A DNA stretch of 64,000 nt from Chiloscyllium plagiosum (GCF_004010195.1 NC_057718.1:75213859-75277858); one strand, 5' to 3'; numbered from the stretch's first letter, positions 1 to 64,000 are shown. The notes: generated from the sequence alone by a model not told the origin. Program-made: numbers and translations.

Positions 1-19
1 ACACGCTCATGGGGAGGTT

Positions 20-2070
20 TGATAATGTTATTGGGTAGGTTTAAATTGAATTGGCAATCCTGACAAGTCATTCAGAGAAAAGAGAAGCTGGGATGGAATT
101 AGAAGTTAAAATCTGAGTATTTGAGTCTACAGGCAGAGGAAATATAGACTAGATAAGAAACAAGTGAGTTTAGCAAGGCTAAATATATTTAATTGCAAGG
201 AACCGAAGGAATAAGATAGATGAGCTGAGGGTACAGAGAAGCACATGGGAGTACGATTTCATAGTTGTGACTGAGACTTGGCTGCAAGATGGGTAGCATT
301 GCCAGCTCAATATTCCTAGCTATAAAGTATTCAGACACAATAGAGAAGGGAATAAAAGAGGAGGGATGAGCTCTCAATACAGCAGTGAGGAGGGATGATA
401 TCTTGCAAGAATCAATGTGCTCATAACAGGAGAAATAAAATGCACTAAATTGACCAACACCCTACTGGATATGCAGTATAGTCCCCAGACAGTCATGGAG
501 TGATAAAGTATCAAATGTATAATAACATTTCACAGAAGTATAAGAATAATAAGGCAGTGATAGTTGGGGACTTCAGCTGACAGATATTAACTGAATCGTT
601 TTAGTGCAAAGGAACAAAATTTTTAAATTGTAAAGAGGAGAAGCTTGTTCAGCTAGTACAAAGATGGGTGGCACGGTGGCTCAATGGTTAGCACTGCTGC
701 CTCACAGTGTCAGGGACCCAGGTTCAATTCCCGCCTCGGGCACCTGTCTGTGTGGAGTTTGCATGTTCTCCCTCTGTCTGCATGGGTTTCTTCCCACAGT
801 CCAAAGATGTGTAGGTTAGGTGAGTTGGCCATGCTAAATTGCCCATAGTTTTGAGGTAAATGTAGGGGAATGTGTATGGGTGGGTTGATCTTCAGAGGGT
901 CAGTGTGGACTTGTTGGGCCAAAGGGCCTGTTTCCATACTGTAGGGAATCTAATCAAAGAGAGACACAAATTAGTTGGGCTTAGTTAGCAATGATTTGTA
1001 AAGTTTGATAAACTTTTTTGTGGAAATAATGAGGTATGTTGATGAGAGAAATGCATACAATATGATCTTTTGATAAGATCCCTCATGACAGATGGATCAA
1101 AAAAGTAAGAGTTCTTAGGATCCAAGGCAAAGTGACATGTTGGATGAAAAATTGGCTGAGAGCCAGGATGAGAAAGCGACAGTAGTGGGATATAACTGTG
1201 ACTGGAAATTTGTTTCCAGAGGGACGCCTCAGGGCTTGGTGCTGGGAATCTTGTTGCTTGCAGTGAGTAACTGAAGGGCCTGTTACCGTACTCTATGACT
1301 TTATGACTCTATTTAGACTTAAATATAAGAGTGAATAATCAAGACATTAATGGATATCAATGAACTGGTCAACTGGGCAGAACAGTGGCAAATGCAATTT
1401 GACTCAAAAAGGTGTGAGTTTACATTATTGTAGAGGGCTAACAAGGCAATAGATTACACTGGAACTGGTACAAGCCAGGAAACTATTGAAGATCCATGGG
1501 ACCTTGGTGTGCCTATGCATCGATCCCTGAAAGTAGGGTAGGTAGATAAGGTAATTCTGAAGGTATTCTTGTCATTATTAGCTGAGGCATCAAGATGGTT
1601 ATTCTGGAACAGGATGTGATAACATAAGAAAAGGTGCAGAGAAGATCTACCAGGATGCTGCCTGAGCCCCAAACTATGAGGTAAGATTGGGTGAATTGGA
1701 GTTGTTTGCCTTGAAACAAAAATGTTGAGAGGGAAGCTGACAGAGGTGTATAAAATTATGAGGAAGCGTAGATATGGTGGATAGGAAGGCTTTTTTAATT
1801 TAGTCGAGGGGTCAATAACCAGGTGCTATGGATTCAAGAGAAGAAATAGAGGCCAAGAGGAGAGTTGAGAAATATTTTTCACCCAGATGGTGTGGGAGTG
1901 TGGAACTCAATTCTTGAAAGGGTGGTTGAGTCAGAACATTGAAGCAATATTTAGACATTCATTTATGTTCTGAAAGCCTCCAGACAAATTGTTATTTGTG
2001 TAGTCTGAGCTTTGTTGACTGACATAGACACAATAGGCCAAATGGCCTCTTCCTCTGTTATGAAGGTCTA
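20..2070 (+). mobile_element. Degenerate CR1-group LINE (endonuclease to RT to 3' UTR), interrupted by a SINE
   Basis: Decayed APE-endonuclease motifs (YLIARN.RNKIDELR ~185-230, VTETWL ~267, VGDF ~563), RT-like pieces (FDKIPH, GIKMVILEQD, VYKIMR) and a CR1-type 3' tail near 2035-2070. Many stops and frameshifts. Confidence 0.8.
666..955 (+). mobile_element. HE1-type tRNA-derived V-SINE
   Basis: A box (tggctcaatgg), B box (ggttcaattcc), V-domain core tgtgtggagtttgcatgttctcc, 3' end gggccaaagggcctgtttcc. Possible 6-bp TSD caaaga (659-664 / 955-960). Confidence 0.9.
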
Positions 2071-2089
2071 TGGCTTTATCTGCTTGTGA

Positions 2090-2720
2090 AGAACAAAGAA
2101 CAGTCCAGCACAGGAACAGGCTCTTCGGCTCACCAAGCCTATGCCTTTCCAAACTAAAAATCTTTTGCCTTTATGTAGTCTGCATCACTCTATTCCCTGT
2201 TTACTAACGTATTTATCAAACCTCTTAAATGTTACCATTGCATCTGCCTCCACCACCTCTTCTGGCAGCAGATTCCAGACACTTACCCAATCTCTGTATA
2301 AATAAATTGCCTCTCACACCTTCTTTAAACTTACCCCCTTTTACCTTACACTTACAACCCTAGTGTTTCTACCCTAGGATAAAAGGACTTCGACTATAAA
2401 TTCTACCCATACCTCATATTTTCATTAACTTCTATCAGTTCACCCTCGTTCTTGACATTCAAGTGAAAACAAATCAACTTTGTCCAGTCTCTTCCCATAG
2501 CTAACACTATCCAAACCAGGCCACATTGGGAATACATTTCTGTACCCTTTCCAAAGCTTCCACTACCTCTTGTACTGTGATGACAAGAATCAGACACAGT
2601 ATTCCAAATGTGGTCTAACTAAAGTTGTATGCAGATGCAACATGACTTGCTAATTTTTATACTCACTGCCCCAATCAATAAAGGCATATGCCTTCTTGAC
2701 CACATTATCCACTTTTGCTT
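2090..2720 (-). mobile_element. CR1-group LINE 3' fragment
   Basis: The reverse strand gives CR1 ORF2 C-terminal pieces (LVRPHLEYCV, GELIEVNENMRY) and a 3' tail. Confidence 0.75.
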
Positions 2721-2914
2721 GTTCAGCTTTTTAAAGGGTTAAGACCTGTTGTTAATAACTTGACCCAGTATATCCTTTTCATTTTACACACCAATTGCTT
2801 TCTAAAGGAAGACTTTGTGTGCTCCAATTAATACAATAGGATGCTTCATATATTGAAGTGTAATGCAAACTTCACATAACATTGTAAAACCAAAGTCTGA
2901 CAAAATATATGACA

Positions 2915-4300
2915 GAAAGTGCTGAAAATACTTAACAGGTCAAACAGTATCAAAGAAGATAAAAACATTTTGAATTGAATTAAAATTTTCTTCAGAATTG
3001 AACAACAGTAGGGATGTAATGAATTGTATTCTATTGAAAGGTGAGGAACAAGAAAAGAGAAGGTATTGATTAGGCTAAAGGATGGAGAGACTAAATGACA
3101 AAGATGTCAGAGAATAGAAGGCAAATGTTCTATATTGCTTCTATAGAACATAGAACAGTACAGCATAGGAACAGGGCCTTAGCCCACCCTGAATGCACTG
3201 ACTTTGATCCCATTCTAAACCAATCCCATCTGCCTGTACATTTCCATATCCCTCTATTTCCTGCCTGTTCATGTGTCTGTCTAATGCTTCTTATATGTGC
3301 ATCTACCACCTCCTTCTGTGTTAAAAACTTGTCTTGCACATCTCCTTTAAACTTTCTCCTCTCACCTTAAACCTATCCTCTCTCGTAGTTGACATTTCCA
3401 TCCTGGGAAAAGAAATCTGAATAGCTGTCCTATCCATTCCTCTCATAATTTTACATTCATCTATCAGGTCACCTCTATGCTGCCAATTAACCTGTGAAAG
3501 CAATCCAAGTTTATCCAAAGTCTCCTTAAAACTAATATACTCCAATTTAGTATATTACTGGGTAAACCTCTTTTGCACCCTCTTCAAAGCTTCCACATCC
3601 TTCCTATGGTGTGGTGACTAGAACTGTACACAATACTCCAAATATAGCTTAACTAAAGTTTCATACAGCTGCAGCATGATTTGCCAACTTTTATCTTCAA
3701 TGCCCTGACCAATGAAGGCAAACATGCTGAAGCCTTTCTTTATCCCATTTCATTGCAACTTTTTGGGAGCTGTAGACTTCCATCCCAAGACCCCTCTGTA
3801 TATCAATGGGTTCTGCCATTTACTGTATACATTCTTCTTGAGTATGAACTCCCAAAATGCATCACATCAGGCTTGCACACTTGTAGTAAAGAAACAAAAC
3901 ATTTTATCCAGAATGTGTGTGAATGGCAGTAATGAACAGCTGAGTCAGAAAGCAAAATCATGAAAGAAATGTTCAGATTGACAAATGGCAAAAAAAAACA
4001 CAATGGCAAGTGTTCATGGCCTGTAATTGCTAACCTCAATGTTGAAGTACACAGGCAGTAAAGGGCCTAGAGGGAAATGAGGTACTGATCCTTAGGCTTG
4101 TATTGAGCTTCATTGAAATATTGCAGCACATCAAGGACCAATATGTGAGTTTGAAAGCAAGGTGGTGAATTAGAATGGCAAACATAGGAAGCTTGGGTTG
4201 ATGCTAACAGGCTGAGCAAAAACATTCCTGTTACCCAATATGTGCTTCATCTCACCAAGGTAGGAGGTTGCAATGTGTTACAACTATTTAATGAGATGTG
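2915..4300 (-). mobile_element. Old Penelope-like element 3' portion, split by a LINE insertion
   Basis: Decayed pLTR-like end at 2915-3000. Sequence at 4030-4300 resembles the GIY-YIG-end region of younger PLE copies in this window (e.g. 56820-57070). Confidence 0.5.
3143..3870 (-). mobile_element. CR1-group LINE 3' fragment
   Basis: ORF 3321-3545 (LDKLGLLS...RGDLIDECKIMRGMDR) and a tagaaca repeat tail. Confidence 0.8.
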
Positions 4301-4329
4301 GACTTAACTGAAAGACCTAGTTTTTGTTG

Positions 4330-5120
4330 TCAATTTATTATAGTCCTTGCAACAATCATGGTGACCTGTTCTCTTGAACTGCTGCTATCCAACTGGTGCT
4401 GCACTACCCATGTTGCTGCTAAGAAGGGTATCCCAGAACTTTGGCCCAGTGACAGTGAAGAGGTGATATAATTCCAAATCTGGATAGTATTACACTGTTT
4501 GGAAACTTGCTGTTAGTGATATTCCCAGACATCTATTCCCTATGTTCTACTAGATGAAAAAAGTCATGGGTTTGGAAGGTGCTGTACAATGAGCATTGAC
4601 AAGTTACTGCAGTGCATTTTGTATACAGTACATACTGCTATTGTGCATCAATGATGGGAGGAGTTAATTTTTAAGTTAGGGCCTATAGGGTCTTAAAATG
4701 GTGACAGGATATCAGAATTCCTAGCCACTGAATTGCTCCTGCAGCCACAGTGTTTAGATGGCTGGTCCAGTTCGATTTCTTTTCCATTGTGACCTTCAAG
4801 GATGTTGATATTTGGGAATTCAATGATATTTATACCTTTGAACTTCAAGGGGTGATGCTTAGATTCTCACTGGTTGAATATTCTCACTGATTGAATTTGT
4901 CATTACCTGGCACCTGCGTGGCAAGAATGTTACTTGTGACTTGTCAACCATATCTTGCTGCATTTTGGCACGGATTGCTTCAGTATCTGAGGAGCTGTAA
5001 ATGATGCTGAACATTTTTCAGTCATCATAGAAAGAATGCCCTCGGTGAAGTGTGTAGCGATATTTGCACCAAAAACACTACCATGAGGAACTCCTGCAGT
5101 GATGTCCTCAGGCTAGATAC
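4330..5120 (-). mobile_element. Second non-LTR LINE family (CR1/L2 group) fragment
   Basis: Collinear similarity to 8400-9260 in this window (ttcttgaac..., catgggtttggaagg, gaatgttacttg..., gcttcagtatctgagg). Confidence 0.65.
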
Positions 5121-5449
5121 AAAGGCCTGTTAATTCCAAGCTGCAAATCTGATAAAACCTTTGTGCGCATGACCTGTGAAGATGTATCAATGCCCTTTGA
5201 CAAAAGTATAAACTCATTGTAAAACTTTCAAACTGCTCACACAAACACTGTAAAGGCAGATGTTATTCTTCTCACCTATAACTTGGATGCCTAGTGCTAA
5301 ATAAATACCAACAGTGGGTGTTTCATTTGTAGCTGAACTAATGCCCACCTTTGAGTGACAAGTAGAAGTGCTCAATAGACTTGTATGATCAGTGTATACA
5401 AAGCAACAGCACATCAACCAGAATGACTGTTGTATATCACAATCTGGCT

Positions 5450-6300
5450 TAATGATTTACATGTTAGTCAATGCATGGGACATCCACATGCGAGAAGGCC
5501 TCCAGTTTTTGTAGCACCAACTAGAGATATACTTCAGAGCTGAAAATTTAAAAAATATATGAAATGCTTTCTTGTTTGTACAACACCAGAATGTATTTGG
5601 TCATTGCAGCAGCATTATCAGTGTGGACTCCAATGTAATTATTGAAATGGTTTCTGCTGAAGTCATGTAACATTTAACATTTTGAAGATAACATCCAACT
5701 TTGTAAGTTTCTTGAGTGTTTTTTTTTTACAAAATATGAAGTCTTTTTATATCATCATTCCACACATACTGAACATTCAGAGGTAAATAGGACAATTCGA
5801 GAAAAGTTTGAATTTATCAAGTTCTATAGTAAAGTCATTGCCTCACAGCTAATCAATGCACTGCAAACCATTTCTTCTGACATTAAATCAATCTGTTCTT
5901 TATCTGTGTCTTTTGACAATGGTATTTTTTCCAGTGTCTTGACCTTCTGCAGTCCCAACATTTCCCTTATGAGTTCAATGCCACACAGTATTATCAACAC
6001 CTCAGCAAGTGAATGCAATTATTTTGCTTTAACAATTTTCTGTGGTGCTCAGTAGGATGAGTCGTCAAGCTTTTTATCACTGATTGTTGTAGATTTCATT
6101 AGGGATCAGTTTCATAAACTTTCACTCAAAAAATATTTCATTCCTGGGAATTAAATTCTTTATGTTGGGGTTTCATTGATTCATTGGCCAGTGCTTATGC
6201 ACAATTTTCACACTGCAGTTAAAGTATATATTTATTTCATGTGAATATAAAACCAAAATTGATATCCTTATATATCCTCATTTTGCAGGGTTAATATTTT
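5450..6300 (-). pseudogene. Fossil hAT (Charlie/Buster, ZBED5/ZBED8-like) transposase fragment
   Basis: The reverse strand reads INFGF...QCENCA*ALANESMKP (~6265-6165) and HSLAEVLIILCGIELIREMLG..KTLEKIPLSKDT..QIDLMSE (6018-5860). These match the Buster motifs FGF..C..C..L.NE.MKP and H..AE.LI....L..IPLS..T...I..M. Confidence 0.75.
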
Positions 6301-6636
6301 TCATCACACCACCAGCTTCATGCTCTTTTCCAATCTTTATGGTTGAAATTGATGAAGGAAGTTCTGTATTATTGTTTTCTTGATTTTGTTTCCTTGAACA
6401 CAATGTTTGCATTAAAAATTTATCTGTCTAACATTTATTGTGTATATTTTCATTAGCTTTTCCTGCTGTTTCTCGTTTTTACTTACACCAAGACGGCTGT
6501 TTAATAGTTTTAGTAAAGGAGAATTTATTAAGTGCAAAACTTACGAGCTGTGCCCACTGATACCCATAACCTGTTCCACTCTTGAACCATTTGCCTTACA
6601 GCAAATCAGTCAGGTGTAATAAGAGCAATACAATAA

Positions 6637-6725
6637 GAAAAAAACTGTTGGAAAAGCTCAGCAGATAAGGTAGCAGCTGTGGAAAGAAACTGTGTTAATG
6701 TTTCAGATTGATGGTTTTTCATCAG
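6637..6725 (-). mobile_element. PLE pLTR fragment (family C) with a degenerate hammerhead core
   Basis: Reverse strand ctgatgaaaaaccatcaatctgaaacattaac. Similar to 63680-63780. Confidence 0.55.
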
Positions 6726-6919
6726 TACTACACATGTGGCATGAAACATGAGACAAGGAGGGTCATTGGCCTTTTTTCTACTTTACCAAGTAGATGCTGG
6801 TGTTACAGCCGTGCAGGAACAGTATGAATAGGGGTGCAAAAACATAGAGTTCAACAACATTTTATACGTTAAAGGAAAGGAGTTAAAGAGTATTACAGCC
6901 AACAATAGTATATTGTAGT

Positions 6920-7198
6920 GTGGGAACAATGGTAGCCAATTTAGGCAAAAGTACTGTATTATACCCAGCTATTCAGCTTTTTAGTTAATATTGTTCAAGA
7001 TATAGTATTGGCCAGGCCACTGAGTCGTACTCCCCAGGTATTCTTCATTTAACACTGTTGGGTTTTAGTTTAACACCTCAACTGAAAGATGGCATCTGTG
7101 ACAATGCAACATTTCTTCCATCTTGCATTGGAATTCAGCTTGATTTTAAAACTACAACTTATTTGAGAAAGTGATTTCAGCTGAGTCCTGGCTAACAC
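6920..7198 (-). mobile_element. Degenerate SacSINE1/DeuSINE-like SINE
   Basis: Contains gtagccaattt, tattggccagg, tttaacacctcaactgaaagatggcatctgtgacaatgca and ctgagtc..gctaacac, in the order expected for the reverse of the AmnSINE1/SacSINE1 consensus as I recall it. Confidence 0.65.
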
Positions 7199-7284
7199 AA
7201 AGATACTGATAGCTAAGCAGTTGTGTTAGATCTAACCTTTTTCAAATTTGTGGCACCTAACAGTTGCTATTCAGCAATTCTTTG

Positions 7285-7400
7285 TCTGAAAAAGGGTCGT
7301 TGGACCCAAAATATTAACTCTGGCCACTCTCCACAGAAGCTGCCAGACTTGCTGAGTTCTTCCAGCAACTTCTGTTTTTGTTCCTGATTTCCAGCAGCCG
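7285..7400 (+). mobile_element. PLE pLTR (family C) with a decayed hammerhead core
   Basis: ctgaaaaagggtcgttggacccaaaatattaactc...ctccacagaagctgccagacttgctgag. Reverse-complement similarity to 63680-63780. Confidence 0.7.
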
Positions 7401-8329
7401 CAGTTTGTTTGGTTTTTTGTTTAACGGTTCTTTGTTAGTGATTCTTTGGATGAATTAGAAAGCAGACTTTCAGAAATTGGTTATTTCCTTTTCAATGAAC
7501 ATCAAAAAATGAAGAATTTGTGGTAGAATGATATCTTCTGTGTAACAACAACTGATGTAAAACATTCATTTTCTTCCTTCACATGTGAGAAGAAAATAGG
7601 CGCAAAATGATTCATACTTAATATGATAAAATATCCTTCTACCTCCATGGAATTTAACTTTATATGAAAATGATTTATGAATATTCAGTTCTTCTTGGTA
7701 CAGCATTTATAAATAAGGTATTCACAGAAGATTTATTTGCACACGTTAGAAAACCTGATTCTTTGCTGTGTTATACAATCAGTAAGTACTTTACAATGAC
7801 CACTTGAATTACTGCAATACATCAAACAAAGCCAAGTATCATAAGTGATGCATAAGCATGCCCTGCAAAAAAGGAATCCATGAGTAGGGTATTAAATAAT
7901 AATTTGAATATTTGCAGAGTTATTGTAATGAAAGTAAAGCAAACTTCAGGTATAATTTAGAATCCTGCAGGGAAGGAATAAGTCCAACTACGAAGTACAA
8001 GTTAGGAATAGCAAACTTTTACAAGCTAATTTCAATGCTGAAAACAATAAACGTCAAGTCAAAAAATATTGTGGTTATATGGGTTAATGCAAATGAGATT
8101 ACTGTAAATCTGAAATCCAATGATTAACATTATAATGCAGATTTCTGAGCAAGACCAATAGCAAGAATACGACTGCAGAAATCCAGTTTGTATGTTTCAT
8201 CTCTGCAAATCATGATGGATTTAAGAGGAAGAACAGTACAGTTCAGTAATGCAATAGCAGAACTATGTGCGGCAGTCATAGCTGTAAAATAGATGAGGCA
8301 TTAATTAGAGCTTGAATCTACCACTTTTT

Positions 8330-10560
8330 AAAAATTTATTCTCATGATGTGAGCACCAAATGTTAGGCCAGCACTTGTTACCCATCCATATTTGCCTCAG
8401 ACAAGTGGTGGTAAGCTGTGTTCTTGAACCGTGACAGTCCACACATCTGCAACAGTGAAAGATTGATAAGATTCCAAGTCAGGATGGTGAGCAACTTGGA
8501 AGGGAATTTGCAGGAGGTGGCACCATATTCTCATATACTTGCTGCCTTTGTCCTTCATGATGGGAGAGGGCATGGGTTTGGAAAGTACTGTCAAACATGT
8601 CTTGATGAGGTTTTACAATACATCTTGTAGATGGCGCACACTTCTGTCACCATGCATTCAATGGTGAAGGAAGTGAAAGTTTGAGGATGTGGTGGATGTT
8701 ACTGTTCTGTCCTAGGTGTTGTGAAGCTTTTTATGTATTGGATATGCATTGTCCTGGCCACTGAAGAGTATTTCTTCACACGCCAATTTGAATCTTGTAA
8801 ATGGAGAACATACTTCTAAATTACTTGTGCAGAACTTCCAGCCTCTGACCTGTCTTGTATTCACAGTACTTATATGGCTGGCCTTGTTTAGTTTGAATTC
8901 AAAGGTAATTCACAAGATATTGACAATGGAAGATTCAGTGATAGTAATGCCATTGAAAATCAAAGGGAGATGATAGATTCTCTTTTGTTGAACATGGGAA
9001 ATGGTTTGCCATTTGTGTGACCCGAATGTTACTTGACACTTATAAACTCAAGCCTGAATGTTGCTCAAACCTTGTTGCATTTGGACACACCTTGCTTCAG
9101 CATCCGAAGGGTCACAATTGGTGTTGAATGTTGTGAAATCATCAGAGAACATCCCCATTTCTGACCTTATAATGATTGAATGTGAGTGGTGAAGCGGTTG
9201 AAGGTGGTTGGGGCAAGGATGCATCCCTGATGTACTCCAGCAGAGATGTCCTGGAGCTGAGATGATTGACCTCTAAGAAACACTAACATCTTCCTTTGTG
9301 TCAGGTATGACCTCAATCACAGAGAGTTTTCCCAGATTCCCATGACTCCAGTTTTGCTCAGGTACCTTGCTGCCAGAATCTGTCAGCAGCTGCCTGATAT
9401 AAAGGTGAAATCAGTCTCACTTCCCCTCATGAGTTCAGATATTTTGTCTATATTTGGATCAAGACTTTAGTAAGTTGAGGAGCTGACTGGAATCCAAACT
9501 AAACATTAATAAGGAGGTTATTGTTGAGTTAGTGCTGCTTGAAAACACTGTCAGTGACATATTATGTCACTTTACTGATGATTGAGAATAGACTGGCAAG
9601 GCAGTTATTGGTGGGTTGGACATGTTGAGCTTTTTTATGGACAGAATATAACTGGGAAATTTTGCACTTTGCTGGGTGGATACCAGTATTGGTGTGTTCA
9701 ACTGAAACATCACGGCTAGAGGCATGGCTGGTTCTGGAGCACAATTCTTCCTCCAGTTGGTTGTTTAATTGCTCACCATTGGATGGACTGCAGAGGATAG
9801 AGCTGATCCTTTGGTTTGAGATTGCTTAACTCGATCTACTGCATGCTGATTATGGCATACAGGTAATGCTGTTTTGTAGCTTTACCAGGTTGGCACCTAA
9901 TTTTTACAAATGTCTAGTACTGCTTCTGACAAGCCTTCATGCAATTTTCATTGAACCAGAGTTAGTCACCCATCTTGAAAGTAATGTTAAAGTGGAGAAT
10001 AGACCAGGTCATAAGGCTAAAGATTTTAGTTGAATACAGTTCTGCTCCAACTAATGGCCCAAAACTTTTCAGGAATACTCAATTTGAGTTGCTAGATAAT
10101 CTATTAATAATTGTTAATAGATTATTTAGCAACTCAAATAATAAGTTCATAATATATTAAGGCTTCCTTCAGTTGGTGTTAAACATGGAGGAGAACTGAT
10201 TCATTAGCTGAGGTTAGGAGGTGGAGTAAGACAGGAGTCAGCAGGAGGTTTCCTTGCCAGACATTTGAACTGATGCCATAAGACTTCATAGGCACCACTC
10301 TCCCAACTGTATACCACTGTGCTCTGATAGTGGGACAGAAAATATCCAGGGATGGTGATGGTTGTATCACGACATTGTCTGTAAGGTATGTTTCATGAAA
10401 ATGACTTTATCAGGCTGTTGTTTGACTTTTTTGTGGGTCAGACCTCATTTGACATGAGGCCCCAGATGTTGGTAAGGTGAACTTTGCAGGGTCAAAGCTT
10501 TGTGTGTGACATTGACATTTTCAGCATCTTTTCCTTTTATTAACTTTGCAATAGTTAAAT
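8330..10560 (-). mobile_element. Second non-LTR LINE family (CR1/L2 group), long 3' fragment
   Basis: The 3' end at 8330-8430 is the reverse complement of the tail at 15815-15920 (gttcaagaa..gcagct..ccacc...taaatg...catccc). Decayed RT-like sequence follows. Confidence 0.7.
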
Positions 10561-10569
10561 GCAACTAAG

Positions 10570-11745
10570 GCACTGTTATTCAAGAAGGGATCAAGGAAAC
10601 TACAGACCAGTAAGTCTAACCTCAGTGGTGGGAAACTCTGAAAGCAATTCTGAGGGACAGAATTAATCTGCATTTGGAAAGAAAGGATTTAATCAATAAC
10701 AGTCATCATTGTTTTGTGCAGGCAAGGTGATGTCTGATTGACTTGATTGAATTTTTCAAACAGGTGACCAGGTGTGTCAAAGCAGGCAATGCTTTGGTGT
10801 CGTCTACTTAGACTTCAAAAAGGCTTTTGATACCAAATGTAACAGTTCATGGGATCTAAAGATACTTACCAAATTGGATCCACAATTGGCTGAGTGGCAG
10901 GGAGCAGAATGTGATGGTTGAGGTGTGTTTTTCCTTGGAAGTCTGTATTCAGTGGGGTCCCACACAGATCAGCGTTGGGACCCTTGATGTTATGGGAATG
11001 ATTTAGATGTGAACAGAGGAGGGTTGATTTGTAAGCTCTCAGATGATAGAAAAATTGGTGGGGTGATAAATAGTGAAGAGGATAGCCTTAGAATCATCTG
11101 ACCAGTCTTATAGTCTATCAGTGGCAGATAAGTTCAATTCTGCTAAACACGAGGTAATTCTCTTGGGCAGAAGGAAAAAGGCAAGGGAATACATGATGAA
11201 CAATGGGACCCTGGGAAGGTCTGGGGATCAGAGAGACATTGGTGTGCATGTATATACCAGTGCCTTAAGGTATCAGGATAAGTGGATAAAATGGTTCGGA
11301 AGACACATGGTATACTTGTCTTTATTAATGAAGCAAGAGTTTAAAAGTCGGGAGCTTATGTTGGAACTGTATAAAACATTGGTTATGCCAAAAGTATAGA
11401 ATTGTGTGCAGCTCTGGAACCCACATTATAGGAGGGATGTGATAGCACTGGAGAGGGTGCAGAGGAGATTTACCAGAATGTTGCCTGGGCTGGAGAGTTT
11501 CAGTTATGAGAAGAGATTGGACAGACTGGGATTTCTTTCTTTAGAGCAAAGGAGATTGAGAGGAAACATGACTGAGAAGTATAAAATTATGAGGAGCATA
11601 GATAGGGTAGACAGGAAGGAACATTTCCTCTTGATGGAGGCATCAATGACCAGGGGCATAGATTTAAGGTAAGAGGTGAAAGGTTTAGGGGTGATGGGAG
11701 GAAAGATTTTTTTCACCCAGAAAGTGTTAGGAATTTGGAACTTGG
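10570..11745 (+). mobile_element. CR1-group LINE RT fragment
   Basis: NYRPVSLTSVVG, VYLDFKKAFD and SGVPHRSALGP motifs, plus ORF 11406-11672 (ERVQRRFTRMLPGL..LGFLSLEQRRLRG). Confidence 0.9.
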
Positions 11746-12049
11746 TTGGAGGACTACCTCTGGGTCATTGCCCATCCCTGAATTTTGCTACTCTGAGAGC
11801 AATGAGTACGAGTTATAGTTTGTGTTCATTCAATTCATTGAAGACATTTGTTAAGGGTGACTGTGAGGAATAAGCATAGTTTTACATATACCTGATTATC
11901 AGAGTCATTGCTGGAGTTATGAATAAGTTGATTGGTGTGCCTGCATGGTATATTCAAATGAAAAAGTATATTTTGAAGTAGGCTTGAGCAGGCAGATTGA
12001 TGAAGTTGGAGTAATGCACATATCAGCATGTGGGGAATGAGCCATCATT

Positions 12050-12260
12050 ATCACCTTTTCTGCTCTGGTGAGGTCATTGAATCACTTCTTCTGTTGTATC
12101 CTGGAGAACTATATCTGAATCCTGCAGCTGACCTGCTCTGCAACCTCCAACACCTTCTTTGACTCCACTGTCAATCTATTCCCCTCATTAGTAGGTCCAT
12201 CACTGCTGCCACAGGGGCATTGCTGAAGTGGGATGTTAACCTTTCTCTGTCACTTAGCAA
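12050..12260 (-). pseudogene. Myb/SANT (trihelix) ORF remnant of a PIF/Harbinger-type element
   Basis: The reverse strand gives EVAEQVSC and QKK*FNDLTRAEK followed by gt, resembling the W..VA..V...QCRK.FNDL motif. Confidence 0.5.
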
Positions 12261-13554
12261 CAAATCAGTTGCTCATGACAACCAAGTTCTTTCAGTCTGC
12301 ATGTATGGAGTGTCACATATTTTGCAGTTGAACTTGTTTTGTGCCTGCTGCCATCAAGTCTACTGATGCTAACTGGATAGGAAACTCAGAAATAGTTCAT
12401 GTGAGAAAAGTCCAGTCAGATATATCTTGTTTGTGCTCTCGATCCCCACTGCTCCCAATAAATCTACACTTTAAACTCCACTGCAAGTTTTCACTCAGTG
12501 ATCATTTCTCCCTACCTTTCAGAGAAGGTAATATGAACAAACTTGGCTCAACAACTCTCATGATTTGTCTGTAAAAATTCCTTGTATCAAAAATTGTTAA
12601 ACTTCTGCTTGTGGAGATTGCCACTTCCTGCCAACTGGGACCACAAAGGGGTTATCAGCACAAAATTGTGGCAGGCAGAATCTGATCATAACTGCTAGCT
12701 CTTTACCCCTGAGATTTGTAAAGAGTACCAGGATACCTTGAGATAAAGAAAGCTGCAATACATGTGGAAGTTCTTTCTTTTCTAACATAATTCAAAAAAC
12801 AAAGTACCAACTTTGCTCTTTGCAAACTTGGCTTACTGATGGAAGCATTGGATTGCAAATTTACCACTGATTCTTCATTGATTATAGCATTAAGTTGGAC
12901 AGTCTTTTTATGGACATGGCAGTTTTATTTCTGCTGTGTCAGCTTTTCCAATAATATAGTATTGATCCTGCAGAAGAACAGCCAACTCTTAAAAGTATAG
13001 TGGAGCTAACTCACGAGGTAAGAATGAAAACTACAGTAAATTTGCTTAAAAGAAAAATAAATTTCAGGGCTTTAATGAAAGAGCATGGCAGTGGAACCAA
13101 TTGACTACCTCTTCCAAAAAGGCAACAGAGATGTGAAGAATTTGGATGGCCTTTTCCTGAGTTCTATCATTCAGTATACTGAATTTTGCTAACAGTATGC
13201 TATTCCCAAAACTGAAACCAGAAGTGCATATTACTTCTGCTTTCTCCCTTTTACCTTCTCCCACACTATTATAATTAAAAATCTAAGTGTAAACCCCATT
13301 TGGTTTTGCAGCAGGGAAGTTTTCCAATAATGAAAGTGCTGTGTCTATGGGTGGCAAATTAAAGAGCTGTCGGGTCAAATAGGGACGCTCTGCAACACTT
13401 TCTGCCCAACTCCATTTCCATTAATATAAGACATTAGAGCAAAAGGATGTATTCTTCAAATTTCAATTTCATTTGTGAATATTTCTCATTATGGTAATTT
13501 TACATAATTCTTGTGTGCATCTCATAATTTACTGAGACAACATGATGAGAGCCC

Positions 13555-14125
13555 TAGAGTCATGGAAATCTGCAGGACAGAAAAAAAACCCTTTGACTCA
13601 TCACATCCATGTCAGTCAAAAACAACCAGCTAATTATTCTATTTTCTAGCACTTGACCTATAGCCTTATACACCTTGGCATCACAAGTACACATCGAAAG
13701 ACCGCTTACATGTTCGGAGGGTTTCTGCTTCTGCTACTCTTAAAGAAAGTGAGTTTCAAATTCCCAACAGCATTTGGGTGTAAAAGATTTTCTTCGCATC
13801 TCTTTGACACAATCTGCCCTTGCCTAAATCTGTGCCCCCAGTCATTGTCCCCACATGAAGGGGAAATATCTCTTCCTTCTACCTTATCTATGCACCTCAT
13901 AATTTTATATATCTCAATCATGACCTCTCTCAATCACCTCTGTGCTAAGGAAAACAACCATATACTGTCCAATGTCTCATCATAGATACAACTCTCCAGC
14001 TGAGGCAACATTATGGTAAATCTCCTCTATACTTTCTTTAGTGCTCTCACATCCTTCCTAGAATGAGCTGTGGCCAATGCTTAATACAGTTCCAGTGAAA
14101 CTTACTGCTCTTCAACTCTAGAGCT
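13555..14125 (-). mobile_element. CR1-group LINE 3' fragment
   Basis: ORF 13706-13933 (REVMIEIYKIMRCIDKV) and a tagagtcat tail. Confidence 0.75.
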
Positions 14126-15509
14126 AAATATACTGGCACACCTCATGTTTGGCAGACATTGGTGGTTACCAAGGATTAAGAATATTTCCTTTATTGTGAA
14201 AATACAACGTTATATATTTTTATTGTTCTCACAGCATGCACTGCTTAAACCTAGTTCTTGGGAAATGAAGTAGGCCAAGTAATTAAACGCTGGGGAGGGA
14301 ACATTTAGGTAACAGTGATGATAGTATTCTAAGGTTCAGGATTACAGTGGAAATTGCAGTGGTGAACCCAGAGTTAAAATAATCAACTGATAATGCATGA
14401 GGTGTAGTCAAGGATATTGAGGGAAGTGAGCCTGGAAAATGTAAAGGCATTGGCTGACTTGACCCAACTCGATTAACCAACCTCCTTACCCCACCTGTGC
14501 CTAGCACCTCTTCTTCACTGCTTGATCCAGCCCCCATCCTGTTAGTTTGATTTTCTTATAAATATTTCAGGGCAAGAACATATGATTATTTTAGTGGGAC
14601 TTAGTTCTCCAACTACGTAGTTTGAAAATTATTTATGGAAAATAAAATATTCTAATAGATGCTTTTTTGAGAGTACATTTAAAGAACACTGGGTGATATG
14701 GTTTTCGTTAACTTATGTAAGATGCTGTTGCTATGAAACTCTTGAGCTTGAATATGTTACTACTTACTGTTAATGTGACCTACAACATTATTAGGATAAT
14801 GTTTGATGAGTAATGGAAACACTTTTTTTCTTTGGGGGCTGGTTAGCTGTAGGTTATGTGACTTATATATTTTAATATCATTTATTTTTGAGTTTGGATT
14901 TTTGAATTTTAAGCCAGTTACATTTAGGTTTTTCTGTCAATCTGAAGGGCTTAAAAAATAACTGAAGTATTTCTGTAGCTATGGTAATTTCTTTCAAACT
15001 GCTTGAGAAAGAGCGAGAACCTTCAAGAATGAATGAGTTTTTCTCTATATTGGGTGCAAACAAGTTGCACAGTGTAGTTCATTAGGTTTTCTGATGGAAG
15101 ATTCCAGAACTGCTTTATGTTCAGTTTAGAGGGAAACACCCATTGCTTGGTTTTAGTTTCTGTTTGAGGAATTCAACAGCTGTACAAAGCAATTACTGAG
15201 AACTAAAGGTAGGTTACATTTGTTAAAAGATAGATTATCCCAGAATAAATGGCTTTGTGACTTTCAGACCAGAAGTGAATTGATTATTGGAAACTGCAAA
15301 AGTATAAACTTAAATCTATGAAGGCTCCCGGAAAAGGCAATCAGAATCTCCATACTGGGAATTGAGGTTATGTTTTTCAGAATCTATACATTTGTGTTAT
15401 GTGCACGTGGTTTGGCATTATTCTGTTTTATCTTCATTTCTTTTATAAAATAAACTTCATTTTGATCTGCATATATTTATGTTTTGGTGGTGCAATCTAG
15501 AATGAAGAG

Positions 15510-15920
15510 TCTCACATACAAAGCAGCCCATCCTCTACCGCATTCACTATTTACACCCTCTACACATTTGCACAGAGTTAACAGTGGGTACCCTGTATAA
15601 GATGCACTTCACCAACTCACTAAGACTCCTCAGAATACATCTTCTAAACCTGTAACCTCTAACACCTGGGTTAGATCCATGGGTTTACCAAAACCTGCCA
15701 AATTCCCCTTCAATTCACACACCATCCTGACTCATAACTACATCACCATTCCTTCAGTGAAACTAGGTTAAATTTCTGGAACACCCTCTCCCTGGGTGTA
15801 GCCAAATCATAACAGTAGTTCAAGAATGCAGCTTGCCACCATCTTCTCAAAGGGGACTGGGAATGGAAAATAAATGTCCATACAACCAGCAAAGCCTATA
15901 TCCCCTGAATGAGGAGAAAA
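15510..15920 (+). mobile_element. 3' end of the second LINE family
   Basis: gttcaagaatgcagcttgccaccatcttctcaaagggg...taaatg...tatcccctgaatga. Matches the reverse of 8330-8650. Confidence 0.65.
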
Positions 15921-16229
15921 TCAGTTTGAAATCATAGAAAATATGATAGATTTCCCACATACGCAGACTACCACAAAGTACTCATAATATTTGGATCTGA
16001 TCATAAATTATGTCTGCATTTGCCCAAATTATTCAGGATCATCTGGGAACTTGTTTAAAATTGTTAGCCACTTGCATTGACATGCAATTGCCAACATAAC
16101 GAAAGCACTTGAGCTGGTCATTATCACAATAACAAAACTGATAATTGTACTTTCTCTGCCACGAGTAACTGCACTTCAAAAATAGTTAATTGGAAGTTAA
16201 TTGGCTGTAATGTACTTTGTAACATCCTA

Positions 16230-16901
16230 GAATCAGAGAGATGGACAGCACGGAAACAGACCCTTTAGTCTAACTCGTCCATGCCGACCAGATATCCCAA
16301 CCTAATCTAGTTCCATTTGCCAGTTCTTGGCCCATATCCCTCGAAACTCTTCCTATTCATATACCCATCCAGATGCCTTTTAAATGTTGCAATTGTACCA
16401 GCCCCCACCACTTCCTCTAGCAGCTCATTTCATATACGCACCACCCTCTGTGTGAAAAAGTTGCCCCTTAGGTCCCTTTTATATCTTTCCCCTCTCACCC
16501 TAAACCTAGTTCTGAATTCTCCCACCCCAGGGAAAAGACCCATTTATCCTATCCATGCCCCTCATGATTTTATAAACCTCTATGACATCACCCTTCAGCC
16601 TTCAACGCTCCAGGGAAAACAGCCCCAGCCAACTCAACCTCCCCCTATAGCTCAAATTCTCCAACTCTGGCAACATCCTTGTAAATCTTTTCTGTATCAT
16701 TTCAAATTTCACAACATCCTTCCAATAGGAAGGAGACAAAAATTGCACACAATATTCCAAAAGTGGCCTAACCAATGTCCTGTACAGCTGCAACATGACT
16801 TCCTAACTCCTATACTTAGTGTTCTGACCAATAAAGGAAAACACACCAAACGCCTTCTTCAGTATCCTATCTACCTGCGAGTCCACTTTCAAGGAGCTAT
16901 A
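16230..16901 (-). mobile_element. Young 5'-truncated CR1-group LINE with TSD
   Basis: ORF 16602-16796 (LYRTLVRPLLEYCVQF..LGLFSLER). Flanked by the exact 9-bp direct repeat aacatccta at 16221-16229 and 16902-16910. Confidence 0.9.
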
Positions 16902-16970
16902 AACATCCTAAGGTTGTGATTAATGCTGTGGAATTGCAAATTATTCCATCTTTTTGAGTTCAGCAGAGAG

Positions 16971-17320
16971 GTGGCGGTCTGTTGGCTCAGTGGTTAGCAC
17001 TGCAGCCTCACAGCATCAGGGACTTGGGTTCGATTCCAGCCTCGGGTGACTGTCTGTGCAGTTTGCACATTCTCCCGTGTGTATGTGGGCTTCCTCTGGA
17101 TGCTCGGGTTTCCTCCCATAGTCCAAAGGTGTGCTGGTTAAGTGAATTGGCCATGTTAAATTATCCATGCTAAATTCAGGTATGTGTAGGTGAGGTGCAT
17201 TAGTCAGGGGAAATGTAAAGTAATGGGGTAGTGGAATGGGTCTGGGTGGGATACTCTTTAGAGGGTCGGTGTGGTCTTGTTGGGCCAAATGGCCTGTTTC
17301 CACACTGTAGGGAATATATG
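16971..17320 (+). mobile_element. HE1-type V-SINE
   Basis: tggctcagtgg A box, ggttcgattcc B box, same body and tail as 666-955. Confidence 0.9.
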
Positions 17321-17339
17321 ATTTCAAAGATGAAATCAC

Positions 17340-18620
17340 ATTGAGGATAGCAGGATATGCAATGATTCACAGCTGCAGTATATGGAAGCTCCTGGGTACT
17401 AGCATGTTCTCGGATCCAGTAAGTGTTTCCAGCTTGAAAATTTCTGATCAGAAGTTGTGGGCCTAACATGAACACTGCTATACATCAGGAAGGATAAAGA
17501 TTAGTTGTTTAATTTGTGTCATGAAGCAGTCACATCCCTTAGGAGAGGGCCTTCTAATGTGGTCAGTAATCAGGAAAAGGAGGGTATGGCTGCAAGTAAG
17601 GAGATCCTGAGGACAGGACTGCAGGAGCCTCAGACTTTGTAATTATCCAACTGGCTTGAAGTTCTTTCTGATGTGAGTGAAGGTTACAGAGTGGATGAGG
17701 AAACTGACTGTGGCATCATGGCACAGGAAGCCAGCCAAGCAGGAGGAATAAAATAGAATGTAATGGTAGTCAGAGATAGTGTAATGAAGGGGATAGACAC
17801 CACTCTATGCAAAAAAAGAGTGTGAGTTCACAAGGTTATGGTGCCTATGCTGGGGTTTGGGATCTGCTCAAGGCTAGACAGGAACTAACTGTGGGAGGGG
17901 GAGAATCCAGTCGTCATGGTTCATCTAGGTATCAATGACACAGACAGGTCAAGGAGAGAGGGGTTTTGCTTAGACCGTAAGAGGAACTAGGTACCAAATT
18001 GAAAAACTTGAAGCTTAATAATCTCTGAATTATTATGTGAGCCACATGCCAATTAGCAGAGAACATATAAATTATGTTAAATGAATACATGGCTCGAAGA
18101 TTGCCATGGGAGAAGTGGGTTCTGGGTCATAGGCATTGGCATCAGTTATGGGTAATATGGGGGATGTACCATTGAGCTGTACTTATGTTTAAAAACGGTA
18201 AAAAGAACTAAAGTAATGTTGATCCTTTAGTGAGCGAGAATGGGAAGTTAATAGTTGATAGCAATGATTATAAAATGAACAAACTCTGCCTCACGGATAC
18301 AGAAACCATTCCAGTAATAGCTGAAAATCAGGAGATAAGGGAGAGAACAACTTTGTGAAAAAACAGCCACTAGGGAAAGCAGCATTGAGCAAACTGATCA
18401 AGCTGCAGGTTGTGACATCCTCTGGTTCTGACAGATTTCATCCTCAGGTCTTAAAACAGCGGGCTGATGAGGTAAGAAGTGCACTGGTGTTAATTTCCCT
18501 GCAGGAAAGGTTGCATCATATTGTAAAGGAGCAAATATAATTCCTCTGTTTAAGAATGGAAGAAGGCAGGAAATGTGAAACTACGAGCAGAATGTTATAA
18601 AGGTCTGACTAACATGTAGT
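17340..18620 (+). mobile_element. CR1-group LINE 5' part including an SGNH-esterase ORF1 remnant
   Basis: VVRDSVMKGIDT (~17765) and GENPVVMVHLGIND (~17900) match GDS/GxND blocks of CR1 ORF1 esterases. ORF2 remnants follow (GSDRFHPQVLK). Confidence 0.7.
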
Positions 18621-18629
18621 ATGGCATGG

Positions 18630-18965
18630 TTTGCGGCAGAATCAGACAAGTAACATCGACGGCAGTTGTGGGGGCAGAAGTGGGAGCAACGGTGGTGGTT
18701 GTGGGGGCAGAAGTGATGTTAATGGTGGTGGGGGCGGAAGTGGTATTAACGGTGGTGGTTGTAGGGGTGGAAGTGATATTAACGGTGGTGGTTGTAGGGG
18801 TGGAAATGGTATTAACGGTGGTGGTTGTGGGGGTGGAAGTGGTATTAATGGTGGTGGTTGTAGGGGTGGAAGTGGTATTAACGGTGGTAGTTGTGGGGTG
18901 GAAGTGATGTTAATGGTGGTAGTTGTGGGAGTGAAAGTGATGTTAATGGTGGTGGTTGTGGGGAT
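18630..18965. repeat. G-rich minisatellite, ~30-bp unit, about 11 copies
   Basis: Repeated unit gtggaagtggtattaacggtggtggttgtaggg-like, with divergence toward both edges. Confidence 0.9.
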
Positions 18966-19796
18966 GGATGCTTCCGCAGCTGCACTGGCACTATCCCCCA
19001 CTTTTCCTCCACTACATCGATGACTTTATTGGCACTGCCTTGTGCTCCCTCAAGGAGCTTGAATAATTAATCCACTACACCCACACCTTCCACCTTAACC
19101 TCACATTCACCTGGACCATCTCCAACACCTCCCTTTCCGTTGGTGACTAACTCAACACTGACATCTATTTGAAACTCACTGACTCCCACAGCTACCTTGA
19201 CTATACCTCCTACCCTACTTCCTGTAAAAATGTAATCCCATACTCCCAATTCCTCCATCCCTGCCATATCTACCCCCAGGATGAGCAATTCCACTCCAGG
19301 ACATCCCAGATGTCCTCCTACTTCCAAGATCATAATTTCCCCTCCCCTGTAGTCAACAATGTCCTCAGTCACATCTCCTCTGTCCTTGATCCACCCCGCC
19401 CCCCCCCAACCCCAATAAGGATAGAATCCTCCTCGTCCTCACATTCTGCTGCACTAATCTCCAAATTCAGTGTATCATCCTCTGCTACCTATAGTCAGGC
19501 ACACCACCAAAAATATATTCCTTCCCCCCATCCCTATCTGCATTCCAAAGGGACTGTTCCCTCCGCGATTCCCCACCAACCCTCTCTTCACACCTCACAC
19601 GTCCCCCTGCCTCCGTGAAAGGTGAAAAACCTGTGCCTATACCTTCCCCCTCAATTCTGTCCAAGGCCCCAAAGGATCCTTCCACATCCGCCAGAGATTT
19701 GCTTGCATATCCTCAACCTCATTTACTGCATCTCTTGCTCGTGATGTGGTCTCTTCTGCATCAGAGAGACCAAGTGCAAACTTGCGAAATGGTTCA

Positions 19797-20440
19797 GAAC
19801 ATAGAACATAGAAACATACAGCACAGAACAGGCCCTTAGACCCACAATGTTGTGTCGAGACTTAATCTTAATGTAAAATATAATAAGGAGAAAGTGAGGA
19901 CTGCAGATGCTGGAAATCAGAGCTGAAAATGTGTTGCTGGAAAAGCGCAGCAGGTCAGGGAGCATCCATGGAGCAGGAGAATTGGCATTTCAGGCATAAG
20001 CCCTTCCTGAAGAAGGGCTCATGCCCAAAACATCAATTCTCCTGCTCCTTGGATGCTGCCTGACCTGCTGCACTTTTCCAGCAACACATTTTCAGCTCAG
20101 GGTAAAATATAATAACTTAACCTACGCACCCCTCAACTCACTGCTATCCATGTGCATGGCTAGCAGTTGCTTAAATGTCCCCAATGACTCTGCTTCCACC
20201 ACCACAGCTGGCAATGCATTCCATGCATTCACAACCCACTGCGTAAAGAAGTTACCTCTGATGTCTCCTTTATACCTTCCTCCTAATATCTTCAAACTAT
20301 GACTTCTCGTACCAGTCAATCCTGCCCTGGGGAAAAGTCTCTGGCTATTGACTTTATCTACTCCTCTCATTATTTTGTACACCTCGATTAGGTCTCGTCT
20401 CTTCCTCCTTCTCTCCAGAGAGAAAAGTCCGAGCTTAGGG
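19797..20440 (-). mobile_element. CR1-group LINE 3' end inserted in the PLE
   Basis: ORF 20122-20490 (LGLFSLERRRKRRDLIEVYKIMRG..FFTQWVVNAWNALP) and an agaacat repeat tail at 19797-19815. Confidence 0.9.
19887..20101. mobile_element. PLE-derived fold-back element, family A
   Basis: Inverted arms ~19920-20005 and ~20012-20098, one-sided tail 19888-19919, exact 14-bp TSD gtaaaatataataa (19873-19886 / 20102-20115). Confidence 0.9.
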
Positions 20441-21212
20441 AACATCTCTGGTCCGTACGCACCAACCAACCCCACCACCTTATCTTCCACCTCGAGTGCC
20501 TACAACCACACAGCCTCAACACTGAATTCACCAGTTTCTAAATCTCCCCATCCCAGATCCAACCCTCCGACTTGGCTCCGCCCTCTTGACCTGACCTATC
20601 TGTCCATCTTCCTCCCCACATATCCACTTCCCACTTCCCACCGACCTATCACAATCACCTCCCAACTTAGCCCACTTATTACTATCCCACATACCTTTCC
20701 TTTCACCACACACCCCATTTATTCCTCAGCTCCTTCCCCCTCCAGTCTTGATGAAGGATTCTGCCCAAAACATGGACTGTCTTGCTCCTTGGATGATGCT
20801 TGATTTGCTGTGCTTTTCCAGCTCTACACTTTACTGACTCTGACTTTCCAGCATCTGCAGTCCTCATTATTTCCTAACATCAGCACGTATGTCACAGACT
20901 TTCATCTTTGGGTGTCTGATGGTGGTCATAACAGATTGGATGTTGAATGCCCACATCGATGTCAGCCTTATGTGGTATGTAGCTTTCCAGGTGAGAAAAG
21001 ATTCAAATAGAGTGAGTAGGCAATGCAGGCTTCATGTAACATTATTGGTCTGGGAGGTTGGGGGTGTAAGAGCAGGTGAGGGATGATGATTCAGGCATTG
21101 GTGATAGTGCCAGAACATGAGTCGTGCTTGGTAGTGGGTGCAATTACAGAGTTACAGTGAATATTAGGGAGCAGAGAGAGCAGTGTTACACTGAACCTGG
21201 TGAAGTGGAGAA

Positions 21213-21535
21213 GGGCGGCACGATGGCACAGTGGTTAGCACTGCTGCCTCACAGCGCCAGAGACCTGGGTTCAATTCCCGCCTCAGGCGACTGACTGTGT
21301 GGAGTTTGCACGTCCTCCCCGTGTCTGCGTGGGTTTCCTCCGGGTGCTCCGGTTTCCTCCCACAGTCCAAACATGTGCGGGTCAGGTGAATTTGCCATCC
21401 TAAATTGCCCGTAGTGTTAGGTAAAGGGCAAATGTAGGGGTATGGCTGGGTTGCGCTTCGGCGGGTCGGTGTGGACTTGTTGGGCCGAAGGGCCTGTTTC
21501 CACACTGTAAGTAATCTAATCTAATCTAATCTAAT
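21213..21535 (+). mobile_element. HE1-type V-SINE (young, CpG-rich)
   Basis: Full A/B boxes, V-domain, (taatc)n tail at 21512-21535. Confidence 0.92.
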
Positions 21536-21539
21536 TATT

Positions 21540-22040
21540 GACCTTTCTTACAGTACTGCTGCTCTTCCTCCACACCAATGAGACTGCACAATGAGGCTGC
21601 CGACTTCAGATCAGACTGCAAGGGTCTGGTGTCAGGTCTGCCTCCTCTGGTGATCCTGGGGAAGAGGATGTACCTTCTTTGAATCATCACACCATCCAAC
21701 AGGACCTCAAGGCCCCTGATGAAATATCGCAGTGCCATCATCTCCTTCTCCAGTAGGTTCAACCTATCTGTCAAAGTGAAGCAGATTCAGAATGCCAGTG
21801 TAATCCAAGCCTATTAAATATGGCACCAGAGTTGCTAATGTTTGGTGGATATCTCGTGAGCATGACTTGTTCCATACGTTAGCCATATGGTGAGATGAAG
21901 GAGAATAAAACTTGAAGGAAGTCATAGCAGTGGGGTAGACAGTTAATGAAGCATGTTTGGTAAGATACAGCGTGAAGACTCACTGGGCCTCCAGGTGAGA
22001 AACCCTCAAAAAAACTCAGCAAAATTCACATTCAGCCAAA
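21540..22040 (-). mobile_element. PIF/Harbinger-type remnant with a Myb/SANT ORF fragment
   Basis: ORF 21535-21774 (LEVLLDGV..RRYILFP...QQYCKK) and a terminal agattctggcc motif at ~22028-22038. Confidence 0.55.
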
Positions 22041-22701
22041 AAAAATAAGATTCTGGCCAATGTTTCTGAAAATTCTTTGCAATGATCAAATGGATCTTGT
22101 TCTGTTGATAATCCATAATCCATGAAATTATCAGAGCATTTGCATGAGTTTTTATTCATGATCTCTCTATTGAAAGTATTTGACATAAAGATAGTTGTGT
22201 GCCACTTTAGGTTATAATCATCAATTACATTGAGAGTATCATCTTATTGTTTGAGATTAATACGTCTTCATGACAAGTTGCCCACTTTTTCTTTTAACAT
22301 TGATAATATTTTAAGATCCACCTCAAAATCCAAATCTCGAAGAAGGATAATAAATATATTTTGGCAGCCTTCTGGAAGTATAACACCATTTTGAAGGGAT
22401 TTGTCGGACACACCAGTTATTTCTAGCACAGTCGACAGTATACACTCTTGTCTATGCCATCAGTACACGGGGAGATTGTGAAGCAGGATGATCTTGTTGT
22501 CACACAGCCTTACTGCCGATAGGGTGCCAAGATACCAAATTTGGACCATGCAGTTCACAGCATTGGATTTTTCAAGCATTCTTCAAAAAGTGCCATTGAC
22601 CAACAGCATCCTTTGATGAGAATCTAAGTAAATTGGATTTATATTCTCTGGAGGTTAGAATGTTATTACACCTCACTGAGTTAGTCTGCTGAAAATCAAG
22701 G

Positions 22702-22902
22702 TTTGGAGATGCCGGTTTTGGACTGGGGTGTACAAAGTTAAAAATCACACAACACCAGGTTATAGTCCAACAGGTTTAATTGGAAGCACACTAGCTTTCG
22801 GAGCGACGCTACTTCACCTGATGAAGGAGTGTTGCTCCGAAAACTAGTGTGCTTCCAATTAAACCTGTTGGACTATAACCTGGTGTTGTGTGATTTTAAC
22901 TT
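22702..22902. mobile_element. PLE-derived fold-back element, family B
   Basis: ~85-bp inverted arms centred near 22818, one-sided tail 22702-22732, exact 12-bp TSD tgaaaatcaagg (22690-22701 / 22903-22914). Confidence 0.9.
22818..22846 (+). ncRNA. Minimal hammerhead ribozyme motif (family B)
   Basis: CUGAUGA-A-GGAGU guu GCUCC-GAAA-ACUA with helix I cac/gug. The partner arm shows the intact GAAAGCUA version. Confidence 0.6.
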
Positions 22903-24769
22903 TGAAAATCAAGGCCATGCTATTTCCTGACTCATTCCAAAAGATAAAACTCTTCAAAAAAAAACAGAATTCCTCAATCGACCTGTCCTTTAGGTTGACA
23001 GAGACCATAGACCAGGTTTCTGCACTTGACATAAATTACCACCTATTGTAAGTAAATAGATTCTAACTGCTGATAAATAATTTTGACATATAGTTGTCTA
23101 TAGTTAAAACTCTAACCCTCCTATAAACTCCCCTTATGTATGTGGATGCCGTCAGGGTGAAAAACAGAAGTGTTATGGGTGGAGAGAAAGACTTGACGGC
23201 AGTTCATTGGTCCCTGTCCACTTTTGTGTTTGCAGAGATTATTTTTGTGCTGATCAGAATTTTCATTCTTGCTTCTCAAGATAATTTCACTTGCTTGCAG
23301 GAGACACAGGGTGATTGATTTCTACTTATGAAGGGTTTTGACTTATCAATAAGAAGTCACAGCTGACAGCAACTGGAAAGGAAATAAGTTGGCTCTATTC
23401 AGGCTTGTGATATGTTTTATTGCAGAGTAATAACAGCTGCTTCTCCTCCAGAGGTCTGCAAAACATTCACACTCCCCAAGCAGTTCGGCTATCTGGGAAT
23501 GAATCACATAGTTGTTAGCAGGCAGAAGGCCTTTGTCATCAATAGCCAACATGAGTTCACAGACCAATCAGCTGCTTGTTGCTAGCCCAAACTCCATTTG
23601 TACACACCCTTTGGCTCCAACTCACCTGTAAACCAGAATTCCACTACTGCTTGAGCAAGCAGCTGTGTAAATAGTTAGTGTTACAATTACAGTTAGTACA
23701 TGACAATTGGTACAACTATCTTTCAGGCATCCTTTGTTCCTAAAACAGATATTTTCCTATTTCACTATTCTAGGTTATGTGGTGAGTTCTTCAATTTGAT
23801 AGACAGCATTACCACATCATCTCAGAGACAGCAGAGGAGCAGGTGACCTGCCCACAAAAGAAGGAAGGGTAATGGGTATCAGCACAACATAAGCTGAGGT
23901 CCAGTATGACATCACAGAGTGAAAGACTCTTCCTGATACTCTTTGATAACTTGATGGCAGGCTTGTCTTTGGAGACAGTTCCTTGTTGACCAGCCTGGTA
24001 GCCTGCCAATGCAGCTACTGCACATGACCAGTTGGCATTGTCCTGTATGCACCTCATTAAAGTTTTGCACGCCACACCTACAGTAGAACCCAACTGTGCC
24101 CTCACCCTTCAGTGAGCGAGTAATGAACTATCCTTTTCCCTGTGGTTGGTGCAGTCCACATGTCCTTGATGACTGACCATGTATCGATTCTAACTCCTTC
24201 CTTGTTTCCAAGGTATGTGCTATGGCAGTATGTGAGTTGGTGTCAGTGATTATCATATCAACAGATGTGGCCTTTTCATTAGGGTTTTCTGTAACTTTTT
24301 TAATTTCTCCTTGAGCTGCTGTGACTGGGCAGTAGGCAAATGTTGGCTATCTAAAAGCATTAAATCTGAAGAGGAATATTGGGAGGTGGGAAAGGGTCTA
24401 AGGTTGGAATTATGATTCTCATTGTCACACAATCAGCAGCTTATAAGATGAGGGTATGCTGGAACTTGGGAAGGGTTGGAACATATCATGGCAATGCTAG
24501 ATTCTACAGTTTCCATAATAGCTGACCCCACGATGCTGAGAACATTCGCTGTCATAAGCTCCAAGACATGGAACTGTACTAGTTCTTCCTACTCCTATGT
24601 TTTGTTGTGTGTTTTCTTGTCCAACAAGAAACAAGGCAGAATGTTAGCGATTGTATGGCATTATGATTGGGTGATGTGCATATCATAACTGAATAGGAAA
24701 CAACACAAGGTGTGTGTGAAGCTGACAGTATATATTAAGAATGTAATGGTGAGGTGCAGTATCTAGATG

Positions 24770-25100
24770 CTAGGCTTCAATCATAAGTGCCAGAGAAGAC
24801 CATTGAATGAATGATGGAGATGTAATGCACTGGGCGGTGTTGGCAGCAGTAGCAAAGTAGGTAGGCGATATCATGTGAAAAAGGTTTTCCCTGACATTGA
24901 CCACCTGAGTGAGATCATTAGATTGACACTGCTGCCAGGTTTTTGGGTCTGGTCTCTGAGAAATTATCTCCCTGGTTATCTGCAGCCACTTTCTTCTGAG
25001 CATTGTCCTTGAGGGTGTCCTGGTCTCCCGCAGAACTGTGGGGCTTGTTTTCCTACCCATCTCCACCACTATTGCCTCCAGCGCATCGCCTATCAACTTG
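24770..25100 (-). pseudogene. Myb/SANT (trihelix) ORF remnant of a PIF/Harbinger-type element
   Basis: ALEAIVVEM...LRRKWLQITREI..PKTWQQCQSNDL. The surrounding 23760-25400 is probably the same element. Confidence 0.6.
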
Positions 25101-25454
25101 CATTCCTCTCCCCACCCAGATATTTATACTTATATCTTACAATTGCAGCAATATAATTCGGTGCAGTCTCCCTTTACAAAGGACAGCCTGCCTTTAAGAA
25201 CAGAATGTTGGCAGTGCCAACTGCTTTTGCCACAATAATATTCAGCCTCCTGCTAAACACTGAGGCAGCATGACGAGAATGCCAGCAGGGAGGTGCCTGC
25301 TCAGGCTCAAGTTAAATCATAATTAGGAGGAAACATTAAGTTTGTGTGCTGCCCTTGTAATATTAACTGTTTCACTAAATTGGCAGGGGTAAATGCAATT
25401 CTTAAGTTCCATTCCCTAAATATGGATAATAAAAGTTGTGACCCAGAATGTCTA

Positions 25455-25840
25455 AAGAACACCAGCTCCTCGGCTTTCCTAATGACCTATTCTTGCTGTT
25501 GGAAAACCCTTCGACCCATCGATCAACTTTGTTAACAACTTCCACCCCACCCTCATATTCCCTTGGTCTATCTCAGACACCTCCCTCCCCAGGCTTGACC
25601 TCTCTGTTTCCATATCCGGTGACTGTTTACAGACCCGACATTTACTACACACTCACAGACTCCCAAAGCTACCTGGATTACACTTGTTCCCAACCTGTAT
25701 CCTATAAAAACTATCCCATTTTCCTAATTCCTCCGTCCCCGTCGCATCTACTCTGATGAGATGTTCCACTCCCAAGCATCCTAGATGTCCGCCTATTTCA
25801 AACAGTGTTTTCTTCCCCCCTCTCATCCAGACAGCCTGGT
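25455..25840 (+). mobile_element. Penelope-like RT fragment
   Basis: ORF 25448: DIYYTLTDSQSYLDYTCSQPVSYKN. Confidence 0.75.
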
Positions 25841-25926
25841 GGAAGGTGTCCCTATGTGTACTGGTGGTATGTGTGTCAATACTCTGACACGTCTTACAGC
25901 AGCTGCCATGACAGGGTAAGGGTTTA

Positions 25927-26066
25927 GATCAGAGTGGTGCTGGAAAAGCACAGCAGGTCAGGCAGTATCCGAGGAGCAGGAAATTCGATGTTTCAGGCAA
26001 AAGCCACATTCCTGATGAAGGAATGTTGGACTATAACCTGGTGTTGTGTGATTTATAACTTTGTAC
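25927..26066. mobile_element. Chimeric PLE fold-back element (family A arm plus family B arm)
   Basis: 25927-26005 matches the left arms at 28050-28140 and 34897-34985. 26024-26066 matches the right arm at 22866-22904. The junction contains cctgatgaagga. Confidence 0.8.
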
Positions 26067-26460
26067 AGAACAACCTCAATTATCCGAATGAGGTGGGTGG
26101 GGAGTATTTTGTTTAGATTACTGGTCCATAAACAAAGGAAGTCATACCAAACATAAAACATAAAAAAGCATGTTTACTGAGGTTTTATTTCATTCAGTCG
26201 ATTAAATGCGTACAAACACTGGATATTGCTGAAAAATTCATGATATTTTACAAATAAAATTCATTGAGGTGGAGGCCAAATCCTCAAATATTCCTTAAAG
26301 CACTCAATGCATTTCCAGAGGAGATTTGAGGATCTAACGCAGTGCTCTACTGGAGAAAAACCTCAGTTATCTGAACATCAATTATCCAAACTTCAGACTT
26401 TCCGATCAAGATCTCAAGGTTCCATAAAAACATTACATCAAAGACATCCAATTGTCCGAG
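26063..26460. mobile_element. Possible pogo/Tigger-like DNA transposon remnant
   Basis: Starts ta-cag..aacctcaattatccgaa, with repeated attatcc/ttatctgaa submotifs at 26360-26460. No second TIR found. Confidence 0.35.
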
Positions 26461-27024
26461 AAGTGGAAGCGTGACATTTTTTACAAACTGCATCTTTATA
26501 CACAAAATGTCAAACTTGTGCATGCTGGGATTTTCAGTGGAGAGATCAGTGGGCTTAGCTAAAACGTTTGTCCTCAGATCCCTGTTTACTTGCTAACTGC
26601 ATATTCTTCTCCATTTGTTGCATTTTAATTTTGTCATGCAATCTGGTATAATCTGCAGTTGGAGATTTGTTTTAATGATCTGAATTCCATCCCTCGATGT
26701 TCCGATTTGTACACACTACAAGTTCATTGAACTACAGAGTCCTGTCCATTTGCATGCTTGATGAATAATTAACCTACAATACTTGAACAGTTTTCTCACT
26801 GATTTTTCAGTGAGGTATTGGTTGTAGTGCATCTGACTTCATAGAAAGTACACTGTATGGAGCTGTGAGTGTGCCAAAGTAAATGAAGAAAATTAATTCT
26901 TATTGATATTTTCTACATAGCAAACAAAACAACAGCTCCATATCAAACAAAGGAATGATAAATTCTCATGGGAGTGAAAAAGAACTATGGTACTTCTAAA
27001 CTGATGGCTTAAATTGCCTTTATT

Positions 27025-27724
27025 TAGAGTTGTAGAGCTCTACAGCTTAGAAACAAACCTTGGTCCTCACTTGCGAATGCTGCCCAGTTTTCACAATTTA
27101 AACTAATCCCATTTGCCTGTCTTTAGTCCATATCCCTCCATACCTATTCCATCCATGTAGCTGTCCAAATATTTCTCAAGTGATGAAATTGTACTCGCTT
27201 CCATCGCTACCTCTAGCAGCCATTCCAGACACTCACCACCTTCTGTGTGAAAAAATTGCCCCTTTGGACCCTTTTGTATCTCTCCCCTCTCACCTTAAAC
27301 CTATACCCTCTATTTTAAACATCCCTACCATAGGGAAAAGCTGTTGATTATCTACCTTATCTATGCCTCTCATGATTTTATGGATCCCTGTAAGGTCACC
27401 CTCAGTCTTCTATGCTCTAGTGAAAAACGTCCCAGCCTGTCCAAACTTTCCTTATAATTCAGTCCAGGTAGCATCTAGTAAATCTTTTCTATACTCTTTC
27501 TAGTTTAATAATATCCTTTCTATAAAAGGGCAACCAGAACTGCACACAGTCCTCCAAATGTAGCCTCACCAAGGTCTTGTGCAGCTGCAATAAAATGTAC
27601 CAACTCCTATACTCAGTGCTGTGACTGATCATAGCTAATATACTGAAAGCCTCCTTCACTGCCCTGTCAACCTATGACCTCATTTTTTAAGAAGCTATGA
27701 ACCTGCACTCCCTAGATCTCTTTC
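27025..27724 (-). mobile_element. CR1-group LINE 3' fragment
   Basis: Collinear with 16230-16900. Confidence 0.85.
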
Positions 27725-27734
27725 TTCTATAGAA

Positions 27735-28017
27735 CATAAGAACATAAGAAATAGGAGCAGGAGCAGGAGTAGGTCCTTCGAGCCTGCTCCCTCATTCAAT
27801 AAGATCATAGCTAATCTTTCCATGGCCTCAACTCCACTTACCCACCCTCTCACCATAACCTTTAAATTATCTATCTTAGCTTTAAAATAATCCACAGATT
27901 CACAATCCCCTGGATGAAGAAGTTCCTTTTCAATTCAGTCCTAAATTTGCTCCCCCTAATTTTGAGGCTATGCCCTCTTGTCCTAGTTTCACTTGGCAGT
28001 GAAAACATCCTCTATAT
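27735..28017 (-). mobile_element. CR1-group LINE 3' end (different subfamily) with TSD
   Basis: aagaacat repeat tail. Flanked by ttctatagaa at 27725-27734 and 28018-28027. Confidence 0.8.
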
Positions 28018-28024
28018 TTCTATA

Positions 28025-28222
28025 GAAAGTGAGGACTGCAGATGCTGGAGATCAAAGTCGAGAGTGTGGTGCTAGAAAAGCAAACAGGCCAAGCAGGATG
28101 TAAAGAGCAGGAGAGTCGATGTTTCGAGCATAAGCCCTTCATCAGGAATGCCTGAAACATTGATTCTCCTGCTCCTTGGATGCTGCCTGGCCTGCTGTGC
28201 TTTTCCAGCACAACACTCTCGA
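28025..28222. mobile_element. PLE-derived fold-back element, family A
   Basis: Inverted arms ~28058-28131 and ~28148-28222, one-sided tail 28025-28057. Confidence 0.88.
28118..28145 (-). ncRNA. Minimal hammerhead ribozyme motif (family A)
   Basis: Minus strand CUGAUGA-A-GGGC uuau GCUC-GAAAC-AUC. Confidence 0.65.
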
Positions 28223-28286
28223 TTTAGAATAACTACAGCAACACCGATTAATACAAAATTGGATTTTAAAAGAGAAACAATGTATC

Positions 28287-28900
28287 CCGTAAAATCCTCT
28301 ACATGAGTTGATTTAATGTTATTCCTCATATTGTTTTGGAACTGAACAAAGCAGTATAATGAAATGTCAAAGAATTAAAGATGCACCAGTATGTAGTTAA
28401 TATATCTCAATTTATTCAGATGTAATGGCACAATTAAAATGATTAACTTTTCAATGATACTAGCTTTTGGATGCACAGTGAACAACATGCAGTAAGTACT
28501 GATAAACATGGTACCGGTCTGAATGAATGAATGAATCAAAATGTCCTGTAGTAAACCAGATGCAGTAAGTAGGGTTATGAATGAATGAATGGAGTTGCGA
28601 TATATCGGTAGTAAATAAAGAGTAATGAGTTACTAGTATGAATGAATGAATGCAATTCCGTATAAGTGGGTTAATGGGAACATTGACTTACTTTCCTCAT
28701 TAAGCAGATACTTTCTGAAAAATCTATGAAATTTCAGCAAAATAAGTTAATGGGAACATGCAATTTCCTTTGTAAGAGGTTTATACTGCGATATAGTAGG
28801 GTTAATTTACACACAAGATATATGGAAAATACAAGATTTTTTGGCCAAAGCTTAGGGGTCTACTTATGCAAGAGACTGACATATACACAAGTATATACGG
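28287..28900. mobile_element. Tc1/mariner (Tc2-like) non-autonomous element
   Basis: Right end ..caagtatatacgg followed by TA. Left ccgtaaaatcctc resembles the inverted terminus. Three internal (gaat)n blocks. Confidence 0.5.
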
Positions 28901-28934
28901 TAGTTGGAGTTTTACGGCAATCAATGCTAGTTTC

Positions 28935-29085
28935 ATTTCTCTGAGATTAGCGTCATAGTCAGAATTATAAATTGAATATAAATAACACCAGCTGCCATGA
29001 TGGAATTTGTTTCTGTTTGCCCAGAGCATTAGACTGGGCCTCTGGTTTTCTAGTTTAGTGATATTAGCACTGTACCACAGTCTTG
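28935..29085 (-). mobile_element. 5' fragment of a second tRNA-derived SINE family
   Basis: Reverse strand tggtacagtgctaatatcactaaactag..ccagaggcccagtctaatgctctggg..aaattccatcatggcagctggtg, a tRNA-like head. Confidence 0.5.
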
Positions 29086-29427
29086 CCAATGCATACAGGT
29101 ATACTAAAAAATTGCTCAGAAACAGCTACATTTCTGCATTGTTGTATTAAATGAACTCATTTTTCCCCATGAAACATCCTTCTCTTTCCCATTATTTCCA
29201 CTAGGATGACACTTTTACTGAACAAATACCATCAATTTTAGAATTAATAGCTATCTGACAGTAGATTGATGGTGTGCAACTTGTTTAAGTAAACATTAAT
29301 GTTGACTTCATAGCTGTTTCATTAGGATTCATAGGATATTGTTGTAGTTTATCATGGTTTGCTGAAAAATGATGCAGAATTGAGCTTGAATTTGGGTGAC
29401 CCCGCTGACACTAACTGTCTAATTTAA

Positions 29428-29538
29428 TTTGGAGATGCCGGTGTTGGACTGGGGTGTACAAAGTTAAAAATCACAAAACACCAGGTTATAGTCCAACCTG
29501 TTGGACTATAACCTGGTGTTGTGTGATTTTTAACTTTG
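29428..29538. mobile_element. Internally deleted PLE fold-back element, family B
   Basis: 40-bp inverted arms 29458-29497 / 29500-29539. 12-bp TSD with one mismatch (tgtctaatttaa 29416-29427 / tgtctagtttaa 29537-29548). Confidence 0.88.
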
Positions 29539-29994
29539 TCTAGTTTAACACACAGAGACATGCATGACCTGAGAAAGACAATTTGGGTCCATCTGGTCAG
29601 TTTTGTCAAGAATAAACATTTGGCCAGGTATTATGTGTCATAACAATGGATCATAACCCAAGATTACTTATCAAATTTATTTCTCTTAAAAAAAATCTAG
29701 AAGGCAAGAATGGCTAATAAAATAAATACTGCAAATAGAAAGTACCTGTGTAAATCCTTGGAATTTCACACATATAAAATGTCAATGAAACTTCAAACAG
29801 AGAGATTTAAAAGGAAGAAGTGGAAGGAAAAGACTGATTATCACTCTTAATGAAGTGCTGTCCTCTGTGATTCATATCTCATACTTTAAATTCAAGTCAA
29901 TAGACCTGTTTGAGTTTTACTCTCTCAGCAATACACAAGAGCAGAGGTTAAAAGTCCCTGTATCCCAAGTCTCAGTGTTTAGGGGGGTTGATGT

Positions 29995-30741
29995 TGTTAT
30001 GACACGGCAGTGATCCTTCTGTTAACTAAACTAAACACTTAGATAAGCTCACCTCACTCTTAATCCTTTAAAATATATGAGTGACAGACAATTTCCAAAT
30101 TCCACTATTTAAAGAAAATAATCTCAATTTATTTCTTAACTCTAAAAGTGAACATTAAGCAAAATCTATTCGCAACTCAAACCCACTTTTCTCTTAACTG
30201 TTTATTATCTGTCTTCAACTCTATAACAATATACTGTTCCAATAGCAATCTGTATTAAAATTACATCAACTTAATTTCAAAACCAGACAGCAGCTGTCGT
30301 CTCTGGTGTCCTTCTTTCTTCGGTTGAAGATTTCCCTGGGTTGTCTTCTTTCTTTTACTGTAAAGATGTTTCATATGAAAAATATACCTTTGATAGAGAG
30401 TGTTTTGAATAGCAGTCTTTTCCAATGGCAGTTACTCTCTCTGACTTTCAAAATGCCTATTTTTAATACCCCAAATATTAGATCATCTCATTGGTTTAAA
30501 TTCAAAATTGATTGTGTTTTAATATCTTGGGGCATAATTTAAACTGATTGGTTAAATTCAAATTGTTGTCAAAACAGCAACCAACTCAGGCATCTATTCC
30601 ATAGCCAAGTGTTACATATTTTCAATTTTCCAGTACACTGTGAGACTGGAAGCTACTCATCACAGGTGCTTGTCAGCTCTCAGCTCAGGACAGCATTCAC
30701 TCTCTCTTAAAGGTCCAGTACATGTCTTCAACTTCATAACA
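29995..30741 (-). mobile_element. Solo LTR (Gypsy-like)
   Basis: Perfect terminal inverted repeat tgttatga...tcataaca and 4-bp TSD atgt (29991-29994 / 30742-30745). Strand inferred from AATAAA on the minus strand. Confidence 0.85.
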
Positions 30742-31416
30742 ATGTGCTAGTGTGGATGAATATTCTTTCAAGGTAATAGCTTAGGGGACAGATAATAGAC
30801 ACCTTGATACTGCAGGTAAAGAGAGACTCTGTCTCGCTGTGTGTGCTAAAAGCCAGGCCAGCCAATCAAGCCACTGTCAAAACGAAACTAGGACAAAATT
30901 CTGCAGCTAAGCTGTTGAGCCAAGGTTTTCTAAATTATCTGCTTCACTACCAAGGCCACTGTTACTAGTATCAGCAACCTTCCACCATTTATTCTTCACA
31001 GAACCCAGAGACTGATTTGTGTATCCTTTTAACTGTTATCTTTTTTACTCAATAGACATATCTAATTTCTGCGTTCCATGCTCTCAGCTCGTCATTACTG
31101 AGTGCCTTCTTTTTCACTGTACTTGCTGTCTCCATCACTGTTTCCTTCATTGTGATGATGCTGATTGGCTGTCTAACCTTTTCCCAAGAGAGATTATATT
31201 TCAATTTTCTTTTACTTGAAGGTGGAGGGAAGAGGTGAGCAAATTTCAGAAAGATACGCAACAGTAAGCATGCATTCAAAAGTCGGGATTGGAAGTTGCT
31301 GTCCAAAAATAAGGTCAGGGAAATGAAAGAGAAATGAGGGAACAAAAAACAAACAGCAAAGAGAAACAAAACAAAATGGGAGCAGAGATTACAATCTAAA
31401 ATTGTCAAAACTAATT

Positions 31417-31748
31417 ATAGAATCCTTGCAGTATGGAAACAGGTCATTCGGTCCAACATTTGACTCTCCAAAGAGCATCCCACCTAGACCCATTTCCCCC
31501 AACCTTATCCTTGTATTGAATGCACCTAACCTACACATCCCTGAATATAATGGGCAATTTAGCATGGCCAATCAACCCAACCTGCACATCTTTGGATAGA
31601 GGGAGGAAACCGGAGCAGCTAGCAGGAACCCACACAGACACGTGGAGAATGTGCAAATTCCACACAGACAGTCACCCAAGGATGGAATCAAACCCGGGTC
31701 CCCAGCCCTGTGAGGCAGCAGTGCAAACCACTGAGCCACCATGCTGCT
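31417..31748 (-). mobile_element. HE1-type V-SINE (plus a short extra fragment at 31757-31822)
   Basis: Reverse complement of the 21213-21535 element. Confidence 0.9.
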
Positions 31749-31829
31749 CTTTAAACCGCTCATCTTTGGACTGTTTGAGGAAACCAGAGCACCCAAAGAG
31801 AACACATGCAGACATGGGGAGATCTTGAA

Positions 31830-32300
31830 TCCATTAGGGTCTAAATTGCCTTGAGTATTAGATGTTGTTTCTCATGCTGGCATTGAGCTTCATTGTAAAA
31901 CTGCACCTGGCCAAGAACATCAATGTTGGAGTGAGAATGAGGGGGAGGCAAAAAAGACAAGCAACCAGAAACTCAAGGTCAAACGTGCAGACTGAATGCA
32001 GGTGTTCCACAAAGTTATGATTGGGCCTATGTTTTATCTCCCCATTATAGATGGGGACATATCATGAGCATTGAATACAGTATACTAGCTTGAAAGGTTT
32101 ACAAATAAACTGCTATTTCACCTTTGAAGGAATGTTTGTGGCTTGAGCAGTCAAGAGCTTGGAGAAAAAGAGTGAGTTTTGCATTTCCTATGCTTGCATG
32201 GAAAGGTGCTTGGAAAGATTATTGGGATGACTGAGGACTGGCTGAAGAAGTGGTTCCTTTGGAATGTTGAAAGAAATAGGAAGATATCTTGATAGACATC
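31830..32300 (-). mobile_element. Old Penelope-like fragment (GIY-YIG region)
   Basis: Collinear resemblance to 4080-4270 and 56850-57290. Confidence 0.5.
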
Positions 32301-32789
32301 TGCATGCCTGGAGGAGGACATTAGCTGCAGCACAGCTAGCACGCCTCCAAAGATCAATCAATGTTGCTGTTAGCTTGCACTGCTCAGCATCCCCTGCGCA
32401 TTATAAATATCAGGGCACAATTCCTAAATGCATTCTAAGTGCTGTCACATAGAGCTCTCCATAAGGTTAGCCATACTTTACTTGGAGTTAATGTGCTCAG
32501 AGCTGGAGTGATTGTGCATATGAGCTGGAAAGATTCTAAAAGATTCTCTCCCCAAAACTCTACACTGTCTCAGGGAACAGGGCATGGACCTGTTCAAAGT
32601 AGGACCTCCTTTCCAGTGGTCCTGAGGCTCTCGCTCCTGAGTCTGGCCTTCACTCTGCATACAGAGCTGGTCATCATTGCCTCTGGTTCTTTCATTTCTT
32701 GCTGCATGCTCGTAGAGTGCTCATCATCCTGTTCTACCATATCTATATATGTGTAAGGAGCCACAAGAGATGGGTCAGGACTTTGCAAG

Positions 32790-34894
32790 AAGGTACTACA
32801 GTATTATTATAGCAAATTATTACAGTATTAAGCAGGAGCTTAGGAGTGTTAAATGGGTGGAGCTGTTATCAAGTAAGTCCACATTTGATATGTGGGTATT
32901 GTTTAAAGACCTACTGATGAGAGTTCAGGACTGACATGTCCCAGTAAGGAGGAAGGACAAGGATGACAAGGATAATGAGGGACATTGTGAATTTAATCAA
33001 AAGGGAAAAAGAAACATATTTAAGGTTCAGGAAGCTACAATTGGATATGGCCTTAAAGAAAGCAGGAAGGAACCTCAAGCAGGGAATTAGGAGAGCAAGA
33101 AGGGGCCATGAAATGACTTTGGCAAGTAGGGTTAAAGAGATTCCCAAGGCATTCTATACAGGTATTAAAGAAAAAGACGAGAATGTGGTAGAAGATAGGA
33201 CCACTGAAGGATAAAGGAGGGAACTTGTGGTTTGAGGGAGAAGTTGTGGTCAAACTCCTTAATGAGTACTTTGCACCAGTATTCACCCAGGAGAAGGATA
33301 TGGAGGATAGTGAGATTTGTGTGGAGTGTGCTAATATGCTGGGACATTTTCAGCTCAAGGAAAAAAGTGGTGTTGGATCTCTTGAGGAGCATTAAAATGG
33401 ATAACTCCCTAGGTCCGATGGTACGTACCCCAAGTTATTGAGACAGGCAAGAGAGGAGATTGCGGGAGCCTTGATCAAGATCTTTGTGTCCTCATGAGCC
33501 ATGGGTGAGGTGCTGGAGGATTGGTGAGTAGCTAATTTAGTTCCTTTGTTCAAGAAGGGATAATCCAGAAATCAATAAACCAGTGTGCCTCACATTGGCG
33601 ATTGGGAAGCTATTGGAGAGACTTCTTAGGGATAAGGTTTACACATATTTGAAAAGCATGGCCTAATTAGGGGCAGTCAGCAGAAGCAGGCTTTATGCAG
33701 GGCAGTTCATGTCTTAGTAACTTGATTGAATTTTTTGAGGAGGTGATGAAGGTGATCAATGAGGGTATAGTAGTAGATGTTGTTATGTGGATTTTAGTAA
33801 GGCTTTTGACAAGATCCCTTATAGTAGGCTCATCTGAAAGATTAAGATGCATAGGATCGACAGTGACTTGGTCACTTGGATTCGGAATCGGTTGCCCACA
33901 GAAGGCAGAGGTAATATTTTATTTGTGGCTGGAGGTCCATAACTAATGGTGTAGTGAGACCTCTGCTGTTTGTGATATATATAAATGACTTGGATGAAAA
34001 TGTAGATGGGAGGGCGGGGGTAGGTGTTGGGTTAGTCAGTTTGCAGACAATTCGAAGATTAGTGGATAGTGGAGAAAGTTGTCAAAGTATACAGTGGGAT
34101 CATGTGCAGAAATGGCAGTTAATCTGGATAAGTATGAGATGCTGCACTTTTGGAGATCAAGTGTAAGGAAAAATATTACAATTAATGGCAGGACCCTGAA
34201 ACAGCATCGATGTATAATTGCAATTCCATAGCGTCGTGAAAGTGGCCACACAAGTAGATAAGGTGGTGAAGAAGGTATATGGCATGCTCACCTTTATTGG
34301 GGAATAGAGTACAACAGTCAGGATGTCATGTTGCAGCTTTATAAGGCTTTGGTTAGGTCACACTTAAAATATTGCATTCAATTCTGCTTGCCACCTTACA
34401 GGAAGGATGTGGAGGCTTTGGAGAGGATGCAGAAGAGGTGGTGCCTGGATTAGAGGATATGAGCTATGAGGAGGGGCTAAGAAAACTCAGGTTGTTTTCT
34501 CTGGAGTGGCAGAGGCTGAGGGGAGACTTGATAGAAGTCTATAAAATTATGAGATGCACAGATAGGCTTGATTGTCAGAATCTTTTTCCCAGAGTTGAAA
34601 TGTCTAATACCAGGGGGCATGCATTTAGAGTGAGTGGGGAAAGTTCAAGGGAGATGTGTGGGGCAAGTTATTTACACTGAAAGTGTTTGGAGTCTGCAAT
34701 GTGCTGCCAGATGTGGTGGTGGACATAGATATGATTGGGGCATTTAGGGATCTTTTAAAATGGCAGATGCATATGCAAGGAACGGAGGGATTTGGACCAA
34801 GGGCAGGAAGAGATTATTTATTTAGTTTCACGTTCAGCATAACATCGTGGGCCAAAGGACCCACTGCTGTGCTGTACTGTTCTATGTTCTATAA
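32790..34894 (+). mobile_element. CR1-group LINE ORF2 (RT) and 3' UTR, frameshifted
   Basis: SCLSNLIEFFEEV, PLLFVIYINDLDE and LRLFSLEWQRLRGDLIEVYKIMR motifs, with a tail gctgtactgttctatgttct. Confidence 0.92.
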
Positions 34895-35068
34895 TAGAGT
34901 CAAAAAGTGTGGTGCTGGAAAAGCACAGCGGGTCAGGCAACATTCGAGGAGCAGGGGAGTCGATGTTTTGAGCATAAGCCCTTCATCAGGAATGCTGCCT
35001 GACCCGCTGTACTTTTCCAACACCACACCGTTTGACTCTGATCTCCAGCATTTGCAGTCCTTACTTTC
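34895..35068. mobile_element. PLE-derived fold-back element, family A
   Basis: Inverted arms 34896-34943 / 34992-35039, tail 35040-35068, 15-bp TSD with one mismatch (ttctatgttctataa 34880-34894 / ttctatgttgtataa 35069-35083). Confidence 0.9.
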
Positions 35069-35899
35069 TTCTATGTTGTATAACAGTGTCTACACTAGTG
35101 CAGGGTGTGCTCATAAAATGTGATAGTGTTAGAGGTTTGTGAACCTTTGGAATTCTGTACCACAGATGGTTGTGGAAGCTCAGTGTTTGAGTAGGTTTAA
35201 GATAGAGATTGGTACATTTCTGATGAGATATGGGGTTATGGAGTGGGGTGGGTGAAAACCATTGAAGTGTCTAATCTGCCATGGATATATTCAATTGCAT
35301 GGCAAGCTTGATAGGCTCATTGGCTTACTCCTGTTCCTACACTGGTCTTCATTTTCTTGCTGTGGGCCCAGAGGAAAGGGGAATGTTTGCTTTAGGATAG
35401 ATGCCTGCAGCTATGAAAGGCACAGAACAGAAAGTGAGAGTTTCTCTGGACAAATGGAAACATCTGCACAGGAAGCTACCCAATATTCCTCATACTGCAA
35501 CACATTGTCAGAGAAGGTGGAATGCACTATACCCCCTGAATGCCTACGTTGCCCTCTGTAATCACATCACATAATGTAAGGCTCATTGTGATCTCTCAGC
35601 TGGCTAAGGCAGACTGCTTCCTCTTTCACTATCCTTGCTGTCTCCAGCACTGTCTCCTTCATTGTGACAATGCCGTGGAATAGGGTTGTCAAATATTTTC
35701 ATAAGGGAAACCATCCAATATTCTCTTCGTGGGGTGGGGTGGGGGTGTTTGGTGGGAGACATAGAGGTAAGTGAGCACTTTTCAGGAAGATAAGCAACAG
35801 TTAGCATGCATTCAAGATTTATTACAAAAATGGAGGTTGGAAGCTGGGACTTTTCATCTTGGGATTTCATTCTCTCCCAGCCTGTTTTTCTGATAGAGT

Positions 35900-36250
35900 T
35901 TTTTTTTTCTGGGGGAGGAGGGCAGTGAGTGAAAAAAGGAGGAAGAGGGGAAAGGTGGCTGTGTGTTTGGCTTATTAAGTCTCCATGTTCAGACATATTG
36001 ACACTCCCCTCCTCCTCTCACTTCTCTCCACTTCTCCCTTTCTTTCCCCCTCCTCGCAGACCTTCTCTCCTCTCTTTCTCTATCCTTAGCTCCCTCTCCT
36101 CCTCCTCCTCTCTCTCTTCACCCTCTCTTCCTCCTCTGTTCTCTGCCTCTGTCTTCATTCCTTTCTGTTCCACTCTTAATTCCTTCCCCTCTCTCCATCC
36201 GTACATGCACACTCCCCCACCTAATTGCCCCCATAATCCTCCCCTTCCAG
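35900..36250. repeat. Purine-rich block followed by a ~190-bp CT-rich low-complexity tract
   Basis: 36004-36195 is almost entirely C/T on the + strand. Confidence 0.85.
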
Positions 36251-37114
36251 GATGAATGAAAGTTGGATTATTCACACAGCCTGCTGCTTCTCATAGTGAG
36301 CCTAACAGTAGCTAAATGTGGAAGAGAAACAGACTCAGATTGGACAAGCATCAGGGTGTGTGAATAGTGAGCCTATCAATAGCAAAAGTAAGAGAGAACT
36401 TCCATCTGATTGGAGGATCAGCTCCTTGAGGAATCTTCTATGTGCTTGGCACTGAAACAAAGGTCATAGGGTCCCAGCAAGCTTCATTCTGGCCTGGGGG
36501 CTGCCTGTTGGACAAGGCTGCTGCAGAAGAAGAGCTGGCCTCCTCAGAAACAACCCTCTTCTGGTCATCTTGTAACTGTTCTCTTGCGAGGACAAATAGA
36601 GTGAGATGAGGCATTACCATTTGTCTAACGTCATCTATCCAACAAAGATTTGCAGGTGTCACTGGTGATGGGCTGGCAGCATCACTATGGCAATGAATGA
36701 TTCAGAATGGCAGTTGCATGGAAAGAAATCATGGGTGATTCTCTTGTTTCATGACCCCTTCTTCACTTCACCACCACTGCCCCCCACCCCCCCACCCCCA
36801 GCTCCGATTCCTCCCTTTCAGATCAAAAAATACAAAATTTGTGGATGCTGACAATCAGATACAAAAATTGAAATTGCTGGAAAAATCTCAGCAGTGGACA
36901 GAAAGCAGAGATTTTAACTTGCGTTCCTTTTCATATCCTTCAGGTGCCCAGGATTGAGAATCCTGTCACAGTGGGGTTGGACTCTTTTCTTTGGTTTAGA
37001 AAAATGTCTTGGCTTTTATAGTCTATTCCTCCACTTCTAAAGCCCATCGCGAAATCAGGTTTCAGTGTAGTACACTTTACAATCAAGATGTAGATAGACA
37101 GCTATACACAATTT

Positions 37115-38925
37115 GGAGAAAGTGAGGACTGCAGATGCTGACGTACCAGAGTTGAAAAATGTGGTGCTGGAAAAACACAGCAGGCCAGGCAGCATCTGAG
37201 GGGCAGAAGAATCGACGTTTCGGGCATAAGCCCTTCTTCAGGCTGGTGTGCCAAGCGGGCTGAGATAAAAGGTAGAGGGGAGGGAATTTGGGGGAGGGTT
37301 GCTGGGAATACGATAGGTGGAAGGAGGTGAGGGTGATAGGCCGGAGAGGGGGTGGGGGCGGAGANNNNNNNNNNNNNNNNNNNNNNNNNNNNNNNNNNNN
37401 NNNNNNNNNNNNNNNNNNNNNNNNNNNNNNNNNNNNNNNNNNNNNNNNNNNNNNNNNNNNNNNNNNNNNNNNNNNNNNNNNNNNNNNNNNNNNNNNNNNN
37501 NNNNNNNNNNNNNNNNNNNNNNCAGGTGAATTTGCGACGGATATAGAAGGATCCATTGGGGCCTTGGAGGGAGGTGAGGGGGGAGGTGTAGGCGCAAGTT
37601 TTGCACTTTTTGCGGTTGCAGGGGAAGGTGCCAGGAGTGGAGGTTGGGTTGGTGGGGGGTGTGGACCTGACGAGGGAGTCACGGAGGGAGTGGTCTCTCC
37701 TGAATGCTGATAGGTGTGGAGAGGGAAATATATCGCTGGTGGTGGGGTCTGTCTGGAGGTGGTGGAAATGACGGGGGATGATACGATGTATCCGGAGGTT
37801 GGTGGGGTGGAAGGTGAGGACCAGTGGGGTTCTGTCCTGGTGGCGATTGGAGGTGCGGGGTTCAAGGGCAGAAGTGCGGGAAGTGGAGGAGATGCAGTAG
37901 AGAGTGTCGTCAACCACGTCGGATGGGAAATTGCGGTCTTTGAAGAAGGCCATTTGAGTTGTTTGGTAGTGGAATTAGTCCTCCTGGGAACAGATGCGGC
38001 AGAGGCGGAGGAATTGAGAATATGGGATGGCATTTTTACAGGGGGCAGGGTGGGAGGAGGTGTAATCTAGGTTGCTGTGGGAGTCGTTCGGTTTGTAGTA
38101 AATGTCTATGTTGAGTTGGTCACCCGAGGTAGAAATGGAGAGGTCTAGGAAGGGGAGGGAGGCGTCTGAGACGGTCCAGGTAAATTTGAGGATGGGGTGG
38201 AAGGTGTCAGTAAAGTGAACTGTTCAACCTCCTCGTGGGAGCATGAGGTAGTACCAATACAATCATTGATGTAGTGGAGGAAAAGGTGGGGGGGTGGTGC
38301 CAGTGTAGCTGTGGAAGATGGACTGTTCCACATATCCGATGAAGAGGCAGGCATAGCTGGGGCCCATGCGGGTGCCCATGGCTACTCCTTTGGTTTGGAG
38401 GAAGTGGGAGGATTGGAAGGAGAAGTTGTAAAGAGTAAGGACAAGTTCAGTCAGTCGAAGAAGGGTGTCAGTGGAAGGGTACTGGTTGGGCCAGTGGGAG
38501 AGGAAGAAGCAGAGGGCTTGGAGGCCTTTGTGATGGGGGATGGAAGTGTATAGGGACTGGAGGTCCATCGTGAAGATAAGGCGTTGGGGGCCGGGGAAGC
38601 GAAAATCATGGAAGAGGTGGAGGGCGTGGGTGGTGTCCCGAATGTAGGTGAGGAGTTCTTGGACTAAGGGGGGACAGGACCATGTCGAGGTATGCAGAGA
38701 TGAGTTCGGTGGGGCAGGAGCAGGCTGAGACAATGCGTCGGCCGGGGCAGTCAGGTTTGTGGATTTTGGGCAGGAGGTAGAAACGGGCGGTGCGGGGTTG
38801 TGGGACTATGAGGTTGGAGGCAGTGGATGGGAGATCCCCTGAGGTGATGAGGTTCTGGATGGTCTGGGAGATGATGGTTTGGTGGTGTGAGGTGGGGTCA
38901 TGGTCAAGGGGGCAGTAGGAGGAGA
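37115..38925 (-). mobile_element. Penelope-like element (Neptune type): RT, Cys linker and pLTR, 5'-truncated and frameshifted
   Basis: FYLLPKIHKPDCPGRRIVS, FTMDLQSLYTSIPH, QTKGVAMGTRMGPSYACLF, HYIND (decayed RYIDD) and linker FPCNRKKCKTC. The endonuclease falls in the gap 37365-37522. pLTR at 37115-37245. Confidence 0.93.
37214..37241 (-). ncRNA. Minimal hammerhead ribozyme motif, intact core (family A)
   Basis: Minus strand CUGAAGA-A-GGGC uuau GCCC-GAAAC-GUC, on the PLE sense strand. Confidence 0.75.
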
Positions 38926-39029
38926 GTATTTGTGCGTGCGAGAGAGAAAGTGTACATGTGTGTTTCAGCACAAAATCATGGGCCGAAGGACCTGTTTTTG
39001 TGCTGCACTGTTCTACATTCTAAAGCAGA

Positions 39030-40010
39030 GAGTGTTAAAAGGGTAGGGAAGAGAAATGCTGAAAATTATAAGCTTTTCAAGAGAAACTGTTTCCATTGGC
39101 AAAAGAGTCAGTTACCAGTGGACGCCAGTTTAACATAATTTACAAAAAATACACAGTGCGGGGGAGATGAAAAGAAGGTTTTTCATGTTGTTAGTTGTTA
39201 TAATTTAAAATGGGCTTTAGAGGCAGGTTCAATAGTAATTTTCAAAAGGAAATTGGATGTTTTTCTGAAGAAAGACCAAGTTACATGTCTGTGGACAAAG
39301 AGCAAAAGGTGAGACTAATTGGATAACTGAGCTGGCACAAATTCAATTTCATCCAATGTCCTCCTTCATGACTAGATAATTCTATGATTCAGCTATAATG
39401 AACAAGTTAAATATACACATCCACAATAATAAAATTTCACAATTTTAAAATAGAAACTCTTACATATAAACAAGCACCCAAATTAAGAGCAGGAGTAGGC
39501 CATTAGCTCTCCACCACCACCACTGCTCAATCTTTTGATAAGATTGTAGCTGATCAGTTTGTGGCCTCAACTCTATTTTGCTGTCTACTCATAACACTCA
39601 GACTCCTGAGTGACAAGGGATTCAACCTAACTCAATGTTAAATATATTTAATGTACCAGTCTCCAATGATCTCTGGGAGTGAATTAACAAATTTATGATC
39701 CTCTGAGAGAGGAAAAAGAACTTCTCTTCACCTCTGTCTTCAAAGGGAAATTTATTTTACACAGCATACCCTATTTCTAGCCCCTCCTATAGTGGAAACA
39801 TTCTCTCCGTATCCACATTGTTCAGTCCCCTCAAGGTCTTGTACATTTCAATAAGATTATCTCTTATCCCTTTAAACTTCAATGGATACTGTCCCAACCT
39901 GTCCAACCTTTCCTCATAACTCCTTCAGTAATCAGTTGAGTAATCCTTTTCTAAACTACTTCTGTTGGAATTATATCCTTTAAATAAGGAGACTAAAACT
40001 ATGCTGTGCC
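39030..40010. mobile_element. Two old CR1-group LINE 3' fragments (+ 39030-39390; - 39480-40010)
   Basis: Decayed LIEMYKTL.GL and LDRLG motifs and CR1-type 3' UTR ends. Confidence 0.6.
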
Positions 40011-40269
40011 TTGTTACCTTTTCTTCTTTTTTGTCTTTGTTTGCTGCTTTTTCTTCCACTTGTATACTCTGTACCTTCCTGTGATCTGGACAAGTTGAGT
40101 ACGTGAGCAAACTCATGGCAGATGTAGTACAATGTGGAAACAGAGACCAGAGCAAGAGAAAGAAACTTAAGCAAACAATGGTTGATGGTTCACTAGGGAA
40201 GGAAAATAACTGATAATGGAAATAATGAGTAAGTGAAAGTAAGCTGTGTTAAAAGCATACCATGTCACA

Positions 40270-41965
40270 ACAGAGGCTGGGGTGTGAGGTTAGGTAACAG
40301 ACATGAAAGAATATGTTCAGGCTTTAAAATGATTGAATTCAATGCTAAGTCCTGAAAGCTGCAGGGTCCCCAAGCAGACATGCTGACATGAGAGGGAAGA
40401 GAAACATATGTCTGGTGATAGCATCCCACTGAATGTAACAGATAATGGCGGCTTATGATCCTTTGGATGTTAATGCTGGTGGGGTGGAAAGTGAGGACCA
40501 GGGAATGCCGTGGGAGGGAAGAGAAGGAAGAGAGCAGAAATGCTGGAAATAGGTAGGACATAGCTGAGGGTTGTTACAACCACAGCGGCAGGAAATCTTC
40601 AGTTGAGGAAAAAGATCGATATTTTCCTTTCAGGAAAAGTGGCATCATGAGAACAGATATGGTGGAGACAGAGGAACTGAGACAATTTGATCGAGTCCTT
40701 CCAGAAAGCAAGATGTCGGGGTAACTGTGACAGTCGTAGAATCCCTATGGTATGGAAACAAGCCATTAGGTCCAACCAGTCCACACCAACCCTCTGAAGA
40801 GTAACCCACCAGACCCAATTCCCTACATTTACCCCTTATAAATGAACTTAACCGATACATCCATGAACTCTATAGGCAATTTAGCATGGTTAATTCACCT
40901 AACCTGCACATCTTTGGATTGTGGGAGGAAACCCATGCAGATAGAGGGAGAATGTGCAAACTCCACACAGACAGTGACATGAGGCTGGAATTACACCCAG
41001 GTCCCTGGTGCTGTGAGGCAGCAGTGCTAACAATTGAGTCATTGTGCCACTGGTAAGTTTGCAGTGGATTTTGCTAGCAGTCTATCTCCAGAAATGGAAA
41101 TAGAGATTTTGAGGAAGGGAAGGGAGAAAATAGACCAAGTGAAAGGGACAGCAAGGAAGAAATTGGAGTCAAAATTTGTAAATCTTTCCAATTCTGTATG
41201 GGGAAGTGAAGCAGCACTTATGATGTATTGGAAAATGAATTGTGGAGAAGATCGGATTAGGACTGGAACGACGAACCTCCCAAACAAAGAGACCGGCCCC
41301 AGGTGGTTACCCTCGCTATACCTTTGATCTGAGGAAATTAAAGGAGATAAAGGAAAAAATGTTCAAAGTGAGGATGAGCTCAGCCAGGCAAAGGAAGGTG
41401 GTAATCAGCGGCAATGGATCAGAGCGTTTTTCCAGGAAGAAGTGGGAAGCCTGAAGACTATCTAGTGGGGGAATGGATGTGTAAAGGGATTGTACATCCA
41501 TGGTAAAGAGGAGGCAGATGTTGCCCACAAACTGGAAATTTTGAAACTAATGTAAAGCGACAAAAGAATTGCGATATAAATGGGAAGGCACTGGACAAGG
41601 GATGAAAAAAATTAACTCAAGGTAGGAAGTGATCAGTTCTGTGGAGTTGAAATGGGCAGAAACAATTGGTCTACCCAGGTAGCCCTGTTTATGAATTTTG
41701 GGAAGAAGGTAGAAATGGCTGTACGGAGCCAGGGAGAGTGGGGCAGAATCACCTGATAATCAGATAAAATGAGATTAGTGGCTGCTATGGGCACAATAAC
41801 CTAGGTTTGATGGTAGTGTCATGGTTCATGGAGAATTAGGAAGTGGTATCCCAGAAATCGCATTCAGCCTCCACAACATATAAGTTAATATGCAGAAAAT
41901 AACAGTTTTACAACAGTCAGTAGGCTTGTTTACACAGTTAGGGTTGGATCCAAGGATATGGAGTG
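40270..41965 (-). mobile_element. Older Penelope-like RT fragment interrupted by a SINE
   Basis: LFTMDVQSLYTSIP (ORF 41316-41528), LVLTFHPTSINIQRII (ORF 40265-40561) and FYLLPKIHKQ near 41690-41715. Confidence 0.85.
40737..41049 (-). mobile_element. HE1-type V-SINE
   Basis: Reverse complement of an HE1 head, core and tail. Confidence 0.9.
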
Positions 41966-41974
41966 CTTCCCTTT

Positions 41975-42572
41975 TAACTTGCTGATTTTGTACAAGGCAC
42001 TAGTTAGACCACAGCTGGAATACTGTGAACAGATTTGGTCTCTTTAGTTATAGAAAGATATACTGACATTGGAAGCAATTTAGTGAAGGCACATTAGGTT
42101 GATTCCAGGTATGGAGGGGTTTTCTTTTGAGGTGGGGATGAGTAGATTGGGCTTAAACTCATTGAGGTTTAGGAGAATAAAAGGACACCTTATTGAAACA
42201 TGGTAAGATTCTTAGAAGACTTGACAGGGTAGATATGGAAAAGTCATTTTCCTCTGACAGACAGTCTTGGACCAGGGGGCATAATTTCAGAATAAGTAGC
42301 CACATATTTAAATCAGAGATTAAAAGAAATATCCTCTCTCTGAGGGTGGTGAATCTGTGATATTCTTTACCACACAGGGCTCTTGGGGCTGTGTCATTGA
42401 GTATATTCAAGGCTAGATAGTTTGTAATCAGTAAGGGAATCAACAATTATTGGGATAAGACAAGCAAGTGGAGTTGAGGCTTATGAGATCAGCCATGATC
42501 TCATGAAATGGCACAGCAGACTCAATGGGCTGAAAGTCAACCTCTGCTTCTATATCTAAAGGTCTCATGGTC
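41975..42572 (+). mobile_element. CR1-group LINE 3' fragment
   Basis: LYKALVRPQLEYCEQIW motif and a CR1 3' UTR. Confidence 0.8.
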
Positions 42573-43417
42573 TTTTAGCCCAGAGGCCTTTTTGCAGTTT
42601 CCTCATAACTCACAATCCCACTTAGTTTTTTTTGTCGTCAGCAACTTTGGAAGTATTATATTTGGTTCCTTCACCTAAGCCATTTATATATGTACCAAGA
42701 ATAATCGGGACCCAAGCACGGATTCCTGTGGTACACCTCTAGTCACCACCTGCCACCCAGAAAAAGACTCATTTATTCCCACACCCTGTTTCCAGTCTGT
42801 CAACTAATCTCAACTCTCATGTGCTTTAATTTTTTTCATTAGTCTCTGATGTGAGACTTTGTCAAAATCCTCCTTAACAATCTCTCAACTCAACAACAAT
42901 TCCACAGTGAAACAGGCTACTAATCAAAATAGTTACATCTCCAAAACCCATTACCAGATTTTTTTCTATTCAAACGTTTTAATTGCCAAAGCAGGTCATG
43001 CCTGATTTACCTTGTGTTATCTTTATAAGTGCTGGTAGAATACTAATTACTTTTTAATGCTGACACAACTAAAGTAGAATCAATAATCACAGGTATACTG
43101 CCGCAATTTTCTTCTGAGGTAATAGCACCAATCCTCTGCTAAAGTAAAGTATTTTGATTTCTTCAGGGATGGGTTCCTGGATGTCAATACATGACCACTG
43201 CGTATTTCTAGTGCTGCTTGACTTCCCTGGCATCCAGTTGTACCCTAAAGTTTACAACCAGGCCAATTCCAAAAGAATCCCTTTCTCTCCTTGATGCTGT
43301 TATATTTCTCAGTTTCAAATATTTTCCCAACTTTTCTTGAAAGGGTATCTGGGTTTCTGCCTCAGTCATGTTCCAATAATCCTCCAAGTAAAATGATTTC
43401 TCCTTATTCTGTCTTTT

Positions 43418-43830
43418 CATAGAACATAGCACAGTACAGCACAGTACAGGCTCTTCGGCCCACAATTTTGTGCCAAATACTTGTCTTAATCTCAGATCAA
43501 CCTAACCTACATACCCCTCAACTTTACTGCCTTCCATGTGCTTGTCCAGCAGTTGTTTAAATGTCTCTAATGTCTCTGACTCTACTACCACTGCTGGCAG
43601 TGCATTCCACACTCGCATCATTCTCTGTGTAAAGAACCTACCTCTGATATCTCCTTTATACCTTCCTCCAATCACCTTAAAATTATGACTCCTCATGACA
43701 GCCATTTCTGCCCTGGGGAAAAATCTCTGGCTATCTACTCCATCCATGCTTCTCATTACCTTGTACACCTCTATCAAGTCACCTCTCTTCCTTATTCTCT
43801 CCAGTGTAAAAAGCCCAGGTTCACACAACC
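43418..43830 (-). mobile_element. CR1-group LINE 3' end
   Basis: ORF 43502-43828 (GLFTLERIRKRGDLIEVYKVMR). Same subfamily as 19797-20440. Confidence 0.9.
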
Positions 43831-44682
43831 TCTGATCCTCCCTTCATGAGACAAGCCCCCCCCAATCCAAGCAGCATCCTTTCTTTGTCAGGTCTTTAAA
43901 TTGATAACCCCCTTGGTATCAGATCAACAAAGAAAGGAAATAAGTTGTCACTCTTCAAAATACTTCTAAATCTAAATGAAATGCTATTCAACCTCCTCCT
44001 TGCCATCATGATAATGTCTCAGAATGGCTGAAGGATATCCTTCTGGGAAAGACTAAACAGTCAGAAGTCATGATCCACACTGGTACTAATGACACAGGTA
44101 GGAAGCAGTTGGAATTTTGGGAACTAGAAAGAAAATTAGCAAACAGGATCGCAAAAGTAATAGCCTCCAGATTACTCCCAGTGCCACATGCAACTAAGTG
44201 CAGAAGTAGGAAGTTAAGAAATATGTGGCTGGAAAAATGGTGCTAGTGGGAGGAAATTAGATTCCTTGGATACTGACACATGTTTGAGAGAAAACACACT
44301 TTTACAAAGTAGATAAGTTGCACCTGAACTGAGCTGGGATTGAGTTCCTTGTGGGCACTTTGCCAGTGCTATTCAGAAGGGCTAAGCCAGGATGCATGAA
44401 ATGCTGAGAGAGGCATATAAGTTGAGATCAGAGTAAGGGAGAAAGTAATGAAATCTGAATCAGGGTTGCACTGCATGTATGTGAACAAATATAATTAATA
44501 AGACAGGGGAGTTACAGGCGCAAGATTGCCTTGTGAAATTATGATGCTGTGGAAATAACAAAGATCTGGCTTAAGGAAAGGCAGATTTGGATGTTAAATA
44601 TTTCTGGCTACATGGTGATCAGAAAAGACAGAAAAGAGAAACAAAGAGGAGGGACAACATTTCTTTGGCTAAGGAAAGTGAT

Positions 44683-45270
44683 TGTAATGATTTCAGCCAG
44701 GTGGACCTCATAGAATTTGAGTTCCCTGATTGGAACTGTTAATCTGGTCCAATCAGGAAGCTCTGGCTGACAGGTAAGAATAGGAGTGTTCTCACACGTA
44801 TACACACACCCCATGGGTGCTTTAAAAAAAATTAAATAGGGATTAGCCTTTGAAATGAAGGGCAGTAGAAAAAAAAATAAAAAAATAAAAAATAAAGTGC
44901 TATACCCTTTGATTTGAAGGGCAGTGTTTGTCACTGGCCACCCGGGTGTTTTCCTATCTTCCTGGTGGTGGAATTTGAATAAAGATTCGTGCACTTTGTG
45001 TCTTTCACTGTGTCCCACACCTGCACACACACACCATGGGTGCTGGGGAAAAAAAATAATAAGCACTACCGCACTTAGGTGGTAGTGTGGGGGTTAAAAA
45101 AAAAGAAGAAAAAGAAGAATAGGAGTGTTCTGATAAAAAGTACAGGGTGTCAGATATCCTGGTCACTCTGAGTGCTGGCTCTGAGGGAGTTGGATCAGTG
45201 TTAAGGACAATGCATGTGTTAATAAAAGGTGACTTTGTGACAGGATATCAGCCTCTGTGGAGTTATTTCA
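44683..45270 (+). mobile_element. Solo LTR-like element
   Basis: Begins tgtaatga, ends ttatttca, with internal ctgattgg/ccaatcag and aataaa at 45221. It interrupts the LINE. TSD not clear. Confidence 0.65.
44793..45114 (+). mobile_element. A-tailed retroposon 3' end (L1/Tx1-like) inserted in the LTR
   Basis: Exact 17-bp TSD aagaataggagtgttct (44776-44792 / 45115-45131) and an A-rich tail. Confidence 0.75.
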
Positions 45271-45952
45271 GAGAGCATTGCAGTACTGGAGAAAAAAGGG
45301 ATGCTTCAAGTGTTCAAGGACAAAATCAATTTAGCTGGATTGAGGGAATAAGATAGGTACAATTTCATTGCTCAATGTAATACACAGACAGCAGCTGATG
45401 GGAAAGCTGTAAAAGGAATAGATTTGCCTGAAATTACAGAGCTATGTAAACATCATAGAATAGTTCCAATGGAGTATTTTAATTAAATGTAAATTGATTG
45501 GTTAGTGGTGGTGTCAGTGGTAATGAGTGACAAGTGTTCTCCAATAGTGTTTAGAACAATTTTCCACAACAATGACTGTACTAGCCAGCAAGAAAGGGGG
45601 CTGCTACTTTTGGTCCTTGGGAATGAGGTGGGTCAAATAGATCAAGTTACAGTGGGGAAACATTTATGAGGCAGTGATTATTGTATTATAAGGTTTGAGA
45701 TTATGGTAAAAATGGCATTGGTCAATCCAGAGTAAAAACAATCAACTGCTGGAGAAGTGACTTCAATGGAGCATGTCCAGAGTCAGGCTGGAATCAAAGA
45801 TGGGGCAGGAAAAGCAAAAACACTTGAACAATGAACTAGCTTCAAAGTTGTTATGGTTTGGACACAGTCAATATATATTCCCTCAACAAGGAAAGGCAGG
45901 ACAAACAAATCCAGAGCTCCCTGAATGATGAACAAAGTTAAAGAAGAAAACT

Positions 45953-46126
45953 AGATTAGATTCCCTAAAGTGTGGAAACAGGTCATTTAGCCCAACAAAT
46001 CCACACTGACACTCTGAAGAGTGACCCACCCAGACTAATTTCCTCTACACTTACCCCTGACTAATGCATCTAACACTATGGGCGATTTAGCATGGCCAAG
46101 TCACCTGATCTGCACATCTTTGGACA
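45953..46126 (-). mobile_element. 5'-truncated HE1-type SINE
   Basis: tagattagattccc tail and the 3' half of an HE1 body. Confidence 0.85.
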
Positions 46127-48189
46127 GCTAAGGTGTGCTTATGATAGATGTCAGTAGTAAGTACAGTTTGCTGAATTTAATAAGGTCCAGAAGAGAGGTG
46201 AATAAGCAAATATGAAAAGCAAGAAGGATTGTGAGAAATTACTGACAGTTAACACAAAAGGAAATCTCAAAATCTTCTATGAGCATATCCACAGTTAAAG
46301 GGTGCTAACAGGTAGTGCGCGGGTGATTTGGGACTTAAAGGGGATTTTAATCTTCAAGGCAAAGACAGGAGTGAGGTGTTAAATGAATACTTTGCATTTG
46401 ACTTAGCCTACAAGGCAAATGCAGCCCAATCCATGGTAACTGAGGAGAAAGTACATTCACTTCGAAGCACTTAAAATTAAAATTGATTAGGAAATGGATA
46501 AGCTGTTGGTACATAAAGGTACCAGAACAAGATGAGATGCATCCAAAGATAGTGAAGAAATTAAGAGTGAACATTGCAGATGGCCTGTCAATAATCTTTC
46601 TTGGATTCAGGGATAGTGTTATAGGTTTGGAGAATTGCAAACATTATGCTCTTGTTCAAAAAAAAGATTTTAAAGATCAGCCCAGCAATGTGTTAGGAAC
46701 CTTACTTTTGCTGATATATATTTATAAGTGATCTCGATCTTGATGGATAGGGACATTTGCAGCCAACACAAAACTTGGGAAAACAATGTAGAACTTCAGA
46801 AGGACATTGACAAGTTAGTAGAATGGACAGGTCGGTGGCAGATGAATTTCAATGTGAAGAAGTGTGAGATGAAGCATTTTGATACAAGAACATGCAGAGT
46901 TACAAAAAACTAAAGGGTACCGTTCTAAAGGATTGCAGGAAATCTGGATATATATGTGTATAAGTCATTTAAGGTGGCAGGAAAGGTACAGAGTGTTTTT
47001 AATAAACCAGATATTGTTCTTGGCTTCATTAATAGGTTAATAGAATGCAAGAACAGGGGAAGTTATGATAAACTCATATAAGAAATTGGAGTATTGTATA
47101 CAGTTCTGGGTGTCACATAATAGGAAGGGTGTGAATGCATTCATAAGAGTGGAAAAGAGGTTTTGGGAATGGTTCCAGGGATGGGACACATCAGGACTGA
47201 GGAAAAATTAGACAAGTTGGGATGGTTTACCTTCAAAAGAAGAAAGCTGAGAAAAGATTTAATTTAAATTTGGCAAATTTGGTATTTAATGAGGCAAGAT
47301 ATGACCTTAACAAGAAAGTTTAATGATCAATAATGAACGTCAACTGCCAATTTGCTGCTGCCTAGCAAGAATCTCACCACGCGACTTGTGAAAAGCATAA
47401 AGGATAAAGAGTGATGATTTTGAAGCCAAGCTGTGCTGCACCCATCTTTGTCCAGTAATCCTTAGAGCTGCATTGGTATGTCAGCTTAAACTGCGTGCTA
47501 ATTTCTAGAGTGAATCTTACCCATCTCTCTAAAATATAATTGTAGCTTATGATGGACAGTGACATTGTCTTTGCTTGTGGATATTTCAGTAACCCAAAAC
47601 AACTACCCTCCTGCATGTACAATATTACTCGCTAGTGAGAGATACATATTTTTAAACATAAATATAAAACAACAGCAAGATTGAAGTGAACTGTCCCATC
47701 AAGATGTTGAGCTGTCTATGCCTACGAAAGGAAAATTAAATGAGGTATTCCGTTTAGTTTGAACATTTAATGCAAATGATCACATCATCTGTCAGAATCA
47801 GGCACTGGGGAGTTTTGATTGGGAATAGATTTAACAACAGGTTAATTGTAGCAATGTAGTTAATGTCTCATTGATCATTTACTCTCCAAACCAATTTATA
47901 TGTCATGCCTTTACAACCCAATTTACAATACCATTTCCTTCAATGTATCTCTGCTACAACAACCAAACCTGGACCCATTGTCCTATTCTTTTCTTGTAAC
48001 TATCATTTTTTCCTCTGCTCCCAATATTGATTCAGTTTGCCCTTTAGAGAAGGATAGTTTGTGTCTTGACCACTTTCTGTTGTCAAATATTTATCTGCCA
48101 TAGGTTTCTGACTGAAATTTGGGGGGAATGTCTTGAGCTCTGGTGCAAATTGGACTCAATATATATTGTGAAGCAGCATGATTAAAATA

Positions 48190-48505
48190 GTTTCTTGCTT
48201 TACAAAGATATTTTCACAACTTTATTTTGTTCCTAGGTACTTTACAACCAATGAAGTATTCTTGAAGTCCAGTCACATTTGTAATGTATGAAATGAAACA
48301 GCCAATTGCCCACAATAATCAGACCACCTGTTGCACTGATGTTGATGAGATAAATACTAGGGCGAATTTCATGTTTTTTTATTGTATAGTTAAATTGAAT
48401 TCAATTGAGAGGCCTAATGGGTAGTTGGTTTAATGTCTCATTTAAAAGACAACACCTATGACAGTGTGGTAATCCTTTAGTGCTGCACTGAATTATTAGC
48501 TGAGA
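48190..48505 (-). mobile_element. Degenerate SacSINE1/DeuSINE-like SINE
   Basis: ctttacaaccaatgaagtattcttgaagt..agtcac, cagccaatt, ggtttaatgtctcatttaaaagacaacacctatgacagtg, tgctgcactg. Confidence 0.7.
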
Positions 48506-48859
48506 ATGGATCTTGTATGACCATTTGAGCACTGGTTGACATTTTTTACAGTGACATGAGATGGGTCTTGTTGCCTCTCCTGTAACTAGATTTGTTAATG
48601 CTTGCCATTACAGTAACAAAGGCTGAATGAATTGCATAACATTTCTTCCTTAGATGTGTCAGTAGCAGACTAATAACTGTATTCTGCCAAGATTTGTATG
48701 AGTAGAACCACCTAAACCTGATGAAATGGTAGCCCTAATCATGAAAATTTTAAACTGGAAATAATCTTAAAAATGTGTCATGAAGATTTTAAGTGATGTG
48801 GTTGTGACTATTGCTGTCAGCACCTTGTTATTTTGTGGGATTGTTTGTGAGAATAAAGA

Positions 48860-49105
48860 TACTGGAAGGTACTAGAGCAACTCAGCAAATACGGCAGCCT
48901 CTGTTAAAAGAGAAACAGAGTTAATATTTCAAATCTTATATGACTCTTCTTCAGAAGTGAAGTTCTGTAGAAGTTTGAAAGAAGAGTCATACCAGACTCA
49001 AAGTTGGCATTGTTTCTCTCTACACAAATGCTGCCAATCCTGCTGAGTTTCTCCAGCATTCTTTGTGTTTGCTTCAGACTTCCAGCATCATCATTATTTG
49101 CTTTT
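48860..49105. mobile_element. Older PLE fold-back element, family C
   Basis: Imperfect inverted arms around ~48965 (tatgactcttcttc / gaaagaagagtcata; ctcagca / tgctgag) with a right-side tail. Confidence 0.7.
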
Positions 49106-49839
49106 GTAATAAATGTTGATTATATTGTGCTGGAAACAAATAGGGCAGAATCCTGTAGGGGTCTGAGCAATGTGGGCTACAGAGAGATGTGTGGCAGAGT
49201 AGGTTGACAAGTGCAATGAGGCCCTTCTTGATGTCAGGAACAAATTGTGCTATCTTTTATGCTTTTTACAAGTGCCATGAAGAGATTTTCACCAGGCAGC
49301 TGCAAGTTGCCACCTGACGGGGAATAATGCATATTAAGCACCTTGTTAAGAAACCATATCATCTTATTTAATATTTGGTTTCCCATGTTACCAAATTCAA
49401 CAAACAAGCTCAGCATCAGGAAAGCTCCACAAGAAAACCAGAACAAGCACTCAGCAGATTCGACTGACATGACATCCATTTTGACCACATGAACACTATG
49501 TCCACAGACATTGGCATCCAACATGTGCCAACTTCTAAGAACCCTCATGACACATCTCTGATTCACTGACAGGACATTTCTGCACTTCAGTGCTGCACCT
49601 TGGGCTGCATCAGCAACTATCAATACAATGCTGCCGCAAGGACACTGTGTAATCAGGGACATACACCCAGCTCATGGACTGAACTAGGTTGCAACTCTGA
49701 CTTTTAGCCTGCTTTCATAGCACTTACTCAGTCTGACCCTACCTGGACACGAATGCATCCTTCCTTTGCACTGCCACTTTGCTCTTTGGTCCCTCAGCCA
49801 GGCTTATTTTACCACGAGCTTGCCTGGCCATTTAGTTCA

Positions 49840-52222
49840 AATTCAGAGACTTGAAGTTTGTCATAGTTGCCAGCAAACCTCACCAAAGCCAAGAGGGACA
49901 ACCTTTGGTTAGGGATTTGCACCACAGAATTAAATGAGGGGTTACACTAGCGATTTTCCTGTCCTCTGGGACCCTCCCTGACTCCAGTGATACCTGAAAG
50001 ATCACTACGAAAGCCTCCACTATCTAATCAGCTGTCTCCTTCAAAGCTCAAGGGCAGAGGTGGGGAACCTGCAGGCTTTAGGCCACATGCGGCCTTCTAG
50101 GCCATTGTGTGTGGCCTTTTGAATGAATCCAAATTTTGCAGAACAAATCTTTTATTTTTTATTAATATGTTTTTTGTCCTTTATTATTTTTATTTTAATC
50201 TTAAAATGAATGTATGTAAAATACCAGAGAGTAAAACAAAATTCAACAAAATAATCCTCACAGATTGACCGCCACAATTAAAAAATTGATAAATCATAAG
50301 GGCTATTTTGACACCTGCTATGTTCATGATTTAGTTACAATGCAACTCTAGAATGTACGTTATCTTCCCCGCCTGACTGGTGCCACTACCACCCGAGGCT
50401 GGTTGGCGAGAGCCTGTGGGTATCCAGTACGCCAGTCAAGATATAGAATTGAAGAATATGTAATTGAAGTTTCTTGGATGTGGCCTTATTGGATTACAAC
50501 TAACATAATGCAGCCTTCCAACATGAAAAGGTTCCCCACCTCTGCTCTAGGGTGTAGCCCATCTGGTCCAGGTGATTTTTCCACTTTCAGACCTTTCAGT
50601 TTTTCTAGCACCTTCTCCTTGGTGATGGCCTCCATACTCATCTCTGCCCCCAACTCTCTTGAATTTTTGTGATATTACATTTGTCTTCCACCGTGAAGAA
50701 TGATACAAAGTACTTATTCAGTTCCTCACCCATCTTTGCTCCCCATTATTACTTCTCCAGGGTCATGTTCCAGTAGCCCAGTGACCCATTTTGCCTGTCT
50801 TTTGCCCTTTATATATCTCAAGAAACTCTTGCAATCTTTTTTAATATTACTGGCTAGTTTACCCTCATATTTAATCTTCTCTCTCCTTATTTCTTTCTTC
50901 TTTGTCCTCTGTTGTAGGCTTCCCAATCTCTGGTGTCCCACTGCCTTTCACCACATTATTTGTTTTCTCTTTTGCTTTTATGCTATCCATGACTTTCCTG
51001 GTTGCCTCCTCCTCCCTTTAGTATGCTTCTTTTTCCTCAGGATGAATCTCTACTGTGTCTCACGGATTACTCCCACAAACCCCTGCCACTGCTGTTTCCT
51101 GCTGGGCTCCTCTCCCAGTCAATTCTGGTCAGCTCCTCCCTCATGCCTCTGTAATTGCCTTTACTTAACTATAACACCATTACATCTGATTCTACATTCT
51201 CCTTCTCAAATTGCAAAGTAAATTTGATCATGTTATGATCACTGCTTCAGAAGGGTTCCGTCACCTTAAGCTCCCTTATCAAGTCCGCCTCATTATACAA
51301 TACTAAATCCAGTATTGCCTGTTCCCTAGTGAGGTACATCACAAGCTGCTCGCAAAAGACATCTCAGAGACATTCCACAAATTCGTTTTCTTGCAATCCA
51401 CTACCCACCTGATTTTCCCAATTCACCTGCATATTGAAATCCCCCATGATCACTGTAACATTGACTTTATTACTTGCCTTTTCTATCTCTTGGTGAATCT
51501 TGTGCCCCAAATCCTGACTACTGTTTGGAGGCCTGTAAATAATTCCTGTTATGGTATTTTTCACCTTTGCGGTTCTTCAACTCTACCCACACAGATTCTA
51601 CATCATCTGACCCTACATCATTTCTTGCTACTGATTTAATTTCATTTCTTACTAATATGTCAACCCCACCCCATCTGCCCACCTGCCTTTTTTTAATAAG
51701 GTTTGTATCCTTGGATATTTAGTTCCAAGTCCTGATCCCCTTGCGGTGATGCCTACCACATCATACTTGCCAATTTTGATCTGTGCCACAAGCTCATTTA
51801 CCCCTGTGTGCATTTAGATACAACACCTTCAGTCCTGTATTAACCATCCCTCTTCTCATTATCGTTTGTTTATCCAGTATGTATGCAGTTTCATTCCTAA
51901 CCCTTTCCAAACACTTTGTCCTATTTTGTGTACTGGAGACTTTAATAACTTCTCCTGAGTTCTCCTTTCTTTTCATTTTCTTTCATATTTTTCCATGCAG
52001 TTGAATCCACCCCACAGATGTTAATCTGTAGCTTTGCTCTCCATTGGTTATCATACTTCTTGGAGTTTTGCCCTTCCCTTCCCCCCACTTGCTAGTGTAA
52101 AGTCCTGTTGATCACTCTATTTATCATTTTTGCTGGATCACTGGTCCCAGTTTGGTTCAGGTGGAGACTGTCCCAACAATGCAGATCCCTCCTCTTCCAA
52201 TACTGGTGCCAGTGCCCCAGTC
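49840..52222 (-). mobile_element. CR1-group LINE (end of ORF1, endonuclease, linker)
   Basis: LKVLYLNA (ORF 51794), GIIYRPPNS..IMGDFN (ORF 51364) and LASNIKKDCKSFLRYIKGKR (ORF 50726). Confidence 0.9.
50055..50544. mobile_element. hAT (Charlie-type) MITE
   Basis: Perfect 16-bp TIR cagaggtggggaacct (50055-50070 / 50529-50544) and 8-bp TSD ctcaaggg / ctctaggg. Confidence 0.92.
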
Positions 52223-52924
52223 AAGGTAACTGTTAGTCAGTGGGTTTTAGTAGAAATTGGGGGCAAGCCTGTCCCCAGAAATGGAAACAAAGATGTCAAG
52301 GAAGGGAAGGGAAGAGGCAGAGATGGACTAGGTGAAGGTGAGAGGAAGGTGAAAATTGGAAGCAAAATTGATACATTTTTCCAGTTCCAGACCAAGCAGG
52401 GAAGCAGACTCAATAATATCATCGATATACCAGGGAAACTGTTGAGGGGAGGCTTCCAAGTAAGACTGGAGCAAGGAATGCTTTACAAACCCCACAAAGT
52501 GACAGGTTTAACTGGAGCCCATGTGGGTACTCACTGCCACACTTTGATCTGAAGAAAGTGAGAGGAATTAAAACAGAAGTTGTTCAGGTGAGGATGAGCT
52601 CAGCCAGGTGGAGTAGGACAGTGGTGGATAGGGATGGTTCCGGCCTTCTTTCTCATGAGCTGGGGTCTGTAGTGGGGAGATCCCTACAATAGATAAGATT
52701 GGTGACATCTGTGGACACGATGGCCTGATGCTGGATGATAGGGGCATGAGAGATAGGAGGAGGTGTCCTAAAGCTGGTACTCAGCCTCCTCAATGTACAG
52801 GTCAGTACACCAGACAGCAAGTCAGCAGGCTTGATTACAAAGTCAGGATTAGATTTGAGAACATTGGGTGAAGAATGTTTAGAGAGAGAGGTTCAAATGG
52901 GTGAGGCAGGGTGAGAAATTAAGG

Positions 52925-54000
52925 TGCTGAAAATGTGTTGCTGGAAAAGCGCAGNNNNNNNNNNNNNNNNNNNNNNNNNNNNNNNNNNNNNNNNNNNNNN
53001 NNNNNNNNNNNNNNNNNNNNNNNNNNNNNNNNNNNNNNNNNNNNNNNNNNNNNNNNNNNNNNNNNNNNNNNNNNNNNNNNNNNNNNNNNNNNNNNNNNNN
53101 NNNNNNNNNNNNNNNNNNNNNNNNNNNNNNNNNNNNNNNNNNNNNNNNNNNNNNNNNNNNNNNNNNNNNNNNNNNNNNNNNNNNNNNNNNNNNNNNNNNN
53201 NNNNNNNNNNNNNNNNNNNNNNNNNNNNNNNNNNNNNNNNNNNNNNNNNNNNNNNNNNNNNNNNNNNNNNNNNNNNNNNNNNNNNNNNNNNNNNNNNNNN
53301 NNNNNNNAGTCCTTCTTCAGGAATGAGGAAAGTGTGTCCAGCAGGCTAAGATAAAAGGTAGGGAGGAGGGACTTGGGGGAGGGAGTCGGACATGTGGTAG
53401 GTGGGAAGAGGTCAAGGTGAGGGTGATAGGTCAGACTGGGGTGGGGGCGGAGAGGTCAGGAAGAAGATTGCAGGTTAGGAAGGCGGTGCTGAGTTCGAGG
53501 GATTTGACTGAGACAAGGTGGGGGGAGGGGAAATGAGGAAACTGGAGAAATCTGAGTTCATCCCTTGTGGTTGGAGGGTTCCTAGGCGGAAGATGAGGCG
53601 CTCTTCCTCCAACCGTCGTGTTGCAATGGTCTGGTGATGGAGGAGTCCAAGGACCTGCATGTCCTTGGTGGAGTGGGAGGGGGAGTTGAAGTGTTGAGCC
53701 ACGGGGTTCCTCAACGTTTCCAGAAAAAACTTTCATGTACTTACCCCCACACTCTGGGTTCCTCAACTTTTCCAGACTTGACCTCCTTCCACCTATCGCA
53801 TTTCCAACGCCCCTCCCCCAAGTCCCTCCTCCCTACCTTTTATCTTAGCCTGCTGGACACACTTTCCTCATTCCTGAAGAAGGGCTTATGCCCGAAACAT
53901 CGATTCTCCTGCTCCTTGGATGCTGCCTGACCTGCTGCGCTTTTCTAGTAACACATTTTCAGCTCTGATCTCCAGCATCTGCAGTCCTCACTTTCTCCCC
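52925..54000. mobile_element. Large young PLE fold-back element, family A, with a GIY-YIG C-terminal fragment
   Basis: Exact 13-bp TSD tgagaaattaagg (52912-52924 / 54001-54013), inverted arms, ORF 53475-53714 (PVAQHFNSPSHS..RRLEEERLIFRLGTLQPQGMN). Contains the gap 52955-53307. Confidence 0.9.
53874..53901 (+). ncRNA. Minimal hammerhead ribozyme motif (family A)
   Basis: CUGAAGA-A-GGGC uuau GCCC-GAAAC-AUC. Confidence 0.7.
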
Positions 54001-54229
54001 TGAGAAATTAAGGCGACCAATGCTACACCGACAGTTCCTGATGAGCAGGTCAAGTGCTGGTAAAAGGCCAGAGAGAGAGGTTCAGGTGGAGAGAGAGTAT
54101 TGGAGGTGGGTGAAGGGATCTGTGGGATGCAGAGAGGCTTCCTGTCCACCGAAATGGGCACAAAGGTGAAGGCAGCAGAAGAAGAGTTCAAAGTCAATGT
54201 CATGTTCCAGATATCCTAACTGCTGTGTG

Positions 54230-55000
54230 AAGTCCATTCATTCTTTCAGTTTCTCCACCACCCCCCCATCTGTTCTCATGTTTCCACTTTTCTCCTGATA
54301 TATCTTCCTTTTTCTAAACTGGGGATTCCCACCACCAAACTCTTGACATGATCCTCGATCATGTCTATCCCTTTTCCAATATTTTTGCTCTTATCCCTTC
54401 CTCTCCCTCCCAGTACTAGAATAGATTTCCCACTTTCCTCACCTTCCACTCCACTACATTCAATATCCTCTACCTTTTCCACCACGTCCAATGTAATGTC
54501 ATCAACAAACATATCTTCCACTTATCTCCCTTCCAGTCATTCCGAATAAATCATTCCCTCCACCCCTCAGTTACTTCTCAAGTCCCCTCTCCTTCCCATC
54601 GTACCTGTGCATGTAAGAGTTGAAACACTTGCCTTTTATATCTTCCCTTCACACTGTTCATCATCCCAAATACTCTGATTAGGTTAAACAGTGACTTGTG
54701 TACATTTCTTTCAATTTATCACACTGTATTTGTGGCTCTAATGTGCTCTGTGTTTCACTAAATAGACAAAATAAAGATTGGAATGCAGATTTGTGGATCA
54801 CCTCCATTCAGTTCACAAGCATGCACAGAGCTTCCAATAGCTTGCCATTTTAATTCTCCACATGCTGTCACTGTTATTTCTATCTCAGTCACCCAGTATT
54901 TCAACAAAGCTCAGCCTAAGATCAAAGAACAGCTCAGTTAGGCACTCTACAGATTTGCAGTCAACATTGTGTTTAGTAATGATAACCTACAATCTCTGCC
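54230..55000 (+). mobile_element. Old Penelope-like 3' fragment
   Basis: Collinear with 19250-19790 and with the reverse of 56820-57290. Confidence 0.6.
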
Positions 55001-55284
55001 TCCATTTTGATTCTCCTTTCTCAGTTAGCATTGATTTTACAGTTTCAGCTTTGTATTTTTGCATGACAGCTGTTCATCATTCTGCCATTTGCAGTTCTTT
55101 CAGACTAATCTTTTCTTTCTTTCCTTGTCCATTGCCAACTCTCTTTGCCCTTCACCACAAAATCTTTTGTCATTTAATCTCACCTGTATTTCTAATCACA
55201 AACATTACCCTTTGTTCTTTTTCTTCCTCACCCATTATCTTTCACCTGCTTAAAGTCTGTTTTACTTCATTGGCTTTTAAGGGT

Positions 55285-56105
55285 CAATAAATATCCCACA
55301 TTAGGCTACTTAATAAAATAAAAGGCATGGAGGTAGTATGTTAGCAGAGATAGATGATTGGCTAACTAATAGAAGTCAAAGAGAGTGGGATAACTGGTCA
55401 GTTTTATGGTGGCAATGTATAATTAGTGGTGTGCCACAGGGATCAATGCTGGGTTCATAGTTAATGACTTAGATGAGGAAAATGAATGCACTGTAGCCAA
55501 TTTTGTAGATGACACAAAAAGGGTGGGAAGACTAATGTTGAGGATGACACCAAGAGTTTACAGGGGGATACAGACAGGATAAGAGAGTGGAGAGAAATGT
55601 GGCAGATGGAATATAATGTGGGAAAATATAAGATTATGCACTTTGGCAGTAAGATTAGAGAAGCTGAATATTACTTAAAAAGGGAATAACTACAGAAAGC
55701 TACAGAACAGAGGAATTTACGAGTCCTCATCCACGAATCATAAAAGTTCAGTGGATAATAGGGAAGGCAAATGGAATGTTGGACTCATGGGAGAATTCAG
55801 GACCAGATGGCATAATCTCAGAATTTGGGGTCGCACATTTAAGACAGAGATGAGAAGAAATTTCTTTAGTCAGAATTGAATGTGTAGGATTCTTTAACAC
55901 AGAGGACTGTTGATGCTGGGGCATGAAGTATATTCAAGGCTGAGATAGACATGTTATTATTAATCAGGAAGGGCATCAAAGGTTATGAGGAAAAGGCAGG
56001 ACAGTGGAGTTGAGGATTATCAGATCAACCACAATCTTATTTGAATGATGAATTAGACTTGATGGACTAAATGACATACTTCTGCTCCGACATTTTATGG
56101 TCTTT
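55285..56105 (+). mobile_element. CR1-group LINE RT and 3' UTR, internally deleted
   Basis: SGVPQGSMLG, ANFVDDTK (FADD-like) and WQMEYNVGK motifs. Confidence 0.85.
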
Positions 56106-56495
56106 CAGATTCCCAGAAATGGTTTTACTTTTTTATATTATTGCACTTTAGCTATTGGAGTACTGTATATACATTTATATTACTGTAAGGACTTTCAGAA
56201 GGACATGACTGGGCAGACATATTGAACAGAATATTAACTGCTGAATGGAGCTGGGTCAGAGAGTGGAACTGAATGGGAAACACAACATGATCCTGCCCAC
56301 GTCCAGGTTTGACCCAACTTTTGAGCAGCTGTCAGGAAAAATCATAAAAATATGCAAGTATGAAATGAGCTATGAATTTAATCATGCATTCTGACTTTAA
56401 CAACCAATGCACAAATTCCTGGAGTTCTCTGTATCTTACCAGGATCACAGAGGTTAATGCTCAGAGGGCAGAGATTGCTTAATAAAACTGCTAGA

Positions 56496-57349
56496 GACAA
56501 AGAAACTGCAGATGATGGAATCCAAAGTAGATAGGCAGGAGGCTGGAAGAACACAGCAAGCCAGGCAGCATCATGCGGGAGAGAAGTCGACGTTTCAGGT
56601 GTAACCCTTCTTCAGGCCTGGGGGTGGGTGCAGGGGGAGCTGCAAATAAAGGGGGTGGCAGGGACAGGGTGGTGAAGTGGGGTTAGGTGAAAACAGGTAG
56701 AGGGTATGACCTGGTTGGTCAATGAAAGGAATTAATCCAGTTGGTGGAAGGGAGCAGTGGAAGGGAGGGTAGGGGCGCTGGGAAGGGAGTCAGGGGATGG
56801 GAAGGGAGATTATTTGAAATTTGAGAATTCAATGTTGAGTCCTCCCGGCTGTAGGCTGCCCAGGCGGAAGATGGGATGTTGTTCCTCCAATTTGCTGTTT
56901 GGTTCATTGTGGAAATGGAGGAGGCCAAGGATGGTCATGTTGGAAAGGGATCGGGAAGGGGAATTAACATGGGCGGTGACTGGGAGGTCCGGTCAGCCTC
57001 TGCGGGCCCTGCTGAGATGTTCAGTGAAATATTCCCTAAATTTATGTTTGCTCTCCCCAATGGAGAGAAGACCACAAAGGGAGCAACTGATGTTGTAAAC
57101 TAGGTTGAAAGAGAGGCAGGTGAACCCCTGTTTCACCTGGAAGGACTGCTTGGGACCCTGGATGGCAGTGAGGGGGGTGGCGTACTGGCAGGTTTTGCAT
57201 CTTTTCGGGTTGCAGGGGAAGGTACCTGGGGGTTTGGGGTGATTGATGGGGTGAGTGGTGCGAACCAAGGATCATTGACGGGAATGGTCAATGATTAACC
57301 TCCTGATGTTGCCTGACTTGCTGTGTTCTTCCAGCCTCATGCCTGTCTA
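56496..57349 (-). mobile_element. Penelope-like element 3' portion (Cys linker and GIY-YIG) with an inverted 5' pLTR
   Basis: ORF 56993-57268 (FPCNPKRCKTC..FTCLSFNLVYNISCSLCGLLSIGES..FTEHL). pLTR at 56496-56615 and an inverted copy at 57300-57349. Confidence 0.9.
56589..56615 (-). ncRNA. Minimal hammerhead ribozyme motif, intact core
   Basis: Minus strand CUGAAGA-A-GGGU uac ACCU-GAAAC-GUC. Confidence 0.7.
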
Positions 57350-57934
57350 ATAAAGATTGTGGCCTGCCGCAGTAAAAGGCTCATACATGCAGAATTGGTT
57401 ATCAGAGCCTGAAATCACAGCTTTGAGGGTACCCTTCAAATTTTTATAAATACTTTCAACTACTTTCGATCATTCTCAGATTATTCATAGATATTTTGAA
57501 AGGAGAGGAAGTTAGGAACAGGTAGACAGATATCTCTCAAGTTATGATAAGTTGGAGGAGTACATCATCATTTTAACCTGACTACTCCAGCAAAAATAAA
57601 AATACTTTTTCAGTTACATTTTCTATATCAGATTGTGAAGAAAAAGATCCAGCACAGAAATGTTTTAATAATCACAATTCTGGGTTTATTATCAAAGCAA
57701 AAGTTGCTTACTAGAAATGCAATAATTGGTTAACATCACGCAAACAGTAATATAGAAATATAGAATCACATTAACCATACCCAAAGACACACATGCACAC
57801 ACAAGGCAAAATGAATAAAAGGAAACAGATTTCTCTGCAGATGTTGGTTTTCAGGGAAAGAAAACTTCAGCCAATGGGTTATTCTTGAAGGCAAATGGTT
57901 AAAGCCAGAAAGCAAAAGCAGAATAATGTGAATG

Positions 57935-58085
57935 CTAGACGTTGGAAATAAAACAAAAGAACAGAAAGTGCTGGAGGAATTCAGCAAGTTTGGCAGCAAC
58001 TGAGAGAGAGAAGCAGAGCTATTTCTCACATTAGAGATGTTACTAGACCTGCTGCGTTCCTGCAGCACTTTCAGTTTTTATTTTT
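57935..58085. mobile_element. Old internally deleted PLE fold-back element, family C
   Basis: gaaagtgctggaggaattcagcaag ... ctgctgcgttcctgcagcactttc inverted arms. Confidence 0.6.
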
Positions 58086-58171
58086 GATAAAGCACGGTAT
58101 GTGTTTAAGAGACTGATATCCATATGTTGAATTAGATAGCAAAAGACTTTCAGAGATTATCAAGTGTTTTA

Positions 58172-58492
58172 TTAGGTTAGATTACTTACAGCGTGGAAAC
58201 AGGCCCTTCGGCCCAACAAGTCAACACCAACCCTCCGAAGAGCAACCCACCCAGACCCATTCTCCTACATTTACCCCTTCACCTAACACTACGGGCAATT
58301 TAGCATGGCCAATTCACCTGACCTGCACATCTTGTGGGAGGAAACCAGAGCACCCAGAGGAAACCCATGCACACACAGGGAGAATGTGCAAACTCCACAC
58401 AGACAGTTGTCTGAGGCGGGAATTGAACCTAGGTCTCTGGCGCTTCAAGGCAACAGTGCTAACAGTGCCACTGTGCCACCTATGGTGCCACC
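58172..58492 (-). mobile_element. HE1-type V-SINE
   Basis: Reverse complement of 21213-21535. Confidence 0.9.
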
Positions 58493-60649
58493 AAGGTATT
58501 GTAAACCTTTCGAGTACAGCTGAAACATCTGTATCAACCATTCCCTACTGGACCTTGCCCAGTCCAGAGCCAACATGTTCTTTTTGAAGATCTATCACCA
58601 AATTGCCCAATTAATCAACTAAGCAGGTGACAGTTAGCAAGCATGGCCCAGGGCAGTGCAATAATAACAAAAAGATGAAGGAAGGTTTGGGTTACATCAA
58701 AATAGTGTTGGAGGGAGAGAAAATGCACCCCTCTCCCTTGCAGTGCCTACCTCTATCTGACAGTTTTGAAAGCGTTGATGGGCAACCCAAGTTCACTGTC
58801 CAAGGACACCTGAGCACAAATATGGCTGCTGAAAAAAGTGAGCAGTTCTGCTGAGCTTCCTAGTGTCCTGCCAATCACTGCATTTTCCCTTGTCTTGATC
58901 TTTCTTCCAAAGCTCATCATCTCACTTTTATCATGGTTAAATTCCATCAGCCTGTTCAAGAACATCACACTCCATCTTCTTGAATTCTGTACTTACATCC
59001 TCCTTTTCCCTTTTAAAGACAGATGTGAAGTACTCATTTAACACTCTTCCAGTATCTTCTGGCTTCACACACAGATTGCCCCCTTAGTTGCTAACAGGCC
59101 CTAATCTTCTCAGCAATGAGAAACTATAGCATCTTCCATAGCCAACTGCCTAGACATATAGATGGCGACTTTAGTCAATGCACCTAACTCTTTTATTTTA
59201 AAATCATCACCAAATCACCTGTGTCACCATTTAATACAGCAAGTTACAAGCACTGCCCACCAGCTGAAGTGCAACAATGAGAGAGAAGGGTTGGAAGAGA
59301 GGGAAGAGATTAAATTTGCTTGGAATTGGAAGAGGAAATAAGGTGCTTCAACCCCTGCAGTAGCCACCTCTTTCTGAAGGCATCAAGAATGTTGGTGGAC
59401 ACCACATACTCCCTTTCCAAGGACACCAGTGCATGAATATAGCCATGGAAGACAGCAGGCAGTTGGGAAATTAGACTTCCTCACAGACTGCTACTTGGAC
59501 TTGTTGATGACTGCTTTGGCCAGACCCGGATGCAGGCCCAAGAGGAAACCATCTGACTTGCCAGCTCCCCTCGCCATCTGGTTAAATCCAGCTCTTCTTT
59601 TTTTTAGTTTGGTCAGAAGGCTTGCTGAGATTAAACAGCTATTTTGCAACTGTCTTAACAGTGAAAGAGATGAATGACATCCCAGAAATACACATAAATT
59701 AAGGGGTAAGAAGGAGGAAGGAATTTAAACAGTTGCAATAATTGTGGAAACAATACAAAGAAAAATATAGGAACTAGAAGCTAACAAGTCTCTGAATGGA
59801 CTTAATCCTAGAGTTTTTTAAAAAAGCAGCATTTGAGCTATGTACACCCAATGTATTGGTTTTAATTTTTAAAAATTCCCAGGGTTTTGAAATGGTGCTA
59901 CTAGATTGGAAAACAGTAAAACAGTTCCTCTATGCAAGAAATGCTGGAATCTATTATTAAGGAGGTTTTATTTGTATCCATTTATATTCGTATCTATTCA
60001 TATTCATATCTATTCTTAAATGAAGAGACCAAAACCATGTGAGGGACTCTAGATGTGATTTTACCAATGTCCTGGACAAGTGTAGCAAGACATCTTTACT
60101 CTTATATTCTATTTCTGTTGCAAAAAATGGCAATTCCATTTGTCTTCCTAATCACTTGTTGTACCAGATTTTAACTTTATTTGCTTCATTCACTCAGGGC
60201 TCTTTGTATCTCAGAATTCTACAAAGTTTCTCTCATTTTAAGTAATATGCCACTTTTCTATTCTTCCTGACAAAGTAGATAAATGTGCACTCACCAATAT
60301 TAACTTCATCTGCCCACTCACTGAACATATCTAAAACCAACAGATTCCTTAGCCCAGATCTTCTAATTACAGTCAGAACACCTACACCCAGATGATATTG
60401 GGTGCCAAAAATGCACACTTATCTTGAGGTTTTTTGCTGCCTTTTCCAAGTCAAGTAGATTTGAAGGGAATTAGGGCCATATCCCTAATAATGTAACTGG
60501 AGCTGGGAACGGCCTGTTTAAGTAATACAATCAATTCTTTAGACAGAAAGCAAACCTGTGTCAAGTTTCTGCAGCAATTCTTAGATTTCACAATAGTTTA
60601 GTTTACATATAATTTCTAAATTTAATGTTATTCCTCTTAATGTAAAATA

Positions 60650-60732
60650 TCAGAAGTCAAGGCACCAAGTTATAGTCCAATAGGCTTATTTGATATCACA
60701 AGCTTTTGGTGCGCTGCACCTTCATCAAGTGA
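60650..60732 (-). mobile_element. PLE pLTR fragment, family B
   Basis: caccaagttatagtccaa..agcttttggtgcgctgcaccttcatca, similar to 22750-22820. Confidence 0.6.
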
Positions 60733-61679
60733 ACTCTTAATATAAGTTTAACTTTATTTTAACGTTTATTCTAAGTATTCAATGTCATTGTTATTTAACC
60801 ATTTTTAAATTGATTAGTAGTTAGCTATTTTACACATTGTTACTAAATGGTTATATATTAACTTGCTGAAAATACTCAGTTTGTCTGTGGAGGCTGGCAT
60901 ACAGGGGATGTCAATAAGGAAGATAACTCAAAACTGCAGCGATCAAGATATGAATGTTCTGTTTATTGATGTCTGTCAATGTCTACCTGGGATAATGGAT
61001 CAATGCCAGAAAAAATTGCATGATCTGATATGTGAGTATATCTGTTTGCATATGTATAAATGTCCTTACAATGTTACTAGTATTAACGTTGATCATTAAG
61101 TGCCTCAGAGCATTGACCTTTAGAAGTTCACAGAAGTCATAAGATGTGTGACAAGACAGGACAGCATGATTTCATTTAAATTTTCATGTCTTCTTTCTGG
61201 CATTGCTGACTCAATGCACTGGAAGGATTTTTGACTAAAGCTGCAGGGCCATACAGCAAAGGTTCGCAAACAGCAAAAGTTCAGAAGGTGCCTTCTTGGC
61301 CATTCCGTTTCCAATATATGATAACAAGTGGAGATTCAGGCTTGGACATGAATAAAGATGATGGGATACTCTAGTCTAAGGCTTATAGTATTGGGAGAAG
61401 AGTTAAATTGTAACAAAGAATAACTATGTTTTATTTCTCCTCTGACAAAAGCCACGGACACGTCAGATGGCAATGTAGCTCAGTTTGTTCCATTGTCCAA
61501 GATATCTGAAACAGGTGGGGATGGGACAGAGGCATTCTGAAGCAATGCAGTTGAAGAGGGAAGATATTGTGTTGAGGGTGACATTTCTGTCTCTGAGGGT
61601 AGTGATGATCGTAACAATTCATTGATCATTTTAAATGTAATAGTGTTTGAGGAGGGCATGGCTTGTGATGCTTTGTCTG

Positions 61680-61762
61680 TATCAGAGTCGAGAGTGCGGT
61701 GTTGGAAAAGCACACCAGGCCAGGTAGCATCCGAGAAGCAGGAGAATCGACATTTTGGGCAA
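61680..61762 (-). mobile_element. PLE pLTR fragment, family A
   Basis: atcagagtcgagagtgcggtgttggaaaagcac..gcaggagaatcgacattttgggc. Confidence 0.75.
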
Positions 61763-62849
61763 CTGTAGCCTAGTATAGAGACACTGTTGCTGTCTACTTA
61801 TAACACAGACCTCATATATATAGTGGAAGGGAATGTGTCGTATTCGTATCAGAGCTGCAATATAACTTTATGATGGAATATTTTATCAGAGAATCATAAT
61901 ATATCCATAAAAAAGACTGCCCTGCATTAATCAACTTTTTAAAAATGTCTTAAGTAAAGTTTTCACCAGATTGTCTCCTGTTGACTGAACGCATAAGTCA
62001 CATAGAAAAGTTGTAACCTGAATCAATCAGGTTGACATCAATGAATGAAGTACAAAACTCTATTAAGAATTGCCTCAGTCATAAGTGAATGCAGGTCCTC
62101 ACAGTGTTTTGGCAAGTGCCACACAAGTCACCAGTCCTGTGTTGAAGTGACCTACCAGTGCTGTGGTGATTTTCATTGGCATTGACAAGGTAGCAGGCAT
62201 CGCAAGGTTCGCATAAAGTCTTCATCCAAAATGTACAGAGACATTCAATTGTATCTTTGTTGAAGGGTAGTCTCCTCACATAGCTCCTCAGACATCATTT
62301 TTGCATGTACACTCTGTGGGCTCAGTAATTGCTCCTCTGCACAACCATACATGAGCTGGACTCTCCTTTTGACCCAGTACCTGTGTGCATTCATCATCAG
62401 CAACACAACACTGGAAATTGAAACCTGAATGCTGAGGAAGAAAGTGGCAAACATATTTTCCACTAAAGGTTTCATTATAGGGATATTGGGATACTTACTA
62501 AAAGTGATTGGTAATATCGGCTATCAGCTCACTTGCATATATCGTATATCATTTAATAACAGTAAATTATAAAACACTGCACAACTCTTAACAGATATTT
62601 CAAATATGATCTCTAAAAATGTTATAAAGATCAATTACAGACACTCTTGGCACTGAAGTACATCATTTGGCATGACTGAGCAATATCCTTACCTGAAACT
62701 TTTGGCATGTCTTCAATATCATTAATTCAAAAGGACAACCTTTCACTTAATCTCACTAGCACTGAAATGTAATCTCTCAGCTATCAGTTGGAAACAATTG
62801 CATGGAGAGCTGTAAATTAACATCCCAATTGTTATCAATTGTCATTTTC

Positions 62850-63610
62850 ATTAATTGGCATCAAATATAATCACAGTACTCAAGCATTTGCATGTTAACT
62901 ATATTATGAGATCCCCAGTGCTTTTAACTGACTGAAACATAGAGTTGATTGGATCAAGTCTCTGCAGTGAGATAACTTGACTAATTCTTTCTGCAGTTTA
63001 TCATACAGTCTATACCATTTTCTATAATCCTATAGCCTGAATATAGCTGCATCTTAAGAAATCAAGCATATGCTTATTTCTGGACAGGTCTTACAGACAT
63101 TAAATGCCAGTCCGCAATTTTTTGATGGTTGCTTATAGTAGTTACCTGACAAAGTTTAGCAGGATGCCCTGCATGCAGTCACTAGTAGTTCCTTACAGCA
63201 AATCATATAGAAAACCCCAAAGTGCTGACTTTCCACTCACTTCAGCTGTAGTGGCATATTGGGAATTTCTCACTGATTCATCCAAAGACCCTCAACATTC
63301 TCAGGATCAAGTATAAATACTCTGGCATCAAACTTGCTGGCTTCTACAAGTTGTCCCACTTGTCCAAAATTAGGTCAACCAAGCTCCCCATTGAAGTGTG
63401 TCATGTTCATGACACTAACCTTTGCAAGCACATCACAGGTTCTACTCAGTGAGATTACCTTTGCATGGATTTCTCCTGATGATCACAACTCACATCAGAA
63501 CCAAGCATGTACATCTTTCTAAGGGTCTCACAAAATTGCTTCAAGTAAAAATTCATGCACGGTTTACTTTCGTAACACCAGAGACCACCAGTCTTCGAAA
63601 TTCCAGTTAA
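62850..63610 (-). pseudogene. Fossil CACTA/EnSpm-type transposase fragment
   Basis: Reverse strand in order: GGLWCYESKPCMNFYLKQFCETL, CDVLAKVSVMNMTHFNGELG*, VSGKSAL..YDLL*GTTSDCMQGILL. These match GLWFG..KP.MN.FL.PF, CD.PAKA...N..QFNG..GC and GVKG.S.L..DYMH..LL as I recall them. Confidence 0.7.
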
Positions 63611-63679
63611 TACAATCCTAACCAACTCACACTCTCCTCATACATCAGTCCTGCCAAATTCGGAGGAATCAATTTGGTG

Positions 63680-64000
63680 AACAAAAACAGAAGTTGTGAG
63701 AAAAACTCAGTAGGTCTGGCTGCATCTGTGGAGAGAAAGCAGAGCTAACATTTCAGGTACACTGACCCTTCTTCAGAACTGATTGCAGCTAGGAAAAGGT
63801 TGGCGGCATGGGGAGGGGGAAGAATAAACAGGAGATGGAAATAGAGGACAAAGAGAGAGATAAACAGTTGGACAGATAAAGGATTAGGAAAGTTCGGCTG
63901 GGAGAATGAATAGCTCCAAATTGGGACTATTAGTAGCAATGGCAATGTGCGATGGCAATCCATGTCATGACAAGGCCTGGTGTGTGGGGTTTTGTAAGGA
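63680..64000 (-). mobile_element. Penelope-like element 3' end (family C pLTR), running off the window
   Basis: pLTR at 63680-63780 followed by a purine-rich 3' UTR. Confidence 0.75.
63747..63776 (-). ncRNA. Minimal hammerhead ribozyme motif (family C)
   Basis: Minus strand AGUU-CUGAAGA-A-GGGU cagugu ACCU-GAAAU-GUU-AGCU. A 4-bp helix I is possible. Confidence 0.6.

Follow-up and report, generated by a model that had tools for sequence, protein, structure and literature searches.

The window, by which we mean the whole 64,000-nt stretch of Chiloscyllium plagiosum DNA analysed here, carries minimal type I hammerheads at the ends of Penelope-like elements (PLEs). The copies and related units are as follows, with start points counted from C3 of the hammerhead core.

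37214-37241, minus strand: minimal type I hammerhead of lineage A; intact core, helix II GGGC/GCCC, helix III ACGU, cut triplet GUC; helix I reduced to 1 contiguous pair
37115-38923, minus strand: 5'-truncated decayed PLE with RT, thumb, CxxxxCxxC linker and an N gap (37365-37522) over the endonuclease; ends in the hammerhead and then a 124-nt end module
52926-54000: lineage A insertion inside an older PLE ORF; long minus copy with endonuclease remnant 53538-53708, plus an inverted short arm that begins 97 nt before C3; hammerhead 53874-53901 on the plus strand, ACAU; 13-bp target duplication
28024-28225: head-to-head lineage A stub; hammerhead 28118-28145 on the minus strand, ACAU; minus arm from -5, plus arm from +14; no clear target duplication
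34896-35069: head-to-head lineage A stub; decayed core (G12A, ACAU), start -5; target duplication 14/15 bp
19887-20101: head-to-head lineage A stub; decayed core at 20007 on the plus strand, starts -3 and +5; 14-bp target duplication
20715-20877, plus strand: older lineage A end; decayed core (C3U, G12A), 4-bp helix I AGUC/GACU; likely the end of PLE ORF remnant 18986-19771
61679-61761, minus strand: solo lineage A stub from +15, without 5' core
56480-57349: subfamily A2; minus copy with endonuclease remnant 56813-57334, plus a short inverted arm from +42; hammerhead 56589-56615 with intact core, ACGU and broken helix I
63747-63776, minus strand: hammerhead of subfamily C with intact core; helix I AGUU/AGCU of 4 bp; helix III AUGU, paired by wobbles only
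48872-49056: head-to-head subfamily C stub; intact core 48927-48954 on the minus strand, AUAU, probably from double CpG decay
7285-7427, plus strand: solo subfamily C stub; begins at the core, decayed; 8-bp target duplication
6651-6725, minus strand: old stub of subfamily C that keeps its core letters but has lost helix II
22700-22904: lineage B palindrome; plus arm with the hammerhead 22818-22846 (AACU); minus arm has GAAAGCUA and a 33-nt tail, without CUGAUGA; 12-bp target duplication
60646-60733, minus strand: solo lineage B stub; AGCU, C3U and G12A, start -5; helix II GGUGC/GCACC (a double change against GGAGC/GCUCC), helix I UCAC/GUGA; target duplication 11/12 bp
29428-29539: lineage B head-to-head stub without hammerhead; starts +44 and +49; target duplication 11/12 bp

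Motif descriptor and element identity

All six principal cores proposed by a sequence-only reading of this DNA (beginning at 37214, 56589, 53874, 28118, 22818 and 63747) lie where it placed them, and a pattern scan found its layout of CUGANGA, extra A, helix II and GAAA in each. Its helix II variants (GGGC/GCCC, GGGU/ACCU and GGAGU/GCUCC) read exactly as written, the arm GAAAGCTA is present at 22792-22799(-), and the decayed copies it mentioned were also found, with C3 at 6725(-), 7286(+), 20007(+), 20748(+), 34989(-) and 60728(-). A strict hammerhead descriptor (CUGANGA, extra A, GAAA, and a helix II that begins with G and has 4 bp or more) gave 8 matches in the window, well beyond chance: 200 dinucleotide shuffles, which disregard kinship among repeat copies, averaged 0.035 matches with a maximum of 3, and 0/200 reached 8. 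Seven of the eight belong to repeat families, while the match at 48718(+) lies outside every repeat family found and is probably a chance resemblance. The intact-core copy at 48927-48954(-) is additional to those listed earlier. An Rfam scan of the window at up to E 10 returned 17 matches, with no hammerhead covariance model in the list; the lineage B palindrome (22776-22862) gave the top hit, MIR845_1, at 45.5 bits against a cut-off of 81.

Thirteen window copies span the core. CUGANGA and GAAA are both intact in 8 of them, the others deviating by 1-2 letters, mostly at CpG; the extra A between 9 and 10.1 is present in 13/13, and the first helix II pair (10.1-11.1) is GC in 9, GU in 3 and AU in 1. 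The window motifs resemble the minimal hammerheads (min-HHR) of metazoan PLEs described by Cervera and de la Pena (2014, PMC4209133) in CUGANGA, the extra nucleotide after 9, G10.1-C11.1, the absence of loop 3, palindromic 15.2/16.2, short helix I, a preponderance of solo copies of truncated PLEs, opposite-strand pairs and many families per genome. Among min-HHR traits, the type I core CUGANGA...GAAA-N-N-U-H, a covarying helix I of 2-5 bp and the PLE terminal-repeat location are present in the window, and absence of loop 3 together with a palindrome holds at the family level. They differ in that helix II is short here (4-5 bp), helix I of the young family A is weak, with just 2 contiguous pairs, and the 56 rows of Fig. 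S3 in that paper hold no cartilaginous fish (PMC4209133).

The earlier attribution to PLEs was confirmed by ORF remnants upstream, target duplications, head-to-head arms and a tail of ~33 nt. The 37214 motif terminates a decayed same-strand ORF in which an RT fragment (RVT_1, E 1.2e-4, below cut-off) is followed by a linker. The best relatives of this RT fragment are Chiloscyllium punctatum proteins (84% and 81% identical), followed by ray and shark proteins, and the linker CNRKKCKTC within 37523-37974(-) aligns to protein P0034 at E 2e-24. P0034 and P0018 are full-length proteins with RVT_1 and GIY-YIG above cut-off, and the window remnants match both. In tblastn searches the remnant at 37115-38923(-) is 72-86% identical to a further protein, P0001, and PLE ORF remnants also lie upstream of the 56589, 53308(-) and 20748 motifs. 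The linker pattern CX2-5CxxC, matched by 24/24 homologs over 850 aa, is a feature of the Neptune and Nematis clades (Craig et al. 2021, PMC8557442). By linker and architecture, the window's PLEs appear to resemble the EN+ Neptune/Nematis type. They share with such elements the order RT then GIY-YIG, the CX2-5CxxC linker, 5' truncation, an adjacent inverted head-to-head copy, a 30-40 bp tail at one end and target duplications, and differ in that most window insertions measure just 90-200 bp (PMC8557442; Arkhipova et al. 2013, PMC3846280). Lineage B would be a PLE by architecture and by its metagenome relative L056 (below), the window itself holding no lineage B ORF.

Several further PLE features were seen. 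An older PLE ORF (52196-52883 and 53998-54195(-)) is interrupted by the lineage A insertion at 52926-54000. More ORF remnants lie at 40442-41975(-), 25522-25871(+) and 31990-32121(-), one of them only 39% identical to P0001, and no hammerhead was found behind these three. Both N gaps, 37365-37522 and 52955-53307, fall within lineage A PLE insertions. A conserved ATG stands ~46 nt after C3 at 53920(+), 37195(-) and 56572(-), and opens MLPDLL or MLPGLL; in the 53874 copy the frame remains open up to the module end. The peptide had no match among 120 proteins compared, and the ATG is probably where the next ORF copy starts. Several short arms begin at +42 to +49, near this ATG. The Poseidon element PAc of Anolis likewise places its hammerhead close to where the next ORF copy begins and has two tail-defining initiation sites, but it belongs to another clade, is described as lacking the linker motif, and has its start at stem II, where the window's candidate ATG lies ~46 nt after C3 (PMC11167929).

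The window also holds a SINE-like family of ~300-350 bp, with at least 7 copies on both strands, and a 33-bp minisatellite of 9 copies (18663-18996) that adjoins a PLE RT remnant. The SINE-like copies lie at:
662-958, 16968-17318, 21209-21525, 31418-31751, 40732-41050, 45952-46120 and 58171-58463

Lineages and the helix III palindrome

Three repeat families had been proposed, and this division gave way to two lineages. BLAST within the window shows that A, A2 and C have 80-120 nt of downstream sequence in common (E 3e-4 to 4e-3 for A against C, 1e-17 for A against A2), none of which is found in B, and the sole A-B cross-match is 18 nt of the core itself. Since there are only two lineages, the ACGU/AGCU difference in the window is a single event and not statistical covariation. 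The claim that a palindromic helix III covaries therefore stands between lineages, where the palindrome differs yet stays palindromic, and falls as a statistical statement about the window.

The assignment of one palindrome to each family likewise needs qualification. ACGU is present in the 37214 and 56589 copies but absent from the other 4/6 principal copies, of which 53874 and 28118 read ACAU, 63747 AUGU and 22818 AACU. AGCU is carried by the 60710 copy, the 22792 arm and L056, whereas the principal copy of lineage B, 22818, reads AACU. No complete hammerhead of the window has AGCU, as the 22792 arm is without CUGAUGA and the 60710 copy has C3U and G12A. Individually, 5/13 window copies are palindromic at helix III.

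Compensatory changes were found in helices I and II among the window copies, and helix III shows no compensation within a family. With the 13 copies registered by structure, 49/52 helix II cells are paired (equalled by 0/5000 shuffles) and 36/52 helix I cells (equalled by 5/5000); these counts come from related copies, and the shuffle fractions are not probabilities. Helix I pairs as AGUC/GACU, AGUU/AGCU, UCAC/GUGA or UUCUC/GAGAA, for example, and its base has changed doubly from C-G to U-A (A against C) and from U-A to A-U (A against B). Helix II has undergone a double change from A-U to U-A inside lineage B.

Independent material came from a metagenome pattern scan that left helix III open, with 120 of about 200 loci listed. 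These loci are mostly a coral-type family; none is a clear copy of the window's families, and one, L056, is a clear relative of lineage B. It matches the 60710 copy at 74% over 95 nt, its core is intact, and it combines AGCU with a helix I of 5 bp. The ORF end upstream of L056 resembles a PLE endonuclease end. Because L056 is an independent locus that has AGCU with an intact core, AGCU is, on these sequences, a true lineage trait of B. A lineage B pattern scan of viral contigs gave 0 matches. The coral-type family, whose motif matches the Acropora row of Fig. S3 (PMC4209133), yielded 90 distinct copies after exclusion of pattern misfits and duplicates from the 120 of about 200 loci; at 15.2/16.2 these read CG in 64, CA in 13, TG in 9, CT in 2, AG in 1 and GG in 1, and never GC or TA. 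Mismatches within the family thus reflect CpG decay and not compensation.

The swap between ACGU and AGCU palindromes is already published (Cervera and de la Pena 2014, PMC4209133). By our recount, 41 of the 56 motifs in Fig. S3 of that paper are without loop 3, with CG in 29, GC in 5, UA in 5, AU in 1 and CA in 1 at 15.2/16.2, that is, ACGU 29, AGCU 5, AUAU 5, AAUU 1 and ACAU 1, and all four Watson-Crick pairs occur in the list. The accompanying text states that the palindrome emerged though absent from the descriptor, and proposes dimers (PMC4209133). The earlier proposal that the covariation reflects selection for dimeric self-cleavage accordingly retains the palindrome kept between lineages; it is not new, and the selection concerns active master elements.

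Three side observations belong here. Five metagenome loci (L012, L065, L077, L097 and L099) form another hammerhead family, with helix II GGAGC/GCUCC as in lineage B and mostly a 6-nt palindrome AACGUU, which amounts to an extended helix III. By eye, the sequence after the cut triplet in 60646-60733(-) resembles the turtle row of Cervera Fig. S3, also AGCU (PMC4209133), and lineage B may be common to turtles as well. At 25931-26067 there is an apparent chimera of a lineage A minus arm, a folded-back piece of an A hammerhead 5' half and a plus-strand lineage B tail, with no clear target duplication, consistent with a template switch between lineages or a nested insertion.

Insertion boundaries and decay of the copies

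The short copies show head-to-head arms. Target duplications of 11-14 matching bp flank 6/14 units tested and one of 8 bp flanks one more, while random pairs reached at least 11 in 1/291. Lineage A copies end near +124 or at +80 to +98 on the 3' side, and the two arms of lineage B differ in length by ~33 nt. Published descriptions of PLE insertions include inverted arms, palindromic junctions and a tail of 30-40 bp (PMC8557442, PMC3846280), and two internal initiation sites account for the tail (PMC11167929).

The 5' ends gather at the front edge of the motif. Among 26 window arms mapped (ends approximate, junctions placed by eye, two old C arms excluded as unmappable), 14 begin between -10 and +15 of C3, 5 at +42 to +49 and 1 near the cut site, while 6 extend at least 31 nt upstream. 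Public runs mapped onto 53780-54005, which covers family A only, at 82% likeness gave 123,182 contigs of X1, 115,440 contigs of X10 (another organism) and 3,667 RNA reads of X21. Depth climbs steeply over 53868-53883, and loose ends with unrelated flanks accumulate at 53870 (-4; 534 in X1, 544 in X10, 176 in X21) without a common upstream sequence (agreement 0.31-0.40). No pile of molecule starts or ends was seen anywhere, including the cut site 53901/53902 (+28), although poly(A) single-cell reads need not keep 5'-OH ends. Copies that carry the whole motif must have had uncleaved RNA as template; in vitro, the whole uncleaved motif is copied into DNA (Frangieh et al. 2024, PMC11167929). A splice acceptor at the -4 boundary was considered and is not supported: four copies (37214, 56589, 63747 and 20748) have AG just before helix I, the young A copies lack it, and the loose ends have no upstream sequence in common.

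Only 37214, 56589 and 48927 (3/13) pass all six core tests, retaining both boxes, helix II, the palindrome, U16.1 and H17; their contiguous helix I pairs number 1, 1 and 2, so none reaches 3. G12 is the general base, which G12>A removes (PMC6155905), while C11.1>T leaves a wobble pair. The two changes occur at 10.4% (C11.1>T) and 10.7% (G12>A) in X1, 13.3% and 13.5% in X10, and 21.5% and 23.8% in the RNA of X21, and a CpG outside the ribozyme is changed at 9.5% in X1. The catalytic G12 is lost at the neutral CpG rate in inserted copies and is not protected. Most copies in the window carry mutations and would, by prediction, no longer cut RNA; the inserted copies are likely inactive and eroding without selection.

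Position 16.2 departs from this pattern. It is G in 63-72% of mapped family A depth and not G in ~36% of mapped DNA depth, three times the neighbouring CpG rates, where depths are sums over contigs rather than copy numbers and the reference itself has A at 16.2. The window A arms read CA in 7, TG in 2 and CG in 1 at 15.2/16.2. Together, the excess of non-G and the CA-rich arms suggest that an ACAU subfamily, which is not palindromic, may have spread in its own right; this may weaken strict palindrome selection in family A, even in masters. No C>G change at 4% or more appears across the mapped family A stretch in X1 or X10 among the differences listed, and therefore there is no AGCU form within family A.

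Readings of the motif's role

We hold, at a probability of roughly 0.85, that the motifs are type I minimal hammerheads in the terminal repeats of endonuclease-bearing PLEs, present here as truncated ends of two lineages whose copies are likely dead. In active masters a loopless 4-nt palindrome would be kept because it lets two copies of one tandem transcript join by helix III, each completing the core of the other, probably aided by the element's protein. Priming of reverse transcription by that protein would take place at either of two internal positions, ~90 and 124 nt past the core; most cDNAs would end at or just inside the hammerhead 5' edge, the usual template being uncleaved RNA, and after insertion CpG deamination would erode C11.1-G12 and C15.2-G16.2. 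Published tests found the minimal monomer inactive and dimers weak (PMC4209133), the Anolis motif cleaved only with the element's protein (PMC11167929), and 1/9 Xenopus dimer elements was active (10.64898/2026.07.22.740005). Cofolding speaks against dimer pairing: the computed double-hammerhead fold is far less stable than the best cofold, at -5.7 against -25.3 kcal/mol for the 37214 homodimer and -21.1 against -30.9 kcal/mol for L056.

That the resemblance to hammerheads arose by chance in repeat DNA is ruled out by conservation across lineages: two lineages that cannot be aligned have the core, the extra A, G10.1-C11.1, the palindrome and helix I in common, and published PLEs ranging from cnidarians to reptiles carry the same motif (PMC4209133), which outweighs the silence of the Rfam hammerhead models and the shuffles' disregard of kinship. 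The sequence-only reading had also expected a host transcript crossing the window to carry many ribozyme halves, such that dispersed copies would pair within or between host transcripts and cut host RNA. The two boxes retained by 8/13 copies, the abundance of family A in RNA on both strands (the X21 reads) and the ability of AUGU to pair through wobbles could be cited for this, but we regard it as very improbable, as most copies are broken, G12 is lost as readily as its CpG partner, and a Pfam scan of 232 non-repeat ORFs, all of 55 aa or more, revealed no host gene, matching only part of a LINE endonuclease and, weakly, ABC_membrane_2 (E 6e-4, below cut-off). For 22900-25900 no RNA run was listed as containing the stretch. 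Same-strand cores stand 7.2-31 kb apart. Whole palindromic insertions fold into long hairpins of -100 to -150 kcal/mol, in which the probability of the G10.1-C11.1 pair is 0.000 in 3/4 and 0.29 in the fourth; with local flanks only it is 0.94 for 37214, 0.91 for 53874 and 0.000 for 56589. The ACGU and AGCU helices are predicted at -3.1 and -3.9 kcal/mol against +2.8 for ACAU, and ACGU with AGCU forms 2/4 pairs at 0.0 kcal/mol, so that cross-lineage dimers are predicted not to form. The published tests cited above, among them the requirement of the Anolis motif for its protein (PMC11167929), also speak against host cutting.

A separate non-autonomous element is conceivable, in which a unit of ~128 nt from hammerhead to tail is released by dimeric cleavage of short head-to-tail tandems in the manner of a retrozyme. 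Head-to-tail joints from 53998 to 53870-53873, with units of 126-129 nt that would place two cores ~128 nt apart, were counted in 88 X1 contigs and 61 X10 contigs, and PLE-repeat-derived non-LTR retrozymes have been reported, one of them chondrichthyan (10.64898/2026.07.22.740005). The window copies resemble these in being short, non-coding, PLE-derived type I units that would need dimers, and differ in being dispersed monomers or inverted pairs with minimal rather than canonical motifs and no tandem array (PMC7229834; 10.64898/2026.07.22.740005). We judge this reading unlikely: the 88 joints stand among all the mapped contigs of X1 with unknown letters in between, their position is the motif's 5' edge, whereas monomers released by cleavage would begin at the cut site, no head-to-tail tandem of hammerhead units exists within the window, and partial tandems are a normal PLE product (PMC8557442).

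A stronger contender, though still the lesser possibility, is that the motif survives chiefly for its structure or as a boundary signal (for protein binding, transcript start or RT arrest), cleavage being incidental or vestigial in these lineages. The piling of 5' ends at -4 instead of +28, the starts of the window arms, the ACAU excess and the weak helix I of young family A would all fit, as would the Anolis experiments, where hammerhead mutants left in vitro insertion unaffected and no RNA-seq ends were seen at the site (PMC11167929). Against it stand the catalytic core letters and palindrome kept across lineages, the 40/41 loopless published motifs that are palindromic (PMC4209133), and the cleavage of the Anolis motif with protein, including the C3/G8 rescue (PMC11167929). 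Such a role can be combined with the tandem-dimer explanation that we prefer.

The role of hammerheads in PLEs has been called unclear (PMC8557442), and one study found cleavage dispensable in vitro (PMC11167929). A literature search outside subscription journals, Repbase and Dfam turned up no report of PLE hammerheads in sharks, nor of 5' ends that accumulate at the motif. The window reveals no new ribozyme, new covariation or host function. More speculatively, and with considerable doubt, the shark PLE hammerhead might mark the 5' boundary of copied RNA at -4, with an ACAU subfamily that spread without a working helix III and ACGU/AGCU acting as a lineage lock. Were the lock real, co-resident PLE lineages would be kept from cleaving each other's RNA, and the very high copy number would provide the best natural data set on the purpose of PLE hammerheads. 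The window adds a cartilaginous-fish example to the 2014 list (PMC4209133), together with two usable facts: the loss of G12 at the neutral CpG rate, and 5' ends that coincide with the motif's front edge instead of its cut site.
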